Shown here: piece by piece, positions 1 through 64,000 of the stretch
How the letters are laid out: each line of letters opens with the position of its first letter
Position numbering within the stretch: the first letter of the stretch is position 1
Source: an uncultured Kiritimatiellota bacterium
GTDB lineage: Bacteria; Verrucomicrobiota; Kiritimatiellia; RFP12; DVOR01
DNA: 64,000 nucleotides
NCBI GenBank assembly: GCA_944389565.1
Contig: CALXMV010000001.1
Coordinates: forward strand, 51,924 to 115,923
Direction: 5' to 3'
The notes under the pieces: generated by a model
Database searches by the model: none
Seen by the model: the letters and a program-made list of their open reading frames with translations, nothing else
What the model was told of the DNA's origin: nothing
Program-made: the position numbers and the translations under genes

Positions 1-845
1 GCGCGCGCGCCGACCGCCGCGAGCGGGAAGCCGCCGCCGATGACCTTGCCCATCGTCACGATGTCGGGCGTGATCCCGGCGGCCTCGCTGTGGAGGCCCA
101 GGCGGAAGCGCCAGGCGTTGATGACCTCGTCGCAGATGAGCAGGGCGCCGTGCGCGTGGGCGGCGCGTTCGAGCGCGCGGAGGTAACCGGGGCGCGGGGG
201 CACGCACCCCATGTTCCCGGCCACGGGCTCGACGATCACCGCCGCCACGCGGCCCGGGTGCGCGGCGAGGGCGGCCTCCGCGGCTTCCGCGTCATTGTAG
301 GGCACCACGAGCGTCCCCGCCGCGACCGCCGCCGGGATGCCCGCGCTCGCCGGCTGGGAACCGTCGCCCGCCGTCATCGCCCCGCTCCCCGCGGAGACGA
401 GCAGACCGTCGCTGTGGCCGTGGTAGCACCCCTCGCACTTGACGATCAGGTCGCGCCCCGTGACCCCGCGCGCCAGACGGATGGCCGTCATCACCGCCTC
501 CGTGCCGGAATTGACCAGGCGCACCTTGTCGACGAAGGGGACGCGCGCGACGATCCGTTCGGCCAGCTCGGCCTCGGCGGGCGTGGCGATGCCGAAGGTC
601 GTGCCGCGCTCCGCCGCGCGCGCCACGGCCCGCGTCACCCCGGGGTCGGCGTGCCCCAGGATCATCGCCCCCCAGGAGCAGCAGCAGTCCAGCACCTCCC
701 GGCCGTCGGCCAACGTCAGGCGCGACCCCTTGCCGGAGACGGCGAAGACGGGCGTCCCGCCGACGGCGTTGAAGGCGCGCACCGGCGAGTCGACGCCGCC
801 GGGGATGACGGCGCAGGCGCGCGCGTAAAGCGATTCATGTGTCAT
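1..845 (-). CDS. hemL: Glutamate-1-semialdehyde 2,1-aminomutase, N-terminal part; the 3' end runs off the window edge
   Basis: Reverse-strand translation from the ATG at 845..843 gives MTHESLYARACAVIPGGVDSPVRAFNAVGGTPVF...VLDCCCSWGAMILGHADP...VMTAIRLARGVTGR, the canonical HemL N-terminus and PLP-aminotransferase class III pattern. It is not in the ORF track because it is truncated by the window edge. Confidence 0.8.
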   Translation of the reverse strand, partial: MTHESLYARACAVIPGGVDSPVRAFNAVGGTPVFAVSGKGSRLTLADGREVLDCCCSWGAMILGHADPGVTRAVARAAERGTTFGIATPAEAELAERIVARVPFVDKVRLVNSGTEAVMTAIRLARGVTGRDLIVKCEGCYHGHSDGLLVSAGSGAMTAGDGSQPASAGIPAAVAAGTLVVPYNDAEAAEAALAAHPGRVAAVIVEPVAGNMGCVPPRPGYLRALERAAHAHGALLICDEVINAWRFRLGLHSEAAGITPDIVTMGKVIGGGFPLAAVGAR

Positions 846-864
846 GGCATATCCTCTCTCGGTG

Positions 865-1302
865 TCACAGGCCGGAAGACCCGAACCCGCCCGCGCCGCG
901 CTCCGTGGCGCAGTCCACGGGCGCCTCCGTCACCTCCGGCCGCAGGACCGGCGCGACGACCAGCTGGGCGATGCGCATCCCGCGCTCCACGGCGAAGGAT
1001 TCCTGCCCCAGATTGATCAGCAACACTTTCAGCTCGCCCCGGAACCCCGCGTCGATCGTCCCCGGGGCGTTGGCGACGGTCACGCCATGGCGGAGCGCCA
1101 GGCCGCTCCGCGGCCGCACCTGCCCTTCCGTCCCCTCCGGGAGCGCCACGCGCAACCCCGTCGGGATGGCCGCCCGCCCCCCCGGCCCCAACGTCGCCGC
1201 GCCATCCGCGAAGAGATCCATCCCCGCGTCCCCCGCGTGCGCGTAACGCGGCAGGATGGCCGTCGGCGTCAATCGCTCGAAACAAATCCTCATGCGCCCC
1301 AT
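865..1302 (-). CDS. dut: dUTP diphosphatase
   Basis: C-terminal 146 codons of the 865..3696(-) ORF read [32 protein letters not shown]...[36 protein letters not shown]...GGFGSSG, the dUTPase motifs. The rest of that 943-aa ORF is antisense to nusA/infB and is spurious. Confidence 0.85.
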
Positions 1303-1327
1303 TATAGCACACGGCGCGACGCGTGCG

Positions 1328-1357
1328 TTTGACAAACGGGGCGGGATTGTGGTATCG
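1328..1357 (+). promoter_or_regulatory. Sigma70-like promoter upstream of nusA (TTGACA, 18-nt spacer, TGG-TATCGT extended -10)
   Basis: The sequence gtTTGACAaacggggcgggatTGTGGTATCGTgtg is seen directly. The TTGTGGTATNNT element recurs upstream of other genes in this window. Confidence 0.5.
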
Positions 1358-1437
1358 TGTGCGCGTTTTCTTTCGGACGTAGGAAAGCGTGGGCGACCGC
1401 CCGCGCTTTTTTGATAACCAGGCAAAGGAGTTTCGAG

Positions 1438-2733
1438 ATGGCGGCCAACGCAGAGTTCGCAGCGGTAATCGGGTATCTGGAGCGTGATCGCGGGGTGGAT
1501 CGCGAGACGATCCTGCAGGCCATCGAGAGCTCGGTGGCGCAGGCGGCGCGCAAGAACACGCGCGTCTCGGCGGACTTCACGGTGAAGATCGACCGCGACA
1601 CGCTGGAGATCAAGGCGTGGGACGTTTTCGCGGTGTCGGACACGGAGCGCGGGCCCGGCATCGTGACGGTGGAGCAGGCGCGGCGCTTCGCCCCTGACGC
1701 GCAGGAAGGCGACACCGTGCGGGTGCCCCTGCCGGCCTCGAAGCTGGGGCGCATCGCGGCGCAGACCGCCAAGCAGACGATCATGCAGAAAATCCGCGAC
1801 GCCGAGCGCGCGAACGTCTATAACGCCTTCAAGGACCGCGTGGGCGACATCGTGACCGGCACGGTGAAGATGCTCGCGCGGCGCGACATCTACGTGGAGC
1901 TGAACAAGACCGAGGCCGTGCTGCCGGCGAAGGAAAGCATCCCGATGGAGCGCTATGAGATCGGCGATGTGATCCGCGCCTACGTGAAGTCGGTGCAGAA
2001 CGACGGCGCCGGCCCGGCGGTGACGCTCTCGCGCGCCTGCCCGGAGTTCGTGAAGGCACTCTTCCGCCTGGAGGTGGCCGAGGTGGCCGACGGCGAGGTC
2101 GAGGTGGTGGCCGTGGTGCGTGACCCGGGGCGGCGCTCGAAGGTCGCCGTGCGCGCGTTGGTGCCCGGCCTCGACGCCGTGGCCGCGTGCGTGGGCAGCC
2201 GCGGCGTGCGCGTCCACAACATCGTGCGCGAGCTGAACAACGAGAAACTCGACGTGGTGGGCTACAGCGATGACCCCTTGGTCTACGCCCGCGAGGCGCT
2301 CAAGCCCGCCAAGGACCTGACGCTGACGCTCGACGAGCGCACCCACACCGTCCATGCCACGGTGCCCGCGGGCAAACTCTCGCAGGCCATCGGCCAGCGC
2401 GGGCAGAACGTCCGCCTGGCCTCGCAGCTCACCGGCTGGAAAATCTCCATCACCGAGAGCCAGGAGGCCGGCGCGACGATCGACGACGTGCTCGGCCCCG
2501 TGCCTACGGAGACCTTCCAGGACCAGCGTGCGAAAATGGTGAGCGACCTCTCCGCGATGCTGGGCGTCTCGGACGACGCGGCCGAACGGCTCGTCGATTG
2601 CGGCTTCCACTCGCCGGAGGGCATCCTGGCGACGGAACGGGCCTACTTCCAGTCCCAGACGGGGCTGGACGATGCCACGGTGAACACCATCTGCGAACAC
2701 GCGCAGGCGATTGTCGACGAAAAGGGGGAGTGA
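1438..2733 (+). CDS. nusA: Transcription termination/antitermination factor NusA
   Basis: An aaaggag RBS lies 8 nt upstream of the ATG at 1438. The product reads [33 protein letters not shown]...[10 protein letters not shown]...(S1)...[21 protein letters not shown]...[20 protein letters not shown] (KH domains). Confidence 0.9.
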
Positions 2734-2737
2734 GCGT

Positions 2738-5383
2738 ATGACGAGGGTTGCCGATTTCGCGAAGACGGTGGGGCTGCCCGCCGGCATCGTCCTGGCCCAG
2801 GCCAAGACGCTCGGGTTGGAGGTCACCACCACGCTCTCCGCGCTTGACGAGGAGGAGCTGGGCACGTTGCGCGGTTGGGCCGGGGGCCTGAGCGCCGCGG
2901 ACAAGGCCGCGCTCGTGGACAAGGCCGAGACCGATCGCCGCGCGCGCCGCGCCAAGGCCGCGACCGCGCGCTCCGAGGAGGCTCGCAAGAACCGCGAGGC
3001 GGTGGAGGAGCACCGCCGGCTGGCGCTCGCCGCCGAGGCCGGCAAGCCGATCCCCAAGCCGACCACCGAAGCCGCCGAGCCCCCGAAGCCGGCGGTGCGG
3101 AAGCCCGCCCAGGAGCCGAAGCCCGCCACGGAGCCGAAGCCCGCGCCGGCGGCCGAGCCCGAGAAACCTGCCGAGCCGAAACCCGCGCCCGCCACGGAGC
3201 CGAAGCCTGTCGAGCCCCCGAAGCCGGCGGAGCCGAAACCCGCCGCCGAGCCCCCGAAGCCGGCGCCGGTCGCCGCGCCGGAGCGCAAGAAGCCCACGTT
3301 GACGCCTACGCCGGCGCCTTCCAAACCCGCGGCGCCCGCCCCGTCGCGGCCCACGCTGGTCGGCCTCGCGCCCACCAAGCCCGCCACGTCGCGGCCCACG
3401 TTGGTCGGCCTCGCGCCCACCAAGCCCGCGCAGAAGGACGGCGGGCGGGGACGCGTCGCCAAGAACGAGCGCGGCCCCCATGGGGACCGCCGCGGCGAGC
3501 ATGACCGCCGTGGCGCGGAGCGCGCGCCGACGCAGCCGCCGCGCCTCGGCGCGGCCGCCCCGGCGGCCGTCAAGACCGGCAAGACGCTCAACATCCAAGG
3601 GCCCATGCCCGTCAAGGAGCTCGCCGAATTGCTCGAGATGCGCCCGAACGTGCTCATCATGGAGCTCATGGGCCTGAACATCCTGGCCTCCATCAATCAG
3701 ACCTTGGAGCCTGGCATCATCGGCAAGATTGCCGAGAAGCATGGTTACGCCGTCGCGGTCGAAACGCACACCGCCAAGACCCGCAGCGCCGAGCGCAAGC
3801 CGCAGCTGAAGAGCGTGGACGCCGACGACGAGATCCCCGAGGACAAACCGGAGGACATGAAGCTGCGCCCGCCGGTGGTGACCTTCCTGGGGCACGTCGA
3901 CCACGGCAAGACGACGCTCATGGATTACATCCGCCACACGCACGTGGCCGCGGGCGAGGCCGGCGGCATCACCCAGCACATCGCCGCCTACACCATCGAG
4001 GTCGACCAGCGCGACGAACAGGGCAACAAGCGCCTCATCACCTTCGTGGACACGCCCGGCCACGCGGCCTTCGAGTCCATGCGCGCCCGCGGCGCGAACA
4101 TCACCGACATCGCCGTCATCATCGTGGCGGCCGACGACGGCGTGATGCCCCAGACGCGCGAGGCGATCAAGCACGCTCGCAACGCCGGCGTCCAGATGCT
4201 CGTGGCCATCACCAAGTGCGACAAGCCCGAGGCCAACACCATGCGCGTCTATCAGATGCTCCAGGCCGAGGGGCTCACCCCCAGCGCGTGGGGCGGCGAC
4301 ATCGAGTGTTGCGAGGTCTCCGGCGTGACCGGGCAGGGCGTGGACGAATTGCTGGAGGTCATCCTGCTGCAGGCCGACGTCATGGAACTGCAGGCGAACC
4401 CGAACCGCCGCGCGAACGGCGCGGTCATCGAGTCGCAGCTCGAGCAGGGCCTCGGCCCGACGGCCACGCTGCTCGTCAAGGGCGGCACGCTCCATGTGGG
4501 CGACGTGGTGCTCTGCGGCGAGCATTACGGCAAGGTGCGCACGCTCATCGACGAGCGCGGCAAGCAGGTCAAGGCCGCCGGCCCCTCCATCGCCGTGAAG
4601 TGCACGGGGCTCTCGGGCGTGCCCGAGGCGGGCTCCGAGTTCCGCGTGATGCTCACCGAGAAGCGTGCCCGCGAGCTCGCCGAGGCCACCGCCGAGGCGA
4701 ACAAGGTCGAGGCTCTCTCCGCCGCGCAATCCTCCGCCATGGCCGATTGGACCAAGGTGTTGGCGGGCGGCGAGACGGCCCAGCTCGACGTCATCGTCAA
4801 GGGCGACGCGCAGGGCACGGCCGAGGCGGTCGTCGAGTGCCTCAAGGCCATCGAGTCCAAGAAGGTCTCGCTCAAGGTGCTCTATTCCGGCGTGGGGTCC
4901 GTCACGGCGGCCGACGTCCAGCGCGCGAAGGGCGCGATCGTCGTCGGCTTCGGTGTGAACTGCGAGCCGGGCGTGCAGGCGATGGCCCGCCAGAACGGCG
5001 TGCGCATCAACACCTTCCGCATCATCTACGAGCTCATCGAGCACGTGAAGCGGTGCATGCTCGACCTCATCCCGCCGGAGTACAAGGAGGTCGTGCGCGG
5101 CCATGCGGAGGTGCGCCAGGTCTTCGACATCAGCAAGCTGGGCAAGATCGCCGGCTGCCAGATGCTCGACGGCACGCTCAAGTTCAAGGGCAAGTTCCGC
5201 ATCTTCCGCGGCAAGCACCAGATCTTCGACGGCGCGGTCGCCACGATGAAGCACTTCAAGGACGACGTCAAGGAGATCGCCCCCGCGCAGGAGTGCGGCC
5301 TCGGCTTCGGCTCCTTCGAGGCGTTCCAGGAGGGCGACATCGTCGAGTGCTACGAGATGGAAGAGTTGCCCAAGACCCTCTGA
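2738..5383 (+). CDS. infB: Translation initiation factor IF-2
   Basis: A gggggag RBS precedes the ATG at 2738. The N-terminal Pro/Lys/Ala/Glu-rich low-complexity region is followed by the GTPase domain ([17 protein letters not shown]...DTPGHAAF...NKCDK) and the conserved C-terminus. Confidence 0.9.
3345..3428 (+). repeat. Perfect-length 42-bp tandem duplication inside infB coding sequence ([15 protein letters not shown] / [15 protein letters not shown])
   Basis: Two adjacent 42-nt units differ at 3 positions and encode a 14-aa tandem repeat. The surrounding region is an (E/K)PKPA-type low-complexity linker. Confidence 0.7.
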
Positions 5384-5384
5384 G

Positions 5385-5789
5385 GTGACCCCCATGCCCG
5401 TCAACCGACTCGACCGCGTGAACGCCCTGCTCCTGCGCGAGATCGCCGACGATCTCTACCGCGTGCTCCAATCCGAGCCCGACGTGGACGCGGGGAAGGT
5501 CACCGTGACCAAGGTGGAATGCGCCCCGAACCTGCGCGACGCGACCGTCTGGGTCTCCATCGTGGACGCGGCCGACCACCCCGCGTGGCTCCGCCGCCTC
5601 TCCAAGCACGCCAAGGACGTCCAGGCGCTCATCAACCGCAACCTCACGCTCCGCTTCACCCCCCGCCTCCGATTCCGCCTCGACAAAGGCATCGCCCTCG
5701 GCGACCACGTGCTTGACCTGCTCAACCACCTGCCCCCGCCCGTCTCGGACGACGCCCCCGACGCCGCGCCCCAGGAGCCCGCCCCGTGA
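5385..5789 (+). CDS. rbfA: Ribosome-binding factor A (start may be GTG at 5385 or ATG at 5394)
   Basis: NRLDRVNALLLREIADDLYR...VTVTKVECAPNLRDATVWVS is typical RbfA. It overlaps the truB start (GTGA). Confidence 0.8.
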   Translation: MTPMPVNRLDRVNALLLREIADDLYRVLQSEPDVDAGKVTVTKVECAPNLRDATVWVSIVDAADHPAWLRRLSKHAKDVQALINRNLTLRFTPRLRFRLDKGIALGDHVLDLLNHLPPPVSDDAPDAAPQEPAP

Positions 5790-6523
5790 ACGACGTCTAC
5801 CCCGACCCCGACGGCATCCTTCCCGTGGACAAGCCCGCGGGGATGCCCTCGCACGTCATCGTCACCACCCTCCGCCGCAAGTTCGGCTTCGCCAAGGTCG
5901 GCCACGGCGGCACCCTCGACCCCGACGCCACCGGCCTCCTGCTCATCCTCTTGGGCAAGGGCACCAAGATCTCCGACCGCGTCATGGGCGGCGACAAGAC
6001 CTACCGCGGCACCATCCGCTTCGGCGTCGTCACCGCCACGCAGGACCGCTTGGGCGACGTCCTCTCCGAACACCCCACCGAAGGCCTCACGCAGGCCTCC
6101 ATCGAGGCCGCCATCGACAAGGATTTCCTCGGCGACCTCTTCCAGCGGCCGCCCATGTACTCCGCCGTCAAAATCGCCGGCCAGCCCCTCTACAAGATGG
6201 CCGTCCGCGGCGAGGAATGCGAGCGCGAGGAGCGCTTCATCCATATCTACGACTTCCGTATCCTCGCCTTCCGCCCCGCGCCTGAGCGCGCCGAGGCCGA
6301 CTTCGAGGTCCGTTGCTCCAAGGGCACCTACGTCCGCACCCTCGCGCACGATTTGGGGCAGACGCTCGGTTGCGGCGCGCACCTCTGCGCCCTTCGCCGC
6401 GTCGCCTCCGGCAAGGTCACCCTCGCCCAGGCGACGCCCTTCGCCGACCTGCTCGAGATGCCCCGGGCCGAGGTCGTCCGCCGCGTCATCCCGTGCCCCG
6501 CCTACCTCGCGGGCACTTTCTGA
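5786..6523 (+). CDS. truB: tRNA pseudouridine(55) synthase
   Basis: GILPVDKPAGMPSHVIVTTLRRKFGFAKVGHGGTLDPDATGLLLILLGKGTKI is the TruB catalytic-Asp motif. It has a GTG start overlapping the rbfA stop. Confidence 0.85.
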   Translation: MNDVYPDPDGILPVDKPAGMPSHVIVTTLRRKFGFAKVGHGGTLDPDATGLLLILLGKGTKISDRVMGGDKTYRGTIRFGVVTATQDRLGDVLSEHPTEGLTQASIEAAIDKDFLGDLFQRPPMYSAVKIAGQPLYKMAVRGEECEREERFIHIYDFRILAFRPAPERAEADFEVRCSKGTYVRTLAHDLGQTLGCGAHLCALRRVASGKVTLAQATPFADLLEMPRAEVVRRVIPCPAYLAGTF

Positions 6524-6524
6524 G

Positions 6525-7448
6525 ATGATCGCCGCCCGCCCTGACACGCTTGAGGCGCTCCCGCCGCGTGCCGTCGTCGCCGTCGGGACCTTCGACGGCC
6601 TCCATCTGGGGCACCGCGCGCTTCTGCGCGCGGCCGCCGCCCATGCCCTTGCGGCGGGGCGTCCCTTTTGCGTGCTGACCTTCACGGGCTCCCCGCTGGC
6701 CTTGCTCGACCCCGCGCATATGCCGGGGCTCATCCTCGACCGCGCCGCCCTGTGCGCCGCCCTGCGTGCCGCTTTCCCTGGCGCGACACGCCTCTTCCAA
6801 CCCTTTGACCCAGCCTTCGCGGCGATGCCCGCCGAGGTCTTCGCGGACGCCCTGCGCGGCGCCACCGTCTTCTGCGGGGAGGATTGGCGCTTCGGCGCGG
6901 GCGCGCGCGGCGACGCCGCCTTCCTCCGGTCGCGCGGGCTGGAGGCGTACGTCGTCCCCTACGCGCTTTGGCGCGGCGAACGCGTCTCCTCCAGCCGTAT
7001 CCGCCAAGCCCTCGCGGCGGGCCGTCTCGACGATGCCTCCGCCATGATGGGCCGTCCGTGGGCATTCCGCGGCACGGTCGTCCATGGGCGCGGGCTTGCC
7101 GGCCCGCGGCTTGGCGTCCCCACCGCGAATCTCCGCTTCCGCGGGCGAGACGGGGAGCGGTTGGCCCCGCTCGCGCGCGGCGTTTACCGCGCCACCGCGC
7201 ACCTCCACGAAATCGCCTGGCCCGCGTTGGTCAATTTCGGCGTCGCGCCGAGCCTGAAGGGCGAGCCCGAGCCTTTGCTGGAGGCGCACCTCATCGGCGC
7301 GGCCGGCGATCTCTACGGCGCCACGCTCACCCTGACCATCGACACGCCCCTCCTGCGCCCGGAGCGCAGGTTCCCGGACGTCGCCGCCCTGCGCGCCCAA
7401 ATCCATGCCGACCTTGCCGCCCTGCGCGGCGGCGCACCCACGCCATGA
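6525..7448 (+). CDS. ribF: Bifunctional riboflavin kinase / FAD synthetase
   Basis: VVAVGTFDGLHLGHRALL is the FAD-synthetase nucleotidyltransferase motif. The C-terminus has the riboflavin kinase region (GRGLAGPRLGVPTANL...LEAHLI). Confidence 0.85.
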   Translation: MIAARPDTLEALPPRAVVAVGTFDGLHLGHRALLRAAAAHALAAGRPFCVLTFTGSPLALLDPAHMPGLILDRAALCAALRAAFPGATRLFQPFDPAFAAMPAEVFADALRGATVFCGEDWRFGAGARGDAAFLRSRGLEAYVVPYALWRGERVSSSRIRQALAAGRLDDASAMMGRPWAFRGTVVHGRGLAGPRLGVPTANLRFRGRDGERLAPLARGVYRATAHLHEIAWPALVNFGVAPSLKGEPEPLLEAHLIGAAGDLYGATLTLTIDTPLLRPERRFPDVAALRAQIHADLAALRGGAPTP

Positions 7449-8173
7449 CGCGCCGCGACCTGATCCGTTTCCTGCGCGGCCTGCGCGACGGCCTGCCCAT
7501 CGGCGCGGGGTATTTCGCCGTCAGCTTCGCCTTTGGCATCCAGGCGCGCGAGGTCGGCCTCTCCGCCTTTCAGACCTTCGTCCTCTCCGGCAGCAACCTC
7601 ACCAGCGCGGGGCAGTTTGCGGGGCTTCGGATCATCCAGGCCGGCGGCGCGCTCGCGGCGATGGCCCTCACCCAGCTGGTCATCAACCTCCGCTATTGCC
7701 TGATGTCCTGCGCGCTCTCCCAGAAACTCGCGCGGGACGTCCCCTTCTGGCATCGCTTTTTCATCGCCTGCGGCGTGACGGACGAGATCTTCGCGGTCGG
7801 TGTCGGAGCACCGGGGCCTCTGCGCCCGGCCTATTTCTATGGCCTCACCGCCATTTCGTGGCCGGGCTGGGTCGCCGGCTCCGTGCTTGGCGTGCTGGCA
7901 GGGGATATCCTGCCCGGCTCCGTCTCCCAGGCGCTGGCCATCGCCCTCTATGCCATGTTCGTCGCCATCGTCGTCCCTGCGGCGAAGGCGGATCGGCGGG
8001 TTTTGGCCGTCAGCCTGGCGGCCGTGGCGCTCTCCGTGCTGGGGCAGGCGCTGCCGCTCTTCGGGCCGCGCCATGCGGGGATGCTCATCGTGATCGTCAC
8101 GGTGGTTGTCGCCGGCGTCGCGGCGTTCCTCTTCCCTGTGGGGGAGGCTTCCGGGAAGGGGGGCGAGCCATGA
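7445..8173 (+). CDS. azlC: AzlC family branched-chain amino acid permease
   Basis: GLPIGAGYFAVSFAFGIQAREVGLSAFQTFVLSGSNLTSAGQFAG...LVINLRYCLMSCAL is the AzlC pattern. It has an ATGA overlap with ribF. Confidence 0.75.
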   Translation: MTRRDLIRFLRGLRDGLPIGAGYFAVSFAFGIQAREVGLSAFQTFVLSGSNLTSAGQFAGLRIIQAGGALAAMALTQLVINLRYCLMSCALSQKLARDVPFWHRFFIACGVTDEIFAVGVGAPGPLRPAYFYGLTAISWPGWVAGSVLGVLAGDILPGSVSQALAIALYAMFVAIVVPAAKADRRVLAVSLAAVALSVLGQALPLFGPRHAGMLIVIVTVVVAGVAAFLFPVGEASGKGGEP

Positions 8174-8478
8174 CGGGGGGGCACGTCTGGCTCTGCGTCG
8201 CCGTCATGGCCGGCGTCACCTACGCCATCCGCCTCCTGCCGCTCATCCTCCTGCGGCACGAGATCCGGAACGTCTGGTTCCGCTCCTTCCTTCATTACGT
8301 CCCCTACGCGACGCTCAGCGCGATGACCATCCCCGCCGCGTTGCTCGACGCCCCCACGCCGCTCGCCGGCGCGGCCGGGCTCCTCGTCGCCGGGGCGTTG
8401 GCCTACCTGGGGCGCAACCTGCTCCTCTCCGCCGCCGCGGCCTCCCTGGCCGTCTGGCTTGTCGGCCTGCTCGCCTGA
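8170..8478 (+). CDS. azlD: AzlD family branched-chain amino acid transport protein
   Basis: A small hydrophobic 102-aa protein (MTGGHVWLCVAVMAGVTYAIRLLPLILL...) translationally coupled (ATGA) to azlC. Confidence 0.7.
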   Translation: MTGGHVWLCVAVMAGVTYAIRLLPLILLRHEIRNVWFRSFLHYVPYATLSAMTIPAALLDAPTPLAGAAGLLVAGALAYLGRNLLLSAAAASLAVWLVGLLA

Positions 8479-8702
8479 GCGAAAAAAGGGACCTCGCTCG
8501 GCATGACGCCGAGGAGGCCGCCTTGGCCGCCGCACAACCCTGCGTCCAGACACAGATGGGCGGCCGAGAAGGCCCCCACACGAACCCTCTCACTTTTATA
8601 TACGCAGCCACATGCCGAAAAATGACACGGGACGGCAAAAAAAATCCCATCCCCCGCAAGACGGCCGGATGGTGGGGGCGTCCCGCCCGCGTGCGCGTTT
8701 TA

Positions 8703-8711
8703 TGGTACAAT
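8703..8711 (+). promoter_or_regulatory. Extended -10 element TGG-TACAAT 10 nt upstream of the trkA ATG (short or leaderless transcript)
   Basis: cgcgttttaTGGTACAATgcggccatcATG lies within a 240-bp intergenic region. Confidence 0.4.
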
Positions 8712-8720
8712 GCGGCCATC

Positions 8721-9392
8721 ATGATCAAACGCATTGGCATCATCGGCTCGGGCCGGTTCGGGGAGGCGCTTGTGCAGGCTCTGGCCGCGCAGGGCGCCGA
8801 GGTCGTGCTCATGGACACCGACCGCGGGAAGATCCAGGAGCTCTCCGACTACGTGACGAAGGCGATCGAGGGCGACGCCGCCAACATCCACGCCTTGGAG
8901 GAGGCCGGGTTCGCCAGCTGTGACACGGTGGTGGTGGCCATCGGCGAGAACGTCGAGGGCAGCATCATGGCCACGGTCAACTGCAAGGACCTCGGCGTGC
9001 GCACGGTGGTCGCCAAGGCCTCCACCGAGGCCCATGGCCGCGTCCTCCGCCGCGTGGGCGCCGACGTGGTGATCTTCCCCAACCGCGACCGCGCCCAGCG
9101 TCTCGCCCGCAGCCTCCTGACCGTCAGCCAGGTGGATCTCTTCGAGATCGCCGACGGTCTCTGCGCGGCCGAGGTGCCCACCCCCGACGTCCTGGCGGGG
9201 AAGACCTTGGCCGAGGCGGACGTGCGCCGCGCCTTCGACGTGACGGTGCTGGCGATCCGCCGGTTGGACGATGTGGACCCCGCCGCGCCGCGCCGTCTGC
9301 TCATCCCGCAGGCCGACACCCCCATCCGCGGCGACGACCATTTGCTTATCTGCGGCGCGTCGGACAAAATCGACGATTTCGCGCAGGCGTGA
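8721..9392 (+). CDS. trkA: TrkA/KtrA-family potassium transporter NAD-binding subunit
   Basis: IGIIGSGRFGEALVQALAAQGAEVVLMD is the Rossmann/TrkA-N motif and a TrkA-C-like C-terminus is present. Confidence 0.75.
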   Translation: MIKRIGIIGSGRFGEALVQALAAQGAEVVLMDTDRGKIQELSDYVTKAIEGDAANIHALEEAGFASCDTVVVAIGENVEGSIMATVNCKDLGVRTVVAKASTEAHGRVLRRVGADVVIFPNRDRAQRLARSLLTVSQVDLFEIADGLCAAEVPTPDVLAGKTLAEADVRRAFDVTVLAIRRLDDVDPAAPRRLLIPQADTPIRGDDHLLICGASDKIDDFAQA

Positions 9393-9400
9393 GGAGGAAC

Positions 9401-9898
9401 ATGATGGACGCATTGGACGACACGGTCATCCGCCGGGCGACGTTGGAGGATGTCTTCGCCATCCACCGCCTGATCCAGAGCTACCCGCATGAGCTGATCC
9501 TCCGCCCCGTGAACAACATCGTGGAGAACATCGACCGCTTCACGGTGGCCACGCGCGGCCGGGAGCTCCTGGCGTGCGCCTGCTGGCAGATCCTCCCCGA
9601 GATCGGCTGCCCCGAGGGCGCCACCGTGGAGCTCCAGTCCGTGGCCGTCAGCCAGGCCCACCGCGGCAAAGGCATCGGCGCGCGCCTGGTGCGGTTCGTC
9701 CTCCAGCGCATCGACGGCTTCAAGCCCGCCCAGGCGCTCGTCCTCACCTTCGAGCCCGGCTTCTTCGGCAAGCTCGGCTTCCGCGAGATCCCCAAAACGC
9801 AGATCATCCACAAAATCTACCGTGGGTGCGTCTACTGCACCAAGCACACCAATCCCTTCACCTGCCCCGAGATCGCGATGGCCCTCCCCCTCCGCTGA
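9401..9898 (+). CDS. GNAT N-acetyltransferase resembling the short-form N-acetylglutamate synthase (ArgA GNAT domain)
   Basis: The pattern TLEDVFAIHRLIQ...NIDRFTVATRGRELLACA...VELQSVAVSQAHRGKGIGARLVRFVLQRI...LVLTFEPGFFGKLGF follows the C-terminal GNAT domain of ArgA. A gaggagg RBS lies upstream. Confidence 0.6.
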   Translation: MMDALDDTVIRRATLEDVFAIHRLIQSYPHELILRPVNNIVENIDRFTVATRGRELLACACWQILPEIGCPEGATVELQSVAVSQAHRGKGIGARLVRFVLQRIDGFKPAQALVLTFEPGFFGKLGFREIPKTQIIHKIYRGCVYCTKHTNPFTCPEIAMALPLR

Positions 9899-9935
9899 AC
9901 GCGCCGAGGGCCGCCCTTCCCGGCACGAACCGAAC

Positions 9936-10965
9936 CATGAAAAGCGAAGTTCTCTCCCTGCCCGGGGCGATGGCCGCCTCGCCCCTCGCCTGCCTCCTGC
10001 TCGACAAGGCCATCAAGCGCGCCCGCGCCGAGCGCGTCGCCCCCCGCGAGGTCGTCATCTCCGACCAACGCCTCCCCGACGCCCGCCTCCGCAACCGCCT
10101 CATCGCCGAGGCCGCCCTCAACGGTCTCGCCTGCCGCTTCGGCTCCGTGCCCGCCGGCGACACCCCCGACGTCTTCTTCCTTGGCGACCGCCCCCTCTCC
10201 CTCCGCCTCCCCCCCGGCCTGAACGACTGGCACGCCCACACCCAATTCGCCTACTGCGGCCGCGGCATCGACCTGACGGACGCCGCGCGCCTCGCCCTCC
10301 ACCTGGGCGTGGAGACCCAGGGCTTCTCCGAGCACGCCTTCGCCCTCTACTTCCCCTCCGACGCGCTCAAGTTCCGCTGGCAGGGCGACCCAGACGCCGT
10401 GGAGCGCGTCTGGGCCACCCCCGGCCGCGGGCGCATGGCCGCCTACCGCGCCTGGGTGCGCGACCTGCGCCCCCTCCTGGGCCCGCGCGTCCGCTTCGGG
10501 CTGGAGGTGGATCTCTTCGGCGGCGGCCGCTTCTGCCTCGCCCCCGAGGATCTGGAGGGCTGGGACTATCTGATCGGCGCCATCCATGCCGTCGAAGGCC
10601 TTTCCCCCGGCGCCACGCAGGCGCAGGCCGAGGCCGCCTGGATGCGCGACGTCGAGCGCCTCCTCCAACAGCCCATCGCCATCCTCGCCCATCCCCTGCG
10701 TTTCTTCCCGTGGGATGGCCGCCCCACGCCCACCCACCTCTACCGCCCGTTGGCGCGGATGCTTGCCCAGGCGCGCGTCGCCGCCGAGATCAACCACCAC
10801 AAAAACCCCGTCGACCCCGCCTTCTTCCGCATCTGCCTGGAGGAGGGCGTGCGGATCTCCCTTGGCACCGACGCCCACGTCACCCGTTCCGCCGGCGACC
10901 TCCTCCCGCACCTCGAGACCCTCCGTCAGCTCGCCCTCTCCCCCTCCGCCACGCTCCATCCCTAA
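9936..10965 (+). CDS. PHP-domain phosphoesterase (histidinol-phosphatase-like)
   Basis: It contains HAHTQFAYCGRG, GTDAH and other His-rich metal-binding motifs typical of the PHP family. The stop codon lies within a palindromic repeat. Confidence 0.6.
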
Positions 10966-11040
10966 GGGGTTTGCCCCCAAACCCTAAGGGATCCAGCACC
11001 AAACCCTAAGGGGTTCGGGTCGGATCCCTTAAGGGTCAGG
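10958..11040. repeat. Cluster of palindromic repeat units (CCCTAAGGGG / GGGTTTGCCCCCAAACCCTAAGGG / GGATCCCTTAAGGGTCAGG) between convergent genes; likely a bidirectional terminator
   Basis: Seen directly. There are three CCCTAAGGG copies plus one perfect CCCTTAAGGG palindrome, and the GGGTTT-GCCCCC-AAACCC stem-loop motif is shared with the 27.4-kb repeat block. Confidence 0.7.
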
Positions 11041-12265
11041 CTGTTTTCGGGGTCAGAGAGAGGGTGGGGAGGGGGTTGGAGCCGTCGAGGGCGTAGGTGG
11101 TGGCGGTGAGGGTGGTGGGGGTGGCGGCGATGAGGGTGACGGTGGCGGAGGATTCCTTGGGGCCGCCGCCGATGAGGGTGGGGTAGGGGCGGCCGGGAGC
11201 GGGCGGGAGGTGGGAGGCGCGGTGGTCGTGGGCGGCGAGGAGGAGGTCGATTTTGCCCTCGGCGAGGGCGGGGGCGAGGTGTTGGCGGAGGCGGGTGGGG
11301 CCGTGCTTGGCGTCGGAGCGCGGGTCGCCGTTGGTGGGGGGGATGTGGCAGAGGGCGAGGCGTTTCTTGCCGGTCCGCCAAGCGGGGGAACGGACGAGCG
11401 CTTGGGCCCAGGCGCCCTCCTGGGCGATGAGTGCCTCGCATTCCAGGAGGCCGCAGTATTCGCGGTGGGAGTCGACCTTGTCCTCGCCGCTGTCGAGGAT
11501 GAGCAGGCTGAGGGGGCCGAGGTCGAAGGCGGCGTGATAGGCGTCGGTGCCGGCGTAAGGGGCGAAGGCCTCGCGGAGGCGGCGTGCCATGACGCCGCGG
11601 TATTCGTGGTTGCCGCGGGCGAAGAGAAGGGGGATGCCCTGCGCGGTGAGGTCGGCCATGGGGCCGAGGAGGGCTTTGCGGAGGCCCTCGGGGCCGGGCA
11701 CGTTCCCGGCGCAGTCGCCGTTGAGCGCGACGAATGCGGGTTTGGCGGCGGCCACGGCGGGGATGGCGAGGAGTTTGGGGATGAGGGCGGTGTTGGCGTG
11801 GAGGTCGTTGAGCACGGCGAAGGTGAGGGCGCCGTCGGGGCGGATAAGGGCGGGGACGGTGACGATGCCGCCGGCGGATCGCTCGCCGAAACGGGTCCAC
11901 CAAGGATCCATCGTGGTGGCGACGCTTTCGACCTCGAAGCGGAGGGGTTTGGCGAAGTCGACGCCACGGAGGGTGACGAGGTGGTCGGGGCGGTTGGAGG
12001 CGACGAGCCCGTCGACGACGCGGCGGGCGCGGGGCCAGCGGTCGCGCGGGAGGTCGGGGTCTTGGGTCCAGCGGACGGTGCCGGCGCTGGGGGTGGCGGT
12101 GCGCCAGCAGATGGCGAGGGCGTCGCCGCCGACGATCTGGGCCGTGGGGGGCTGGACGAAGGCTGCTTGGTTTTGGGCGGGGGCTTTCTTGGCGGTGGCC
12201 TCGGCGGAGAAGGCGGGGAGGGTGGCGGCGGCGCCGAGGGTGGCGAGGAAGGTGCGGCGGTTCAT
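11036..12265 (-). CDS. Secreted metallophosphoesterase (calcineurin-like / purple acid phosphatase-like) with Tat signal
   Basis: MNRRTFLATLGAAATLPAFS is a twin-arginine signal. GDCAGN, GNHEY and AHDH are metallophosphatase motifs. Confidence 0.7.
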   Translation of the reverse strand: MNRRTFLATLGAAATLPAFSAEATAKKAPAQNQAAFVQPPTAQIVGGDALAICWRTATPSAGTVRWTQDPDLPRDRWPRARRVVDGLVASNRPDHLVTLRGVDFAKPLRFEVESVATTMDPWWTRFGERSAGGIVTVPALIRPDGALTFAVLNDLHANTALIPKLLAIPAVAAAKPAFVALNGDCAGNVPGPEGLRKALLGPMADLTAQGIPLLFARGNHEYRGVMARRLREAFAPYAGTDAYHAAFDLGPLSLLILDSGEDKVDSHREYCGLLECEALIAQEGAWAQALVRSPAWRTGKKRLALCHIPPTNGDPRSDAKHGPTRLRQHLAPALAEGKIDLLLAAHDHRASHLPPAPGRPYPTLIGGGPKESSATVTLIAATPTTLTATTYALDGSNPLPTLSLTPKTA

Positions 12266-12268
12266 GGC

Positions 12269-12916
12269 TCAGAATCCGGGATCGGGCTGGAGATAGGGGT
12301 TGGAGCGGAGTTCGCGTTCGAGGGTGGTGGCGGGCCCGTGCCCGGGCAGGAGGGTGGTCTCGGGCGGGAGGGCCTGGGCGAGGTGCCTGACCGAGGCGTC
12401 GAGGGCGGCGAAGGAGCCGCCGGGCAGGTCGGTGCGGCCGACGGAGCCTTGGAAGAGGGTGTCGCCGGTGAGGCAGATGGGGGAGGGGACGTCGCGGGTG
12501 AGGAGGACGCACTGGCCGCCGGGGGTGTGGCCGGGGGTGTGGATGAAGGTGGCCTCGATGCCGCCGCGCGCCCAGGTCTCGCCCGGCGCGAGGCGGGTGG
12601 CGGGAGGCTTTTGGTGGGCGTAGAAGGGAGGATACTGGTTCATCGGGTGGGTGAAGGCCCATTGGGCGTCCTCGTCGCGCAGGAGGACGGGCAGATCGGG
12701 CCATTTGGCCAAGAGCGCGTCCAACGCGCCCACGTGGTCGAAATGCCCATGGGTGAGCACGATGGCGCAGGGGGTGAGGCCGCGCGCGGCGATCTCGCCC
12801 AAAATCAGGTCGGGGTCGGCGCCGGGATCGACGACCCAGGCCTGCCTGCCCGCGCCCCAGAGCAGGTAACAATTCTCGGCGAGCGGGCCGGTCTCGACGA
12901 CGGAATATTCGATCAT
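12269..12916 (-). CDS. MBL-fold metallo-hydrolase (hydroxyacylglutathione hydrolase-like)
   Basis: THGHFDHVG, TPGHTPG and GDTLF are classic metallo-beta-lactamase fold motifs. Confidence 0.75.
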   Translation of the reverse strand: MIEYSVVETGPLAENCYLLWGAGRQAWVVDPGADPDLILGEIAARGLTPCAIVLTHGHFDHVGALDALLAKWPDLPVLLRDEDAQWAFTHPMNQYPPFYAHQKPPATRLAPGETWARGGIEATFIHTPGHTPGGQCVLLTRDVPSPICLTGDTLFQGSVGRTDLPGGSFAALDASVRHLAQALPPETTLLPGHGPATTLERELRSNPYLQPDPGF

Positions 12917-12935
12917 GGCGGGGGTTCCTTGTGGT

Positions 12936-14882
12936 TCAGCGGACGGAGAGACGGTATCCGGGGGAGTGCGGCGCGAGGGCGCCGAGGGTTTTTCGGAGCG
13001 GGCGGCCGTCGAGGCCGGTCTCCGGGCAGGTGTGCGCGGCCGTGCAGGGGAGCGCGCCGGCGGGGCGCGGGGCGTCGGCGTCCACGCCCTCGCGGTTGCC
13101 GCCGCCGTCCGTGCCGTCGCCCAACGTGCCCACGAACGAGCAGTGCTTCGCCGTGCATCCGGGGAGGGCCTGGGCGCCGGCGTTCAGGAGGAGGCAACAG
13201 GTGAGGGCGGCGTTTTGCGCCACATAATTGTTGCGGCCGCCGGAGAGAACGCAGCCGGTGAGGGTGGCGGAGGCCTCCTTCGCGTCATCGTCGGGCAGGA
13301 TCAGCCAATTGGCCGCTTCGCCCCCATGGAGCGTCAGGCCGTCGAGCGTCACGCCCGCGCCGAAGGCGATCATCGGGGAGAGCGGCGCCGAGGCCGCCGA
13401 GGCCGTGAGGGTGGAGGGGGAGGCGAGGGGGTCGCGCACGCCGGTGGCGGGGTCGTACCCGCCGAGAAGCGTCGCGCCCGCGGGGAGGGTCAGCTTGGCG
13501 GTGAGCGTGTAGGTGCCCGCGGCGAGGCGGATGGGGCGCACGGCGCCGAGGATTTCCGGCGCCCACGCCATCGCGTTCGCCCAGGAGTCGCCGCTCCTGT
13601 CGCCCGCGCCCTCCGGCGAGACGCACAGCGCCTCGCCCTCCAGCGTGAAGTCCGCCACCGTGCCGCCGTAGGCCCACGGGAAGAGCGGCGGGGGTTCGTC
13701 CGCCTTGCCCTTGTCTTTTTCTTCCCAGGCGTCGTTTTTGGCGGCGCGGGTCTCGTCGTCGATGTAGGGGTCGAGGGTGACGTCGCGCGCGGCGGCGAGG
13801 AATCCCTCGGCCGTGACGGCGACGGTGTAGGAGGCGGTGGGGAGGGCTTGCGTGGGGTCGTCGTAGGCCGTGTGGTCGACGCGGGGGAGGCCGGTGAAGA
13901 CGTAGCACCCGGCGTCGTCGGTCTCGGTCTCGCGGAGCGTTTCGCCGTCGGCGCCGCGCAGGGAGACGCGCGCGCCGGCGACGGGGGCGTGGGTCGTGTC
14001 CGCGACGCGCCCGGCGACGATGCCGCCCAGGTCGTCCGGGTGGACATTGACGTTGAGGTAACGGTGTTCGCTCAGCACGGAGAGGCACTGCTCGAAGTCC
14101 CACCATTTGTTCGCGGCGTTCCCGCTTCCCCACCCGTAATCCACATGGAACCACTCCTTGCCCTCCGCGTCGACGCCCCACCCGTCGATGACGACGACGT
14201 GCCCGCCGGAATCGACGTAGACGCCCACGACGAGCGGCGCCTCGGCCTGCAGGGAGCATCGCAGCATCCGGTGCAGCTGATCCTCCCAGTAATCGGTGAC
14301 CTTGCCGTATTCGAGGGCCGTGCTGTAGAAAAGCCCGTCCTTGAAGCCGAAATGCCCGCGGACGCTCCCGACGCCCACGGTCCCGGCGGCGCCGTAGTCG
14401 CCGGCGTATTCCGTGTGGCCGAGGATGCCGAGATTCCACATCAGCCGCGCCACCGGGATGTCGCCGTCGGGGGAGGTCGCTTTGGCGCGCACGGCCTCCC
14501 AGTCGAAGGGCCCGGGGAGAAGCGCGCGCGGGATCTTTTCGCTTTTGAGCTGGACGTAGGCCTCATCCTCCGCGATGGCCGGCGGTTCCCAGTCGGCCGC
14601 GGGCGCCCCGTGGTTGATGGCGTGATAGGTGACGACCTGCCCCCAGGCCAGCGGGTCGCACCCGCAGACCGCGCCAAGGATGCCCTTGTGGGTCTCGCCG
14701 CGATAGGTGAAGGAGTCGGCGCCGACGTAGGCGTTCAGCTTGCCGGCCTGATTCCAGTCGGTCGCCTGGCAAACGGGCTCCAGCACCGTGTGCGCCGGGC
14801 GCCAGGTGTTGGCCTGCGTCGCCGCGGACAGGCCGGCGGCGGTGAACGCCGCGCAACACAAAGCAATCGTTCTCATACGCAT
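12936..14882 (-). CDS. Secreted multi-domain protein: C10 (streptopain-like) cysteine peptidase-like domain, carboxypeptidase-regulatory-like domain and C-terminal beta-helix-like region
   Basis: It has the signal peptide MRMRTIALCCAAFTAAGLSAA. GGHVVVIDGWG resembles the C10 catalytic-His region. GRVADTTHAPVAGARVSLRGADGETLRETETDDAGCYVF is a CarbopepD_reg-like fold. Confidence 0.5.
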   Translation of the reverse strand: MRMRTIALCCAAFTAAGLSAATQANTWRPAHTVLEPVCQATDWNQAGKLNAYVGADSFTYRGETHKGILGAVCGCDPLAWGQVVTYHAINHGAPAADWEPPAIAEDEAYVQLKSEKIPRALLPGPFDWEAVRAKATSPDGDIPVARLMWNLGILGHTEYAGDYGAAGTVGVGSVRGHFGFKDGLFYSTALEYGKVTDYWEDQLHRMLRCSLQAEAPLVVGVYVDSGGHVVVIDGWGVDAEGKEWFHVDYGWGSGNAANKWWDFEQCLSVLSEHRYLNVNVHPDDLGGIVAGRVADTTHAPVAGARVSLRGADGETLRETETDDAGCYVFTGLPRVDHTAYDDPTQALPTASYTVAVTAEGFLAAARDVTLDPYIDDETRAAKNDAWEEKDKGKADEPPPLFPWAYGGTVADFTLEGEALCVSPEGAGDRSGDSWANAMAWAPEILGAVRPIRLAAGTYTLTAKLTLPAGATLLGGYDPATGVRDPLASPSTLTASAASAPLSPMIAFGAGVTLDGLTLHGGEAANWLILPDDDAKEASATLTGCVLSGGRNNYVAQNAALTCCLLLNAGAQALPGCTAKHCSFVGTLGDGTDGGGNREGVDADAPRPAGALPCTAAHTCPETGLDGRPLRKTLGALAPHSPGYRLSVR

Positions 14883-14934
14883 AGTTTACCAAATCGCGTG
14901 CGCCGTGGCGGCGGGTAATTCGCCGCGGGCACGA

Positions 14935-14963
14935 AAAAAGCCCCCGGATCGGGGGCTTTTTGG
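14935..14963 (-). terminator. Rho-independent terminator (bidirectional hairpin) downstream of pnp
   Basis: The plus-strand sequence aaaaaaGCCCCCGgatCGGGGGCtttttgggggg shows a GC stem flanked by an A-run and a T-run. Confidence 0.7.
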
Positions 14964-14980
14964 GGGGCGCGGGGCGCGGC

Positions 14981-17116
14981 TCAGCGGTCGCGGGACTGGC
15001 GGTCGAGGTCGCGCATGGCCTCGCGGCGGGAGAGCTTGATGCGGCCGCGCTCGTCGATGCCGATGCACTTGACCATCATCTTGTCGCCGACCTTGCAGAC
15101 GCTCTCGACGGAGGGGATGCGGCGGTCGGAGAGCTCGGAGATGTGGCAGAGGCCGTCCTTGCCGGGGAGGATCTCGACGAAGGCGCCGAACTCCTTGATG
15201 CCGGTGACGGTGCCTTCGTAGATCTTGCCTTCCTCGGCTTCGGCGCAGATGGCCTGGACCTCGCGCTTGGCGGCCTCCATGGCCTCGGCGGAGACGGCGA
15301 AGATGGAGACGGTGCCATCCTCGGCGATGTCGATCTGGGCGCCGGTGGCGTCGGTGATGCGGCGGATTTCCTTGCCGCCGGGGCCGATGAGCGCGCCGAT
15401 CTTGTCGGTGGGGATCTGGACGGTGGCGATGCGCGGGGCGTAGGGCGAGAGCTCGGCGCGGGGGGCGGGGATGACGGTGGCCATGTAGTCCAGGATGGTG
15501 TTGCGCCCGACGCGGGCGGCGTCGAGGGCGCCCTCCACGAGATCCCAGGTGAGGCCGCGGATCTTGAGGTCGACCTGGAAGCCGGTGATGCCCTTGCGGG
15601 TGCCGCCGATCTTGAAGTCCATGTCGCCGCAGTGATCCTCGGCGCCGAGGATGTCGGTCACCAGCACCTTCTTGCTCAGGTCGGGGGTGGTGAAGAGACC
15701 CACGGAGATGCCCGCGACGGGGGCGGTGATGGGCACGCCCGCGTCCATGAGCGCCAGGCAGCCGCCGCAGATGGAGGCCATCGAGGAGGAGCCGTTGGAG
15801 CCCATGATCTCGGAGACGACGCGGACGGAGTAGGGATAGTCGGCGGGGATGACCTCGGCGAGGGAACGCTCGGCGAGCGCGCCGTGGCCGATCTCGCGGC
15901 GGCCGGTGGTGCCCAGACGCCCGACCTCGCCCGTACAGTAGGGCGGGAAGTTGTAGTGCAGGATGAAGCGCTTCTGCTTCGGGCCGCCGGCCACGGAGTC
16001 GAGATCCTGGGCGTCCTTGGAGGTGCCGAGGGTGACGGTGGCGAGGTTCTGCGTCTCGCCGCGGTTGAAGATGGCCGAGCCGTGGACGCGGGGGAGCACG
16101 CCGACCTGGGCGGCGAGGGGGCGGATCTCGTGCTGGGCGCGGCCGTCGATGCGCTTGCCGCGCTCCAGGAAGTTGGCGCGGACGGTCTCGATCTCGAGCG
16201 CGTCGAAGAGGTGGACGAACTTGACGTCGTCGATGACCCAGAGGCCGTTCTCGTCCTTGCCGTACTTTTCCTGGCAGGCGGCGAGGAGCTCGTCGCGGAT
16301 GGCCTTGACGGCGGCCTCGCGCTCGAGCTTGCCGGGGATGACGAGGGCGTCGGCGAGCTTGGCGCCGCCGAGGCCGCGGATGAAGGCCATCTTCTCGGGG
16401 TCCTCGGGCTTGTCGGCGATGACCTTGTCGGGCTTGCCGAGGGCGCGGCGCATCTCGATCTGGAGGTCGATGATCTTCTCGACCTCCTCATGGGCGCGCT
16501 TCATGGCGGCGAGGAAGTCGGCCTCGGAGATCTCCTTGGCGGAGCCTTCCATCATGAGGAACTTGCCGCGGAGCCCGGCGTAGAGGAGGTCGAGGTCGGA
16601 CTGGGCGCGCTGGGCGTGGGTGGGGTTGATGACCCACTGGCCGTCGATGCGGCCGATGCGCACGCACCCGATGGGGCCCATGAAGGGGACGTCGGAGATG
16701 TGGAGGGCGGCGGAGGCGGCGTTGACGGCCAGGACATCGCCGTCGATCTCGCCGTCGCAGCTGATGAGCATGGAATTGACCTGGACGTCGTTGTAGTAGC
16801 CGTCGGGGAAGAGGGGGCGGATGGGGCGGTCGCACATGCGCGCGGTGAGGGTCTCCTTCTCGGAGGGGCGGGCCTCACGCTTGAAGAAGCCGCCGGGGAA
16901 ACGGCCGGCCGCGTAGAACTTCTCGCGGTATTCGCACTGCAGGGGGAAGAAGTCGATGCCCTCGCGCGGCTTGTCGGTGCAGGTGACGGCGCAGAAGACG
17001 GCGGTGTCGCCCAGGGAGACGACGACGGAGCCGGCGGCCTGGCGCGCCAGGAGGCCGGTCTCGATCGTGAGGGTGCGGCCGGCGATCTCCGTGGAGAATT
17101 GCTTGCTGTTTTGCAT
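14981..17116 (-). CDS. pnp: Polynucleotide phosphorylase
   Basis: It starts [21 protein letters not shown]. Two RNase PH domains, a KH domain and an S1 domain ([38 protein letters not shown]) are present. The 5' part of the 745-aa ORF, upstream of MQNSK, is untranslated leader. Confidence 0.9.
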
Positions 17117-17242
17117 GGTTGGTGTCGATTGTGTCGCGGGTCGTGGCCGGAAAGAGCGAGATGCCACCCTGTCCGCGTCGAAGTTTCGTTCGTGTCTTTC
17201 CGCGCGATACAATAGCAAAAAGCGGCGGCCCCGCGCAAGGGG

Positions 17243-18604
17243 TCAGTCGATCAGGCGGATGGCCTTCCAGCGCCCGCGGAGGAAGCGCGCCAGGAGGCCC
17301 GCGGCGGCGACGATCACGTAGACGAGCATGGTGAGCCAGAGCGTCTCGATGGAGGCGCCCAGCGCGTACGCGCCGAAGAGGAGCGGCATCCAGAAGAGGA
17401 TCGCCGAGCCGCCGACCCAAAGCACCACGAAACGCGTGTCGCCCGCGCCCTTGAGCGCGCCGCCCAGCACGATGTTCAGCACGTCGAAGAAGGACCACGC
17501 CAGGAAGATCGCGATGAGCCGCCGCCCCAACGGCTCGAAGGCCTCCAGCGTGAAGTCCGCGTCGGCCGGGTAAAAGAGGTCGAGGATCGCGGCGTTGAAG
17601 CCGCCGATGACGAGCACGCACAGCAGGATGTAGCCCCAGCCGAGGAGGACGCACGCCCACCCGGCCCGCACGGCGCCGTCGGTGTCGCGCTCGCCCATGC
17701 GCCGCCCCACGGCGATGCTCGCGGCCATGCCGAAGCCCATCAGCGGCGCGAAGACCAGCTGGTTGATGGCGAAGGCGATGTTGCTGGCCGCGAAGTCCAG
17801 CGTGCCCATCCAGCCGGTGACGAAGACGAAGACGGTGAAGGTGCCCACGTCGAGCAGCACATGGCCGCCGTTGGGCAGGCCGAAGCGGACGATCCGGCAG
17901 GCGAGCGGGCGTTTCCAGGCCAGCACCACGCGGCGGCGGCGCCCCGTGGCGAAGTGCGGCTGCAGGAAGGCCGCCGCGCCCAGGATGGCCAGAATGAGGA
18001 ACTGCCCGATGGCGGTCGCCACGCCCGCGCCCACGATGCCCCACTCCGGGACCGGCCCCCACCCCCAGATCAGGATCGGGTCGAGCACGATGTTCGCCAC
18101 GTTCCCGCACAGGTTCGCCGCCATCACCAGGCGCGTGCGCCCCTGCCCCGCGAAGAAACCCGAGAAGGCCGCCGCGAAGGGCAGCGCCAGGCCGCCGAAG
18201 ACCAGCGTCAGGTAATACGCCTTCTCCTGCGCCACCACCTCCGGCGCGTGCCCCACCACGTCGAAAAGCCAATTGCCCAGCGGCCACGAGAGCAGGAGCA
18301 GCGGCACGCACAGCCAGGAGAGCCACAGCCCCTGCGACGTCGCCCGCGCGCACGCCGCCCGCGCCCCGGCCCCCGCGTACTGCGCCACGAAGGTCCCCGA
18401 ATACGCCACCACGTTCTGCAGCAGCGCCGTCACCATGAAGCTCACGAGCCCCGCGGGCATCGCCGCCTGGATGCTCACCGCGCTGTAGCGCGACAGGAAG
18501 AGCCTGTCCACGAACATCATCAGCGCCGAGCCCGTCATCGCCAGCACCAGCGGCCAGGCGATGCGCACGCACTCGCGGAAAGTCTGCCGGAACGGCCCGT
18601 TCAT
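17243..18604 (-). CDS. MATE family efflux transporter
   Basis: A 12-TM protein begins MNGPFRQTFRECVRIAWPLVLAMTGSALMMFVDRLFLSRYS, the MATE N-terminal signature. Confidence 0.75.
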   Translation of the reverse strand: MNGPFRQTFRECVRIAWPLVLAMTGSALMMFVDRLFLSRYSAVSIQAAMPAGLVSFMVTALLQNVVAYSGTFVAQYAGAGARAACARATSQGLWLSWLCVPLLLLSWPLGNWLFDVVGHAPEVVAQEKAYYLTLVFGGLALPFAAAFSGFFAGQGRTRLVMAANLCGNVANIVLDPILIWGWGPVPEWGIVGAGVATAIGQFLILAILGAAAFLQPHFATGRRRRVVLAWKRPLACRIVRFGLPNGGHVLLDVGTFTVFVFVTGWMGTLDFAASNIAFAINQLVFAPLMGFGMAASIAVGRRMGERDTDGAVRAGWACVLLGWGYILLCVLVIGGFNAAILDLFYPADADFTLEAFEPLGRRLIAIFLAWSFFDVLNIVLGGALKGAGDTRFVVLWVGGSAILFWMPLLFGAYALGASIETLWLTMLVYVIVAAAGLLARFLRGRWKAIRLID

Positions 18605-18623
18605 GGCGCTTGGGGCCGGCGCC

Positions 18624-19721
<1,098 letters not shown>

Positions 19722-19816
19722 GGGAAATCCTTTCGAGAAAACGAAAACGCCGTCAGTATACCAAATCCGCCCGCCTTTTGGGAATGCGCCCTGCGCGCGC
19801 CCGTTGGCGCCCGGGG

Positions 19817-20563
19817 TCAGAGGACCTTGGCGAGGAAGTCGCGGACGCGGGGGTTGGCGGGGGCGTCGAAGAAGGTGGCGGGCGGGCCCTCGGCGGCGAC
19901 GCGCCCGTGGTCGATGAAGAGGATGCGGTCGGCGACCTCGCGGGCGAAGGCGATCTCGTGGGTGACGACGACCATCGTGAGGCCTTCGGCGGCGAGGTCT
20001 TTCATGAGGGTGAGGACCTCGCCGACCATCTCGGGGTCGAGGGCGGAGGTGGGTTCGTCGAAGAGGACGGCGTCGGGTGCCATGGCGAGGGCGCGGACGA
20101 TGGCGATGCGCTGTTTCTGGCCGCCGGAGAGTTGGGGCGGATAGGCGTCGCGCTTGTCGGCCAGGCCGATGCGTTCGAGGAGGGCGAGGGCCTTGGCTTC
20201 GGCCTCGGGTCGGGAGAGGCGGCCGGTGAGGGTGGGCGCGAGGGTGATGTTGCGCAGGACGGTCAGGTGGGGGAAGAGGTTGAAGTGCTGGAAGACCATG
20301 CCCACGCGGCGGCGGTAGCGGTCCACGTCCGCCCCGCGCGCCAGGATGTCGCGCCCGCGGAAACGGATGGCGCCGGCGTCGGGGCGCTCGAGGAGGTTGA
20401 GGCAGCGCAGGAAGGTCGATTTCCCGGAGCCCGAGGGGCCGATGACGAAGACGGCCTCGCCGCGGCGGACGTCGGCGTCGATGCCGTCGACGACCACGCG
20501 CCCGCCGAAGCGCTTGACGAGGCCTCGGACTTCGAGGAGGGGGGCGTCGGCGGGGTCAGCCAT
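19817..20563 (-). CDS. Polar amino acid ABC transporter ATP-binding protein
   Basis: It carries [17 protein letters not shown] and [10 protein letters not shown], a GlnQ/HisP-type ATPase. Confidence 0.85.
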
Positions 20564-22157
20564 GGCGCGTGAGTCTCCTTTCCAGTTTGCCGAGCAGCCA
20601 GGCGAAGAGGGAGACGGCCGCGAGGTAGATGGCCGCCACCGCCAGCAGGGGCATGAAGGCCGTGTAGGTCTGGCTGCGGATGATGTCGCCGGCCTTGGTG
20701 AGGTCCATCAGGGCGATGTAGCCGGCCACGGAGGTCTCCTTCAGCAGCACGATGAACTCGTTGCCCAGCGCGGGCAGCACGTTGCGCAGCGCCTGGGGCA
20801 GGATGACGAAGAGCATCGTGCGCCCGTGCGAGAGGCCCAGCGAGCGCCCCGCCTCCGTCTGCCCCCGGTCGATGGCCATGATGCCCCCGCGCACGATCTC
20901 GGCCACGTAGGCCCCCGAGTTGAGCCCGAAGGCCACGACGGCCACGAAGACCTTGCTCACGTCCTGCGAGCCGAAGATGACGAAATAGAGGATGAGCAGC
21001 TGCACCACCACCGGCGTCCCGCGGATGACGGTGAGGTAGACGCGGCAGAGCGCGTCGGCCACGCGCAGGCGCCCCGTCATGTCGCACGTCGCGCGGACCG
21101 TCGCCACGCCGAAGCCGATGAGCAGCCCCAGCAACGTCGCCAACGCGGCGATCTCCAGCGTCACGGCGAAGCCCTCGGCCAGATAACGCCAACGCCCGCC
21201 CTCCACGAAGTTCGCCCGCGCGTTCGCCGCCAGGCGCCGCCACAGGCCGGGGCGCGCCTCGGCCCCCAGCTCGTCCGCGCGCGCCTCCAGCGCGTCGAGC
21301 GCGGCGCGGAGCGCGGGGTCCGCGGCCATGCGCGCCACGAGGTCGGAGACGTCGACCCGCGTGCCGATCGCCTCGTCCGAGCCCTCGCGCTGGCGGGCCA
21401 TCGCGTCGGTGTAGCGGGCGATGAGGGCCTCGAGCGTGCCGTTGGCCCGCATGGCCGCGAGGATGGCGTCGGCCTGGGCGCAGAGCAGGGCGTTGTCGCG
21501 CCGGAAGGCGAGGGCGTAGGTCTCGCGCGAGACGGGCTCGGGGAGGATGCGCAGCCCCGGGGTCTTGGCCACGAAGACCTGCGCCGGCTGGCGGTCGACC
21601 ACCGAGACGTCGACCTTGCCGGTGAGCGCGGCGGTGGCCGCGAAGATGACGTTCTGGAAACGCTCGGGCTCGCCGAAGGTCCGGGTGACGTAGAGGTCGC
21701 CCGTCGACCCGCTCTGCACGCCGATGCGCCGCCCCTTGAGGTCCGCGGGCGAGCGGAGGGGGCTGCCCACCGGCACCACGGCCACCTGCGCGGCCTCGAC
21801 GTAAGGCTCGGAGAAACGCACCTGGCGCGCGCGTTCGGGCGTGACGGTGAGGCCGCTGGCGGCGATGTCGGCCTTGCCGGTGGCGACGGCGGGGATCACG
21901 GCGTCGAAGGCCATGTCCTGCACCTCCAGCGGGCGATCCAGGCATTTGGCGATGATCGTGCAGAGCGCCGGGTCGATGCCGTCGATGCCGCCCTGCACGT
22001 GGTATTCATAGGGCGGGAAGGTCGCCTCGCAGATCATGCGCAGGGGCTCGGGCCCGCGCTCCTCCTCCCCGCACCCGGCAAGAAAGAGCCCCATGCCAAC
22101 CAACGCGAGCGACGCGACCGTTCGCCGAAGACAACCGCTAACCATTGAGGTGATCAT
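20556..22157 (-). CDS. Fused amino-acid ABC substrate-binding lipoprotein domain plus permease domain
   Basis: The N-terminus has a lipobox (LFLAGCG), followed by an SBP type-3 domain and then a permease with the EAA-like loop ([15 protein letters not shown]). The start at 22157 (MITSM) is inferred. Confidence 0.7.
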
Positions 22158-22339
22158 GCAAAAGTTTTTGATTGTGTCCTGCGCGGTCACCGTCACGCGA
22201 TTCGGCCAGAACGCGACATCCGAAATCATGCCGGAATCGAATCGCGAGGTCAATGTGTCACTGACATAAAGCGCCTCGGACGTGATATCGCGTTTGCCCA
22301 GCGGCGCCGCTTGGCATGGCGTGAACCGAACGGCGCGCC

Positions 22340-23599
<1,260 letters not shown>

Positions 23600-23685
23600 G
23601 CAACCGTCCTTTCATGCTGAAAAACGTCTTCTATTTTACCCGATTTCATCCTTCCTCGGCAACCGCGCCAGCCCCGTCTTGGGGT

Positions 23686-23720
23686 AAAAAAGAAGCCCCC
23701 CGGCTTCCCGGGGGGCTTCC
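23686..23720 (-). terminator. Rho-independent terminator downstream of the PEP-CTERM gene
   Basis: aaaaaaGAAGCCCCCCGGcttcCCGGGGGGCTTC is a strong GC hairpin with an A-run on the plus strand (a T-run on the minus strand). Confidence 0.7.
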
Positions 23721-23750
23721 TGAAGGTCGCGTCGTGTCAGCCCGCCTGGA

Positions 23751-24495
23751 TCAGGCCGCGCGGCGGCGGAGGGCGAGGCCCGCCGCGCCGAGGGCCAGGA
23801 GCGCCAGCGCCGTCGGCTCGGGCACGCCGCCCGGATCGGGGTCGGGCCCCGCGAGCAGATCCTCGTAGGATTCGCCCTCGAAGACGTAGAGGTCCTGCGT
23901 GATGTTGCCGGCCGTCTGGTTGTTGTAGAGGTTCATGTTGTCGGGATTTTCCCCATCGAAGCCCTGCTTGCCGTAGACGATCTCCTCGAAGGTCCCATCC
24001 GCCGTGAGCGTCCCGTAGAGCACGCCGTTGAGGTAGAAGCCGAGATTACCCCCCCGTATGGGAGATGACGAACTCGTAGGAGACGGGGCCGTCGGCGCTC
24101 CCTTGGAAGGTGACGTCGGGTGCGTCGGTCCGGGTCGCGAGATCGGCGTTTCCGGTAACGGTGGCAAAGCCAATCGTCCCGCTGTTCTTGCCATCTGCGT
24201 TCACGTTGAAGCGCGAGGCGGTGCCGCTCGTGTTCGAGGTGGTGACGCCGATGATGGAGGGATACTTCTGGCCGCCGTTGCTGTACGCGTTGAGCGGGCC
24301 GTTGACGGTGACGATGCAGGCGATGGTCCAGCTGTCCGAGCCCAGGGAGACCTCGGTGCCGTTGGCCGAGATGTGCCCGGCGGAGGTGATGCCCGTCTTG
24401 GAATAATCCGCGTCGAGCGTCCCCCAGTCGAGGGAGGCGGCCTGAAGCAGGCCGACGGCGAATGCGGCAAAGGCCGTGAAAAGCGATTTACGCAT
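23751..24495 (-). pseudogene. PEP-CTERM domain secreted protein, interrupted by a frameshift in a G7 (plus-strand C7, 24049..24055) homopolymer
   Basis: ORF 24046..24495 carries the signal peptide plus the N-terminal part, ending ...ISHTGG*. ORF 23751..24194 in another frame continues GNLGFYLNG...[25 protein letters not shown], the PEP-CTERM anchor. Removing one G restores a single reading frame. Confidence 0.7.
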
Positions 24496-24689
24496 GACAA
24501 ATCCTTTCGTTGTTTATGGGCATTCATCGGCGCGACAACACTAAACTAACATGTTTCACGCACGGCCGCACGAAAAATAGGGTGAAGCGGGGCGCCTTCC
24601 GCTTGGTTCGCCCCGTTGCCGGCACCTCCTCCTTCCGACCGTGCGGGTGCGCCGAAGGCGCCCGGTTTGCAGGGGGCGTGCGCGTTTTG

Positions 24690-24695
24690 TATACT
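24690..24695 (+). promoter_or_regulatory. Candidate -10 element (TTG-TATACT) upstream of the FGE-domain gene
   Basis: gcgcgttttgTATACTcatgc lies 27 nt upstream of the ATG at 24722, with a ggagga RBS. This is a weak call. Confidence 0.3.
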
Positions 24696-24721
24696 CATGC
24701 GCAATCCTGGAGGACCATGAG

Positions 24722-27409
24722 ATGAAGCGACTCTTGGCTTTGTTGGCGTCCCTGACCGTCGTGGCCACCGCCTCGGCGGAGCGGGAGTACATCGTCTACG
24801 ACCTGACGGCCCGTGAGGCGACGGCGGTCGAGAACCCCGACCCGAAGGACAAACGGTACCATGAGGGGACGGAGATGCTCTTCGTCCGCGACACCGCCGT
24901 CGGCGAGGCCTTCTACATCGGCGTCTGGGAGGTGACGTGCGCCCAGGCCGTCCACCTGGGGTGGGCCACGGCCAATGCGGGCGTGGGGCAGGCGTACGTC
25001 ACGCGGGGCGACGCCGCCACCTACGACTTCGCCCAGAACCATTCGCTCTCCGGTTTCACGGGGCTGAGCCTGCCGACCTTGGGGCAATGGAAGGCCTACG
25101 CGGAGGACGTCCAGCCGCAAGACTCGGTGAACGTGTTTCGCGGAAACTACAATTACGGGATTCGGACCATCGCGGAGTGGTACGGCAAGTACCAGGCGGA
25201 CGTCGAGCCCAACGCCTTTGGCGTCTACGACATCTTCGGCAACGCGGCGGAGTACGCCTCCACCGACGGCCTCTTCCACGGCGGCTACGCGCAGAGCTCG
25301 TGCGACTACTCCGACTCCCACGACGCCGTCGCGTACGCGGGGAAGACGGCCTCGGCCCTTTCCGCCCTCGGCGATTTCCTCGGTGCGCGGCTTGTCTACA
25401 CGCCGCCGGCGGAGCGCACCTACACCGTGACGGTCACGCTTGACGGCGAGCCCGTGGCGGGGTGGGACGCCTCGCACGGCTACAAGGCCGGCGAGCGGGT
25501 GACGCTCCCCGAGCCGACCCTCGCGGCCTTCCACCGCCTCGCCGAGCCGACCGTCACGCCCGAGGGGCTCGAGATCGACGCGGATCGCTCCTTCCTCATG
25601 CCGGCGGAGGATGTCACGGTCGCCTACGCGTCCGTCCCTTACGCCATCGTCCAGGCCGTCGACGCCACCGTCTCCGACCCCACGCCTGCCGCGGGGGCGA
25701 CCGTCACCCTCACCGCCGCCGCCTCGGAGCCGTGGCGCACCCTCGCCGGCTGGGAGGCCTCCGAGGGCGCCACCGCCCCCGAGGGCGCGCCCGCCACCTT
25801 CGAGTTCCGAATCCCCGAGACGATCCAAGGCGGCGAGACGTACACCTTCACCGCCCGCTTCGTCACCGCCCCACGCGTCCTGGTCTACGGCGGCACCGTC
25901 GCGGTCGGTGAGGGCGAGGATCTCGGCGACGGCTTCTACTCCGTCGGCGCGGCACTCACCCTCACCGCCCCGGCCACCCTCAATGGCGGCGAGTACCGTT
26001 TCGAGGCCTGGGTCGACGCCACCGGCGAGCCGATCCCCACCCGTGCCACCTGCCAGGTCACCGCCGGCGCCAACGGCACCGTCGCCACCTACGCCGCCAC
26101 CTATGCCCTCGACGAGGAGGGCGTCCAGGGTGCCGTCATCGACATCGCCTCCACGACGGACGAGGAGGGCGCCCCCGCCGCCTGGCCGCTCTTCGGCTCC
26201 CTGCCCGACGAACGGCAGACCTCCGTGCCCGACCCTTACGGCAACACCTATCGCCATTTTTCCTATCACGATGCCGGCCCGCTCGCCAGCTTCTCCCTCG
26301 ACGATGGCACCCTGACCTATCCCGAGGCGGCCTCCGAGGGCGGCGTCCCCACCGTCGACACCACCGACGAGGGGCTGACCCGGAAACTCCAACTCCGCCG
26401 CGTGGCGCCCGCCGAGGGCAAGGACTTCTACCTCGCCGTCCATGAGGTGACCATCGGCCAAATGGCGCGTGCCTACAAGCGCACCGGCACCACGCTGCAC
26501 TATGATTCCGGCGATGCCTGCGTCGCCTGCACCGCCAATGAGTTCTACCTGCCGGGCTATGAGGATCCATGGCCCACCAAGGTCACGGCGACGATCGCCA
26601 AGGCATTGGGGCGCGACTTCCGCCAGCCCACCAAGGCGGAGATCCGCGCCATCGGCGATTCGGCGCGCGAGACCAACGCGAACGCCGGCCTCGGCGCCGA
26701 GCGCGATGAGGAGATCACGCGGAAGATGGTCGTCTGCCATCCCTCCGCCATCGCCAAACCCGCCTCGAGGGAGGCGGATCCCTACGGTTTCTACGACCTC
26801 TGGGGCAATGGCTATGAGTACGCCGGCGATGGCACCGTCTTCGGCGGCTGTTACGGGAGCCAGTTCGGCGAATGCAATCTCGACACGGTCTTTAATCATC
26901 CCTCCAACACGCTTCTTGCCGCGCGGCCGTTGCTGGAGGTGGAGACGCCCGTGACGCTTCGCTTGGAGGATGAGGACGGGCGGACGCTCCAGGGCATCGC
27001 CGGCAAGCGCCTCTTCCCCGAGGGCGTGGCCACGCCCGAACGCGCGGGCCATGCCTTCGCCGGCTGGACGCTCGGCGGCGAGGCCATCCCCCTCGATCAC
27101 GTGCTCCGGGCCGAGGACGACGGCAAGGTCCTCGCCGCCACCTGGACGCCAAACGCCACGGCCATCAAGGTCATCTACCACGACGGCCTCTCCGGCCCGG
27201 AGACCGTCTATCCCGGCATGGCCACCCGCATCTACGCCCCCGCGGGCAAGACCATCGCCACCCTCACCGTCCGGGGCACCGAGAGCGCCGTGTGGGACCC
27301 CGAGACCCAGACCCTCACCATCCCCGCCGACGCCCCCGACACCCTCACGGTCAACGCCACCTTCGCCGAGCCCGCCCCCACGCCCGGCTTCCGCCTCATC
27401 CTGCGCTGA
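24722..27409 (+). CDS. Secreted protein with two formylglycine-generating-enzyme (FGE/SUMF1)-like domains and Listeria-Bacteroides-repeat-like beta domains
   Basis: It has the signal peptide MKRLLALLASLTVVATASA. Domain 1 is FYIGVWEVTCAQA...FGVYDIFGNAAEYA and domain 2 is KDFYLAVHEVTIGQMARAY...YGFYDLWGNGYEYAGDG, both with the FGE-sulfatase fold pattern. HAFAGWTLGGEAIPLDHVL is a Flg_new-like repeat. The listed ORF start at 24641 (GTG) is probably upstream of the true start. Confidence 0.65.
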   Translation: MKRLLALLASLTVVATASAEREYIVYDLTAREATAVENPDPKDKRYHEGTEMLFVRDTAVGEAFYIGVWEVTCAQAVHLGWATANAGVGQAYVTRGDAATYDFAQNHSLSGFTGLSLPTLGQWKAYAEDVQPQDSVNVFRGNYNYGIRTIAEWYGKYQADVEPNAFGVYDIFGNAAEYASTDGLFHGGYAQSSCDYSDSHDAVAYAGKTASALSALGDFLGARLVYTPPAERTYTVTVTLDGEPVAGWDASHGYKAGERVTLPEPTLAAFHRLAEPTVTPEGLEIDADRSFLMPAEDVTVAYASVPYAIVQAVDATVSDPTPAAGATVTLTAAASEPWRTLAGWEASEGATAPEGAPATFEFRIPETIQGGETYTFTARFVTAPRVLVYGGTVAVGEGEDLGDGFYSVGAALTLTAPATLNGGEYRFEAWVDATGEPIPTRATCQVTAGANGTVATYAATYALDEEGVQGAVIDIASTTDEEGAPAAWPLFGSLPDERQTSVPDPYGNTYRHFSYHDAGPLASFSLDDGTLTYPEAASEGGVPTVDTTDEGLTRKLQLRRVAPAEGKDFYLAVHEVTIGQMARAYKRTGTTLHYDSGDACVACTANEFYLPGYEDPWPTKVTATIAKALGRDFRQPTKAEIRAIGDSARETNANAGLGAERDEEITRKMVVCHPSAIAKPASREADPYGFYDLWGNGYEYAGDGTVFGGCYGSQFGECNLDTVFNHPSNTLLAARPLLEVETPVTLRLEDEDGRTLQGIAGKRLFPEGVATPERAGHAFAGWTLGGEAIPLDHVLRAEDDGKVLAATWTPNATAIKVIYHDGLSGPETVYPGMATRIYAPAGKTIATLTVRGTESAVWDPETQTLTIPADAPDTLTVNATFAEPAPTPGFRLILR

Positions 27410-27453
27410 ACGTCGGCGACTTGAAACCTCCCGGAGGGTTTGGGGCCACCCCC

Positions 27454-27573
27454 GAACCCTCCCGACTTTCACCCCGAACCCTCCCGACTTCCGGGTCAGA
27501 CCCTTAAGGGTTTCGCCCCAGACCCTCCCGACTTCCGGGTCAGACCCTTAAGGGTTTCGCCCCAAACCCTCCC
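27454..27573. repeat. Tandem palindromic repeat block (unit about 44 bp, GACCCTCCCGACTTCCGGGTCAGACCCTTAAGGGTTTCGCCCCA, two full copies plus partial copies)
   Basis: Seen directly. It contains the perfect palindrome CCCTTAAGGG and the GACCC...GGGTC inverted repeat, and shares GGGTTTCGCCCCAAACCCT with the 10.96-kb repeat. Confidence 0.8.
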
Positions 27574-27582
27574 ATGCGGGAT

Positions 27583-27593
27583 TGTGGTATCAT
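27583..27593 (+). promoter_or_regulatory. Extended -10 promoter element TTGTGGTATCAT placed about 7 nt upstream of the ATG at 27601 (predicts a leaderless mRNA for the giant gene)
   Basis: gggaTTGTGGTATCATgcatggcATGAGACTG is seen directly. The same element occurs in front of nusA, gpmI and the VWA gene. Confidence 0.5.
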
Positions 27594-27600
27594 GCATGGC

Positions 27601-30600
27601 ATGAGACTGTGGCGCACGGGTCGGTTGCTGACGTGGGCGATGGCGTTTGCCGTCGTGGGCGGCGCGCGCGGCGTTGGGTTGGCGCCGGGGGTGTGCCCGA
27701 CGAATCTGACTTGGGCGGTGGAGGCCTATGCGGGGGCGGATTGGGGCGCCTGGGAGGCGCGTGTGGCCGCGGACGCGGAGGGGCTGGCGGCGGTGGCACG
27801 CGAGATCCCACCCACGCCGCCGGGGATGGTGACCTACATCGAGCAAACGGCCGAGGAGTTGCCGGAGGCGTTGGCGGCGTGCACGAACGCGGCGCCAAGC
27901 GTGTTGGTGGGGGGCGTCCGGGCGTGGGATTTCCGGGTGGCGGAGCGGGTGGCCGCGGATGGCGCGCGGGCGTTTCTGACGTTTGCGGGGGAGACGGTCT
28001 TCCATGCGCAGGGGGTGCCGGCCGACTTCGACGCGGAGGCATGGGCGTTGGCGGCCTACACGGAGGATGGGCGCCTGCCGGAGACGGTGGCCGGCGACGC
28101 GGCGCGGCGGGAGGAGTGGTTCGCCATGCGGGGGCGGGAACGGCTGGGCCTGGCGTATACCTTCGTGGAGCGGGGGCGGCTGGAGGATTACGTGGCGGCG
28201 CGCGAGGCGGAGGCCGCGGCGCGTGAGGAGGCCTGGGAGGAGGAGGGCGCGGCGGGGGCGTGGGGCTTCGGGGTGCGGGAGATGGAGGTGGGCGCCGGGG
28301 AGATGGCGTTCGGCTTCTGCGACCCGGCGGGGTCGGATCTGTACGTGTTGGGGCGGAAGAGCCTGGAGGCGTGGGACGATTGGGCGCTCATCGGCAAAGT
28401 CGAGGCGGAGGGGCGGCGATGGGTGGCCTTCGGGTTGCCGATGGACATGCATTTCTGGAAGTTCCTGGATGCCTCGCTGGACAGCGACGGGGACGGCATC
28501 GCGGACGGTCTGGAGGTGGGGTGGTTCGGGACGGACCCCCTGCGGGCGGACACGGCCGGAAGCCTGATCGACGACTGGCGGAAAATCTACGTGTATGGCA
28601 TGGACGCGCGGGTGGCGGACACCGACGGGGACGGTCTGCCGGATGGCTGGGAGCTGCTGAACGGCCTCGACCCTTACGCGGCGGACGCGGAGGGGGACCC
28701 TGACGGGGACGGGATCGCCAACCGTCTGGAATTGGCCTATGGGACCGACCCGCAACGGGCGGATTCGGACGGGGACGGTTTGGGCGACCGTGAGGAGACG
28801 GGGTGGGCGGAGGTGACCCATGGCGTGGGGCCGGTGGCGGCGGGCACGGGGCGTGTCGCGCTCGCGGAGGGCGTGGCGGTGGGCCTGCCCTCCCAAATGC
28901 GTCTGGGCGGCCGCGCCTACGCGCGCGTCGAGGCCTCGCGGTCGGGCGTGGTGCGGCTGCTCGGCGAGTTCCCGATCGCCATCCGGGTCTTCCCGGAGGG
29001 GATGGCGTGGCCGGAGGCGTTCCGCGCGGGAATCTTCGCGTGGGAGGCGGAGGAGGGTTTCGTCATCGCCTTCGAGAACGTCGGTCTGCCGGGGGAGCCC
29101 GCGACGACGCTGGGGCGCGCGCAGGTCATCCTTCGGGCGGATTCCGGGGGCGTGGAGGTGCGCTACACGACCCTGCAGGGTGGCCTCGCCGCGCTCACGG
29201 GGGTCGGCGCGAGGCGGCCGGACGGCCGTTTTGGCGAACTGCTCGACCCCGGCACGGTGACCTTGGGCGATTGCGTGACCTACCGCTTCGGCGCGGGCTC
29301 CGACCCGACGCTCCCGGACACCGACGGCGACGGGGTGGAGGATGGCGCGGAGGTCGCGGCGGGCCGGTCGGCCCCAGGCCCGGACGACGACTTCGACGGT
29401 CTGCCCGATCGGTGGGAGCGGCGCTTCGGCCTTGACCCCCTCTCCGCCTCGGGCGCGGATGGCGCGGCGGGCGACCCCGACGGCGACGGGCTCCCGAACC
29501 TGCGCGAGCACGCCCTGGGCACCGACCCGACCGCCGTGGATTCCGACGGCGACGGGCTGGGCGACGCCGCGGAGGTGGGCGCCGTCACGCGCCGCACGCA
29601 CGTCGCCCCCATGGATACCTCCGCGGGGCGGGTGGTGGCGGTCTATGACAGGGAGGCCACCGCCGGCTATGTGTTTTTCGACCTGCCCTTCCCCGTGCGG
29701 GTGGGCGGGGCGGACTATCCGCGCGTGGGGCTCAACATCGACGGCGTGCTCACGTTCGTGCCAGCCGGCGAGACCGCGGTGCGCTTCCCCTCGGCACGGC
29801 GGGCGTTGGGCGAGACGCCCCTGGACACGCGTTACCCCTCCCTCGCGCTCTACTGGGCGGATCTGATGGTGGCGGAGGCCTTCCGCTCGGAACTGCGCGT
29901 CGTGGAGATGCCGGGCGAGACGGTCGTCGTCGAGTGCCTGAACTTGGCCAAGCAGGGCGGTTTCGCCTTCCTGGCCTGGCCGGAGCCCGCGACCTCTTTG
30001 GCGCGTATCCAGGTCATCATCCCGCGCGACGCGGACGCCGCCGGCATCGAGGTGCGCTACACGACCCTGCAGGGCGGTTTCGACGGCGCTGAGGCCACCC
30101 TCGGGGCGCAGTTCGGCACGCAGGCGATCGACCTGGCGCACAATCTGCTCGGCGCCGTCGCCATCGGCGACGCCATCACCTACCACCCCGGCACCGGCAC
30201 GGATCCCGCACGCGCCGACACCGACGGCGACGGGTTGGGCGACGCCGCCGAGTTGCGGCTGGGCCTCGACCCGAAGAACCCGGACCTGGATGGCGACGGC
30301 TTGGCGGATGGCTGGGAGGTCGCCTGGGGGCTTGACCCGCACGTGCCCGATGACCATGCCGCCGATTGGGACGGCGACGGCATCTCCAATTACGTGGAGG
30401 CCCAGTGGGGCACGAACCCGCGCGCGGCGGATTCCGATGGCGACGGCGTCGGCGACGCGGCCGAGATCGCGCAGGGGAGCGACCCCGCCGACGCCTCGGA
30501 CGGGGGCATGGCGGGGCGTTACGTCAAGGTCGCCCTCACGTTCGGCGACCCCAGCGCGAGCGCCTCCGAGAAATACGCCGTCGAGGTGTGCCAGACCGTG

Positions 30601-32682
30601 GGCGAGGGCAGCGGGGAGGCCGCGCCCAAGCGCCTGGAGAACCTGATCTCCGACGGCGCGGAGACGCGCGAGCTCCTCCTCCGCCCCGACGCGGCCTACA
30701 CGGTGACGCTCCGGCACCTCTCCTCGAAGGCCGCGGAGGCCGACCACGACTACACGCTCACCGTCCGCTGCCCGGTCGTCGCCGCGGGCACGCAGGTCGT
30801 CATCGAGGATCCGGAGTCCCTGCTCGGCACGTATGCCACGGGCGGCTCCGCCACGCCCGACACCTACACGGGCAAGGCCGTCACGCTCTATTGCCTCACG
30901 CCGACCCTGACCCCGGATCATGACCGCGACCTCACGTTCGGCCCCATCGACGAGGCGTACGTCGCGGCGGGCACCCCCCTGCCGGTGTGGGTCAATTCGG
31001 ATCATGACCATGAGGACCCCGAGGGCGTCAACGACGGTTCGGAGGCCTCGCAACCCCTGCCCGACAACTTCATTGAGGGGATCCTTTCAGGCGCCTTCGA
31101 TTGCGACGACCTAACCGTGAACGGGCAGTCCGACCTGGAGGACTTCTTCCCCGTGCGCCTGCGGTTGGGCGCGGCGCTGACGGCTTTCCTGGCGGCACAC
31201 CCGCAGGCCACCGCGCACTTGGAGACCGGCCCATGGGAGGGGGCGCTGCACGCGTTGTGGTGCCATGACGGCACGGAATCCGTCCAACGCTTCTTCGACG
31301 CGTCCGCGGGTGGCGGCCGCTACGGCGAGGAAGGGCGGGAGGCCCGTTGGGAGGCGGAGGTCGCCGAGCTGACGGACGGGCTGTTCGGGGACAGGACGCG
31401 CATCCCCCCGCAGGTGCTCGCCACCGCCCAGGCCTCGGAGCGCGGCGACGTGCCGCTCTTCGTCGAGGCGTGCGCCGAGGGCACGCTGACGCTCCGCCTG
31501 CGCGTGCGGGAGGAGTCGGTGGAGGCGCTGGGCGAGGAGGGGAGGATCCTGACGGAATGCGCCTTCGACAGCCGTTTCGTCGAGGCGTGCTATGCCGTGC
31601 TGAATCTGCGCGAGGACACGCCGCAACGTGTCGACCCCGCCGTCGAACGCGCTGAAAAGCCCGACGTGACCGTCTGCCTCGTGCATGGGTACAACGTCTC
31701 GGAGACCGACGCGGCCGAGTGGTTCAACGCCGTCTACAAGCGCCTCTGGCGCTCCGGCTCGACAGCCCGCTTCTGCGGCGTCGTCTGGCGCGGCGACGAC
31801 CAAGGCGTCATCCTGCCGGATTACTATCGGAACGTCGCGAACGCCTTCGATGCCGCGGGGGCGTTCGCCACGGCGCTGGATGCGATCCCCGGGCGCAAGG
31901 TCGTCCTGGCGCACAGCCTCGGCAATATGCTCGTCTCCGCCGCGCTGCAGGATCACGACGCCCCCATCGACGCCTACTTCATGCTCAATTCCGCCGTCCC
32001 CGCCGAAGCCTACGACCCCGCACCGTCCTCCCCGGGCTTCTCCGTCGCCGGCGTCCCCGCCGGCCTCATCCACGATGCGTGGCGCAACTATGACCCCAGG
32101 AGTTGGTCCGCGCTCTGGCATCGGCATTTCCTCCCGCATGAGGGCTTCGCGCCGACCGCCGCCGACGCCGCCCGCGCCACCCTCACCTGGAAGGGCCGCT
32201 TCGAGGACGTGCTCACCGGCCGGGGCGCGAAGGTCTTCCACGTCTACTCGCGCGGCGCGGGCGAGACGAGCGGCGACGAGGTCTTCGAGCTCCTGGGCAC
32301 GACCCCCTCCCCGCTGAGCGGTTTCGACTGGACCGACCTCAAGACCAAAGGCCGTCACGCGTGGCAGAAGCAGGAATGCTGGAAAGGCCGCCGCGAGGCA
32401 AGCGCCCTCGCCCTCGCGGCCTCCGAGGAGATGGGATGGGGCTTCGATGGTGCCGCCGCCGACGTCTCCGCGGAAGCCTCCGCCTCGTTGGGCGAGGCCG
32501 CCTACCGCCAAGCACCCCTCTTCTGCCGCCAGCCCCCCGAAATCCTCGGCGACGACCCCAACGCCATCCTCGACCTCCGCAACACCCTCCTCGCCCGCGC
32601 CATCCCCGCACTCTCCAACGCCGCCGGAAAAACGGATCTTCCAGGCCTTGCTGAGGGCGATCAATTCGACTGTCAAACCTAG
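27601..32682 (+). CDS. Giant secreted Ca-binding protein with multiple thrombospondin type-3-like (DxDxDGxxDxxE) repeats, two ~280-aa repeated modules, and a C-terminal alpha/beta-hydrolase (lipase/esterase-like) domain
   Basis: It has the signal peptide MRLWRTGRLLTWAMAFAVVGGARG. TSP3-like repeats include DTDGDGLPDGWE, DPDGDGIANRLE and DSDGDGLGD. The module ...IQVI(L/I)...GIEVRYTTLQGG occurs twice. The C-terminus has VCLVHGY (oxyanion HG) and VVLAHSLGNML (GxSxG nucleophile elbow). The start could alternatively be 27592 or 27574. Confidence 0.75.
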   Translation: MRLWRTGRLLTWAMAFAVVGGARGVGLAPGVCPTNLTWAVEAYAGADWGAWEARVAADAEGLAAVAREIPPTPPGMVTYIEQTAEELPEALAACTNAAPSVLVGGVRAWDFRVAERVAADGARAFLTFAGETVFHAQGVPADFDAEAWALAAYTEDGRLPETVAGDAARREEWFAMRGRERLGLAYTFVERGRLEDYVAAREAEAAAREEAWEEEGAAGAWGFGVREMEVGAGEMAFGFCDPAGSDLYVLGRKSLEAWDDWALIGKVEAEGRRWVAFGLPMDMHFWKFLDASLDSDGDGIADGLEVGWFGTDPLRADTAGSLIDDWRKIYVYGMDARVADTDGDGLPDGWELLNGLDPYAADAEGDPDGDGIANRLELAYGTDPQRADSDGDGLGDREETGWAEVTHGVGPVAAGTGRVALAEGVAVGLPSQMRLGGRAYARVEASRSGVVRLLGEFPIAIRVFPEGMAWPEAFRAGIFAWEAEEGFVIAFENVGLPGEPATTLGRAQVILRADSGGVEVRYTTLQGGLAALTGVGARRPDGRFGELLDPGTVTLGDCVTYRFGAGSDPTLPDTDGDGVEDGAEVAAGRSAPGPDDDFDGLPDRWERRFGLDPLSASGADGAAGDPDGDGLPNLREHALGTDPTAVDSDGDGLGDAAEVGAVTRRTHVAPMDTSAGRVVAVYDREATAGYVFFDLPFPVRVGGADYPRVGLNIDGVLTFVPAGETAVRFPSARRALGETPLDTRYPSLALYWADLMVAEAFRSELRVVEMPGETVVVECLNLAKQGGFAFLAWPEPATSLARIQVIIPRDADAAGIEVRYTTLQGGFDGAEATLGAQFGTQAIDLAHNLLGAVAIGDAITYHPGTGTDPARADTDGDGLGDAAELRLGLDPKNPDLDGDGLADGWEVAWGLDPHVPDDHAADWDGDGISNYVEAQWGTNPRAADSDGDGVGDAAEIAQGSDPADASDGGMAGRYVKVALTFGDPSASASEKYAVEVCQTVGEGSGEAAPKRLENLISDGAETRELLLRPDAAYTVTLRHLSSKAAEADHDYTLTVRCPVVAAGTQVVIEDPESLLGTYATGGSATPDTYTGKAVTLYCLTPTLTPDHDRDLTFGPIDEAYVAAGTPLPVWVNSDHDHEDPEGVNDGSEASQPLPDNFIEGILSGAFDCDDLTVNGQSDLEDFFPVRLRLGAALTAFLAAHPQATAHLETGPWEGALHALWCHDGTESVQRFFDASAGGGRYGEEGREARWEAEVAELTDGLFGDRTRIPPQVLATAQASERGDVPLFVEACAEGTLTLRLRVREESVEALGEEGRILTECAFDSRFVEACYAVLNLREDTPQRVDPAVERAEKPDVTVCLVHGYNVSETDAAEWFNAVYKRLWRSGSTARFCGVVWRGDDQGVILPDYYRNVANAFDAAGAFATALDAIPGRKVVLAHSLGNMLVSAALQDHDAPIDAYFMLNSAVPAEAYDPAPSSPGFSVAGVPAGLIHDAWRNYDPRSWSALWHRHFLPHEGFAPTAADAARATLTWKGRFEDVLTGRGAKVFHVYSRGAGETSGDEVFELLGTTPSPLSGFDWTDLKTKGRHAWQKQECWKGRREASALALAASEEMGWGFDGAAADVSAEASASLGEAAYRQAPLFCRQPPEILGDDPNAILDLRNTLLARAIPALSNAAGKTDLPGLAEGDQFDCQT

Positions 32683-32822
32683 ATTGTGAATGATGCGAAG
32701 CGTCCGTGGGTTCAGCGTTCAGGAGAGTTGAAAGAGCGATGGCTACATTCAGATGTGAAGGATGTGGCTTATCCATTAACGCTCCCACTTTTTCAGTTCA
32801 TGATTCAGAAAGGAAAGTTGAA

Positions 32823-33941
32823 ATGAGAATGTTTGTGGCTTGCCTCTCGCTGTCGGTAGCCGTGGTACTTTACGCGGAGACGCCTTATGAGCGTAATGAA
32901 CGTTATCAAGGTGCGCAGGCAACCCTTCAATTGACCGTTCGGGATGACCGAGGGGAGCCCGTTGAGGATGCTCGTGTGGAGGCTTCTTTTTGGAACCCGT
33001 TTCAGAATCCGACACGTGTGCAAATTGGCCATACCGATGATGCCGGGACAGTCTCTTTTACGGGAGAGGGTTACTCGGACACGCATTATTATGTTGGAAA
33101 AGATGGATATTATGGAAGTCGCGGAAGGGCGGTGCTCGAAAAACCTGACAAGGACCCCGAGCATTTTTGGGAACGGCTCAGGTGGGAGCCGGTGATTCGT
33201 GACATTACGCTCAAGAAAAAGCGGAATCCCATCGAAGGATTCTTGCATATAGGCATCGAACTCAAAACACCGGCGCTCAATCGTCCCGTGTGGTTTGACC
33301 TTGAGGCCTTCGATTGGTTGCCTCCTTATGGCGAGGGGGTTCACCGTGATGTCGCCATAACCTTGCAGACCGCACGCGTGCAAATAAGGGGGTATGAAGC
33401 CGACAGAATCGCCAAGGCGTGTTTTGCTTTTCCCAATCCGCATGATGGCGCACAGCGTTGCGATGCGGATATCCAATCCTATCACGAAGTGGGATATCAT
33501 GTGAATACGGCCAAGCCATTCGTCAACCCCATGATTCTTGAGGCAGATTTTACGAGAAGTCACGACAAATTTCTTCCTTACACAAGCTATCTGACATTTC
33601 GTGTCAGAAGCAAATGCGATGAGAATGGGAACCTCGTCTCCGCACAGTATGGCTTCATGTATCGCTTTTCGGTTACGGAGGAATGCTTCACAGCCTCTCT
33701 GCTTTTCCTCAATCCCACGCCGAATGACACGAACATCGAATACGATCTCAAGCGGAGCCTGGCGAAATCGGATGCCGATCGCAAGTGGGAGGCTAGGCAG
33801 AAATGTCTTGAGAAACGGTTTGAGGAGGAGCGGAAAATGCTGGAGGAGATGGGTGTGGAGAACTTCATCAGGGCGATACGGGCGAAACGGAGCGGCGCTT
33901 CCGGCACGCCCAAGCAGGAAGCGAAGGGAGCGGCGGAATGA
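32823..33941 (+). CDS. Secreted paralog 1 of a three-member tandem family (signal peptide, N-terminal transthyretin/CarbopepD_reg-like beta-sandwich, variable middle, conserved charged C-terminal tail)
   Basis: It starts MRMFVACLSLSVAVVLYA/ETPY and carries an aaaggaaag RBS. It is low in GC (about 50-55%). The N-terminal ~150 aa are identical to paralog 3 and the C-terminal ~70 aa are shared by all three. Confidence 0.7.
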   Translation: MRMFVACLSLSVAVVLYAETPYERNERYQGAQATLQLTVRDDRGEPVEDARVEASFWNPFQNPTRVQIGHTDDAGTVSFTGEGYSDTHYYVGKDGYYGSRGRAVLEKPDKDPEHFWERLRWEPVIRDITLKKKRNPIEGFLHIGIELKTPALNRPVWFDLEAFDWLPPYGEGVHRDVAITLQTARVQIRGYEADRIAKACFAFPNPHDGAQRCDADIQSYHEVGYHVNTAKPFVNPMILEADFTRSHDKFLPYTSYLTFRVRSKCDENGNLVSAQYGFMYRFSVTEECFTASLLFLNPTPNDTNIEYDLKRSLAKSDADRKWEARQKCLEKRFEEERKMLEEMGVENFIRAIRAKRSGASGTPKQEAKGAAE

Positions 33942-35035
33942 GAACGTTTGTGGCTTGCCTCTCGCTGTCGGTGGCCGTTTCCCTTTACGCGGAGACGCCT
34001 TATGAGCGTAATGAACGTTATCAAGGTGCGCAGGCAACCCTCCAGCTGACGGTGCGTGACGACCGAGGGGTGCCAGTGGAAGGGGCCTATGTGCAAGCGC
34101 ATTTTTGGCAGCCGACCTCGGATGCGGCCGCTGTAGGCGCATACACCGACGAAAAAGGGTACGCGAACGTCGTGGGTAATGGGTATACAGATGTCCGATA
34201 TTCTGTGAGCAAAGATGGGTATTACAGGACTCGCGGGAGTGCGCGATTGTCGCTTCCCGAAAATGATCCAACGCCTTTTTGGAAAGATTATCAGTGGGCA
34301 CCCATCATAAGAGAAACCGTGATTAGGAAAGTCCGCCGCCCGGTCTCTGGGGTGCTTCATCTTGGCGAATGGCTGTCGCCTCCCCAGACAGATGTGCCTA
34401 TCGGGTTGGATTTGCAACTTATGGATTGGATGCCGCCCCACGGTCGGGGAAGCCATTGTGATGTCGTGGTCAAGTTTGTGACGCGGACACTGCGTGACAA
34501 TGGGCACGCATGGGAGGTTGTCGATTCAATCGCATTGGAGTTCCCTAATGAGCACGATGGTGTTTTGCTTTGTGATGCGGCACCCTATTCGGCATTCATC
34601 ACTCCCTATCATGTTCCTGAGAACGGAGATTTCGTGGCGTGTTACAGACTGACAGCATCGGAGAAGGAGGGAACCTTTTTTCTGCCAGATACGCAAACAC
34701 TCCTTTTCCGGATTCGGAGCAAAGAGGGTGCAGGCGGTGCAATCGTCTCTGCTCATTATGGCTCAATTTTTCGTTGTGTCATGACGGGTGGAATGGTTTC
34801 CATGGATGTTTTCCTCAATCCCACGCCGAATGACACGAACATCGAATACGACCCCAAGCGGAGTCTGGCGAAGTCGTATGCCGACCGCAGGTGGGAGGCC
34901 ACGCAGAAGCGTCTTGAGGAGGAGCGGAAAATGCTTGAGGAGATGGGCGTGGAGAACTTCATCAGGGCGGTGCGGGCGAAACGGAGCGGCGCTTCCGGCA
35001 CGCCCAAGCAGGAAGCGAAGGGAGCGGCGCAATGA
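33938..35035 (+). CDS. Secreted paralog 2 of the tandem family (divergent after residue ~45, conserved C-terminal tail)
   Basis: It starts MRTFVACLSLSVAVSLYAETPYERNERYQGAQATLQLTVRDDRG and ends ...FLNPTPNDTNIEYDPKRSLAKSYADRRWEATQKRLEEERKMLEEMGVENFIRAVRAKRSGASGTPKQEAKGAAQ. Its start has an ATGA overlap with paralog 1. Confidence 0.7.
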   Translation: MRTFVACLSLSVAVSLYAETPYERNERYQGAQATLQLTVRDDRGVPVEGAYVQAHFWQPTSDAAAVGAYTDEKGYANVVGNGYTDVRYSVSKDGYYRTRGSARLSLPENDPTPFWKDYQWAPIIRETVIRKVRRPVSGVLHLGEWLSPPQTDVPIGLDLQLMDWMPPHGRGSHCDVVVKFVTRTLRDNGHAWEVVDSIALEFPNEHDGVLLCDAAPYSAFITPYHVPENGDFVACYRLTASEKEGTFFLPDTQTLLFRIRSKEGAGGAIVSAHYGSIFRCVMTGGMVSMDVFLNPTPNDTNIEYDPKRSLAKSYADRRWEATQKRLEEERKMLEEMGVENFIRAVRAKRSGASGTPKQEAKGAAQ

Positions 35036-36138
35036 GAACGTTTGTGGCTTGCCTCTCGCTGTCGGTAGCAGTGTCCCTTTACGCGGAGACGCCTTATGAG
35101 CGTAATGAACGCTATCAAGGCGCGCAGGCGACCCTGCAATTGACCGTTCGGGATGACCGAGGGGAGCCCGTTGAGGATGCTCGTGTGGAGGCTTCTTTTT
35201 GGAACCCGTTTCAGAATCCGACACGTGTGCAAATTGGCCATACCGATGATGCCGGGACAGTCTCTTTTACGGGAGAGGGTTACTCGGACACGCATTATTA
35301 TGTTGGAAAAGATGGATATTATGGAAGTCGCGGAAGGGCGGTGCTCGAAAAACCTGACAAGGACCCCGTGCATTTTTGGGAACGGCTCAGGTGGGAGCCG
35401 GTAATCCGTGATGTCACGCTCAAAAAAATACGACACCCAATATCAGGGTTTTTGCATCACAATATTCCACTCACACCTCCTTGTCTCAATCAACCAATAG
35501 GATTGGATTTTGAGCGTTGGGACTGGTTGCCGCCTTATGGGATGGGGAAGCATGAAGATGTCAAAATCACGTTCGAGGCACAACGCGTCGTCCAACCCAA
35601 CTTTTCTAAAGACTTGGTTATTGCCATCCATTTCGCGTTTCCCAATCCAAATGATGGTATGCAAATCTGCCCTGCGGATACTTTTTCAACTTTCGTTCCC
35701 ACTTATCACGTTGATGCCCAAAAACCATTTATGAATACTGTTTCTTTTTATCGGCAAAAACCTTCAGAACAATATCAGTTTCTGGCTCACACCTCTTATC
35801 TGGCTTTTCGGGTTCGTAGTCAGAAAGGTGATGCGGGGATGTTCGTGGCGCATTATGGATTTATATATCAACTTCTTGATATCTCAGATCAAGAGTTTTG
35901 CCCGACTATTGTCTTTTTCAATCCCACGCCGAATGACACGAACATCGAATACGACCCCAAGCGGAGTCTGGCGAAGTCGTATGCCGACCGCAGGTGGGAG
36001 GCCACGCAGAAGCGTCTTGAGGAGGAGCGGAAAATGCTGGAGGAGATCGGCGTGGAGAACTTCATCAGGGCGATACGGGCGAAACGGAGCGGCGCTTCCG
36101 GCACGCCCAAGCAGGAAGCGAAGGGAGCGGCGGAATGA
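35032..36138 (+). CDS. Secreted paralog 3 of the tandem family (N-terminus identical to paralog 1, unique very low-GC middle, conserved C-terminal tail)
   Basis: It has ATGA overlaps with paralog 2 upstream and with the small protein downstream. The middle region is about 43-48% GC. Confidence 0.7.
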   Translation: MRTFVACLSLSVAVSLYAETPYERNERYQGAQATLQLTVRDDRGEPVEDARVEASFWNPFQNPTRVQIGHTDDAGTVSFTGEGYSDTHYYVGKDGYYGSRGRAVLEKPDKDPVHFWERLRWEPVIRDVTLKKIRHPISGFLHHNIPLTPPCLNQPIGLDFERWDWLPPYGMGKHEDVKITFEAQRVVQPNFSKDLVIAIHFAFPNPNDGMQICPADTFSTFVPTYHVDAQKPFMNTVSFYRQKPSEQYQFLAHTSYLAFRVRSQKGDAGMFVAHYGFIYQLLDISDQEFCPTIVFFNPTPNDTNIEYDPKRSLAKSYADRRWEATQKRLEEERKMLEEIGVENFIRAIRAKRSGASGTPKQEAKGAAE

Positions 36139-36650
36139 GGGCGATGTTGGTTTTTGCCATGATGTTGGGGGTGGCGTGGTGCGCGTGGGGCGGGCTCGTG
36201 CCACGATTGCTGATCTTGGAGGCGGCGAGCGTGAAGGGGCAGGACCCGACGGCCCCGTGGACCGTTTACGGGACGTACCCGGCGGGGACGGTGGTGACGG
36301 GGAGCAAGCATTGCGAGGGGGCGGAGGGGACGGTCTGGAAGTTCGGCGTGTATGACTATCTGGGGATCACGCAGAACGTGACCTTCGCGTTGCGCTTCAA
36401 GGGGATGGATTGGACGGGGGAGGTGGGGAGCGCCAAGGTGGAGGGGATCTTCCGCCCGTACACGGACGGGGCCGTGACGTGCACGCTCGCGACGGTCTAT
36501 CAGGTGCGGGACGCCTTCTCGGCGCCCGACCGCGCGCCGACCTCCTATCCCGACGCGGCGATCCTGGAATGGAAGTTCCTCATTTTCTGGGAATGGGAGG
36601 GCGAGCCCGATGGCTCGTCGGGCGCGCTTTCGCCGGTTTCCGAAAAATAG
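36135..36650 (+). CDS. Small secreted protein of unknown function, high GC, translationally coupled to the paralog array
   Basis: It starts MRAMLVFAMMLGVAWCAWGG (signal peptide) and is 171 aa. Its ATGA overlaps the stop codon of paralog 3. Confidence 0.55.
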   Translation: MRAMLVFAMMLGVAWCAWGGLVPRLLILEAASVKGQDPTAPWTVYGTYPAGTVVTGSKHCEGAEGTVWKFGVYDYLGITQNVTFALRFKGMDWTGEVGSAKVEGIFRPYTDGAVTCTLATVYQVRDAFSAPDRAPTSYPDAAILEWKFLIFWEWEGEPDGSSGALSPVSEK

Positions 36651-36745
36651 GGCTTGCCACGGCGGGGGGCGCTTTGCTAGGATATGCATTGTGCGAAGGC
36701 GGATAGGCTGTCTGCGCGCAGACATGAGACCCAAGGAGTACTGAC

Positions 36746-37501
36746 ATGAAGGCAAAACGCAACCAAGGCTTCACGCTGATCGAGCTGCTCGTCGTGATTG
36801 TGATCATCGGCATTCTCGCAGGCTCGCTCTTCGGCCCCGTCACCAACGCCTTGCAATCCGCCCAGCGTTCGGGCATGATGCAGCGTGGCATCCAGATCGT
36901 CCGCGCCATCAACTCCGCCGATATGTCCGGCCGTTACGAGAGCCTTGCGTGGCCGGCCGACGAGAATCAGGACCTCAAGCCCTCCGAGTCCCTCACCGGG
37001 CCGGATATGTACCAGAACTTCACCTCCACCGCCGCCTACTTCCAGGAGGCCCTGTATGTGACGGAGTCCGACGTCAACCGCCGCAACCGCCTGAAGGTGC
37101 TCAAGGACATCGAGCCCTCCACGCTCGTCGCCCCCGGCGTCACCGCCGCCGCCGGCAACACCATCAACGACAACAACTGCGCGTGGGTCATCGCCAAGAA
37201 CACCCGCAACGCGCCGGCCAAGACCCCCGTCCTGGTCTCCCGTAACATCAACTGCTCCACCCTGGCCAGCACCGCCGGCAACGACACCTCCGCCGACGCC
37301 GAGACCCTCCTGACCACCGCCCAGCCCTTCGGCCAGAACGGTTGCGTGCTGATTTACAAGGACAACTCCGGCAAGGACTTCGATGCCGGCAACGTCTACG
37401 CCAAGGCGATGATCTTCGAGGCCGTCGGCTCCGACAACCTCACCAGCATCGAGCAGGGCGACGACGCGTTCGAGTTCCTCCAGAGCGGCTCCAGCAACTA
37501 A
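36746..37501 (+). CDS. Prepilin-type N-terminal cleavage/methylation domain protein (type II secretion pseudopilin-like)
   Basis: MKAKRNQGFTLIELLVVIVIIGILAG is the class III signal peptide with G/F cleavage motif and conserved Glu+5. An aaggag RBS is present. Confidence 0.8.
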   Translation: MKAKRNQGFTLIELLVVIVIIGILAGSLFGPVTNALQSAQRSGMMQRGIQIVRAINSADMSGRYESLAWPADENQDLKPSESLTGPDMYQNFTSTAAYFQEALYVTESDVNRRNRLKVLKDIEPSTLVAPGVTAAAGNTINDNNCAWVIAKNTRNAPAKTPVLVSRNINCSTLASTAGNDTSADAETLLTTAQPFGQNGCVLIYKDNSGKDFDAGNVYAKAMIFEAVGSDNLTSIEQGDDAFEFLQSGSSN

Positions 37502-37526
37502 GCATGCCGTCCATCACCTTCGCGAG

Positions 37527-37555
37527 GGCGGGGCGCCATGGCGCCCCGCCTTTTC
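37527..37555 (+). terminator. Rho-independent terminator after the pseudopilin-like gene
   Basis: GGCGGGGCGCCatgGCGCCCCGCCtttt is seen directly. Confidence 0.7.
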
Positions 37556-37666
37556 CTCGCGTCGGCGCCTCGCGGGTGGGGGCGCGAATTGCCTTTTCGT
37601 GGCTTTTTCGGTATCATTCTTGGGTTTTTGGGGCGCGTGCGGCCCCATCGGAAAGGGTTCGCTTTT

Positions 37667-38725
37667 ATGGTAAAGGTGAAGATTGTCGGGGCCACGGGCT
37701 ATGGTGGCATTGGGCTGATCGAGTTGCTGACGCAGCACCCGGAGGCCGAGATCACGGCCTTGGTGGCGCGGGAGGACGTGGGGCGGCGCGTCTCGGAGGT
37801 CTACCCGCATTTGGAGGGCTTCTGCGACCTGCCGATCCTGGACGCCGCCGACCCGCGCGCGGCGGAGGCCCCGGCGGACGTGACGGTCTTCGCGACGCCC
37901 GACCGCGTGGGGATGTTCGAGGCGGGGGCGGCCCTGGCGCGTGGCTCGAAGGTGTTGGATTTCTCGGGGGATTTCCGCTTCACGACGGCGGAGGCCTATG
38001 CCGATTACGCCACGCGCCATGGGAAGGACCCCCGGCATGGCGCGCCGGAATTGCTGGGGCGGAACGCCTACGGCCTGGCGGAGCTCCATCGCGCGGAGAT
38101 CCGCTCCGCGCCGGTGGTGGGCAACCCGGGATGCTTCGCGTGCAGCTGCATCCTGGGGCTCGCGCCGGCGGCGAAGGCCGCGCTCTTCGACCCGGCGAGC
38201 GTGATCTGCGATTGCAAGACGGGCGTCTCGGGCGCGGGCAAGAAACTGGCCGCCACGCACCACTTCCCCGCGCGCCATGAGAACATGAACGCCTACAAGC
38301 TGGCCGGCCATCAGCACGTCTGCGAGGTGGAGCGCGAGCTCTCCCTGCAGTTCGGCGAGACGGTCCGCCTGACCTTCACGGCGCAGGTGGTGCCGCTCTG
38401 CCGCGGCATCATGAGCACGCTCTACGCGCAGCTCAAGGCGCCGCTCACGGAGGCCGACGCGGTGGCCCTCTACAAGGCGTTCTACAAGGACTCGCCCTTC
38501 GTGCGGGTCTACGGTTCCACGGCGCCCATCGGCACGAGTTGCGTGGCGCGGACGAACTTCTGTGATCTGGTGGTGAGCGTGGACGCGCGGGTGAACCGCC
38601 TGCGGGTGGTCTCGTATATCGACAACCTGATGAAGGGACAGGCGGGATCCGCCCTGCAGAACATCAACCTGATGGCCGGCCTGCCCGAGACGATGGGGCT
38701 GATGCGCCCCGCGTCCTACCCCTGA
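37667..38725 (+). CDS. argC: N-acetyl-gamma-glutamyl-phosphate reductase
   Basis: MVKVKIVGATGYGGIGLIELLTQHPEAEITALVAR... and GNPGCFACSCILGLAP (catalytic Cys) identify it. The 43 codons of the ORF upstream of MVKV are probably not translated. Confidence 0.85.
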   Translation: MVKVKIVGATGYGGIGLIELLTQHPEAEITALVAREDVGRRVSEVYPHLEGFCDLPILDAADPRAAEAPADVTVFATPDRVGMFEAGAALARGSKVLDFSGDFRFTTAEAYADYATRHGKDPRHGAPELLGRNAYGLAELHRAEIRSAPVVGNPGCFACSCILGLAPAAKAALFDPASVICDCKTGVSGAGKKLAATHHFPARHENMNAYKLAGHQHVCEVERELSLQFGETVRLTFTAQVVPLCRGIMSTLYAQLKAPLTEADAVALYKAFYKDSPFVRVYGSTAPIGTSCVARTNFCDLVVSVDARVNRLRVVSYIDNLMKGQAGSALQNINLMAGLPETMGLMRPASYP

Positions 38726-38734
38726 GGAGCCCCC

Positions 38735-39754
38735 GTGAAGAAATCCATGAAGAAGATCCCCGCGAAGGGCAAGCCCGCCGCCCGCCACAACGGTCTGGGA
38801 CGCGGGTTCGACGCGCTCATCGGCGGCCCGTCTCCCGCGCCCGCCGCGCCCGTGCCCGCCCGCCCCGCGCTGGCCGCGGCCATCGCCAAGCCCGCGCCCG
38901 CGCCCGAGGAGCCCCCGCGGGATGGGCGCGTGGTCGGCTCCGTGCTGAAGGTGCCGACGGCCGAGATCGTGCGCTCGCCGTGGCAACCGCGCCAATTCTT
39001 CGACGAGGCGGCGCTGGCCGACCTGGCCGAGTCCATCAAGGCCAACGGCATCATCCAGCCGTTGCTCTGCCGGCGGTTGGACGATGGCCGCTTCGAGCTG
39101 ATCGGCGGCGAGCGGCGTCTGCGCGCGGCGGGCATGGCCGGCCTGGAGCAGGTGCCGGTCATCCTCATCGAGGCCGAGGACCGCAAGGCCGCCGAGCTCG
39201 CGATCGTCGAGAACATCCAGCGTGCCGACCTCAACGCCATCGAAGAGGCGGAGGGCTACCGCACGCTCACCGAGACCTTCGGGCTGTCGCAGGGCGACGT
39301 GGCCGACCGCGTGGGCAAGGCCCGCACCACGATCGTCAACGCCATGCGCCTGCTCGACCTGCCCGACGAGACCAAGGCGATGGTGGCCGACGGCCGCCTC
39401 TCCACCGGCCAGGCCAAGGCCATCCTAGGCCTGCCGCGCACGGAGGACCGCATCCGCCTGGGGCGCCGGGCCGTCTCCGAGAATCTCACGGTGCGCGCGC
39501 TGGAGCGGATCGTCACGCAGCTGACCACGCCCCTGCCCGACCCCGCGCGCGCCGCGGCCAAGAACGACCTGCCGCCCGCCTACCTGCGCGACCTCACCGA
39601 CCGCCTGCACGCGCGCTTCGGCACGGCCGTCCGCGTGACCTCGGGGCGCACCCTGCCGAACGGCCGCCACGCCAAGGGGACCTTGGAGGTGGATTTCTAC
39701 GACAACGCGGACCTGGATCGCATTCTGGCCCTGCTGGGCGTGAAGATGGACTGA
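38735..39754 (+). CDS. parB: ParB/Spo0J family partition protein (no adjacent parA)
   Basis: IQPLLCRRLDDGRFELIGGERRLRAAGMAGLEQVPV is ParB box II, the GERRxRA CTP-binding motif. An HTH (LSQGDVADRVGKARTTIVNAMRLL) follows. The start is GTG at 38735 or ATG at 38747. Confidence 0.8.
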   Translation: MKKSMKKIPAKGKPAARHNGLGRGFDALIGGPSPAPAAPVPARPALAAAIAKPAPAPEEPPRDGRVVGSVLKVPTAEIVRSPWQPRQFFDEAALADLAESIKANGIIQPLLCRRLDDGRFELIGGERRLRAAGMAGLEQVPVILIEAEDRKAAELAIVENIQRADLNAIEEAEGYRTLTETFGLSQGDVADRVGKARTTIVNAMRLLDLPDETKAMVADGRLSTGQAKAILGLPRTEDRIRLGRRAVSENLTVRALERIVTQLTTPLPDPARAAAKNDLPPAYLRDLTDRLHARFGTAVRVTSGRTLPNGRHAKGTLEVDFYDNADLDRILALLGVKMD

Positions 39755-39756
39755 GC

Positions 39757-40623
39757 GTGGCGGGGCTTCGCAAAACCGTTCTGGCCTGTGGCGCGGCCCT
39801 GCTGGCGCTCGCGGCGGGGTGCGCGTGCGCCGGTTGCCGCGAGGCCGGGCCCACGGCGCGTGACCGCGCGATCGGCGCGGAGGCGCTGGCGCACGCGGAG
39901 GCGTTGGTGGCGGCGCATCCCACGCGGGTGGGCGGCGAGGGCTCCGCGGAGGCCGCGGCGTGGATCGCCGCCCGTCTCCCGCGCGAGGGGACGCGCATCG
40001 ACCGTTTCGGGACGCCCTTCGGGCCGATGGCGAACGTGTGGCATTGCCGGGCGGCGCGGCCGGTGGCGGTGCTGGTCTCGCATTTCGACACGAAGGCGGG
40101 CATCCCCGGGTTCGTGGGGGCGAACGACGGCGCGAGCACGACGGGGCTCCTCCTGGCGTTGGCCGGCGAGGGGGCGCTGCCCGTGGCCTATCTGTTCGTG
40201 GACGGCGAGGAGTGCCGTGAGGCCTATTCCGCGCAGGACGGCCTGCAGGGAAGCTGGCGCGCGGCGCGGGCGGGCGCGATTGGCCGCGACACGCCGGTCA
40301 TCGTGCTGGACATGCTGGGGGACGCGGCCTTCAACCCCGGGCTGGCGGCGAACGGATCGCCGCGCCTGAACGCCCTGCTGCGCCGCGCGGGCGAGGCCGT
40401 GGGCGTGCCGTTGGGCGACGCGGGCGACGTGGTGGACGACCATGTGCCCTTCGTGGCCGCGGGGTATCGCGCGGCGGACATCATCGATTTCGATTACGGC
40501 CCCGGGAACGCGTGGTGGCACACCGCGCAGGACACCCCCGACAAGCTGAGCGCGGACGCGTTGGCGCGCGCGGCGGCGTTGGTGCGGCGGGCCGTCGGGC
40601 TTTTGGAGGAGGAACGCGAATGA
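39757..40623 (+). CDS. M28-family peptidase-like lipoprotein (aminopeptidase / glutaminyl-cyclase fold)
   Basis: It has the lipobox LALAAGCA. HFDTKAGIPGFVGANDGASTTGLLLALAGE...FVDGEE matches M28 metal-binding Asp/Glu motifs. The start is GTG at 39757 (inferred) and the stop overlaps the next gene. Confidence 0.55.
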   Translation: MAGLRKTVLACGAALLALAAGCACAGCREAGPTARDRAIGAEALAHAEALVAAHPTRVGGEGSAEAAAWIAARLPREGTRIDRFGTPFGPMANVWHCRAARPVAVLVSHFDTKAGIPGFVGANDGASTTGLLLALAGEGALPVAYLFVDGEECREAYSAQDGLQGSWRAARAGAIGRDTPVIVLDMLGDAAFNPGLAANGSPRLNALLRRAGEAVGVPLGDAGDVVDDHVPFVAAGYRAADIIDFDYGPGNAWWHTAQDTPDKLSADALARAAALVRRAVGLLEEERE

Positions 40624-41438
40624 TTTCCGAGTTGCTGATCGTGTTGGTGGCCTTGGCCGTCGGCGGCGCGCTGACGGCGACGGGCGTCTCGCCGTGGTAC
40701 TGGTCGATCGTGTGGGCGCTGCTCACGTTCGTGGCCGGGCAGGCGGCCCTGGCGTGGGCGCTCCGCCGCCGGATGGGTGGGGTGACGGCGCGGATCCAAG
40801 CGGTGATGGGGCGCGCGCAGGCCGGGATGCAGGCGAAGGTCAATCGTTGGCGCACGCGGCAGATGAGCGACGCCAAGACCGCCGAGGCGGAGCTGGCCAA
40901 GGACCGCGACGCGATGATCGCCGAGGTGCAGGCCATCCTCAGGCCGTTGGAGCGCTATCGCCTGTGGATCCCGCTCCTGGGGCGGCAGTTGGCGACGATG
41001 GAGCTGCAGTTCGCCTGGCAGCGCAAGGACTGGAAGCGGGTGGACGCGCTCCTGCCGCGCGCGTTGCTGATGGAGCCGCTGCTGGTGTGCATGAAGCTGG
41101 CGCGGATGTGGCAACTGGAGGCGCCGACCGAGGCGTTGCGCAAGGTCTTCCGCAAGGCCACGCGCCGCGCCCGCTACGGCACCACCGCCCTCGTCTACGC
41201 CACCTTCTCGTGGATGCTGCTCAGGCGTGGCTTGGTGGACGAGGCGTTCAAGGTGCTCGTGGAGGCCGACACGAAGAACGAGCATGCGACCCTGAAGGCC
41301 AACCGCGACCATCTGGCGAACAACCGCGTGCGGCAGTTCTCCAACGCCGGCTTCGGCGAGGAGTGGTACGCCCTCTGGCTGGAGACGCCCAAGGCCCGCC
41401 CCCAACGCATCCGCGACAATGGCCGATACTTCCGCTGA
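40620..41438 (+). CDS. Hypothetical membrane-anchored protein
   Basis: It has an N-terminal TM segment (MISELLIVLVALAVGGALTATGVSPWYWSIVWALLTFVAG) and an ATGA overlap with the M28 gene. Confidence 0.45.
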   Translation: MISELLIVLVALAVGGALTATGVSPWYWSIVWALLTFVAGQAALAWALRRRMGGVTARIQAVMGRAQAGMQAKVNRWRTRQMSDAKTAEAELAKDRDAMIAEVQAILRPLERYRLWIPLLGRQLATMELQFAWQRKDWKRVDALLPRALLMEPLLVCMKLARMWQLEAPTEALRKVFRKATRRARYGTTALVYATFSWMLLRRGLVDEAFKVLVEADTKNEHATLKANRDHLANNRVRQFSNAGFGEEWYALWLETPKARPQRIRDNGRYFR

Positions 41439-42981
41439 GACGCGTCCGCCGCGGGAGGCTGCCCTGCCCCTGCTCCTGGTCGCCCTGCCGCTGGCCGTGG
41501 CCGTGGCCCGCACGCCGGCGCTCGTGGGGATGGTCTGCGCGGCCGCGTTGCTCCTGGCCTTCCGGGCGGGGTGCCTCAGGGCCTTCGCGGCGATTGTGGC
41601 GGGGGGCTTCCTGCTCAATCTGCTCGTCCCCTCCGGTTTCGCGATCTACAGCGACGCGGACAATTACCTGATCCCGAACATCCGTCTGCTGGCCGCGGGC
41701 GGGGCGTTGGCGATGGATGGCGCGGTCTCGGCCGCGCATTTCACCCTGCCGCAGGGGTTCGTGGGGTGGGGCGCGGCGCTCTATCGGCTCACGGGCTGGG
41801 TGGACGCGGGGAACTGCCTGGTCTTCCTGCTGCTGCCTGCCACGTGGCTGACCCTGCGCCGGACGCTGACGCGTGCGCAGACGGCGCTGCTGGCCGTGGG
41901 GCCGCTCACGTTCGTGAGCCTCTTCTGCGCCCTGCCGGATGGGTGCGTCTACCTGCTGCTCCTCACCGCCCTCTTCGCCCACCGCGCGGGGGACTTCCGC
42001 CTGTCGGTGGTGGCGCTGGTGGTGGCCTGCACGTTCAAGACGACCGCGTGGCTGCCGGCCGCGTTCGTCGGGTTGCTGTTGCTGCGCGATTGGCCGCGGC
42101 GGTGGGGGTGGCTGGCACTGGCCGCGGCGGTGACGGGGGCGATCGTCTTCCCGACGTTGCGGGCGTTGGCGGGCGGCTCGCTCTCCGCCATCTCCGCGGA
42201 TTTCCTGGGGATGGACGCCGCCGCCCGCGAGATGGGCTACTGGCCGCGCCTGGCCTATGCCTATCTGGGCCATTGGCTCGTGCCCGGCGACCCGCGCTTC
42301 AACGTCGCGACGGGGGGCATCGACGGCGGGGGCGTGGACGGGCTCGGACCGGTCTTCCGCCTGGCCGTTTGGGCGTCGCTGGCCGTGTTGACGCTCTGCC
42401 GGCGGCGGTTGACGGGGTGGGGGGGCACGTTGCTCGCGGCGTGGGGGAGCGTGCTGGCGATGCCCACGCTCTACATCGGTTACGCCCGCTATGCGCCCCT
42501 GCTCTACGTGGCGGTGATGCTGCCCTTGGTCCTGACGGTGCGCCGGACGGCCGTGCTCGTGGCGGTGCTGGTCTGCGCCATGCCGGCGGCGTGGGTGGGC
42601 TGGCGCCTGATGCTCGCCTCCGAGAACCTCACCGCGCAACGGCACGCCGAGGCCGTCCGGAGCGACCTCTACAACGTCCGTTGCGCCTTCCGCGGCCGGC
42701 TCGTGGCGGAGCCGCAGCCCACGCTCGCGGGCAACCTGTCCTACACCTATCGCGGCACGGACTTCCCGCCCATGCCGCGCACGCTGGCCGTCGACAACCG
42801 GCTGACCCCCGCCTCCGACAAGGCGCGCGGCATGGCGGCCTACGCCTTGGGCACGTGGCTGCCCTGGGCCTGCCGCCACCTGCCCACGCTCGCCGCGGAC
42901 TGGGCCGCCTATCGCTTTGACACGTTCATGACCTTTCCGCGAGGAACGCATGATGGACTTCCGCCCCCTGCACGCCAATGA
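41419..42981 (+). CDS. Polytopic membrane protein, possible GT-C-fold glycosyltransferase-like
   Basis: It has multiple predicted TM helices, an acidic motif in the first loop (YSDADNYLIP) and a periplasmic C-terminal domain. The family was not recognised with confidence. Confidence 0.4.
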   Translation: MADTSAETRPPREAALPLLLVALPLAVAVARTPALVGMVCAAALLLAFRAGCLRAFAAIVAGGFLLNLLVPSGFAIYSDADNYLIPNIRLLAAGGALAMDGAVSAAHFTLPQGFVGWGAALYRLTGWVDAGNCLVFLLLPATWLTLRRTLTRAQTALLAVGPLTFVSLFCALPDGCVYLLLLTALFAHRAGDFRLSVVALVVACTFKTTAWLPAAFVGLLLLRDWPRRWGWLALAAAVTGAIVFPTLRALAGGSLSAISADFLGMDAAAREMGYWPRLAYAYLGHWLVPGDPRFNVATGGIDGGGVDGLGPVFRLAVWASLAVLTLCRRRLTGWGGTLLAAWGSVLAMPTLYIGYARYAPLLYVAVMLPLVLTVRRTAVLVAVLVCAMPAAWVGWRLMLASENLTAQRHAEAVRSDLYNVRCAFRGRLVAEPQPTLAGNLSYTYRGTDFPPMPRTLAVDNRLTPASDKARGMAAYALGTWLPWACRHLPTLAADWAAYRFDTFMTFPRGTHDGLPPPARQ

Positions 42982-44383
42982 GTTGCCCGCGCTCCGCCCG
43001 TACGTCGCGCGCAACCCCTTTCATCTCAGCGACAATTCCCTGGGCTTCCTGCTCATGTGGCGCCCCTACGCCCACACCGCGATGGCCGAGGCCGAGGGGT
43101 GCCTCATCGTCCGCACCTCCTATGGCGGCAAACTGCGCTTCGCCTATCCCATCCATCCCGAGGCCGACCAGGAGGCCGAGCTGCGCGCGCTCACGGCGGT
43201 CGAGGCCTGGTGCGTCGCCGAGGGGGTGCCCCTGGGGCTCTGCTCCGTGCCGATCGAGCGCCTCCCCCTCCTCACGCGCCGCTACGGCCGCGACATGACC
43301 ATCACCAATCCCCGCACCTGGCGCGACTACCTCTACAACCTCTCCGACTTCGAGGCCTACGCCGGGCGCCGTTTCGCCGGCCAGCGCAACCACGTCTCCA
43401 AGTTCCGCCGGGCCTACCCCGACGCCGCCTACCGCGCCATGACCCCCGGCGACCTCCCCGCCATCCGCGACTTCCTGCGCGCGTACGCCGAGCGCCAATA
43501 CGCCAAGAACTCCTTCCTGGCCAAGGAGGAACTCCACGGCACCGAGACGCTCCTGAGCATGTTCGAGCCCCTCCGCCTCGAAGGCGGCCTCATCGAGCAC
43601 CAGGGCAGGATCATCGCCATCACCGTCGGCGAGCCCATCGGCGACACCCTCATGGTGCACGTCGAGAAGGCGCTCGTCGGCTACGACGGCGTCTATCCCA
43701 CCATCGCCCAGGCCTTCGCCGCCGCCATCCGCCCCGCCCACCCCGAATTGCTCTACGTCAACCGCGAGGACGACGCCGGCGACTGCGGCCTGCGCAAATC
43801 CAAACTCCAATACAACCCCATCCGCCTCCTCGACAAATACACCGTCCTGCCCCGGCGCGTCATCGAGGAGCTCGACGCCCCGCCCACCATCGACACCGAG
43901 CGCCTGCGCCTGCGCCCCGTCCCAGACGCCGACGTCCACGTCTACGCCCGCCTCGCCCGCGACCTCGCGCGCAACCGCTTCTGGGGGTGGGACTGGCGCA
44001 CCGCCTGGGAGGGCGAGGGCGACCCGCGCGACGCCTGGTTCCTCGAACTGCCGCGCAACGACTTCAAGGCCCGCCGCGAGGTCGCCCTCGGCATCTATGC
44101 CGCGGACGCGCTCGTCGGCGAATGCGTCTTCCACAACTTCACCTACGACAACACCGTCGAGCTCGGCGTCCGCCTCCTGCCCGAGGCCGAGCACAACGGC
44201 TACGCCGCCGAGGCCATGCGCGCCATGGCCGCCCACGCCCTGTGCTACTGGGGGCTGGAGAAGGCCGTCGCCAAGTGCTACCGCGACAACCTCCCCTCCC
44301 GCCGGATGCTCCTGGCCTCCGGCCTCCGCGACGACCACGAGGACGACACCTTCTTCTACTTCTCCCGCACCGCCAAAAACTGA
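42950..44383 (+). CDS. Fusion of a DUF2156 (aminoacyl-phosphatidylglycerol-synthase-like) domain and a C-terminal GNAT acetyltransferase
   Basis: The N-terminus (HLSDNSLGFLLMWRPYAHTAMAEAEGCLIVRT...) resembles the DUF2156 / MprF C-terminal domain pattern. The C-terminus (ERLRLRPV...FHNFTYDNTVELGVRLLPEAEHNGYAAEAMRAM) is RimJ/RimL-like GNAT. Confidence 0.5.
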   Translation: MMDFRPLHANELPALRPYVARNPFHLSDNSLGFLLMWRPYAHTAMAEAEGCLIVRTSYGGKLRFAYPIHPEADQEAELRALTAVEAWCVAEGVPLGLCSVPIERLPLLTRRYGRDMTITNPRTWRDYLYNLSDFEAYAGRRFAGQRNHVSKFRRAYPDAAYRAMTPGDLPAIRDFLRAYAERQYAKNSFLAKEELHGTETLLSMFEPLRLEGGLIEHQGRIIAITVGEPIGDTLMVHVEKALVGYDGVYPTIAQAFAAAIRPAHPELLYVNREDDAGDCGLRKSKLQYNPIRLLDKYTVLPRRVIEELDAPPTIDTERLRLRPVPDADVHVYARLARDLARNRFWGWDWRTAWEGEGDPRDAWFLELPRNDFKARREVALGIYAADALVGECVFHNFTYDNTVELGVRLLPEAEHNGYAAEAMRAMAAHALCYWGLEKAVAKCYRDNLPSRRMLLASGLRDDHEDDTFFYFSRTAKN

Positions 44384-44410
44384 CCTTTGGGTTTGCGTGG
44401 GGCGGGTGCG

Positions 44411-44423
44411 TTTGTGGTATAAT
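44411..44423 (+). promoter_or_regulatory. Consensus extended -10 promoter TTTGTGGTATAAT upstream of gpmI
   Basis: gcgTTTGTGGTATAATgggcgg lies 30 nt upstream of the ATG at 44453, with a gagaaagga RBS. Confidence 0.6.
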
Positions 44424-44452
44424 GGGCGGCGATTTTGAGAAAGGACATCGCT

Positions 44453-46012
44453 ATGGCCAATCGCCCTGTTTGCCTGATCATCCGCGACGGTTGGGGGATG
44501 AATCCCCGGTTCGCGGGCAATTCCGTCTTCAACGCCAAGACGCCGGTCATCGACCGTCTGCGCGCGCGTTACCCGTGGAGCCGCATCGAGTGCTCCGGCG
44601 AGGCGGTCGGCCTGCCGGACGGTTACCAGGGCTCCTCGGAGGTGGGGCATCTGAACATGGGTGCGGGGCGCATCGTGGAGCAGGAGCTCAAGCGCATCGA
44701 CGACGGGCTGAAGAGCGGCGAGCTCTTCAAGAGCCCGAAGTGGGAGGCGCTGATCGCCAATTGGAAGGCCAACGGGTCGCAGCTGCACCTGATGGGGCTG
44801 TTGCAGGACGAGGGCGTGCACGCGCACCAGGAGCATCTCTTCAAGATCATGCGCCGCGCGCGCCAGGAGTATCCCGAAGGGCGGATCGTGATCCATCCCT
44901 TCCTGGACGGGCGCGACACGCCGCCGCGCTCGACGCTGGAGTATCTGGCGAAGCTGCAGGGGGTGATGGGCGAGGTCGGCGGGTGCGTCATCGGCACGGC
45001 GATGGGGCGCTATTACGCGATGGACCGCTCCAAGAACTGGGCGCTGACCTCCGAGGCCTTCGAGTGCCTGGTCAACGGCGCGGGCACGCGTTTCGCGACC
45101 GTGGAGGAGGCCGTCAGGACCGCCTATGACACCGCCAAGACGCCCGACGGCGACCCGATGACCGACGAGTACGTCCCCTGCTCCGTCATCGGCGACTACG
45201 CGGGCATCCAGGACGGCGACTCGGTGATGCACACCAATTACCGCCAGGACCGCGCCATCCAGCTCACCCAGGCGTTCGTGTGCGACGATTACGCCGGCAC
45301 GCGCACGCGCCGCCCGAAGATCGTCTATCTGGGCTTCACCCGCTACTGGGACGAGTTCGCCGATTACCTGCTCGGCGCGATGGGCGGCGACGGCGCGATG
45401 GACATGCTCCTGGGCGAGGTCGTCTCCAAGGCCGGGCTCCGCCAGCTGCGCATCGCCGAGACCCAGAAGTTCCGCCACGTGACCAGCTTCTTCAACGGCA
45501 AGAGCACCAAGCCCTATCCCGGCGAGGATCAGGTGGAGGTGCCCAGCCGCTTCGACCCCGCCACCTTCGCCTCGCACCCCGAGATGGAGGCCTACAACGT
45601 CACCGACGCGCTCCTCAAGCGCCTCGAGGACAACCCCTACGGCTTCATCGTCGTGAATTACGCCAACTGCGACATGGTCGGCCACACCGGCAACCTGGAG
45701 GCCGCCACCCGCGCCGTCGAGGTCGTCGACGAATGCGTCGGCAAGCTGCTGGAGCGGCTCCTGGCGCTCGACGCGCACGTCCTCATCACCGCCGACCATG
45801 GCAACGCCGAGCAGATGGTCGATTACGCCACCGGGATGCCCAAGACCTCCCACACCCTCAACAAGGTGGAGTGCATCTACGTGTCGCGCGACGCCGACCT
45901 GCGCGTCATGCGCGCCGACGGTAAGCTCTCCGACATCGCCGTCACCTGCCTGGACCTTCTCGGCATCGAGAAGCCGGCGCAGATGACCGCCGACAACCTC
46001 TTCGTCAAATGA
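44453..46012 (+). CDS. gpmI: 2,3-bisphosphoglycerate-independent phosphoglycerate mutase
   Basis: CLIIRDGWG, SSEVGHLNMGAGR and NYANCDMVGHTG are iPGM metal-binding motifs. Confidence 0.9.
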   Translation: MANRPVCLIIRDGWGMNPRFAGNSVFNAKTPVIDRLRARYPWSRIECSGEAVGLPDGYQGSSEVGHLNMGAGRIVEQELKRIDDGLKSGELFKSPKWEALIANWKANGSQLHLMGLLQDEGVHAHQEHLFKIMRRARQEYPEGRIVIHPFLDGRDTPPRSTLEYLAKLQGVMGEVGGCVIGTAMGRYYAMDRSKNWALTSEAFECLVNGAGTRFATVEEAVRTAYDTAKTPDGDPMTDEYVPCSVIGDYAGIQDGDSVMHTNYRQDRAIQLTQAFVCDDYAGTRTRRPKIVYLGFTRYWDEFADYLLGAMGGDGAMDMLLGEVVSKAGLRQLRIAETQKFRHVTSFFNGKSTKPYPGEDQVEVPSRFDPATFASHPEMEAYNVTDALLKRLEDNPYGFIVVNYANCDMVGHTGNLEAATRAVEVVDECVGKLLERLLALDAHVLITADHGNAEQMVDYATGMPKTSHTLNKVECIYVSRDADLRVMRADGKLSDIAVTCLDLLGIEKPAQMTADNLFVK

Positions 46013-46083
46013 GTGAGGCGCGGTGCGCGGGGGCGTGCGGCGTGCCGCGCGCCCCCGTGCGTCATTCCCCGAGGAACGGACCT

Positions 46084-47163
46084 ATGGACAACGAGCACCT
46101 TTCGCGCATCGAGCGGCTGCAGGCGGCGATGGCCGCCGCCGACATCGACGCGGCCTTCATCTATTCCGCCGTCAACCGCCGCTATTTCACCGGCTTGCAG
46201 ACGAGCAACGGGTTGTTGCTCGTGGAGCGGCAGGGCACGCCGGTCTTCTACACGGATTTCCGCTATCTGGAGGTGGCCCACCGCACGCTGACCGGCGTCG
46301 AAATCCGGAAGTTCAAGCCCTCGAAAGAGCAACTGGCCGACTATGCCGCCCTCGGCAAGGCGTGGCGGACCGTGGGCTACGAGGGCAACCTCACGGTGGC
46401 GCAGTATCTGCCCCTGGCCGAGACCTTCACCGCGGCCAAAATGGTCAGCGTCACCGAGATCATCTCCACCCTGCGCGGCGTGAAGTCCGCCGGGGAGATC
46501 GCGGCCATCCGCAAATCCGCCGCCGCCAACGACGCGCTCCTGGCCGAGCTGATCGACACCTTCCGCCCGGGCATGAGCGAACGGGAGATGCTGCGCCATT
46601 TCCGCATGGCCGAGGCCGCCCGCGGGCTCTCCGAATCCTTCGACCCGATCATCTGCGCCGGCGTCAACGCCGTGGAGTGCCACCATCAGCCCGACGACAC
46701 CATCCTGCGGCCCGACTCGGAGCTGCTCATCGACATGGGGGTCGTCGTCGACGGCTACTGCTCGGACATGACCCGCACGCTCTTCTTCGGCAAGCCGACC
46801 CCGCGCTTCAAGGAGATCTTCGACATCGTGCTGGAGACCAACCGCGCCGTCGCCGAGGCCGTCAGGCCCGGCGTCCGCTGCTGCGACATCGACAGGCTCT
46901 CCCGCGACATCATCGGCAAATACGGTTACGGCGATTATTACGACCACGGGCTCGGCCACAGCGTCGGCATCGAGATCCATGAGATGCCCAGCCTCTCCCG
47001 CACCTGCGAGACGGTCCTCCAGCCCGGCATGGTCCTCACCGACGAGCCCGGCATCTACATCCCCGGCGAGGTCGGCGTCCGCATCGAGGATCTCCTCGTC
47101 GTCACCGAGACCGGGTGCGAAATCCTCTCCCACACCCCCCACGAGATTGTCATCCCATGCTGA
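46084..47163 (+). CDS. M24-family Xaa-Pro aminopeptidase/dipeptidase
   Basis: The creatinase-like N-terminal domain is followed by the pita-bread fold with [16 protein letters not shown] and [13 protein letters not shown]. Confidence 0.8.
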
Positions 47164-47732
47164 GCCAGCCGCCCCCGCCCAATCTCGAACGCGTCGCCGC
47201 CCTGGTGCGCGCGCTCCTCGCCGAGCTTGGCGAGGATCCCGACCGCGAGGGGCTCCTCAAGACCCCTGACCGCGTGGCCCGCGCGTTGGCCTATCTCACG
47301 CAGGGCTATCGCCAGACACCCGCGCAGGTCCTCAACGGCGCCGTCTTCCAATCCGCCGCGAACAACATGGTCATCGTCCGCGACATCGAGGTCTACTCGC
47401 TCTGCGAGCACCATCTCCTGCCGTTCTACGGGCGGTGCCACGTGGGCTACATCGCCGCCGGCAAGGTCGTCGGTCTCAGCAAGATCGCGCGGATCGTCGA
47501 TTGCTACGCCCGCCGCCTCCAGATCCAGGAGCGCCTCACCGAGGAGATCGCCCACGCCATCCAGGAGATCACCCAGGCCGAAGGCGTCGGCGTCGTCATG
47601 AGCTGCTCGCACCTCTGCATGATGATGCGCGGCGTCGAGAAGCAGAACGCCCTCACCGTCACCTCGTCCGTCCTGGGATCGTTCCGGGAGGACGCGGGGG
47701 TGCGCGCCGAGTTCATGGCACTCGTCAAGTGA
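47157..47732 (+). CDS. folE: GTP cyclohydrolase I
   Basis: [50 protein letters not shown] is the FolE signature. It overlaps the M24 gene by 7 nt. Confidence 0.9.
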
Positions 47733-47793
47733 CGGGAAATATGTTATCCTTCCCCCTCAAAGCATCACGTTGAAGCAAAGGAGCACAGAACCC

Positions 47794-49293
47794 ATGATGC
47801 AAAAACAGAATCTCTTCGCGACGGCCGCGGTGGCCGCGATGGTGGCCTTCGGCGCCGGATGCGACAAACCGGAGGCGCCGCAGGGCGAGACGCCGGCGGC
47901 AGAGACCCCGGTCGCCGAGACCGCCGCGGCCGACGACGCCGCGCAGGCGGCCTTGGACGCCCCGGCGGCGCAGCCCGGGATCGCGAGCGACATCGTCGCC
48001 ACGCCGCCCCCGCCGAAAGACACGGACGTCATCGCCTCCGTGGGCGACGCGACCCTGACCTGGGGCGAGCTGAACAAGCGCGTGGACGCGGAAATCGAGG
48101 CCTACCGTAAGGTCGCCGGCTCGATGTTTCCCTCCGAGCAGCTGCCCGCCTTCAAGCAGGAGGCGCGCGCCCAGACGGTCCAGCGCTTCATCTTCACGGC
48201 ACTCATCAAGAACGCCGCCGCCAAGGCCGGCGTGACGGTCGACGATGCCTATCGCGCGGAGAAGATCAAGGAGGTCGAGGCCCAGCCCGCCGCCCAGGGC
48301 AAGACCTTCGACGAGCTGGCCAAGACCTCCCCCCTGGGTGAGGCCCGTATGCGCGAGCTCTTCGAGGAGAGCCTGCTGGCCGAGAGACTCTTCGAGGCGG
48401 AGGTCTTCCCGAAGGCGACCGTCTCCGACGAGGAGATCCAGACCGAGCTGGCCAAGAACACCGCGGAGCGCAAGCTGGTGGAGGACGCGTTGGCCGGCTA
48501 CCAAAAGCAGCTCGCCGACGGCTCGGCGACCTTCGAGGCGCTCGTCCAGGCGAACTCGGTGATGAAGTCGCCCATGTCCGTTCCCGTGGCGGAGCTGACG
48601 CAGGGGCTCCCGCCCGAAGAGGCGAAGGCCTTCCAGGCGGCCATCGACGCGACCGCCGAGGGCGGCGTCACCGCGCCGGTGGAGCTGCCCGGGGTGGAGG
48701 CGATCTTCAAGGTGATCCGCAAGATTCCCGACGATGCCGCCGCCAAGGCGAAGGCCGAGGCGTTGCGCGCCCGCATCGAGAAGGGCGAGGACTTCGCGGC
48801 CGTGGCGCGCGAGGCCTCCGACTGCCCGAGCGGTGAGCGCGGCGGCGACCTGGGCGAGTTCGGCAAGGGCCGGATGGACCCGGTCTTCGAGCAGGCTGCC
48901 TTCACGCAGAAGGTGGGCGAGCTTGGCCCCTTGGTCAAGTCCTCCTTCGGCTACCACATCATCAAGGTGACGGCGCGTGACGACAAGGCCGGCACGGCCC
49001 AGGCGAGCCACATCCTGGTGCGCCCCGCCACGGTGCGCCTGCTGCCCTTGGCCATGCGGAAGCCGGGGGCGCTGGACGCCGAGGAGCTTCGCGCCATGCT
49101 CACCGACCAACGCCGCCGCCTGGCGGTGCGCGACTACATCGAGGCGCAGCGCACCGAGCAGGGCGTGACCTGCTCGCTTTTCCCCGAGCTCGCCGCGCCC
49201 GCGCCCAAGGCGCCTCAGGCCCCCGCCCCCGCGGAGGCCGCCGCCCCTGCGCCCGAGGCCGCGGCCCCTGAGGCCGCCCCGGCCGGGAAATAA
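47794..49293 (+). CDS. Periplasmic parvulin-type peptidyl-prolyl isomerase (SurA/PrsA-like) lipoprotein
   Basis: It has an aaggag RBS and lipobox AFGAGCD. The PpiC domain is ...FGYHIIKVTARDD. Confidence 0.7.
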   Translation: MMQKQNLFATAAVAAMVAFGAGCDKPEAPQGETPAAETPVAETAAADDAAQAALDAPAAQPGIASDIVATPPPPKDTDVIASVGDATLTWGELNKRVDAEIEAYRKVAGSMFPSEQLPAFKQEARAQTVQRFIFTALIKNAAAKAGVTVDDAYRAEKIKEVEAQPAAQGKTFDELAKTSPLGEARMRELFEESLLAERLFEAEVFPKATVSDEEIQTELAKNTAERKLVEDALAGYQKQLADGSATFEALVQANSVMKSPMSVPVAELTQGLPPEEAKAFQAAIDATAEGGVTAPVELPGVEAIFKVIRKIPDDAAAKAKAEALRARIEKGEDFAAVAREASDCPSGERGGDLGEFGKGRMDPVFEQAAFTQKVGELGPLVKSSFGYHIIKVTARDDKAGTAQASHILVRPATVRLLPLAMRKPGALDAEELRAMLTDQRRRLAVRDYIEAQRTEQGVTCSLFPELAAPAPKAPQAPAPAEAAAPAPEAAAPEAAPAGK

Positions 49294-49356
49294 GGGTTGC
49301 GCAACGGCCGCCCGTCGCGAAGACCGGCGGCCGTTTTCGTTTCAGCGGGTCACCGC

Positions 49357-51453
49357 ATGAGCAGACGCAAGAACAACCGTCGCGCCGAATCGCGCCGCAG
49401 GGCCGCCGTCCTCCGCCGGGGACAGCGGCTTCGCGCGCGCTTGCGCCTGGCGCTCGGCGCGGCACGCGCCGGGGTCGCGGAGCGGGCGGGGGAGGGCTTC
49501 TTCGCGGCGGTGCGGCGGCGGGGGATGTTCCCGTTGCCGGCGGCGCTCTTGGCGTGGCCGGCGCTGACGGTGCTCTTGGCGTCGGTGGGGTTCCTCTTTG
49601 GGGGGACGGTCTCGGCGTGGCATGGGGTGGCGGGATTCGTGTTGGCGGGGTGCCTGGCCTTGGTGGGCGGGGGCACGTGGCGGGATGGGTGGCGCCGGGT
49701 GGGGGCGCTCGCCTTGGCGGCGCTCGCGCTCTTCGCGGTGGATCAGAGCGTGGTGCTCTTCTCGTGGTGGGACGCGCAGGCTTATCACCTGACGGCCTCG
49801 CGTCTGCTCCTGGAGGGGTGGAACCCGGTGTTGGACGCGACGCGGGAGGCGATGCTGGCGGCGACGGGCGCGGACCCGACGACCTTCAATTCGTATCACG
49901 TGGCGTATCTGCCGCGGGCGGGGTGGGTCTGGAGCGCGGTGACGGCGGCGCTGACGGGCAATCTGGAGTCGGGCGATTCGCTGATCCTCATCACGGCGGT
50001 GACGCTGGGGGCGGTGGCGTGGGGGGTGACGCCCCTGCTCTTCGGCCAGGGGCGGTGGAAACGGTGGCTCTTCGCCTCGCTCGCCCTGCTGTCGCCGGGG
50101 GTGGTGGCGAGCGCGTTCTGCTTCGCGCAGGACGGGTCGCTCTACGCGTTGCTGATGACCTATCTGTTGGCGGCGTGCGCCTATCGGAAGACGGGGCGTA
50201 CGGCGTGGCTGACGTATCTGGCGTTGGCGCCGGTGCTGGGGTGCAACCTGAAGTTCACGGGGGTGGTCGGTTTCTGCCTCTCGGCGGCCGTCTTCACGAT
50301 CCCGGTGGTGTGGGCGGCGTTGCGCCAGGGGCGTGCGCGGGCTTTCTGGAAGTGGGTGGCGGCGAACGCGGCGGGGTTCCTCTTCGCCTTGGTCGTGGGC
50401 TTCTCGCCCTATCTCACGAATTGGGCGAATCACGGCGGCCCCTTCTACCCGGAGCACTCCTTCTCGAAGGACGAGCCTTTGCCGGCGATGACGGCCGACT
50501 TCGACTTGGTGAACGACGACGCCGCGGCGATGGGCTATTTCGGCCGCGTGACGAACGCCTATCTCTCCAAGTGGCTCGCCCACCGTTATTACGAGTGGAA
50601 GCTGGGGCGGAAACCCTTCAACCCCGTCTTCCACCTGGATCAGGTGAGCGGGTTGGGCTCGGGCTTCCGGATCGTCATGTGCCTGACGCTCCTGACGCTC
50701 TGCTTCACGCGACGGTGCGGGATGCCCTGGCTCTTGCTGGCGATCCTGCTGACCAGTTTCCTGCAACCGACGAAGACGATCGGGTATGTGCGCTACGTGC
50801 CCCAACTGTGGATGTTCCCGGTGTTGGTGGCTTTCAACGCGATGACGCTGAACGTGCCCCGCTCGCCGTGGGTCGGCCGCGCGCTCGGCGTGGCCGTCAC
50901 CGCCATCCTCGCCTCCAGCACCTATCTTTTCGCCATCGGCAAGCTGATCCTGACCTTCGGCATGAGCGCCTACGCGCTCTCGATCGTCGAGACGATGCGT
51001 TCCGAGCCGCACCCGCGCGCCTACGTGCTCTCCCTGCATGACCGCTACCGTGAGGATGGGCGTTGCCTGGCGGCGTGGGAGACGCTCCCGCCGGACATCC
51101 CCGCCCCGCACGTCTTCGACGACTATTATCACACCATCCTGCCCGCGAGCGGCGTGCGCGGCATCGCCTGGCAATCCCCCGCGCAGATGCGCGACCTGCG
51201 CGCCGCCGGCGAGCCGTGCTTCTACCTGGGCGAACACCTGTGGTATTGGCCGGAGGATCCCACGCGCATCCGCCACCCCCTCCTGCACCTCTACGCCGGG
51301 CACCCGCGCCGCCCGTACACCGCCGCGAACATCCTGCGCATCGCCTGCGACACCTTGCCCGGCCTCCCCGCCTATCTCTTTCGCGTCGGGCGGTTCCGCT
51401 GGGAGCAATTCCGGGACAATCTGACGGGGGAGGGCCCGCGCCATGCCCCGTGA
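49357..51453 (+). CDS. Large polytopic membrane protein (GT-C-like / unknown function)
   Basis: It has about 14 predicted TM helices and a basic N-terminus. It is first in a three-gene overlapping operon ending with the Lnt-TPR fusion. The start is uncertain (49357 or 49525). Confidence 0.45.
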   Translation: MSRRKNNRRAESRRRAAVLRRGQRLRARLRLALGAARAGVAERAGEGFFAAVRRRGMFPLPAALLAWPALTVLLASVGFLFGGTVSAWHGVAGFVLAGCLALVGGGTWRDGWRRVGALALAALALFAVDQSVVLFSWWDAQAYHLTASRLLLEGWNPVLDATREAMLAATGADPTTFNSYHVAYLPRAGWVWSAVTAALTGNLESGDSLILITAVTLGAVAWGVTPLLFGQGRWKRWLFASLALLSPGVVASAFCFAQDGSLYALLMTYLLAACAYRKTGRTAWLTYLALAPVLGCNLKFTGVVGFCLSAAVFTIPVVWAALRQGRARAFWKWVAANAAGFLFALVVGFSPYLTNWANHGGPFYPEHSFSKDEPLPAMTADFDLVNDDAAAMGYFGRVTNAYLSKWLAHRYYEWKLGRKPFNPVFHLDQVSGLGSGFRIVMCLTLLTLCFTRRCGMPWLLLAILLTSFLQPTKTIGYVRYVPQLWMFPVLVAFNAMTLNVPRSPWVGRALGVAVTAILASSTYLFAIGKLILTFGMSAYALSIVETMRSEPHPRAYVLSLHDRYREDGRCLAAWETLPPDIPAPHVFDDYYHTILPASGVRGIAWQSPAQMRDLRAAGEPCFYLGEHLWYWPEDPTRIRHPLLHLYAGHPRRPYTAANILRIACDTLPGLPAYLFRVGRFRWEQFRDNLTGEGPRHAP

Positions 51454-52984
51454 CGCGGAGCGCGAGGCCCAGGGCCTCCGCCGGTGGGCCATGGCCGCGG
51501 TGGCGCTCACCGTGGCGTGTTATCTGGCCAACATCCTTCTCGGCCCGCTCAATCAGGACGAGGGCTGGTACCTTTACGCCGCGCGGCGCCTGATGGCCGG
51601 CGACATCCCCCATCGCGACTTCTTCTTCACCCAGGGGCTGGTCATGCCCGCCGTCTACGCGCTCCTCGGTTGGCTCTGGTCGCCCTTCGGCGTCTTGGGC
51701 GGACGTGTCGTCACGGCGATCCTCGGCCTCACGGCGATCTTCCTGGCGGACGGCGCGCTCGTCTCCTGCTTCCGCCGCGACGACGAACGCTGGACGGCGC
51801 GTGTGGCGCTGTGGGCGTTCGTGGGGCTCTCCCTCTGGTACACCTACTTCACCGCCATCCCCAAAGCCTATGCCCTCTGCGCCCTCGGTCTGGCCGGCGG
51901 TCTGCGCCTGCTCACCTGCCTGCGCACGGAGGGCGAGACGGACGCGACGTGCGGGATCGACCCGCTCTGCGCGGCGGCTGCGGGGTTCCTCTTCGCGCTC
52001 TTGGCGGACGTCCGCCTCTCGATGGGCGTGCTGCTGCCCGTGGTGGCGCTGTGGCTGCTGTGGCGGCGGGCTTGGGCCGGGGCTTGGACGTGGCTTTGGT
52101 TCGGCCTGGGCGGCGGGGTGGGGGCGCTTCTCGCCTTCGGCCCGGAACTCCTCCTTTGGCCGCAGGCGTTTTTCGAGACGCAGGCCTTCCATGCCGCGCG
52201 TGCGCCGATGGGGCCGCTGGGCGTGGCGGGGTGCGTCGCGCGTTTCCTGCGCCACAACGCGCTGCTGGCCTTTGTCGGGGCGCTGGCGGCGTGGGTGTGG
52301 TGGGCGCGCCGCCCCGCGCCCAAACGCCCGCCCGCGGATCGGGCGGGTTTCCTGGGGCTGTGGCTCTGCGTCGGGCTCGCGCTCGCGGCGGCGCATCTCC
52401 TCGCGCCCGTCCCTTACGACGACTATCTCGTGCCGGCCCTTCTGCCGCTGGGCATGGCGGGGGCCTTCGCCTTCGCGCTCCTCCCCTTCGAGTCGATGCG
52501 CCAGGCGCTCGCGCGCGCGTTGCTGCTCGCCGCGGCGGCGGTCACCGTGGCGGGGTCGCCCATCGCCGAGGGGTGGTTCTCGCTCGGGCAGGACCGTTTT
52601 TGGGTGAATCTCAAGGAGGAGCCGGATCTGATGCGTCTGCGCCGCGCCGCGGCGATCGCGCGGGACGCCGCACTCCGCCTCGGCACGGACACGATCTGGA
52701 CGCAGGACACCTACCTCGCCGTCGAGGCGGGGCTGGAGGTCCCGCGGGGGCTGGAGATGGGGCCCTTCTCCAAGCCCGTGCCGTTTGACACTTCCGCGGC
52801 CCCGCTCGCCGCCTGGTCCGGCTACACCCATGCCCTGCGCTTCCCCGACCTCACCCCCGCGCCCGACAGGGAATCCCGCCTCGCGGGGTTGCGCGCCGCC
52901 TATCCCCGCGTCCTCGCCGTCATCCCCCGTTTCGGCCAACAGCACACCACGCTCGTCATCGCCGAGAGGAGCCGTGCCCCATGA
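51443..52984 (+). CDS. GT-C-fold glycosyltransferase (ArnT/PMT family, GT39/GT83-like)
   Basis: GPLNQDEGWYLYAARRLMAGDIP carries the first-loop DE(x)xY-type acidic motif after TM1, with about 12 TM helices. The gene overlaps both neighbours. Confidence 0.55.
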   Translation: MPRDAEREAQGLRRWAMAAVALTVACYLANILLGPLNQDEGWYLYAARRLMAGDIPHRDFFFTQGLVMPAVYALLGWLWSPFGVLGGRVVTAILGLTAIFLADGALVSCFRRDDERWTARVALWAFVGLSLWYTYFTAIPKAYALCALGLAGGLRLLTCLRTEGETDATCGIDPLCAAAAGFLFALLADVRLSMGVLLPVVALWLLWRRAWAGAWTWLWFGLGGGVGALLAFGPELLLWPQAFFETQAFHAARAPMGPLGVAGCVARFLRHNALLAFVGALAAWVWWARRPAPKRPPADRAGFLGLWLCVGLALAAAHLLAPVPYDDYLVPALLPLGMAGAFAFALLPFESMRQALARALLLAAAAVTVAGSPIAEGWFSLGQDRFWVNLKEEPDLMRLRRAAAIARDAALRLGTDTIWTQDTYLAVEAGLEVPRGLEMGPFSKPVPFDTSAAPLAAWSGYTHALRFPDLTPAPDRESRLAGLRAAYPRVLAVIPRFGQQHTTLVIAERSRAP

Positions 52985-55900
52985 AGAAACGTCTGCTTCA
53001 GTTGTTCGCCGCCCTGCTTTCCGCGGCTTTCGTGATCTCCCTGTGGCCGCCCTTCGGGCAGAACGGCAATGCGTGGTTCGCGTTGGTGCCGTTGCTGTTG
53101 CTCGTGCGGCAGGCGTCGGTGCGGTGGGCGTTGGCGTTGGGGTGGGTCTCCGGTTTCGTGGCGTGGGTGGGGCAGCTGTGGTGGATGCTCGCCCTCACCG
53201 ACAACGGCGGCCCCTGGCCGCTCATCGTCCCCGCCCTGCTCGGGCTGAGCGCGGTCCTGGCCTGCTTCGTCGCCGCCTTCGCCGGGCTCGCGGCCGCGCT
53301 TCGCCGCCGCTGCGCGGGGCGGCCCGGATGGGTACGGATCGGACTCGCGCTCGTGGTCGAGCCCGCGCTCTGGGCGGGCTTGGAGTGCCTGCGCGCCAAT
53401 CTCTTCACCGGCTTTGCGTGGAACCCGCTGGGCTTGGCGTGCGCGGCATGGACGCCGCTGCTCCAGACCGCGGCGCTGGGCGGCGCGGCGCTCACCTCGG
53501 CCGTCCTCGTCGCGGCCAACGGCGCCATCGCCACGCTCCTGGAGCGGCTGTGGTGGGCCGTTATCCGTCAGGCGCCCACGCGCTTCGCCGAGCGGCTCGC
53601 CCTGACGCTTGAGAGCATCCTGCCCTTGGCGGTCGTGCTGGCCGCCTTCGTCTGGGGGTTGGGGCGCATCCGCGCCTACGACGCGCTCTCGCCCGACGGG
53701 ACGGCCACGGTGGTCGTGGAGCGCACGGACGTGCCGTGCGTCTTCGCGCGTGGGGAGACCTACACGCCGCCGTGGCTTGAGGCCGACGGGGTCGCGGCGA
53801 TGGTCGGTTACGTCCATGCCGACCTGTGGCTGTGGCCTGAGAGCGCGCTCGCCGGGGTGCCCTCGCCCATGCCTGCCGCCGTCGCGCGGCATCTGGCCCG
53901 CCTTGCCGGGTTGGCGCGCGCGCCGCTCCTGATGGGTGGGCTCCACCGCGACGGGGAGGGCCGCGCCCACAACGCCGCGCTCCTCCTCACCGCGGATGGG
54001 CCAGACGCTGGGCAGGTCTACGCCAAGCGCCACCTCGTCCCCTTCGGTGAGTACATCCCCTTCGACAAGGCCTTCCCAGCGCTCCAACGCCTCGTCCCCA
54101 CCGGCGCCAGCCTTTACCCCGGCGAACGCGTCACCGCCGTGCGCCTCCCCTCCGGCCTGACCGTCGGCCCGCTCATCTGCTTCGAGGACACCGTCGCGGA
54201 GGTCGCCCGGCAGTCGGTGAACGACGGCGCGCGTGTCCTCGTGAACATGAGCAACGACGCTTGGTACGCTCCCTCCGCCCAACCTGCCCAGCACGCCCAG
54301 CAGGCCATCCTCCGGTGCGTCGAGACGGGCGTCCCCATGTTCCGCTCCACCAACCGCGGCGACAACACCGCCATCGACGCCGTGGGCCGCGCCGTCCCCA
54401 TCACCCTCTTCCCCACGCGCCTCCCGCTCACCGCCGCGCCCTATGCCTCGCTTTATCTCCGATACGGCGAATTGGTCTTCGGCGCGCCTTGCGCGCTCTT
54501 CGTCCTCTGCCTGGCCGCGTGGCTACTGCTTGCCCGTTTCCTCCGCCGGCCCGCGCCGGCCGCGGTACCGCTCGCCCTGCTGTGCCTCCTGGCCGCGCCG
54601 GCCGTGCGCGCGCGGTCGGCCCAAGACCTCCTCCCCACCGCCGGCATGGCCTTGGACGACGGCAACGTGAGCCTCGCCGAGAAGACCGCCTCCGCCATCC
54701 TCTCCACGCTCGGCATCTCCTCCGAGGAACGGGCTCGCGCCCAGGAGATCCTCATCCGCGCCGATCTGGAGCGCGGCGACGCCGCCGGCGCGCTCGCCCG
54801 CATCGAGGCCACGCCCGAGCTCCCCGCCGAGCGCCGCCTCGCCCTCTCCCTCGCCGCCTACAACCTGCGCCAGGACTTCGCGAAGACCGAGATCGCCTTC
54901 GCCGAGGCCGCACCCTCCGCCGACACCCCGTGGGGCGTTGCCGCGCTCCGGCTCGTCCTTCAGGCCGACCTGGAGCTCGGCCGCTCCGTCGAGGCCGCTG
55001 AGCGCTTCGCGGCGGTGGATGCCGCCAAGGGCGCGGACGCCCGCGCCCGCGCCGAGAACGCCCTGCTCTGGGTGCGCCGTTTCCCGAACCCGCGTTCCCG
55101 CGCCGCGCTCCTGGCCGCCGCGGCGCGGGCGGATCTGGGGGGCGTCTATCTGGAGTGCGCCTTGGCGCTTCCCGAGGCCTTCGCCGAGGCCGAGGACCGC
55201 TCCGTCGCGCTCGCCGCGCTGGACCGCCTGCTCGCGGAGGACGGCATCGGCTCGACCATCGAGGCGCGGTTGGCGTTGGCCGCCGCCGCGCTCGATCCGG
55301 ACGCCGCCGACGCCGTGTCCTATGCCCGGCGGGCCGTCGAGGTCGCCCGTGCGCCGGAGGTCCGTCAGGCGGCGCTCGCCATGCTCGGCGATCTGCTGTG
55401 CGACCGGACCGACGACGCGGCGTCCGTCGACGAGGGGCTCGCCTTGCTCGACCGCGCCGTGCGTCTTGACCCCTCCGCCGCGGACGCCCCCGCCCTGCAA
55501 TTGCGCATCGCCGAGACGCTGGCGCGGATCGGGCGCATGGACGACGCGCTCGCCGCCTACGACCGCTGGATCGCGAGCTATGACCTGCCCGCCCTGCGCA
55601 TCCGCGTCCGCCAAGGCCGGGGACGCGTCCTGCTCGCCGCCGGTCGCGCCGACGAGGCGCTTGCGGCGTTCGACGAGGCGCTGGCCTTGGCCGACACCGC
55701 GACCTTGCGCCACGACCTCATGGTCGAGGCCGTGGACGCCGCCATCGCCGCCGGGCGCCATGCCCGCGCCGAGACCCTGTGCCGCGACATCCTCGCCCAA
55801 GGCCGCGACCCGGCCGTCTCCCTGCGTCTGGCCCGCGCGCTCGAGGCGACCGGCGACGTGGAATCCGCCCGCAAGGCCTATGCCGACACCCGCGACGACC

Positions 55901-56955
55901 CGGCCGCCACCGAGGAGGACGCCTTCGTGGCGGCCATGCGCCTCGGCGCCCTCATGGCCGCGCAGAACCGCCCGCAGGAGGCCATCGCCGAGTTCACGCG
56001 CTTCCTCCCGCGCGCCCAGGGCCAGGCCCATCGCGACGCCCTCCTCCTCGAACGCGGCCGCACGTATTACGCCCTGGGGCGGATGGAGGCCGCGCGCGAC
56101 GACTTCGCCGCCGTCTCCGCCGCCGACCCCGGGCTCGCCTCCGAGGCGCGCTTCTTCACCGTCCTGTGCCTTTACGGCTTGGGCGACGACGACCGTGCCC
56201 GCACCCTCGCCCAGGAGTATGTGGCCGCCTATCCCGACTCCAAGCGCATCCCCGATATGCTCCTCTGGATCGCCAAGAGCGACTTCAACCGCGGCGACTA
56301 TGCCGCCGCCGGCGATGCCTTCCTCCAGTTCGCCGACCGCTGGCCGCAGGAGCCGCGGGTCCCCACCGCGCTCTACCTCGCCGCGCGCGCGGCCTTCCTC
56401 GACCAGGATTACGCGCACGCCGTCGAGCGGGTGAGCCGCCTGGCGCAGGCCTTCCCGCAGGCCGCCGTCCTGGCCGACGCCCGTTTCCTGCAGGCCGAGG
56501 CGCTCATCGAGTTGGCGCGCCATGGCGAGGCGGTCGACTTGCTCACCGCGCTCGTCCGCCGCTCCCCCAACGCCGCCTGGGTCGGCGAGGCTTACGGCCG
56601 CCTCGGCGATTGCCTGCTCATCACCGCCACGGACGACCCGGGGCGCTACGCCCAGGCCATCGACGCCTACCGCGAGGCATTGGCGCGTCTGGACTCGGAT
56701 CCCGACGCGAGCGTCCGCTACGCGGCCAAGATCGGCCGGGCGAACGAGAAGCGCAACCGTCTCGACGAGGCCGCCGAGCAATACACCCGCCTGCTTTATC
56801 GCGCGATCGCCGATCCGGGGCGTTACGCCGAGGAGGGGCGCGATTGGATTCGTCGCGCGGCGACCCGCCTGCGGGCCATCGAGGTCGCGCGCGGCAATCG
56901 CGCGGGCTATGAGACGCTCTCCCGGCGGCTTCGCGCTGCGGGGCTGCTTGACTGA
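52981..56955 (+). CDS. lnt: Apolipoprotein N-acyltransferase domain fused to an ~800-aa C-terminal TPR-repeat domain
   Basis: The N-terminal 8-TM plus CN-hydrolase domain carries the Lnt catalytic motifs WPESA (Glu), KRHLVPFGEYIP (Lys) and LICFED (Cys). A predicted TM follows, then Ala/Leu/Arg-rich TPR-like repeats through the stop. Confidence 0.7.
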   Translation: MKKRLLQLFAALLSAAFVISLWPPFGQNGNAWFALVPLLLLVRQASVRWALALGWVSGFVAWVGQLWWMLALTDNGGPWPLIVPALLGLSAVLACFVAAFAGLAAALRRRCAGRPGWVRIGLALVVEPALWAGLECLRANLFTGFAWNPLGLACAAWTPLLQTAALGGAALTSAVLVAANGAIATLLERLWWAVIRQAPTRFAERLALTLESILPLAVVLAAFVWGLGRIRAYDALSPDGTATVVVERTDVPCVFARGETYTPPWLEADGVAAMVGYVHADLWLWPESALAGVPSPMPAAVARHLARLAGLARAPLLMGGLHRDGEGRAHNAALLLTADGPDAGQVYAKRHLVPFGEYIPFDKAFPALQRLVPTGASLYPGERVTAVRLPSGLTVGPLICFEDTVAEVARQSVNDGARVLVNMSNDAWYAPSAQPAQHAQQAILRCVETGVPMFRSTNRGDNTAIDAVGRAVPITLFPTRLPLTAAPYASLYLRYGELVFGAPCALFVLCLAAWLLLARFLRRPAPAAVPLALLCLLAAPAVRARSAQDLLPTAGMALDDGNVSLAEKTASAILSTLGISSEERARAQEILIRADLERGDAAGALARIEATPELPAERRLALSLAAYNLRQDFAKTEIAFAEAAPSADTPWGVAALRLVLQADLELGRSVEAAERFAAVDAAKGADARARAENALLWVRRFPNPRSRAALLAAAARADLGGVYLECALALPEAFAEAEDRSVALAALDRLLAEDGIGSTIEARLALAAAALDPDAADAVSYARRAVEVARAPEVRQAALAMLGDLLCDRTDDAASVDEGLALLDRAVRLDPSAADAPALQLRIAETLARIGRMDDALAAYDRWIASYDLPALRIRVRQGRGRVLLAAGRADEALAAFDEALALADTATLRHDLMVEAVDAAIAAGRHARAETLCRDILAQGRDPAVSLRLARALEATGDVESARKAYADTRDDPAATEEDAFVAAMRLGALMAAQNRPQEAIAEFTRFLPRAQGQAHRDALLLERGRTYYALGRMEAARDDFAAVSAADPGLASEARFFTVLCLYGLGDDDRARTLAQEYVAAYPDSKRIPDMLLWIAKSDFNRGDYAAAGDAFLQFADRWPQEPRVPTALYLAARAAFLDQDYAHAVERVSRLAQAFPQAAVLADARFLQAEALIELARHGEAVDLLTALVRRSPNAAWVGEAYGRLGDCLLITATDDPGRYAQAIDAYREALARLDSDPDASVRYAAKIGRANEKRNRLDEAAEQYTRLLYRAIADPGRYAEEGRDWIRRAATRLRAIEVARGNRAGYETLSRRLRAAGLLD

Positions 56956-56964
56956 CCCGGCGGG

Positions 56965-57008
56965 AAACGCGCGTGGCGCGCCCATTTGGGTGCGCCACGC
57001 GTTTTTTT
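56965..57008 (+). terminator. Bidirectional rho-independent terminator between convergent lnt-TPR and flavoprotein genes
   Basis: aaACGCGCGTGGCGCgcccatttgggtGCGCCACGCGttttttt is seen directly. Confidence 0.65.
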
Positions 57009-57019
57009 GTCCTTCGCGG

Positions 57020-57556
57020 TCAGAGCGCGCGGCCGAGGGTCTTGGCCTGTTCGAGGTAGGGGGAGGCCTTGGCCTCGGCAGGGTGGGTGAGGCCGGCGGC
57101 GCGGAGGGCGAAAGCCTCGCGGGGGGCGTCCAGGCAGGCGAGGTAGCCACGGAAGGCCTCCAGCGTGCGGTCCATGCAGGCGGGGTCGTCGTCGGCGGAG
57201 GTCATGACGAAGCCAAAGGTCTTGCCGCCCATCCGCTCATAGTAGGGGCAGGAACGGTCGATGAGCGTCTTCATCTGGGCGGAGAGGCTGTAGAAGTAGA
57301 CAGGGGTGGCCATGACGATGACGTCCGCGGCGAGCATTTTCTCCTGGATGGCCTTGGCGTCGTCCTGGATGGGGCAGGGCTTGCCGTGGAAGGAGCAGAG
57401 CCCGCACCCGGTGCAGGGGGCGATGCGATGATGGCCGAGGAAGAGGTACTCCACGTGGTGGCCGGCCTCGCGCGCGCCTTCGGCGAGGGCTTGGCAGAGG
57501 GTGTCGGAATTGCCGTCCTTGCGCGGCGAGGAGGAGAGGATGAGCACGTTTTTCAT
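57020..57556 (-). CDS. NADPH-dependent FMN reductase / iron-sulfur flavoprotein family
   Basis: MKNVLILSSSPRKDGNSDTL has the flavodoxin-like SPR motif, and a 4-Cys cluster (CTGCGLCSFHGKPC) is present. Confidence 0.7.
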   Translation of the reverse strand: MKNVLILSSSPRKDGNSDTLCQALAEGAREAGHHVEYLFLGHHRIAPCTGCGLCSFHGKPCPIQDDAKAIQEKMLAADVIVMATPVYFYSLSAQMKTLIDRSCPYYERMGGKTFGFVMTSADDDPACMDRTLEAFRGYLACLDAPREAFALRAAGLTHPAEAKASPYLEQAKTLGRAL

Positions 57557-57613
57557 GGGCGAAGGCCTTTCATGGGTTCAGGATGGCGCATACTTTACAC
57601 CTTGGCGCGCGCT

Positions 57614-58364
57614 TCAGGTCAAGGGTCGGTTTTGCTCCTGCTCCTGTTCCGCCTTTTTCTGCGCGCGGCGCAGGCGGCGGGCCTTGAGGCGCTCCAGGAC
57701 ACGCGCCTGCCGGGCGCGGCGTTCGCCGGTGATGCGGCGCATGGCCGCGCGGGCGACGTAACCCTGGGCCACGCCGAAGGCCACGAAGAAGGCCGTCACG
57801 AGCAGGATCACCAGCCCGGGCCGGTCGGCCCACAGCGCCTTGAGCCACGCGATCGCCGGGGCGTAGAGCGTCGGCATGAAGAAGACCACGATGGCGCTCT
57901 GGAGCAGGCTGGAGAGCGCGGAGTAGAGGACGTAAAGGCCGAAGTGCACGCGGAGCATCCCGGCGGCGAGGAGCGCGGGGGTGCGGATGCCCGGGGTGAA
58001 GCGCACGATGAACATCGTCTTGCCGAGGTGGTTGTCGAAGAAGCGCGCGCAAGCGGCGATCTGCTTCTGGTGGCGGCGCACCCAGCGCAGACGCATGACG
58101 TAACGCATGGCGAAGCGCACCGGCAGGTACATCAGCAGGTCGCCGAGGAAGACCCCCCAGAAGGTGCCGTGGAGCGCGGTGAGCGTGCCCATGATGCCCT
58201 CGGAGATCAGGGGCGGGACGATCGTCCAGCAGACCACGTTCTCGAAGAAGAGCGTGGCGAAGGCCGTGAGGAAACCCTGCGTCCACGGGTAATCGACGGA
58301 GGCCTGGATGGCCTCGACGAGCGCGTCGAGATTGATCCAGGCGGCGGCGAGCAGTTCGTTCATG
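57614..58364 (-). CDS. DedA/SNARE-associated family membrane protein
   Basis: FLTAFATLFFENVVCWTIVP and GKTMFIVRFTPGIRTPALLAAGM are the DedA signatures. The upstream part of ORF 57614..59155 is antisense to ftsI and is rejected. Confidence 0.7.
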
Positions 58365-60177
58365 GCGCGCGCTCCTTGGTGTGCTTGTCGGCGGGGATGC
58401 CGAGGTAGTGGCCGATTTCCTCGGCCACGGCCGCGAAGGTGGGCGCGGCGACGTTCCCGCCAGTGTGATAGGTGCCCCGTGGCCGCTCGATGGTGACCAG
58501 GATGGCCAGGCGTGGGGCCGTGGCCGGGAAGATCCCCACGAAGGTGGCGTTGTAGTCGGTGTTGTTGTAACGGCCGTTGACGGGGATCTGGCCGGTGCCC
58601 GTCTTTCCCGCCACCGTGTAGCTGCGCAGGGCGGCGCGGCGGGCCGTGCCGCCGGCCGCGGGGTCGGTGACGGCCTGGAGCATGTCGAGCATACTGGCGC
58701 AGACGCGCGGGGAGAGCGGGCGGCCGAGCACCTCGGGGGCGTTGGCGCGGATGGGCTCGCCGGTGTGCGAGCGGATCTCCCGGAGGATCGTCGGGCGCAT
58801 CCGCAGGCCGCCGTTGGCGATGGTGGCGTAGGCGTTGCAGAGCTGCACGGCGGTGACGGCGATGCCCTGGCCCAGGGTCATGCGCGTGGGCGAGAGCTTG
58901 CTCCAGCGCGAATAGTGGTGCAGGATGCCCGCCTCCTCGCCGGCGAGCTCGATGCCCGTGCGCTCGCCGAAGCCCATCGCGCGGAAGGCCCGCCACAGGG
59001 GCTCGTACTGGTGCGGCATCCCGTCCGCGGGCCGGGGCTCGGCCATGCGCAGGCCGATCATCGCGGTGCCGATGTTGGAGGATTTGGCGAGGATCTCGCG
59101 GGGCGTGACGATGCCGTAGGCATGGTCGCGGAGCGGCCGCCCGGCGTAATACCACACGCCCGCGCGCCCCACGTCGAAGGTCGTGCGCTCGTCGATGATG
59201 CCGTCCTGCAGCGCCATGGCCACGGTGATCGCCTTCATGGCCGACCCGGGCTCGTAGTTGCGCGAGATGGCGATGTTCTTCCAGAGCGCGGGGTCCACGC
59301 GCCCGTAGTCCTGCGGGTCGAAGCTAGGCAGCGTGGCCATCCCGAGCATCTCGCCGGTGCGCACGTCCTGCACCAGGATGATGCCCGAATCCGCGCGGAA
59401 ACGCTGGATGGCCTCGCCGAGCGCCCGCTCGATGATGTACTGCACGTTGTTGTCGATCGTCAGGTAGACGTCGTGCCCATGGACGGCCGGCGTGTTCTCG
59501 ATCCGCCGTTCGCGCAGCTCGCGCCGCCGGGCGTCCACGACCATCCGGATGAGGCCGTTCGTGCCGGCGAGCGCCCGGTCGAAGACCTGCTCCACGCCGT
59601 ACACGCCGTCGCCCTGGCGGTTCACGAACCCCAGCACGTGCGCCAGGCGCGCGCCGTTGGGGTGGGAACGCACGCTGAGCGTCTCCGAGAAGTTCACGCC
59701 GGCGATGCGGTTCGTCTTCGCCGAGGGGCTGCTTCGCGCGGCGAGCTCGCGGAGGATGGCGTCGTCGGAGACCTCGCAGACGAACGTGGTGTACGTGCGC
59801 CGGCCGCCGCTGGTGTGGTAGCCGTTGAAGGCGTCGAGCAGGCGTTCCTCGTCCACCCGCAGCAGACGTGCCAGATCGAGCGGGAGCGTCGCGCGGTTCA
59901 CCGAGGGCAGTTGCAGCTTCGGGTCGCGCTGGTCGATGTAGATCCGCCGCCCGGAGATGCTCTCGGCCAGCACCACGCCGTTGCGGTCGAGAATCCGGCC
60001 GCGCAGGCCGAGCGGGCGCTGCTCGCGGAAATAATTGTTGCCCGGCGCCTCCTCCCCAGGGGGCTCGATCAGGTGCAGGGCGATGAGCCGGTAGGCGACG
60101 CAGCCGAAGAAGAACAGCACGATGCCCAGGGCCACGCACATCCAGAACCGCGCCGTCTGCCGCTCCGCATGCTCCAT
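58360..60177 (-). CDS. ftsI: Peptidoglycan D,D-transpeptidase FtsI / PBP (class B)
   Basis: It has an N-terminal TM, a dimerisation domain, and transpeptidase motifs SAMK (SxxK), SSN and KTGT. It is the last gene of the mraZ-rsmH-ftsL-ftsI cluster. Confidence 0.85.
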   Translation of the reverse strand: MEHAERQTARFWMCVALGIVLFFFGCVAYRLIALHLIEPPGEEAPGNNYFREQRPLGLRGRILDRNGVVLAESISGRRIYIDQRDPKLQLPSVNRATLPLDLARLLRVDEERLLDAFNGYHTSGGRRTYTTFVCEVSDDAILRELAARSSPSAKTNRIAGVNFSETLSVRSHPNGARLAHVLGFVNRQGDGVYGVEQVFDRALAGTNGLIRMVVDARRRELRERRIENTPAVHGHDVYLTIDNNVQYIIERALGEAIQRFRADSGIILVQDVRTGEMLGMATLPSFDPQDYGRVDPALWKNIAISRNYEPGSAMKAITVAMALQDGIIDERTTFDVGRAGVWYYAGRPLRDHAYGIVTPREILAKSSNIGTAMIGLRMAEPRPADGMPHQYEPLWRAFRAMGFGERTGIELAGEEAGILHHYSRWSKLSPTRMTLGQGIAVTAVQLCNAYATIANGGLRMRPTILREIRSHTGEPIRANAPEVLGRPLSPRVCASMLDMLQAVTDPAAGGTARRAALRSYTVAGKTGTGQIPVNGRYNNTDYNATFVGIFPATAPRLAILVTIERPRGTYHTGGNVAAPTFAAVAEEIGHYLGIPADKHTKERAP

Positions 60178-60222
60178 GCCGCCGACCTCATCCCCGTGCG
60201 TGCGCCCGCCGCCTTGCCGGGC

Positions 60223-60627
60223 TCAGCGTCGCACGCGTGCCATCGGGTCGCCCGTGCGGTGCGCGGCGCGCCCTTGCGCCAGGGTCCGGCGCAACGTCTC
60301 GGGCATCCGCACCTGACCGTCCGCCGCCACGAAGGCCGTGCGCTCGGGCGGGGCGTAACGCAGGCTCAGCCCGTTGCGCGCGATCGCCTCGTCAAGGCGG
60401 CTCGGCTCCGTCAGCCGGTTCCATTCGGCCTGGCACCGCCGCAGGGACTCCTCCTGCGAGCGTTGCTCCTGCTCCAGCATCCGGATCTGCGTGGCCTCCT
60501 GGCTGTTGCCGAGCGTCAGCAGCCCGAGCGTCACCCACGGCGCGGCCATGACCACCACCAACGTGCTCACGCCCACGCCCGCCAGATTGAGATGGAACGT
60601 CCTCCGCTTCCTGTTACGCTTCGCCAT
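60223..60627 (-). CDS. ftsL: Cell division protein FtsL-like
   Basis: A 134-aa protein with a single TM and a coiled coil (QIRMLEQEQRSQEESLRRCQAEWNRL), positioned between rsmH and ftsI. Confidence 0.65.
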   Translation of the reverse strand: MAKRNRKRRTFHLNLAGVGVSTLVVVMAAPWVTLGLLTLGNSQEATQIRMLEQEQRSQEESLRRCQAEWNRLTEPSRLDEAIARNGLSLRYAPPERTAFVAADGQVRMPETLRRTLAQGRAAHRTGDPMARVRR

Positions 60628-61567
60628 TTTCCGCCGCCTCCCGTTTCCGCACGGCCCGCAGCTTCGCGCTTCGGGCCCGCGGGTTCCGCTCGATTTCCTC
60701 CGGCCGCGCCGTTACGGCCTTCCTCAAAACCCAATCCGTGCGCGGCGTCTCCCCGCGCCAGACGCTCCCGCCCTGCTGGAGCGCCACCTCCTGCCCGCAA
60801 TGCGCGCGGAAGAAGGTCTTGACCGCGCGATCCGTCAGGCTCTCGAAGGTGATCACCGCCAGGCGCCCGCCGGGCTTCAGCAGACGCAGGCCGGCCTCCA
60901 GGGCCCGCCGCAGGTCGCCCAGCTCGTCGTTCACGGCCATCCGCAACGCCTGGAAGACGCGCGTGGCCGGGTGCCGGCCCGCCGCGTGCGCGCCGCCCAC
61001 CGCCCCTGCCACGATCTCGGCCAGGCGCAGCGTCCGGTCGATGGGTGCCCTTCGGCGCTCTCGGTCGATCGCCCGGGCGATGGCCGCCGCGCGCCGTTCC
61101 TCCCCCAGGTCGCGGAACAGGCGCGTCAGCGCCTCCGTCGAGAGCGTCGCCACCAAATCCGCCGCCGTGGGCCCGCGGTCGTTGCGCATCCGCATATCCA
61201 GCGGCCCGTCCGCGCGGAAACTGAAGCCGCGCTCCGGCGTGTCCAGTTGGTCGCTGCTCACGCCCAGATCCAGCAAGATTGCGTCCGCCCCGTCGAAACC
61301 GTTGGCCGCGGCGATGGCCCCCAGATCCCCGTGCGCGCCCTGCGCCAGCACGTGCTCGCCGGGGACGCCCGCGCGCACGAGGTTGGCCCGCGCCCGCGCC
61401 AACGCCTCCGCGTCGCGGTCGATGCCCAGGAGGCGCCCCGTGGCCCCGGCCAGGCGCATCACCGCCGAGGCGTGCCCGGCCTGCCCCAGCGTGCCGTCCA
61501 CGTAGACGCACCCGGGCGCGGGCGCCAAGGCTTTCACCGTTTCCTCCAACAAGACGGGGATATGCAT
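60614..61567 (-). CDS. rsmH: 16S rRNA (cytosine1402-N4)-methyltransferase
   Basis: MHIPVLLEETVKAL...YVDGTLGQAGHA...ILLDLGVSSDQLD is the MraW/RsmH signature. Confidence 0.9.
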   Translation of the reverse strand: MHIPVLLEETVKALAPAPGCVYVDGTLGQAGHASAVMRLAGATGRLLGIDRDAEALARARANLVRAGVPGEHVLAQGAHGDLGAIAAANGFDGADAILLDLGVSSDQLDTPERGFSFRADGPLDMRMRNDRGPTAADLVATLSTEALTRLFRDLGEERRAAAIARAIDRERRRAPIDRTLRLAEIVAGAVGGAHAAGRHPATRVFQALRMAVNDELGDLRRALEAGLRLLKPGGRLAVITFESLTDRAVKTFFRAHCGQEVALQQGGSVWRGETPRTDWVLRKAVTARPEEIERNPRARSAKLRAVRKREAAENGEA

Positions 61568-61582
61568 GGCCGCGCCCCTCCG

Positions 61583-62089
61583 TCAGAGATCCAGCGCGTC
61601 CAACGCCGCGCCCAACGCCGCCTGATCCACCGCCGCGGCGGGCTCCAACGCCTCCGCCGCCCACACCTCGCCGTAGGTCACCGCACCCACGAAGGTGATT
61701 TTCGCCCCGATGCCCGCGAAGGCGAGCAGCCGGTCGCTGATCCGGATGCGGCCCTGTACGTCGAGCGGGAGCTGCTCGGTGTTCTGGCCGATCACCCGGA
61801 GCTTCCGCGCCACCTCGGGGTCGGCGAAGCGCCGCGCGCGGAGTTTGGCCTGGATTTCCTGCATCCGCTCCGTGGAGAGCAGGCGCAGGCATTTCGCGTG
61901 GGGATCGGCCATGACGAAGACATAGCGCGGGCCGCCCATCGCGTCGCGCCATCCCGAGGGGATGGTCACGCGCCGCTTGGGGTCCAACGCGTGCGTGGCG
62001 CTGCCGGTGAACACGGCCGCGCCCCGCATCGCCGCGGAGGCCTCGTTGCTTTGCGTCTCGTCTTCCACTTCTGTGACCTTCTTTGACAC
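61583..62089 (-). CDS. mraZ: Transcriptional regulator MraZ
   Basis: It has duplicated SpoVT/AbrB-like halves (LDPKRRVTIPSGWRDAM and LDVQGRIRISDRLLAFAG). The true start is possibly an internal Met. Confidence 0.7.
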   Translation of the reverse strand: MSKKVTEVEDETQSNEASAAMRGAAVFTGSATHALDPKRRVTIPSGWRDAMGGPRYVFVMADPHAKCLRLLSTERMQEIQAKLRARRFADPEVARKLRVIGQNTEQLPLDVQGRIRISDRLLAFAGIGAKITFVGAVTYGEVWAAEALEPAAAVDQAALGAALDALDL

Positions 62090-62224
62090 TATTAAACACT
62101 TTCCCCCACCGTCCCGTCAAGGGAAATCCTTCGGGCTCTCACTTTTTCCCATGAAACGGCAAACGGTTCCGACGGGAGGACGCACCCGTGGCGGGGGCGG
62201 CGGCCCCCGCCGCACGCCCGTGCG

Positions 62225-62238
62225 TTTTGTGGTATCGT
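62225..62238 (+). promoter_or_regulatory. Extended -10 promoter TTTTGTGGTATCGT placed 7 nt upstream of the ATG at 62245 (leaderless-type), in the divergent mraZ/VWA intergenic region
   Basis: tgcgTTTTGTGGTATCGTatgggcATGAGACGT is seen directly. The geometry is the same as at 27583. Confidence 0.5.
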
Positions 62239-62244
62239 ATGGGC

Positions 62245-63054
62245 ATGAGACGTTTGTTGCTGGCAATTTCGCTGATTGTGGCCGGGATGCTCCCCGCCGC
62301 CGAGGAACCGTCCCCCGAGGAACGTTACGGGCCCACTTTCTACGGGGTGGAGTTGCCCGAGACCGGCGCGCGCGTGCTGTTGCTCATCGACGCCTCGAAG
62401 TCGATGGGGCGCAAGGACGGCGCGCGCACGGATGGCGGCACGCGCTGGGACACGCTCGTGGACGAGGTGACGAACATGGCCGCCACGATGCACGACCTCG
62501 CTACCCGCCGCCGCGTCTGCTTCACCGTCTCGCTGCTCTACGAGAGCGGCGAGGGCGCGCACGGCGGCACGGAGCCCTTCGACCTGGCGCAGGCCGGCGC
62601 GGAAGGGCGCGTGGTCGCGGCCCTCCGCGAGAAGAGGCTGGTCCCCGGCGGCGACTTCTCCAACTCCTTCGGCACGCTCTGGCCGCTCGTCGCCCGCCAG
62701 CACATCACCCATGTCTTTTTCCTGGGCGACAACGACATCGCCCGCCACGCGGACGCCGTCCGCCCGATCGTCTCGGGGTGGTATGCCCTGCCGCGGCGCG
62801 ACCCCGCCCCCGACCAACGCGAGCTCTGGAAGCAGAAGGTGGCGTGGTGGGAGCCTTGGGCGAAGTGGCGCCCCCCGCGCCCCGGCCGCCCGGCCTTCCG
62901 CGCGCAGCGCGCCCTCAATCTGCCACCGCCCCCGCGGGACGTCACCTTCTCGTGCATCGCCATCGGCCAGGCTTCGCCCTTCCTGAAGGAGCTGGCGGGG
63001 CTGGGCAAGGGCGAGTACGTGGAGCGCCTCTCCAAGAAACGCCGCTCGAAGTGA
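62245..63054 (+). CDS. Secreted von Willebrand factor A domain protein
   Basis: It has the signal peptide MRRLLLAISLIVAGMLPAA. VLLLIDASKSMG is a MIDAS DxSxS motif. The alternative start is 62239. Confidence 0.65.
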   Translation: MRRLLLAISLIVAGMLPAAEEPSPEERYGPTFYGVELPETGARVLLLIDASKSMGRKDGARTDGGTRWDTLVDEVTNMAATMHDLATRRRVCFTVSLLYESGEGAHGGTEPFDLAQAGAEGRVVAALREKRLVPGGDFSNSFGTLWPLVARQHITHVFFLGDNDIARHADAVRPIVSGWYALPRRDPAPDQRELWKQKVAWWEPWAKWRPPRPGRPAFRAQRALNLPPPPRDVTFSCIAIGQASPFLKELAGLGKGEYVERLSKKRRSK

Positions 63055-63965
63055 CCCTCTCCGTCCTCATCGTCTCCTGGGGGCAGGCGGCGCGTCTCGC
63101 CGCGTGCGTGGGGGCCGTGCGGCGTTTCCTCCCCGGGGCGCGGACGGTCGTCGTCGACAACGGCTCCGCCCCGCCGCTCACCCCCCTGCCGGGGTGCGAC
63201 TGGGTGCGCGCGCCGCGCAATCTCGGCTATGCCGGCGGGTGCGCGCTGGGGTGGGCGCGCTGCGCGGGGGAGGCCGTCCTGCTCCTCAACAACGACGCGC
63301 TCCTGCCCTCCGCCGAGCCGGTTGAGACGCTTCTGGCCTTCCTGGCCGCCCACCCGCGCGTCGCCGCCGCGCAGGCCACCCTGCTCCTCCCCGACGGCAC
63401 GCTCGACGCGTGCGGCGAGTCGCTCACGCCCCTGGGGCTCCTCTTCCACCATGGGTACCGCCGGCCGCCCGGGCCGCACGCCGCCCGCGCCTATCCCGTC
63501 CTCGCCGCGAAGGCCGCCTGCGCGCTCGTGCGCCGTGCCGCGGTGGAGGATGCCGGCGGGCTCTTCCGCCCCGATGCCTTCTGCTATTACGAGGACATCG
63601 ATCTGGGGCATCGCCTGTGGCTCGCCGGCTGGGAATGCTGGTACGTCCCCACCCGGCCCGTCCTGCACGACGAGGCCACCACCGCGCGCACCCTCCCCGC
63701 CCGCGACGTCTGGCGCCGTTACCTCGGCAACATGCTCACCTCCGCGCGGGATCTGTGGGGGTGGCGCCTGTGGCTCACCCTGGGTGCGCCCTTCCTCTGC
63801 GCCCTCGCCCTCGCCGCGCTCCGCCACCGCGTCTGGCCGCGCACGCTCCCTCGCGCCGGTCGGCTCGTCTGCCCGCGCCGCCGCGCCGAGCGCGACCTGT
63901 TGCGCCACGTGCTCGCCCATCCCCCGCCCGCCTACTACCTGGCCCTCGTCACCCGCCGTTTCTGA
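63051..63965 (+). CDS. Family 2 glycosyltransferase
   Basis: LSVLIVSWGQAARLAACVGAVRRF...VVVDNGS...LLLNNDALL...CYYEDIDLGHRLWLAGWE has the GT2 DxD/ED motifs. It has a GTG start overlapping the VWA stop (GTGA). Confidence 0.65.
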   Translation: MTLSVLIVSWGQAARLAACVGAVRRFLPGARTVVVDNGSAPPLTPLPGCDWVRAPRNLGYAGGCALGWARCAGEAVLLLNNDALLPSAEPVETLLAFLAAHPRVAAAQATLLLPDGTLDACGESLTPLGLLFHHGYRRPPGPHAARAYPVLAAKAACALVRRAAVEDAGGLFRPDAFCYYEDIDLGHRLWLAGWECWYVPTRPVLHDEATTARTLPARDVWRRYLGNMLTSARDLWGWRLWLTLGAPFLCALALAALRHRVWPRTLPRAGRLVCPRRRAERDLLRHVLAHPPPAYYLALVTRRF

Positions 63966-64000
63966 CCCCGCCCCGCGGGGCGCCCGTGCGCCGAGGGGCG

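Follow-up and report, generated by a model that had tools for sequence, protein, structure and literature searches.

Organisation of the locus

The window, that is, the whole 64-kb stretch of DNA that was analysed, carries a giant gene followed on the same strand by three paralogous low-GC genes (P1, P2 and P3, whose products are called partners here) and by a gene encoding 171 aa (Table 1). The giant protein begins with a signal-peptide-like sequence, contains bacterial TSP3 repeats and ends in an alpha/beta-hydrolase domain encoded at about 31486-32679, with AHSLGN as its nucleophile motif; judging from its N-terminal sequence, export through the Sec pathway by means of a signal peptide is plausible. 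The TSP3 repeats gave NCBIfam matches to the surface proteins CglD and MtsD. The hydrolase region gave weak, generic Abhydrolase and DUF900 matches in Pfam, and a PDB sequence search with this region returned nothing meaningful.

As now read, the giant ORF ends at an in-frame TAG located 47 codons before the natural end of the gene and 140 nt from the ATG of P1. The frame remains open beyond the TAG, encoding a tail (type A) that was 60% identical to the corresponding tail of the related locus L001 and 49% identical to that of L003 (tblastn). The candidate catalytic His codon of tail A is localised at 32746-32748, beyond the TAG, and the His of the WLHS motif was invariant in the family alignment (59/59). 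The characteristics of the hydrolase fold were found: the nucleophile Ser sits in an Sm-x-Ser-x-Sm elbow, an acidic residue follows beta7 and a His lies close to the C-terminus. The domain is a lipase/esterase-like serine hydrolase with candidate residues for a Ser - Asp/Glu - His triad. The TAG itself could be a sequencing error. Both this premature stop and the beginning of the low GC inside the giant gene had been missed in the preliminary description.

Table 1. Features of the giant gene, the partner array and the closing gene in the window
Feature	Position	Strand	Basis
Giant gene as read now, 1702 aa	27574..32682	+	ORF
In-frame TAG ending the giant ORF	32680..32682	+	Frame open beyond to 32826, encoding homolog-conserved tail
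Residual giant tail, type A: IVNDAKRPWVQRSGELKERWLHSDVKDVAYPLTLPLFQFMIQKGKLK and stop	32683..32826	+	tblastn with L001 and L003 tails
Low-GC variable module (hydrolase tail and three partner genes)	32634..36138	+	L001 DNA homology break, GC profile
P1, core type A, directly after tail A	32823..33941	+	ORF, alignment, haplotype comparison
Junction block 1: P1 3' tail block, ATGA, P2 5' head	33713..34067	+	Alignment
P2, core type B, orphan here	33938..35035	+	Haplotype comparison, structure model
Junction block 2: P2 3' tail block, ATGA, P3 5' head	34807..35401	+	Alignment
P3, core type C behind an A-type 5' head of about 370 nt, orphan here	35032..36138	+	Binned identities
Third copy of conserved 3' tail block, P3 end	35910..36138	+	Alignment
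Conserved 171-aa gene, signal-peptide-like N-terminus, native high GC	36135..36650	+	phmmer

The all-against-all DNA alignment of the three partner genes mapped conserved ends and variable cores, in agreement with the earlier claims that P1 and P3 have about 380 bp of 5' sequence in common, that all three genes end in a near-identical 3' block of about 220 bp and that P2 diverges after codon 45. P1 and P3 were 91% identical over their first 105 nt and then identical in 264 of the 265 alignment columns from 106 to 370, the longest exact run being 232 nt; the 3' blocks (about 230 nt) were 93-96.5% identical, with a single 12-nt indel, in P1; and P2 departed from about column 105-130, which corresponds to codons 35-45. 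The cores (columns 371-890) were merely 45-54% identical among the three genes and saturated with differences. The 5' head of P3, within junction block 2, is near-identical to 32823-33192, and P3 is a chimera of an A-type head and a type C core. A Shine-Dalgarno-like AAGGGAG was read directly from the sequence of junction block 1, upstream of the next ATG. The ATGA overlaps reported earlier were seen at P1/P2, P2/P3 and P3/downstream gene; the one proposed for giant/P1 does not hold for the ORF that stops at the TAG and exists solely for the frame read through it, where the TGA of the tail overlaps the ATG of P1. Promoter and terminator scans of the array gave sites no more numerous than in shuffled sequence.

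A structure model of P2 (pLDDT 91.3) was all-beta, with two beta-sandwich domains, its helices being confined to the signal peptide and the clade-specific tail. According to this model, the signal peptide of the partner would be followed by a transthyretin-like beta-sandwich and a second, variable one, to which a conserved helical tail is added in this clade; the CarboxypepD_reg / transthyretin-like beta-sandwich (Pfam PF13620) is a candidate as the compared fold of the N-domain. Signal-peptide-like N-termini were detected by a heuristic scan in 158 of 164 members of the partner family. Neither the partners nor the 171-aa gene could be assigned to a family with Pfam, NCBIfam or PADLOC, which gave sub-threshold Ig-like matches only. 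The partner family comprised 2,028 clusters at 50% identity (E<=1e-30) and the hydrolase family at least 131 clusters. In many related loci, as in the window, the array ends with the 171-aa gene, its homologs being localised by phmmer after the last partner in twelve of them (L005-L008, L010, L011, L013, L015, L016, L018, L045 and L055), with further matches in L019 and L069.

The three partner genes had been described as low-GC paralogs in a genome of about 70% GC, and the measurements bore this out: P1, P2 and P3 showed a GC of 0.525, 0.552 and 0.503 and a GC3 of 0.57, 0.59 and 0.52, respectively, compared with 70% GC and a GC3 of about 0.9 in the window overall. Values in keeping with the window were obtained for the giant gene (GC 0.716, GC3 0.90), the 171-aa gene (0.657, 0.89) and, nearby, a pilin-like gene (0.636, 0.92), argC (0.680, 0.89) and parB (0.725, 0.95). 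The sliding-window profile was not uniform but dipped sharply from 32600 to about 36050: in 300-nt windows GC was still about 0.70 at 32300-32599, dropped to 0.50 at 32600-32899, reached its minimum of 0.40 in the P3 core and was again 0.67 by 36050, and in 1-kb windows the P1-P3 region was the sole stretch of the window below 0.60. The onset of low GC, at about 32634, lies inside the giant gene and coincides with the point at which the tails of different strains diverge. The same drop was found in 52 of 56 family loci (mean -12 points), in hosts ranging from 38 to 71% GC; low GC characterises the exchanged module whatever the lineage. Because of this, it is no proof of a single acquisition by this genome, and one recent import from a low-GC donor was rejected. 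A GC contrast between core and tip is also shown by classical Rhs.

Strain haplotypes of the tail and the partners

The giant backbone was 98.7-99.0% identical among the window and the same-species loci L001, L003 and L103. Its last ~60 aa, by contrast with this constant body, fell into three discrete types, which look unrelated to one another (43-56% identity). The partner core that came next depended on the type: core A after tail A in the window (one assembly), core B after tail B in four assemblies (L003, L004, L103 and L104) and core C after tail C in two (L001 and L002). The core of P2 was 100% identical to that of the first partner in the four tail-B assemblies, and core C, which is found last in the window, is the first partner in L001 and L002. 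The number of partner copies varied among strains (1, 2 or 3) with flanks about 98-99% identical, and the order of the cores was permuted, being A-B-C in the window and C-B-A in L001; DNA homology between these two ended at 32633 and returned at about 35909 onward, at 98.5%.

The dS of cores A and C was 0.33-0.48, about 10 times that of the backbone (0.02-0.06), and that of core B was 0.008 (identical across strains), which shows that alleles were imported or exchanged and did not diverge in place. Pairwise dN/dS was about 0.2 in every segment, with no gene-wide signal of positive selection, so that diversification by point mutation was unsupported at pairwise resolution. The preliminary description had spoken of horizontally acquired, recombining cassettes. 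What stands of it is that cassettes with conserved ends and variable cores are reshuffled between strains; the array is not a free-standing island, the other half of the module being the variable tail of the giant, within whose gene the low GC begins, and its low GC is no evidence of a single recent acquisition.

Other short-read assemblies of the species break their contigs at the repeats of the array, and those containing the exact 171-aa protein of the window break 25 nt upstream of its gene. Assembly through the 230-370-nt repeats could have influenced the core order seen in the window. No database record was found for the exact P2, P3 and P0003 proteins, and two metagenome scans revealed no same-species copy that would confirm the arrangement of the window. 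The arrangements L001=L002, L003=L004 and L103=L104 were each reproduced in two assemblies, the copies in L003 and L004 having frameshifts at the 3' block. Assembly collapse as the origin of the three genes was rejected, since each core is unique and recurs in other assemblies.

Linkage and orphan cassettes in other lineages

Genome contigs were scanned with a profile of the partner family built from a 15-sequence alignment, and linkage was counted in independent loci of GTDB representatives with at least 1.5 kb of upstream sequence (n=33). In 29 of these 33 loci a hydrolase C-terminus was encoded directly upstream of the family member, on the same strand, as the end of a large protein with TSP3 repeats and a lipase/esterase-like alpha/beta-hydrolase. 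The hosts belonged to the PVC group (Kiritimatiellae, Lentisphaeria, Verrucomicrobiota and Phycisphaerae) with sporadic Gammaproteobacteria, and the relatives came largely from gut and rumen MAGs. The variable C-terminus of the giant, limited to the last ~60 residues within the species, extended over the last ~100-250 in more distant relatives; the exchanged pieces carry the candidate catalytic His and sometimes also the Asp.

Two to four partner genes were present in 13 of 55 loci. Partner-only arrays were common, and that of the window is one of them, containing orphan partner genes and no hydrolase C-terminal fragments. Such fragments were found between partners in 8 of the 55 related loci, also in L010-L014. 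In L013 the order was giant, partner, a 258-aa copy of the last ~250 aa of the giant, partner, a 248-aa diverged copy, partner and partner. One pair (CT2 and P0007) was orphan in L012-L014 and was the expressed C-terminus with its partner in L010 and L011, and an orphan pair of L010 was the main pair of L045 (identity 1.00 for the tail and 0.95 for the partner). Tails and partners move as paired units in these comparisons. At deep divergence a Mantel-type test gave rho 0.42 between partner identity and hydrolase tail and 0.44 with the hydrolase core; a partner divergence that tracks the tail better than the core at depth was thus unsupported, and the argument for co-variation therefore rests on the comparison of close strains.

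No mobile-element genes were found next to the array and no secretion system adjacent to the locus. In a Pfam search of the giant of the window and six giants from other lineages, no trafficking or release domain (PAAR, VgrG, Rhs, HINT, etc.) was detected, the only matches being to TSP3_bac, Abhydrolase families and one sub-threshold Big_1 Ig-like domain.

A putative polymorphic toxin and its proposed immunity genes

The locus as a whole probably encodes a polymorphic hydrolase toxin, disarmed in this strain, together with three immunity proteins, one of them cognate and the other two orphan. The giant would be a TSP3-repeat surface or secreted protein exported by Sec and ending in a lipase/esterase-like serine hydrolase, whose discrete tail types, bearing the candidate catalytic His, are each encoded alongside a matching exported partner. 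Immunity is the most likely role of the exported proteins P1-P3, one for each hydrolase tail type, and the "specificity cassettes" of the preliminary description thereby become concrete. In the periplasm the partner would bind the hydrolase and neutralise it; P1 would act as the cognate of tail A, and P2 and P3 as orphan immunity proteins against the tail-B and tail-C toxins of co-circulating strains. The near-identical junction blocks would serve as substrates of homologous recombination through which cassettes may be added, deleted, permuted or made chimeric. The nonsense codon just before the His-bearing tail would disable the toxin, and three immunity-like genes remain intact. The anatomy of the locus, its linkage, the co-variation of tail and partner, the polymorphism among strains, the hydrolase fold and the export signals (from the heuristic scan) are observed; that the hydrolase is toxic and neutralised through binding, what it attacks (membrane lipid or another ester) and how it is delivered are what we infer in this scheme.

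Classical polymorphic toxins (CDI CdiA-CT/CdiI, Rhs and MafB; PMC3482391) resemble this locus in combining a large exported protein of constant body and strain-variable C-terminus, as seen among the window, L001, L003 and L103, with a small cognate gene directly downstream, which here co-varies with the tail in close strains and is linked to it in the 29 of 33 loci. They also have 5'-truncated C-terminal fragment and partner cassettes downstream (8/55 loci among the relatives of the window), the same pair as orphan in one strain and as expressed end in another, and a variable module with a higher AT content than the genome of the host. Toxin domains of the lipase-like alpha/beta-hydrolase kind are known among them, and a Sec signal peptide corresponds to the 'T2SS' mode in the framework of Zhang et al. 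2012 (PMC3482391). Our locus differs in that every C-terminus that is exchanged is a homologous piece of the same alpha/beta-hydrolase domain, its last ~60-250 residues only, instead of a whole unrelated toxin domain; that no known trafficking, processing, release or pre-toxin domain was detected by Pfam in the giants searched; that TSP3 repeats and PVC hosts with a few Gammaproteobacteria are involved; that a conserved third gene closes the array; and that the window arrays partner genes only.

The TslA/TilA system of Staphylococcus aureus is also based on a lipase-type toxin with a catalytic domain polymorphic between strains, accompanied by variable-number tandem arrays of non-identical extracytoplasmic immunity paralogs that are read as protection against the variants of other strains (PMC10730906). 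It differs in its T7SS, helical LXG-like domain, domain order and DUF576 lipoprotein immunity, and no Pfam match related the families of our locus to it. As in T6SS Tle/Tli pairs, a serine-hydrolase effector (GxSxG-type; AHSLG here) on the periplasmic side is predicted to be countered by immunity proteins with a signal peptide, or lipoproteins in that system. Tli-type immunity genes are often duplicated in tandem. Unlike those effectors, the giant is predicted to be Sec-exported and has TSP3 repeats; no T6SS components and no VgrG/PAAR/Hcp fusions or neighbours were found, and Pfam did not place its hydrolase in any Tle-type family, DUF2235 for example. Orphan immunity arrays are known as the AID arrays of gut Bacteroidales, strain-variable immunity genes without matching toxins that are thought to protect against competitors (bioRxiv 10.1101/471110; PMC12247911); P2 and P3 are comparable, since they correspond to tail types of toxins found in other strains of the species. 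AID arrays, however, lie on mobile elements or are recombinase-associated and collect unrelated immunity families, whereas a single family occupies a fixed chromosomal slot inside the toxin operon here.

It seems unlikely that the partner is instead a dedicated helper of the hydrolase (a steric chaperone or foldase, a secretion adaptor or a surface anchor), one per tail type, with the extra copies as recombination leftovers. Its position directly downstream of the hydrolase, translationally coupled via ATGA, its export to the compartment where the hydrolase folds, the conserved third gene, which hints at a multi-protein apparatus, and the absence of toxin-typical trafficking domains from the scanned giants would suit a helper. 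Such a role does not account for intact orphan partners that persist without a matching tail in the locus (P2 and P3; up to 4 partners elsewhere), for three intact partners kept despite a truncated enzyme, or for the orphan C-terminal fragment and partner cassettes, which are a toxin/immunity signature. Moreover, Lif foldases, steric chaperones whose genes lie downstream of those of their lipases, are anchored in the membrane and largely alpha-helical, and the partner as modelled, with its two beta-sandwiches, is all-beta. We consider it very unlikely that the exposed tail of a surface giant is varied from silent cassettes to escape phage or host, with the partner as a co-varying surface subunit, because the varied segment holds the invariant candidate catalytic His inside an enzyme fold and is not obviously an exposed appendage, every cassette includes a partner gene of its own, superfluous for silent-cassette variation, and partner-only arrays are common. 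The 5'-truncated silent copies of the C-terminus in relatives, the discrete tail types within one species, the occurrence of TSP3 repeats in CglD and MtsD and the gut and rumen origin of most relatives would nevertheless be in line with antigenic or receptor variation.

We likewise give little credence to an acquired island of paralogous secreted proteins unrelated to the giant, or to a mosaic layout that is largely an assembly artefact. The strong compositional jump, the exact repeats of up to 232 nt within blocks of 230-370 nt, longer than short reads, the contig breaks in other assemblies and the frameshifts in L003 and L004 could be taken in that sense. They are outweighed by the strict linkage to a hydrolase C-terminus across phyla (29/33), the start of low GC within the giant gene, the lack of adjoining mobile-element genes, the arrangements each found in two assemblies and the three distinct cores, which recur in other assemblies whatever their order.

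If the toxin/immunity reading is accepted, the kind is already known, and this looks like a member without earlier description, common in Kiritimatiellae and relatives. Our judgement is evenly poised on the broader proposition of an undescribed system of interbacterial antagonism across the PVC group and sporadic Gammaproteobacteria, in which toxin specificity is diversified by swapping only the His-bearing C-terminal sub-fragments of one lipase-like hydrolase, and not entire toxin domains, each with a matching periplasmic two-beta-sandwich immunity protein, and in which the strain of the window is disarmed and fully immune. Hardly anything has been charted of the interbacterial weapons that Kiritimatiellae, Lentisphaeria and Verrucomicrobiota of the gut and rumen possess, and our search brought up no paper that deals with their polymorphic toxins. 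The proposition would assign a function to a large unannotated family that no database names (the 2,028 partner clusters), would mean that specificity is diversified through sub-domain swapping, and would provide a natural case of strains that lose the toxin and keep the immunity, the strain of the window retaining immunity genes against all three toxin types found in its species.

Finally, gene callers trained on a 70% GC background mis-call these low-GC genes; owing to such mis-calls and to the breaks of short-read assemblies at the array, the system is under-represented in MAG annotations.

The three low-GC partner genes

The three tandem paralogs of the window (partner genes P1, P2 and P3, with core types A, B and C) had GC contents of 0.503-0.552 in a window whose overall GC was 69.4%, and their third-position GC was only 0.52-0.59, against 0.89-0.95 in all of the neighbouring genes. 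In a sliding-window calculation, GC fell abruptly from 0.70 to 0.50 between 32300 and 32900 and had recovered by 36050, and the array was the sole part of the window with a 1-kb GC below 0.60, so that the low-GC island in a GC-rich context announced in the preliminary description was borne out. The layout of conserved ends and variable cores described there was likewise recovered. P1 and P3, said to share near-identical 5' sequence, matched at 264 of 265 positions over alignment columns 106-370, including an uninterrupted match of 232 nt, and P2, described as diverging early, departed from the common head past about codon 35-45. A 3' block of about 230 nt was common to the three genes (93-96.5% identity), while their cores were just 45-54% identical to one another. 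ATGA overlaps join P1 to P2, P2 to P3 and P3 to the next gene. The order of the cores and the chimeric nature of P3 rest on assembly through repeats of 230-370 nt, exactly where other assemblies break; neither the presence of three different cores, nor the fall in GC, nor the hydrolase linkage described below depends on that order.

Features of the array and its surroundings in the window
Feature	Position	Description	GC
Gene of ~900 aa	24581-27406	upstream of giant gene; 942-codon open frame, likely ATG ~24722	
Antisense ORF	27496-31053	minus strand, antisense to giant gene	
Giant gene	27574-32682	TSP3_bac repeats (2e-38) and C-terminal alpha/beta-hydrolase region	
In-frame TAG	32680-32682	end of giant ORF	
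Residual tail	32683-32826	open frame after TAG, including its stop	
Invariant His codon	32746-32748	in residual tail	
P1	32823-33941	co-directional with P2, P3	0.525
Patch in core A	33362-33600	in P1, alignment columns 540-780	
P2	33938-35035	co-directional with P1, P3	0.552
P3	35032-36138	co-directional with P1, P2	0.503
171-aa gene	36135-36650	closes array; signal-peptide-like N-terminus	high, native
Pilin-like gene	36746-37501	prepilin N-terminal methylation motif (PF07963, 7e-10)	

Within core A of P1, a short patch matched the A genes of the contigs L001 and L003, both from the window's own species, at only 57-83% identity, against 91-100% in its flanks, which suggests a smaller mosaic segment inside this core. 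The low-GC genes were mishandled by gene callers in this 70% GC genome, both at 32823-36138 of the window and at L001:11092-12189: P0003, a public protein, corresponds to P1 with its start placed at an internal GTG (codon 104), and the second paralog of L001 was uncalled save for a 77-aa fragment.

No Pfam, NCBIfam or PADLOC family covered P1-P3, the scans giving sub-threshold Ig-like matches only, at residues 30-100. A word-indexed search for the partner family returned 46 clusters and an exhaustive profile search (E<=1e-30) returned 2,028 representatives of 50%-identity clusters, mostly of 300-350 aa; a simple heuristic assigned a signal-peptide-like N-terminus to 158 of 164 full-length members. 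From a family alignment of 46 sequences, AlphaFold modelled P2 with confidence (pLDDT 91.3), predicting a signal-like N-terminal helix, a beta-sandwich resembling transthyretin/CarboxypepD_reg, another beta-sandwich (residues ~120-295) corresponding to the variable core, and a helical tail restricted to the window's clade. As modelled, this fold was uninformative.

The giant hydrolase and its exchangeable tail

In the alignment of the hydrolases, the nucleophile Ser of AHSLGN and the acidic residue after beta7 were present in 60/60 sequences and the His of the C-terminal (R)WLHS(D) motif in 59/59, the sole gap being the truncated protein of the window. There the giant ORF ends at an in-frame TAG, past which the same frame stays open for 47 codons (IVNDAKRPWVQRSGELKERWLHSDVKDVAYPLTLPLFQFMIQKGKLK) and closes with a TGA overlapping the ATG of P1. 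The invariant His codon lies beyond the TAG and is absent from the truncated product. The window thus holds a third tail type, cut off from its protein, and because the rest of this tail is intact the TAG either arose recently as a nonsense mutation or is an error of sequencing.

Several metagenome contigs of the same species had flanks 98-99% identical to the window. Their giant proteins were essentially identical until ...IPALSNAAG(K/R)T, after which three tail types were found, and in every haplotype listed below the tail type was the core type of the first partner. The preliminary description had proposed looking for copy-number and cassette variation in related strains, and we found it, with one, two or three partners in permuted order. 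DNA homology between the window and L001 ended at 32633, the point of the GC drop, and returned in the last tail block.

Tail type and partner array in haplotypes of the window's species
Haplotype	Tail	Array
Window	A	A, B, (A head + C core), 171-aa gene
L001/L002	C	(own head + C), B, A, 171-aa gene
L003/L004	B	(own head + B), A, 171-aa gene
L103/L104	B	(own head + B), 171-aa gene

In L003 (8966-11058) and L004 (3289-5459) both partner genes were frameshifted near the 3' block (FLNPTPND...), which could reflect true pseudogenes or faulty assembly within the repeat. The single-partner haplotype (L103:3695-8913 and L104:88-5306, which may come from the same reads) offered a second disrupted giant gene with an intact partner; compared with the window, a 1-nt indel splits this giant gene into ORFs of 757 and 1001 aa. 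Since this giant is split as well, disruption of giant genes beside intact partner genes may be recurrent. The very long ORFs antisense to the giant gene (1185 and 521 aa) look like stop-poor artefacts of 70% GC DNA, not genes.

In every retrieved contig with upstream sequence, a partner lay directly 3' of a large protein homologous to the product of the window's giant gene, with a 4-bp overlap in the closest relatives. The two families were mapped by profile HMM on 55 independent loci of species representatives in GTDB, spanning Kiritimatiellae, Lentisphaeria, Verrucomicrobiota, Phycisphaeraceae and a few Gammaproteobacteria. The hydrolase C-terminus was immediately upstream on the same strand in 29 of the 33 loci with enough upstream sequence; 13 of the 55 loci had 2-4 partner genes, and in 8 of the 55 5'-truncated hydrolase C-terminal fragments lay between partner genes. 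At L013, for instance, the giant gene and its partner are followed by a copy (258 aa) of the last ~250 residues of the giant with a partner of its own, and then by a diverged copy of 248 aa with two partners behind it. The pair formed by such a fragment and the partner P0007 was an orphan in L012-L014, and its fragment was the expressed C-terminus in L010 and L011; one orphan pair of L010 was the main pair of L045. Hydrolase tail and partner travel together as pairs. The global tail-partner correlation was no better than the core-partner correlation. One Kiritimatiellaeota MAG (BRZ_EK bin27) carried at least two full hydrolase/partner loci (L016 and L045) as well as a third locus, the partner/orphan array L018.

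Origin of the cores and of the low GC

The preliminary description had read the compositional jump, together with the layout, as what horizontally acquired, recombining cassettes look like; considered across the family, the jump is not evidence of a single recent import into this genome. In 52 of 56 loci the partner genes had a higher AT content than the DNA around them, by 12 points on average and by more than 10 points in 37, with host flanks ranging from 38% to 71% GC, so the jump belongs to the exchangeable module in every lineage. AT content was likewise higher in the hydrolase C-terminus than in the core of that enzyme. Between the window and L001, backbone dS was 0.024-0.058, and core dS was 0.48 for A, 0.33 for C and 0.008 for B, the last being 100% identical in three haplotypes. 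Between core types, dS was saturated and dN was 0.56-0.74, and head and tail blocks common to paralogs of one genome had a dS of just 0.05-0.23. These values fit old, functionally constrained alleles that would have been moved between strains by recombination, with junction blocks kept alike by gene conversion or repeated crossover. Rapid point-mutational diversification does not fit this dS/dN pattern, dN/dS being about 0.2 throughout.

Cassette architecture and its possible function

The system consists of a constant giant hydrolase with exchangeable His-bearing tails, each with a matching exported partner; the extra partners match the tails of other strains, and the conserved junction blocks are suited to homologous recombination. 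We regard an architecture of variable tail plus matched partner as very probable. That hydrolase and partners are toxin and immunity proteins is a reading we favour with less assurance. The hydrolase would be an antibacterial, or at least self-damaging, lipase/esterase acting outside the cytoplasm and the partner its putative periplasmic immunity protein. P1 would be the cognate partner in the window, with P2 and P3 guarding against toxins with tail B and tail C in sibling strains, and the window strain would be toxin-null, yet immune to all three types.

Polymorphic toxins with immunity and orphan cassettes are a well-known kind of system whose architecture the loci studied here have, and lipase-like alpha/beta-hydrolase toxin domains were noted earlier (PMC3482391). 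Gut Bacteroidales are known to carry arrays of orphan immunity genes (bioRxiv 10.1101/471110). In TslA/TilA, a close functional analogue, the lipase is polymorphic between strains, and its extracytoplasmic immunity proteins are encoded by non-identical paralogs in tandem arrays that vary (PMC10730906). Our literature search found no publication describing the hydrolase/partner system. What is new here is the clade of hydrolases together with the TSP3-repeat protein that carries it, a large partner family that has no name, hosts spread over the PVC group, the swap of only a sub-fragment of one catalytic domain, and the conserved third gene. Pfam scans of the window's giant protein and of six giants from other lineages found no recognised trafficking domain, and no mobile-element or secretion-system genes lay adjacent to the window array, whose neighbours include GMP synthase, the pilin-like gene, argC and parB.

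The third gene, of 171 aa, matched no database family; homologs followed the last partner in many related loci, so that this gene may encode the system's third component. The ~900-aa gene, with a signal-peptide-like start and no confident Pfam family, was conserved in place in L001, L003 and L103; in other lineages it did not turn up beside the system. Just 3' of the array, the pilin-like gene lies in a mild GC dip (0.61-0.66) and showed zero amino-acid changes between the window and L001.

Follow-up and report, generated by a model that had tools for sequence, protein, structure and literature searches.

Apolipoprotein N-acyltransferase (Lnt) is best known from the solved enzymes of E. coli and P. 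aeruginosa (PDB 5N6H, 5VRG, 6NWR; equivalog model TIGR00546), which are built from an LNT_N membrane region, a nitrilase-like domain carrying the catalytic triad, and a closing helix, TM8. In actinobacteria Lnt is found joined or fused to glycosylation functions, as in the ppm operon and the Lnt-Ppm synthase Ppm1 (Rv2051c), and in C. glutamicum N-acylation of lipoproteins by Lnt (Ppm2) is tightly coupled to their O-glycosylation (PMC3460810). In one lineage of uncultured Kiritimatiellia an lnt::TPR gene lies within a conserved operon, alongside two genes for glycosyltransferase-like membrane proteins. The stretch of DNA analysed here, a window of 64,000 nucleotides, carries this operon (genes g1, g2 and g3) and its surroundings as follows:

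47794..49293, + strand: gene for a SurA/PrsA-like parvulin peptidyl-prolyl isomerase (PPIase), from Pfam Rotamase, SurA_N_3 and SurA_N_2; start codon inferred
49306..49340, + strand: weak terminator-like hairpin, GGCCGCC...GGCGGCC then TTTTCGTTT, in the gap between the PPIase gene and g1
49357..51453, + strand: g1, 698-aa polytopic membrane protein with a predicted GT-C fold
51443..52984, + strand: g2, 513-aa ArnT-like membrane protein with a predicted GT-C fold (AlphaFold2, Foldseek)
52981..54534, + strand: g3 residues 1-518, putative canonical Lnt (membrane domain, periplasmic nitrilase-like domain, TM8)
54535..54615, + strand: g3 residues 519-545, fusion junction, from alignment of fused homologues and comparison with unfused loci L089 and L090
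54616..55500, + strand: g3 residues 546-840, conserved, predicted periplasmic region with no Pfam match
55501..56955 (stop codon included), + strand: g3 residues 841-1324, TPR array, Pfam above gathering cut-offs
56969..57009, + strand: intrinsic terminator: stem of 15 bp, 12 of them G-C, then TTTTTTT

The g1-g2-lnt::TPR genes form a translationally coupled operon of which g3 (52981-56955) is the last member. The g2 ATG at 51443 lies inside the 3' end of g1, upstream of its TGA stop (51451-51453), and g2 and g3 share an ATGA overlap (52981-52984) with the ribosome-binding site GAGAGGAG just before it. The three open reading frames and both overlaps of the initial annotation were reproduced, and an independent gene call on a near-identical ENA contig returned the same three genes. 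A strong terminator ends the unit after g3, and a convergent flavodoxin-like gene lies beyond it. The hairpin preceding g1 may act as an attenuator or partial terminator, and constitutes weak evidence, since terminator-like sites in the region do not exceed the shuffled expectation.

The N-terminal part of g3 had been described as a complete Lnt core, and the domain analysis agrees. Pfam places LNT_N (PF20154) at residues 15-181 and CN_hydrolase (PF00795) at residues 274-470, the TIGR00546 score is 241.4 bits against a cut-off of 132.9, and residues 5-507 align with solved Lnt such that the motifs WPESA, KRHLVPFGEY and LICFED correspond to E267, K335 and C387 of the E. coli enzyme. The resulting triad, E287 (codon 53839-53841), K349 (54025-54027) and C400 (54178-54180), is invariant across 26 homologues, and the E343/E389-type residues are also kept. 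By these sequence hallmarks this part of g3 is a canonical apolipoprotein N-acyltransferase, which would use its E-K-C triad to move an acyl chain off a phospholipid and onto the N-terminal diacylglyceryl-cysteine of apolipoproteins. A neofunctionalised paralogue acylating something other than lipoprotein N-termini, either a glycolipid amine or, as for AatD, a protein glycine, built or modified by g1 and g2, appears highly improbable. Lnt-family enzymes with other substrates or fusion partners are known, among them the Aat system acyltransferase (bioRxiv 10.1101/2020.09.23.310854), and databases contain many Lnt fusions, to TatC, MFS, GT2 and SecA domains; however, the equivalog score, the retained catalytic residues, the ordinary Lnt size of the unfused sister genes and the lack of a second lnt within the 64-kb window all speak against such a change of substrate.

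TM8 is followed by the junction, composed of a basic cytoplasmic loop (RFLRRP), a hydrophobic stretch of ~15 residues and the motif AVRA followed by RS. The junction is kept in register in an alignment of 26 fused homologues and matches the signal peptide of the unfused TPR proteins at L089 and L090. Of 45 fused homologues, a strict script recognised n-h-c architecture with small residues at positions -3 and -1 in 36, and for the nine that it missed, visual inspection shows a terminal small-x-A motif in five. The extra transmembrane segment initially reported does exist, as a further hydrophobic stretch at about residues 527-543, but comparison with unfused relatives refines its identity: it is, from this resemblance, a Sec signal peptide retained from a once-separate TPR protein. 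It probably serves as TM9, and because the Lnt C-terminus is cytoplasmic in the established structures and TM9 crosses the membrane, the ~780 residues beyond it would be located in the periplasm, where the active site of Lnt lies too, consistent with the placement proposed at the outset. The AxA-like motif may offer signal peptidase I a site at which the appendage is cleaved off.

Of the ~800-residue TPR extension originally described, about 55-60% can be assigned to TPR. Pfam TPR families match g3 only at about residues 838-1270, with TPR_16 (68.5 bits), TPR_2 (59.4), TPR_14 (56.1), TPR_19 (55.9) and TPR_6 (52.9) at residues 841-1100, and TPR_16, TPR_6 and YfiO at residues 1101-1324; residues 1098-1201 are YbgF/CpoB- and BamD-like. 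Residues 546-840 open with an invariant LLPxAxMAxDDGN motif and are homologous end to end with the N-terminal part of stand-alone TPR proteins; they lack a Pfam TPR match (best E 0.44), and by hhalign are weakly TPR-like at about 630-840 (probability 46-62%) and show no TPR similarity in the conserved segment at about 546-630. Against the YbgF model TIGR02795 the full protein scores 79.0 bits and the TPR part alone 84.0, both below the cut-off of 90.1, and CpoB (PDB 6G5S) gives a weak match to the TPR part.

The TPR part of g3 matches stand-alone proteins of 794-870 aa over their entire length, starting just past their signal peptides. This stand-alone family numbers 211 cluster representatives below 1e-30, and those with NCBI names are Kiritimatiellia TPR proteins. 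Full-length fused homologues number 45 or more (1314-1398 aa, 39-67% identity) in independent ENA, NCBI, JGI and Logan assemblies, the fused loci including L083-L087, L141, L143 and L145. The two genes are separate at L089 (PPIase, g1, lnt of 522 aa, TPR of 797 aa), L090 (PPIase, g1, g2, lnt of 553 aa, TPR of 802 aa) and L147 (g1, g2, lnt of 522 aa, TPR of 794 aa). Adjacent unfused genes in relatives are what a sequencing or assembly frameshift uniting lnt and TPR would start from, yet the many fused proteins from independent assemblies, the in-register junction and the identical fused reading frame in two assemblies of the source organism leave such an artefact with a practically negligible probability; the fusion described by the initial annotation is genuine and conserved. 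g3 represents an evolutionarily fixed fusion of a neighbouring lnt and a gene for a ~800-aa Sec-exported periplasmic helical-repeat protein, and the partner belongs to a Kiritimatiellia-wide family with a C-terminal half made up of TPRs of the YbgF/CpoB-BamD type. A neighbour-joining tree nests the unfused forms between two fused clades, which implies two or more events of fusion or fission, and such repetition implies persistent selection for linkage.

Cluster order, including the lnt-TPR adjacency, is kept among relatives while the flanks differ, and the conserved core consists of a lipoprotein parvulin PPIase, g1, an optional g2, lnt and the TPR gene. Conservation of the three-gene operon holds for gene order but not for g2, which is dispensable, being missing from the cluster at L083 and L089. 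Membership also extends past three genes, as the upstream PPIase (Rotamase, 105 bits) belongs to it as well; this protein has a predicted lipoprotein signal peptide with a lipobox (MMQKQNLFATAAVAAMVAFGAG followed by CD), and lipobox-bearing homologues lie directly upstream of g1 at L085, L086, L087, L089 and L090, the gene being missing at L084. The best-conserved member of the cluster is g1: every one of the 11 loci with sufficient sequence upstream of the lnt-TPR pair has it, and it is confined to places where those two genes are linked. At 80 loci of unfused Lnt from other lineages, no g1, g2 or TPR gene was found within 9 kb.

Distant Kiritimatiellia relatives of the TPR protein have different neighbours, adjoining TolQ/TolR-like, BamB-like and LolD-like genes in 16/16 long loci, although the TolQ/TolR-like genes, 3' of the TPR gene, score below cut-off. 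No lnt occurs near these relatives, indicating that the Lnt link is lineage-specific, and g3 has no adjoining tolQ, tolR or exbB/exbD gene in the window, nor is there one beside the fusion at most fused loci. An alternative reading is a cluster of general envelope biogenesis with no dedicated complex, Lnt acting as a housekeeping enzyme, the TPR protein as a giant CpoB/YbgF-like Tol-associated periplasmic factor, and g1 and g2 as glycosyltransferases for glycolipid or LPS. On this view fusion would be nearly neutral, a small indel having closed the ATGA overlap, and tolerated because the signal peptide preserves both topologies and may be cleaved. This alternative is doubtful, but merits serious weight. 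The ATGA overlap of lnt and TPR in unfused L089 and L147 would make fusion an easy single step, close relatives retain both fused and unfused states, the AxA motif is kept, g1 and g2 are both ArnT-like, and a distant family member next to TolQ/TolR-like genes (L096) passes the YbgF and BamD models, with 131.8 bits for TIGR02795. On the other hand, fusion has persisted among lineages that have diverged to 39% identity, and in two distinct clades, adjacency of lnt and TPR persists where the flanks are scrambled, and g1 is confined to linked loci.

The upstream proteins were proposed initially to be GT-C-like, and confident AlphaFold models do predict an ArnT/PMT-like GT-C membrane fold for both. 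The g2 model (pLDDT 90.6, pTM 0.92) includes a small C-terminal periplasmic domain, and its best Foldseek match in the PDB is ArnT (5f15; E 1.8e-7, TM 0.58), followed by ALG9, ALG12, AftA/B, AglB, PglB and Pmt. ArnT, a lipid A modifier, rather than PMT, is the best structural match for g1 also, although Foldseek support for g1 is weak (E 0.017). At the sequence level, no Pfam or NCBIfam family (PMT and PMT_2 included) matches g1, g2 or any of 24 and 31 aligned homologues, and PDB sequence profiles likewise returned nothing for either protein. Both proteins have invariant acidic residues: D139 of g1 (WWDAQAYH), which follows the third predicted helix in what is predicted to be the first loop in the periplasm, and D39 and E40 of g2 (LNQDEGWY) immediately past TM1. 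More than 800 homologues of g2 were found, and distant ones are encoded between hsp33 and dxs, 10 nt upstream of dxs in 2/2 loci, with no lnt nearby. Polyprenyl-phosphate-sugars are presumably the donors of g1 and g2, the sole hint being this proximity of distant g2 homologues to dxs.

The initial annotation suggested a coupled maturation machine; read as a dedicated apparatus for glycosylation and acylation of lipoproteins, it would have g1 and/or g2 O-glycosylate lipoproteins in step with N-acylation by Lnt. Polyprenyl-phosphate sugars would be the donors and lipoproteins or their N-terminal region the acceptors, with the TPR array holding unfolded substrate (compare the luminal TPRs of TMTC-type GT-C enzymes) and the lipoprotein PPIase as substrate or helper. 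Translational coupling of two GT-C folds to lnt, the strict association of g1 with the lnt-TPR pair, the lipoprotein encoded by the upstream gene and the C. glutamicum precedent are in line with this reading, but the closest structural relative of both proteins modifies lipid A, both fall outside Pfam PMT and PMT_2, and g2 is lost from two clusters and has distant homologues away from lnt, all of which render it unlikely. A coupling of N-acylation and glycosylation, physical or functional, may be inferred from gene linkage and from the actinobacterial ppm operon (PMC3460810).

On balance, the scaffold of this fixed Lnt-TPR fusion, tethered or released, probably links lipoprotein maturation to envelope partners. 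The TPR part would provide a protein-binding scaffold in 1:1 ratio with Lnt and at the same membrane site, either remaining tethered or being freed when signal peptidase I cuts the AxA site that the junction has kept, and so join lipoprotein maturation to partners for which the co-encoded GT-C enzymes, the lipoprotein chaperone and Tol/Lol-type machinery are candidates. Several observations count against this scaffold reading: the TPR part misses the YbgF cut-off and is three times the length of CpoB, g2 and the PPIase are each absent from some clusters, the folds come from predicted models with a weak Foldseek match for g1, and gene linkage is the sole ground for interaction. A bolder proposal, distinctly unlikely in our estimate, is that the TPR protein is a Kiritimatiellia lipoprotein-biogenesis adaptor, tied here to Lnt and g1 and forming with them a complex for glycosylating lipoproteins, or their lipid anchor, in the course of N-acylation. 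Were this so, the TPR protein would serve as an inner-membrane docking point for lipoprotein substrates or carriers; most of the class would encode it alongside a LolD-like ATPase and a TolQR-like motor, while this lineage would have tied, and repeatedly fused, it to Lnt together with the lineage-specific GT-C enzyme g1. The result would be a diderm counterpart of actinobacterial acylation-glycosylation coupling, employing a so far unrecognised adaptor.

Each component of the locus can be set beside a known system. CpoB/YbgF and BamD/YfiO share TPR_6-type repeats with the TPR part of g3, which also matches YfiO; however, the TPR protein exceeds CpoB not only in size but by a conserved N-terminal region of ~290 aa with no Pfam TPR, is linked to lnt rather than to a tol-pal operon, and, in contrast to BamD, has no lipobox. 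ArnT (GT83), PMT (GT39) and the ALG-type GT-C enzymes have in common with g1 and g2 the predicted fold and perhaps an invariant acidic motif in the first periplasmic loop, and ArnT resembles g2 also in size and in its C-terminal periplasmic domain, whereas the sequences of g1 and g2 lie outside every Pfam GT-C family. In TMTC1-4 and bacterial PMT_2-TPR fusions a GT-C enzyme comes with a TPR array on the luminal or periplasmic side, presumably for binding protein substrates, but here the array is carried by Lnt and not by the GT-C protein. The actinobacterial systems likewise join Lnt to glycosylation functions, but there the partner is a cytoplasmic GT2 polyprenol-phosphate-mannose synthase, in place of which the present operon has GT-C-fold proteins and a periplasmic TPR array; Pfam detects no GT2 domain in g3, which is thus not a fusion of the Rv2051c type, and Lnt-GT2 fusions appear in the homologue search as separate, distant matches (P0058, P0062, P0064). 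With known Lnt, finally, g3 shares the LNT_N region, the nitrilase-like domain, the triad and TM8, to which it adds the signal-peptide-like TM9, the ~780-residue extension and an operon context of two GT-C-fold genes.

The cluster is encoded on the + strand of a window with a G+C content of ~70%, and consists of a PPIase gene followed by a unit of three overlapping genes:

47794–49293, + strand: PPIase, a SurA/PrsA-like parvulin lipoprotein
49357–51453, + strand: g1, GT-C-like polytopic membrane protein, 698 aa
51443–52984, + strand: g2, GT-C-like polytopic membrane protein, 513 aa, its ATG lying 11 nt ahead of the g1 stop
52981–56955, + strand: g3, Lnt fused to a TPR extension (lnt::TPR), 1324 aa, with an ATGA common to the g2 stop and preceded by GAGAGGAG
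56969–57009: a hairpin with a G+C-rich stem of 15 bp and a T7 run after it, at the end of the g1-g2-g3 unit

The three reading frames and their overlaps are as the initial annotation gave them, and gene calling done separately on the ENA contig gives the same three genes. A second, weaker hairpin lies between the PPIase gene and g1, a promoter scan found no sigma-70-like site, and an Rfam search of the whole 64-kb window returned no match. The window shares 98.7% nucleotide identity with ENA metagenome scaffold ERZ16268063:scaffold_309 (L001, aligned over window positions 42961–64000 with 12 gaps), so the two are closely related yet come from separate assemblies or strains; they differ most in the PPIase gene (93% amino-acid identity).

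Lnt is a well-studied, usually stand-alone enzyme and an antibiotic target, and by every sequence criterion the N-terminal part of g3 is an Lnt. The complete Lnt core proposed for it is borne out by Pfam domains LNT_N (residues 15–181) and CN_hydrolase (residues 274–470), by a score of 241 bits (cut-off 133) for the NCBIfam equivalog TIGR00546 (lnt), and by alignment of residues 5–507 to the Lnt structures of E. coli and P. aeruginosa (~1e-23, phmmer against the PDB). Its motifs WPESA, KRHLVPFGEY and LICFED align with E267, K335 and C387 of solved Lnt, and E287, K349 and C400 are invariant across 26 homologues. From established knowledge, this part would N-acylate apolipoproteins at the periplasmic face by an E-K-C ping-pong mechanism. 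Other Lnt fusions in the protein database involve TatC (PF00902; P0054–P0057), MFS transporters (P0061, P0063, P0065, P0069, P0073), GT2 (P0058, P0062, P0064, P0067, P0072), SecA (P0050), an L,D-transpeptidase domain (P0060) and an alpha/beta hydrolase (P0052).

Past TM8, g3 continues with a short basic loop (RFLRRP), a ~15-residue hydrophobic stretch ending in AVRA, and then ~780 residues. Describing them as ~800 TPR residues goes too far, because Pfam TPR families score above thresholds only at residues ~838 to 1270; roughly 55–60% of the extension is demonstrably TPR. Residues 1098–1201 are YbgF/CpoB- and BamD-like, in agreement with a weak PDB match to CpoB. Residues 546–840 have no Pfam match, and hhalign of sub-alignments finds residues ~630–810 weakly TPR-like (probability 46–62%) and no TPR-likeness in the first ~85 residues of the extension, a stretch opening with the invariant motif LLPxAxMAxDDGN. 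A YfgM/PpiD-like pairing, raised by a TPR_21 match of 27.7 bits, was rejected since TPR families cross-match, and further since the PPIase is a lipoprotein and PpiD is TM-anchored.

The fusion itself is real, and its origin can be traced. A search of 5.8 billion proteins identified at least 45 full-length fused homologues (1314–1398 aa, 39–67% identity) from ENA, NCBI, JGI and Logan assemblies, the few named ones being called Kiritimatiellae Lnt; databases label the protein simply as Lnt. A frameshift artefact, the concern attached to the original proposal, is ruled out by these homologues from multiple assembly sources, by the gene call on the ENA contig, and by the junction alignment. When 1.84 billion cluster representatives were scanned in full by HMMER with the extension alone as query, 211 matched below 1e-30, nearly all of them stand-alone proteins of 794–870 aa (NCBI name "tetratricopeptide repeat protein [Kiritimatiellia]") that align from residue ~20–45, just past an N-terminal signal peptide, to the end. 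Three related loci carry separate, adjacent lnt and TPR genes:

L089: PPIase, g1, lnt (522 aa), TPR (797 aa), with an ATGA overlap
L090: PPIase, g1, g2, lnt (553 aa), a 222-bp gap, TPR (802 aa)
L147: g1, g2, lnt (522 aa), TPR (794 aa), every overlap being 4 bp

With the junctions set side by side, the signal peptide of the unfused TPR protein matches, residue for residue, the extra TM segment reported between Lnt and the extension, which is indeed present. Sequence conservation of this segment across the fused homologues is poor. A basic n-region, short h-region and small-x-small c-region adjoin the conserved mature N-terminus in 36 of 45 fused homologues by a strict script, and five of the nine script misses, those read by eye, also have a small-x-A ending. 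The former Met-Lys-Lys start is kept within the junction of fused homologues P0024, P0029, P0032, P0033 and P0035. The fused gene could still yield a free exported TPR protein through internal initiation. In solved Lnt structures both termini are cytoplasmic, and in combination with the retained signal peptide this established knowledge would place the extension in the periplasm, where the conserved AxA motif makes signal peptidase I cleavage of the fused protein plausible. A neighbour-joining distance tree of the TPR part, built without support values, puts P0243, P0244 and P0245, which are unfused, in between the main group of fused proteins and a second such group (P0043–P0048), implying that fusion or fission took place at least twice. 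A general envelope cluster in which the fusion is near-neutral and cleavable is a tentative and rather unlikely reading of these data; the plausible cleavage is consistent with it, and the repeated fusing of adjacent genes is good evidence for the functional Lnt partnership that we prefer.

Linkage of the fused gene to its neighbours is conserved. When all five products were searched by tblastn against every fetched locus, PPIase, g1, g2 and lnt::TPR were found together in the window and in L085, L086, L087, L141 and L143; L084 has g1, g2 and lnt::TPR with the PPIase missing, and the most divergent locus, L083 (40% identity), has PPIase, g1 and lnt::TPR with g2 missing. The genes flanking the cluster are different in every locus, and despite this the g1/lnt/TPR order is kept. 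A set of 80 ordinary-Lnt loci of other lineages, obtained from an Lnt-TPR alignment scan of genome contigs and taking in other Kiritimatiellia and Lentisphaerae, served as a negative control for synteny: g1, g2 or the TPR gene occurred within 9 kb in 0/80 among the matches listed, which are unfused Lnt only. The PPIase combines a parvulin domain with a SurA-like N-terminal domain. Both in the window and in five of six related loci its signal peptide is of the lipoprotein type, and position +2 is frequently Asp; the PPIase is therefore a predicted substrate of the Lgt/Lsp/Lnt pathway encoded beside lnt. Its lipobox in the window (47794–47870) reads AFGAG/C with Asp at +2, and orthologues with a lipobox occur in L085, L086, L087, L089 and L090.

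Analysis of g1 and g2 with 24 and 31 aligned homologues produced no family assignment by Pfam/NCBIfam, the sole matches being single stray ones to TMEM260-like and DUF6057; neither profile matched PDB sequences, and hhalign detected no relationship between g1 and g2. An AlphaFold2 model of g2 from the homologue alignment (pLDDT 90.6, pTM 0.92) returned ArnT as the first Foldseek match in the PDB (E 1.8e-7, TM 0.58), followed by ALG9, ALG12, AftA/B, AglB, PglB and PMTs. An invariant D39-E40 (within LNQDEGWY) lies directly after TM1 of g2, which would correspond to the site of the catalytic acidic residues in GT-C enzymes. The g1 model (pLDDT 82, pTM 0.86) has two extra N-terminal helices, and an invariant D139 (WWDAQAYH) in the loop past the third helix. 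The designation of both proteins as GT-C-like is thus retained at the level of the predicted fold, but membership in described GT-C families is not supported, as neither matches any of them. The most conserved gene of the cluster is g1 (47–85% identity), confined to the window's clade except for two remote matches. The g2 family is much wider (>800 matches), and its distant members sit between hsp33 and dxs without lnt nearby, a g2-dxs adjacency that could point to a connection with the supply of isoprenoids (polyprenyl carrier). Both such loci inspected (L088:8001–11471 and the P0161 locus) hold g2-type GT-C homologues of ~40% identity between hsp33 and dxs, with a g2-to-dxs spacing of 10 nt. 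By analogy with the C. glutamicum ppm precedent for a lipoprotein as glycosylation acceptor (PMC3460810), the acceptor for g1/g2 could be a lipoprotein, but equally it could be lipid A or another glycolipid, because ArnT is the best structural match. A dedicated glyco-lipoprotein machine, one form of the coupled lipoprotein or glycolipid maturation machine suggested by the initial annotation, draws on the first of these options; we consider it improbable.

A broader view of the TPR family came from a metagenome scan with six query sequences (distant stand-alone members, 30–35% identity to the window's extension), yielding 55 loci, none of which, other than the fused ones, has lnt, g1, g2 or PPIase near the TPR gene. 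In 16/16 long loci the TPR gene is directly followed by a MotA/ExbB/TolQ-type gene and then an ExbD/TolR-type gene, and further downstream are a 245-aa membrane-anchored protein of no assigned family (14/16), a BamB-like PQQ_2 propeller (12/16) and an ABC ATPase with LolD as best NCBIfam match (13/16), all scores of these TolQ/TolR/BamB/LolD-like neighbours being under curated cut-offs. These distant loci (L092, L096, L102–L138; for example L096:7623–13764) may form a Kiritimatiellia-specific Tol-like envelope cluster. One distant TPR protein passes both the YbgF model (131.8 vs 90.1) and the BamD-subfamily model (101 vs 81.4), and on the strength of these scores and the Tol/Bam/Lol-like neighbours the family has the appearance of a CpoB/BamD-type periplasmic envelope factor of large size, and it is only in the window's lineage that it is attached to lnt. 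Judging from linkage, the TPR part might act as a scaffold joining Lnt to g1, g2, the lipoprotein chaperone, or Tol/Lol-type machinery. A GDSL lipase gene is found upstream of the distant TPR gene in 10/16 long loci. A Lol operon near the window's own ABC ATPase (19817–20563) was considered and discarded, since this ATPase belongs to an amino-acid transporter.

Elsewhere in the window, a low-G+C island (32706–36650, 52–58% vs ~70%) that may be horizontally acquired holds four consecutive overlapping + strand ORFs (411, 365, 368 and 171 aa) that Pfam leaves essentially unmatched. Upstream of it lies a 1702-aa protein (27574–32682) that contains bacterial TSP3 repeats and matches alpha/beta-hydrolase weakly, below threshold; downstream lies a prepilin-type N_methyl protein (36746–37501). 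At 24641–27472, two ORFs in opposite orientation (922 and 925 aa) overlap almost completely, with a Pfam match in neither. Convergent with g3 (57020–62100, - strand) are genes for a flavodoxin-like reductase and a DedA/VTT-family membrane protein, and past the latter begins the dcw cluster (an ftsI-type PBP, a small ftsL-like ORF, rsmH and mraZ).

The organisms are uncultured, and we infer all functional steps of the cluster. Recurrent natural fusion to a large, putatively periplasmic scaffold constitutes Rosetta-stone evidence for a dedicated periplasmic partner of Lnt in at least one diderm lineage, and the GT-C-fold protein that co-occurs strictly and has no known family points in the same direction. 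The junction offers a natural case of a signal peptide turned internal membrane segment, with possible polyprotein-style cleavage. The cluster also opens a route to asking whether, in bacteria other than Actinobacteria, glycosylation, chaperoning or trafficking is physically coupled to the N-acylation of lipoproteins. Searches of the accessible literature found no description of an Lnt-TPR fusion or of this cluster, and nothing specific on Kiritimatiellia lipoprotein biogenesis; in the Brucella EipB/TtpA paper lnt and a TPR protein are separate genetic interactors only. A functional Lnt partnership of the kind for which recurrent fusion provides good evidence has no known description in diderm bacteria. 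Compared with known systems, g3 is a novel variant of a known enzyme, Lnt, accompanied by two GT-C-fold families currently without annotation in sequence databases.
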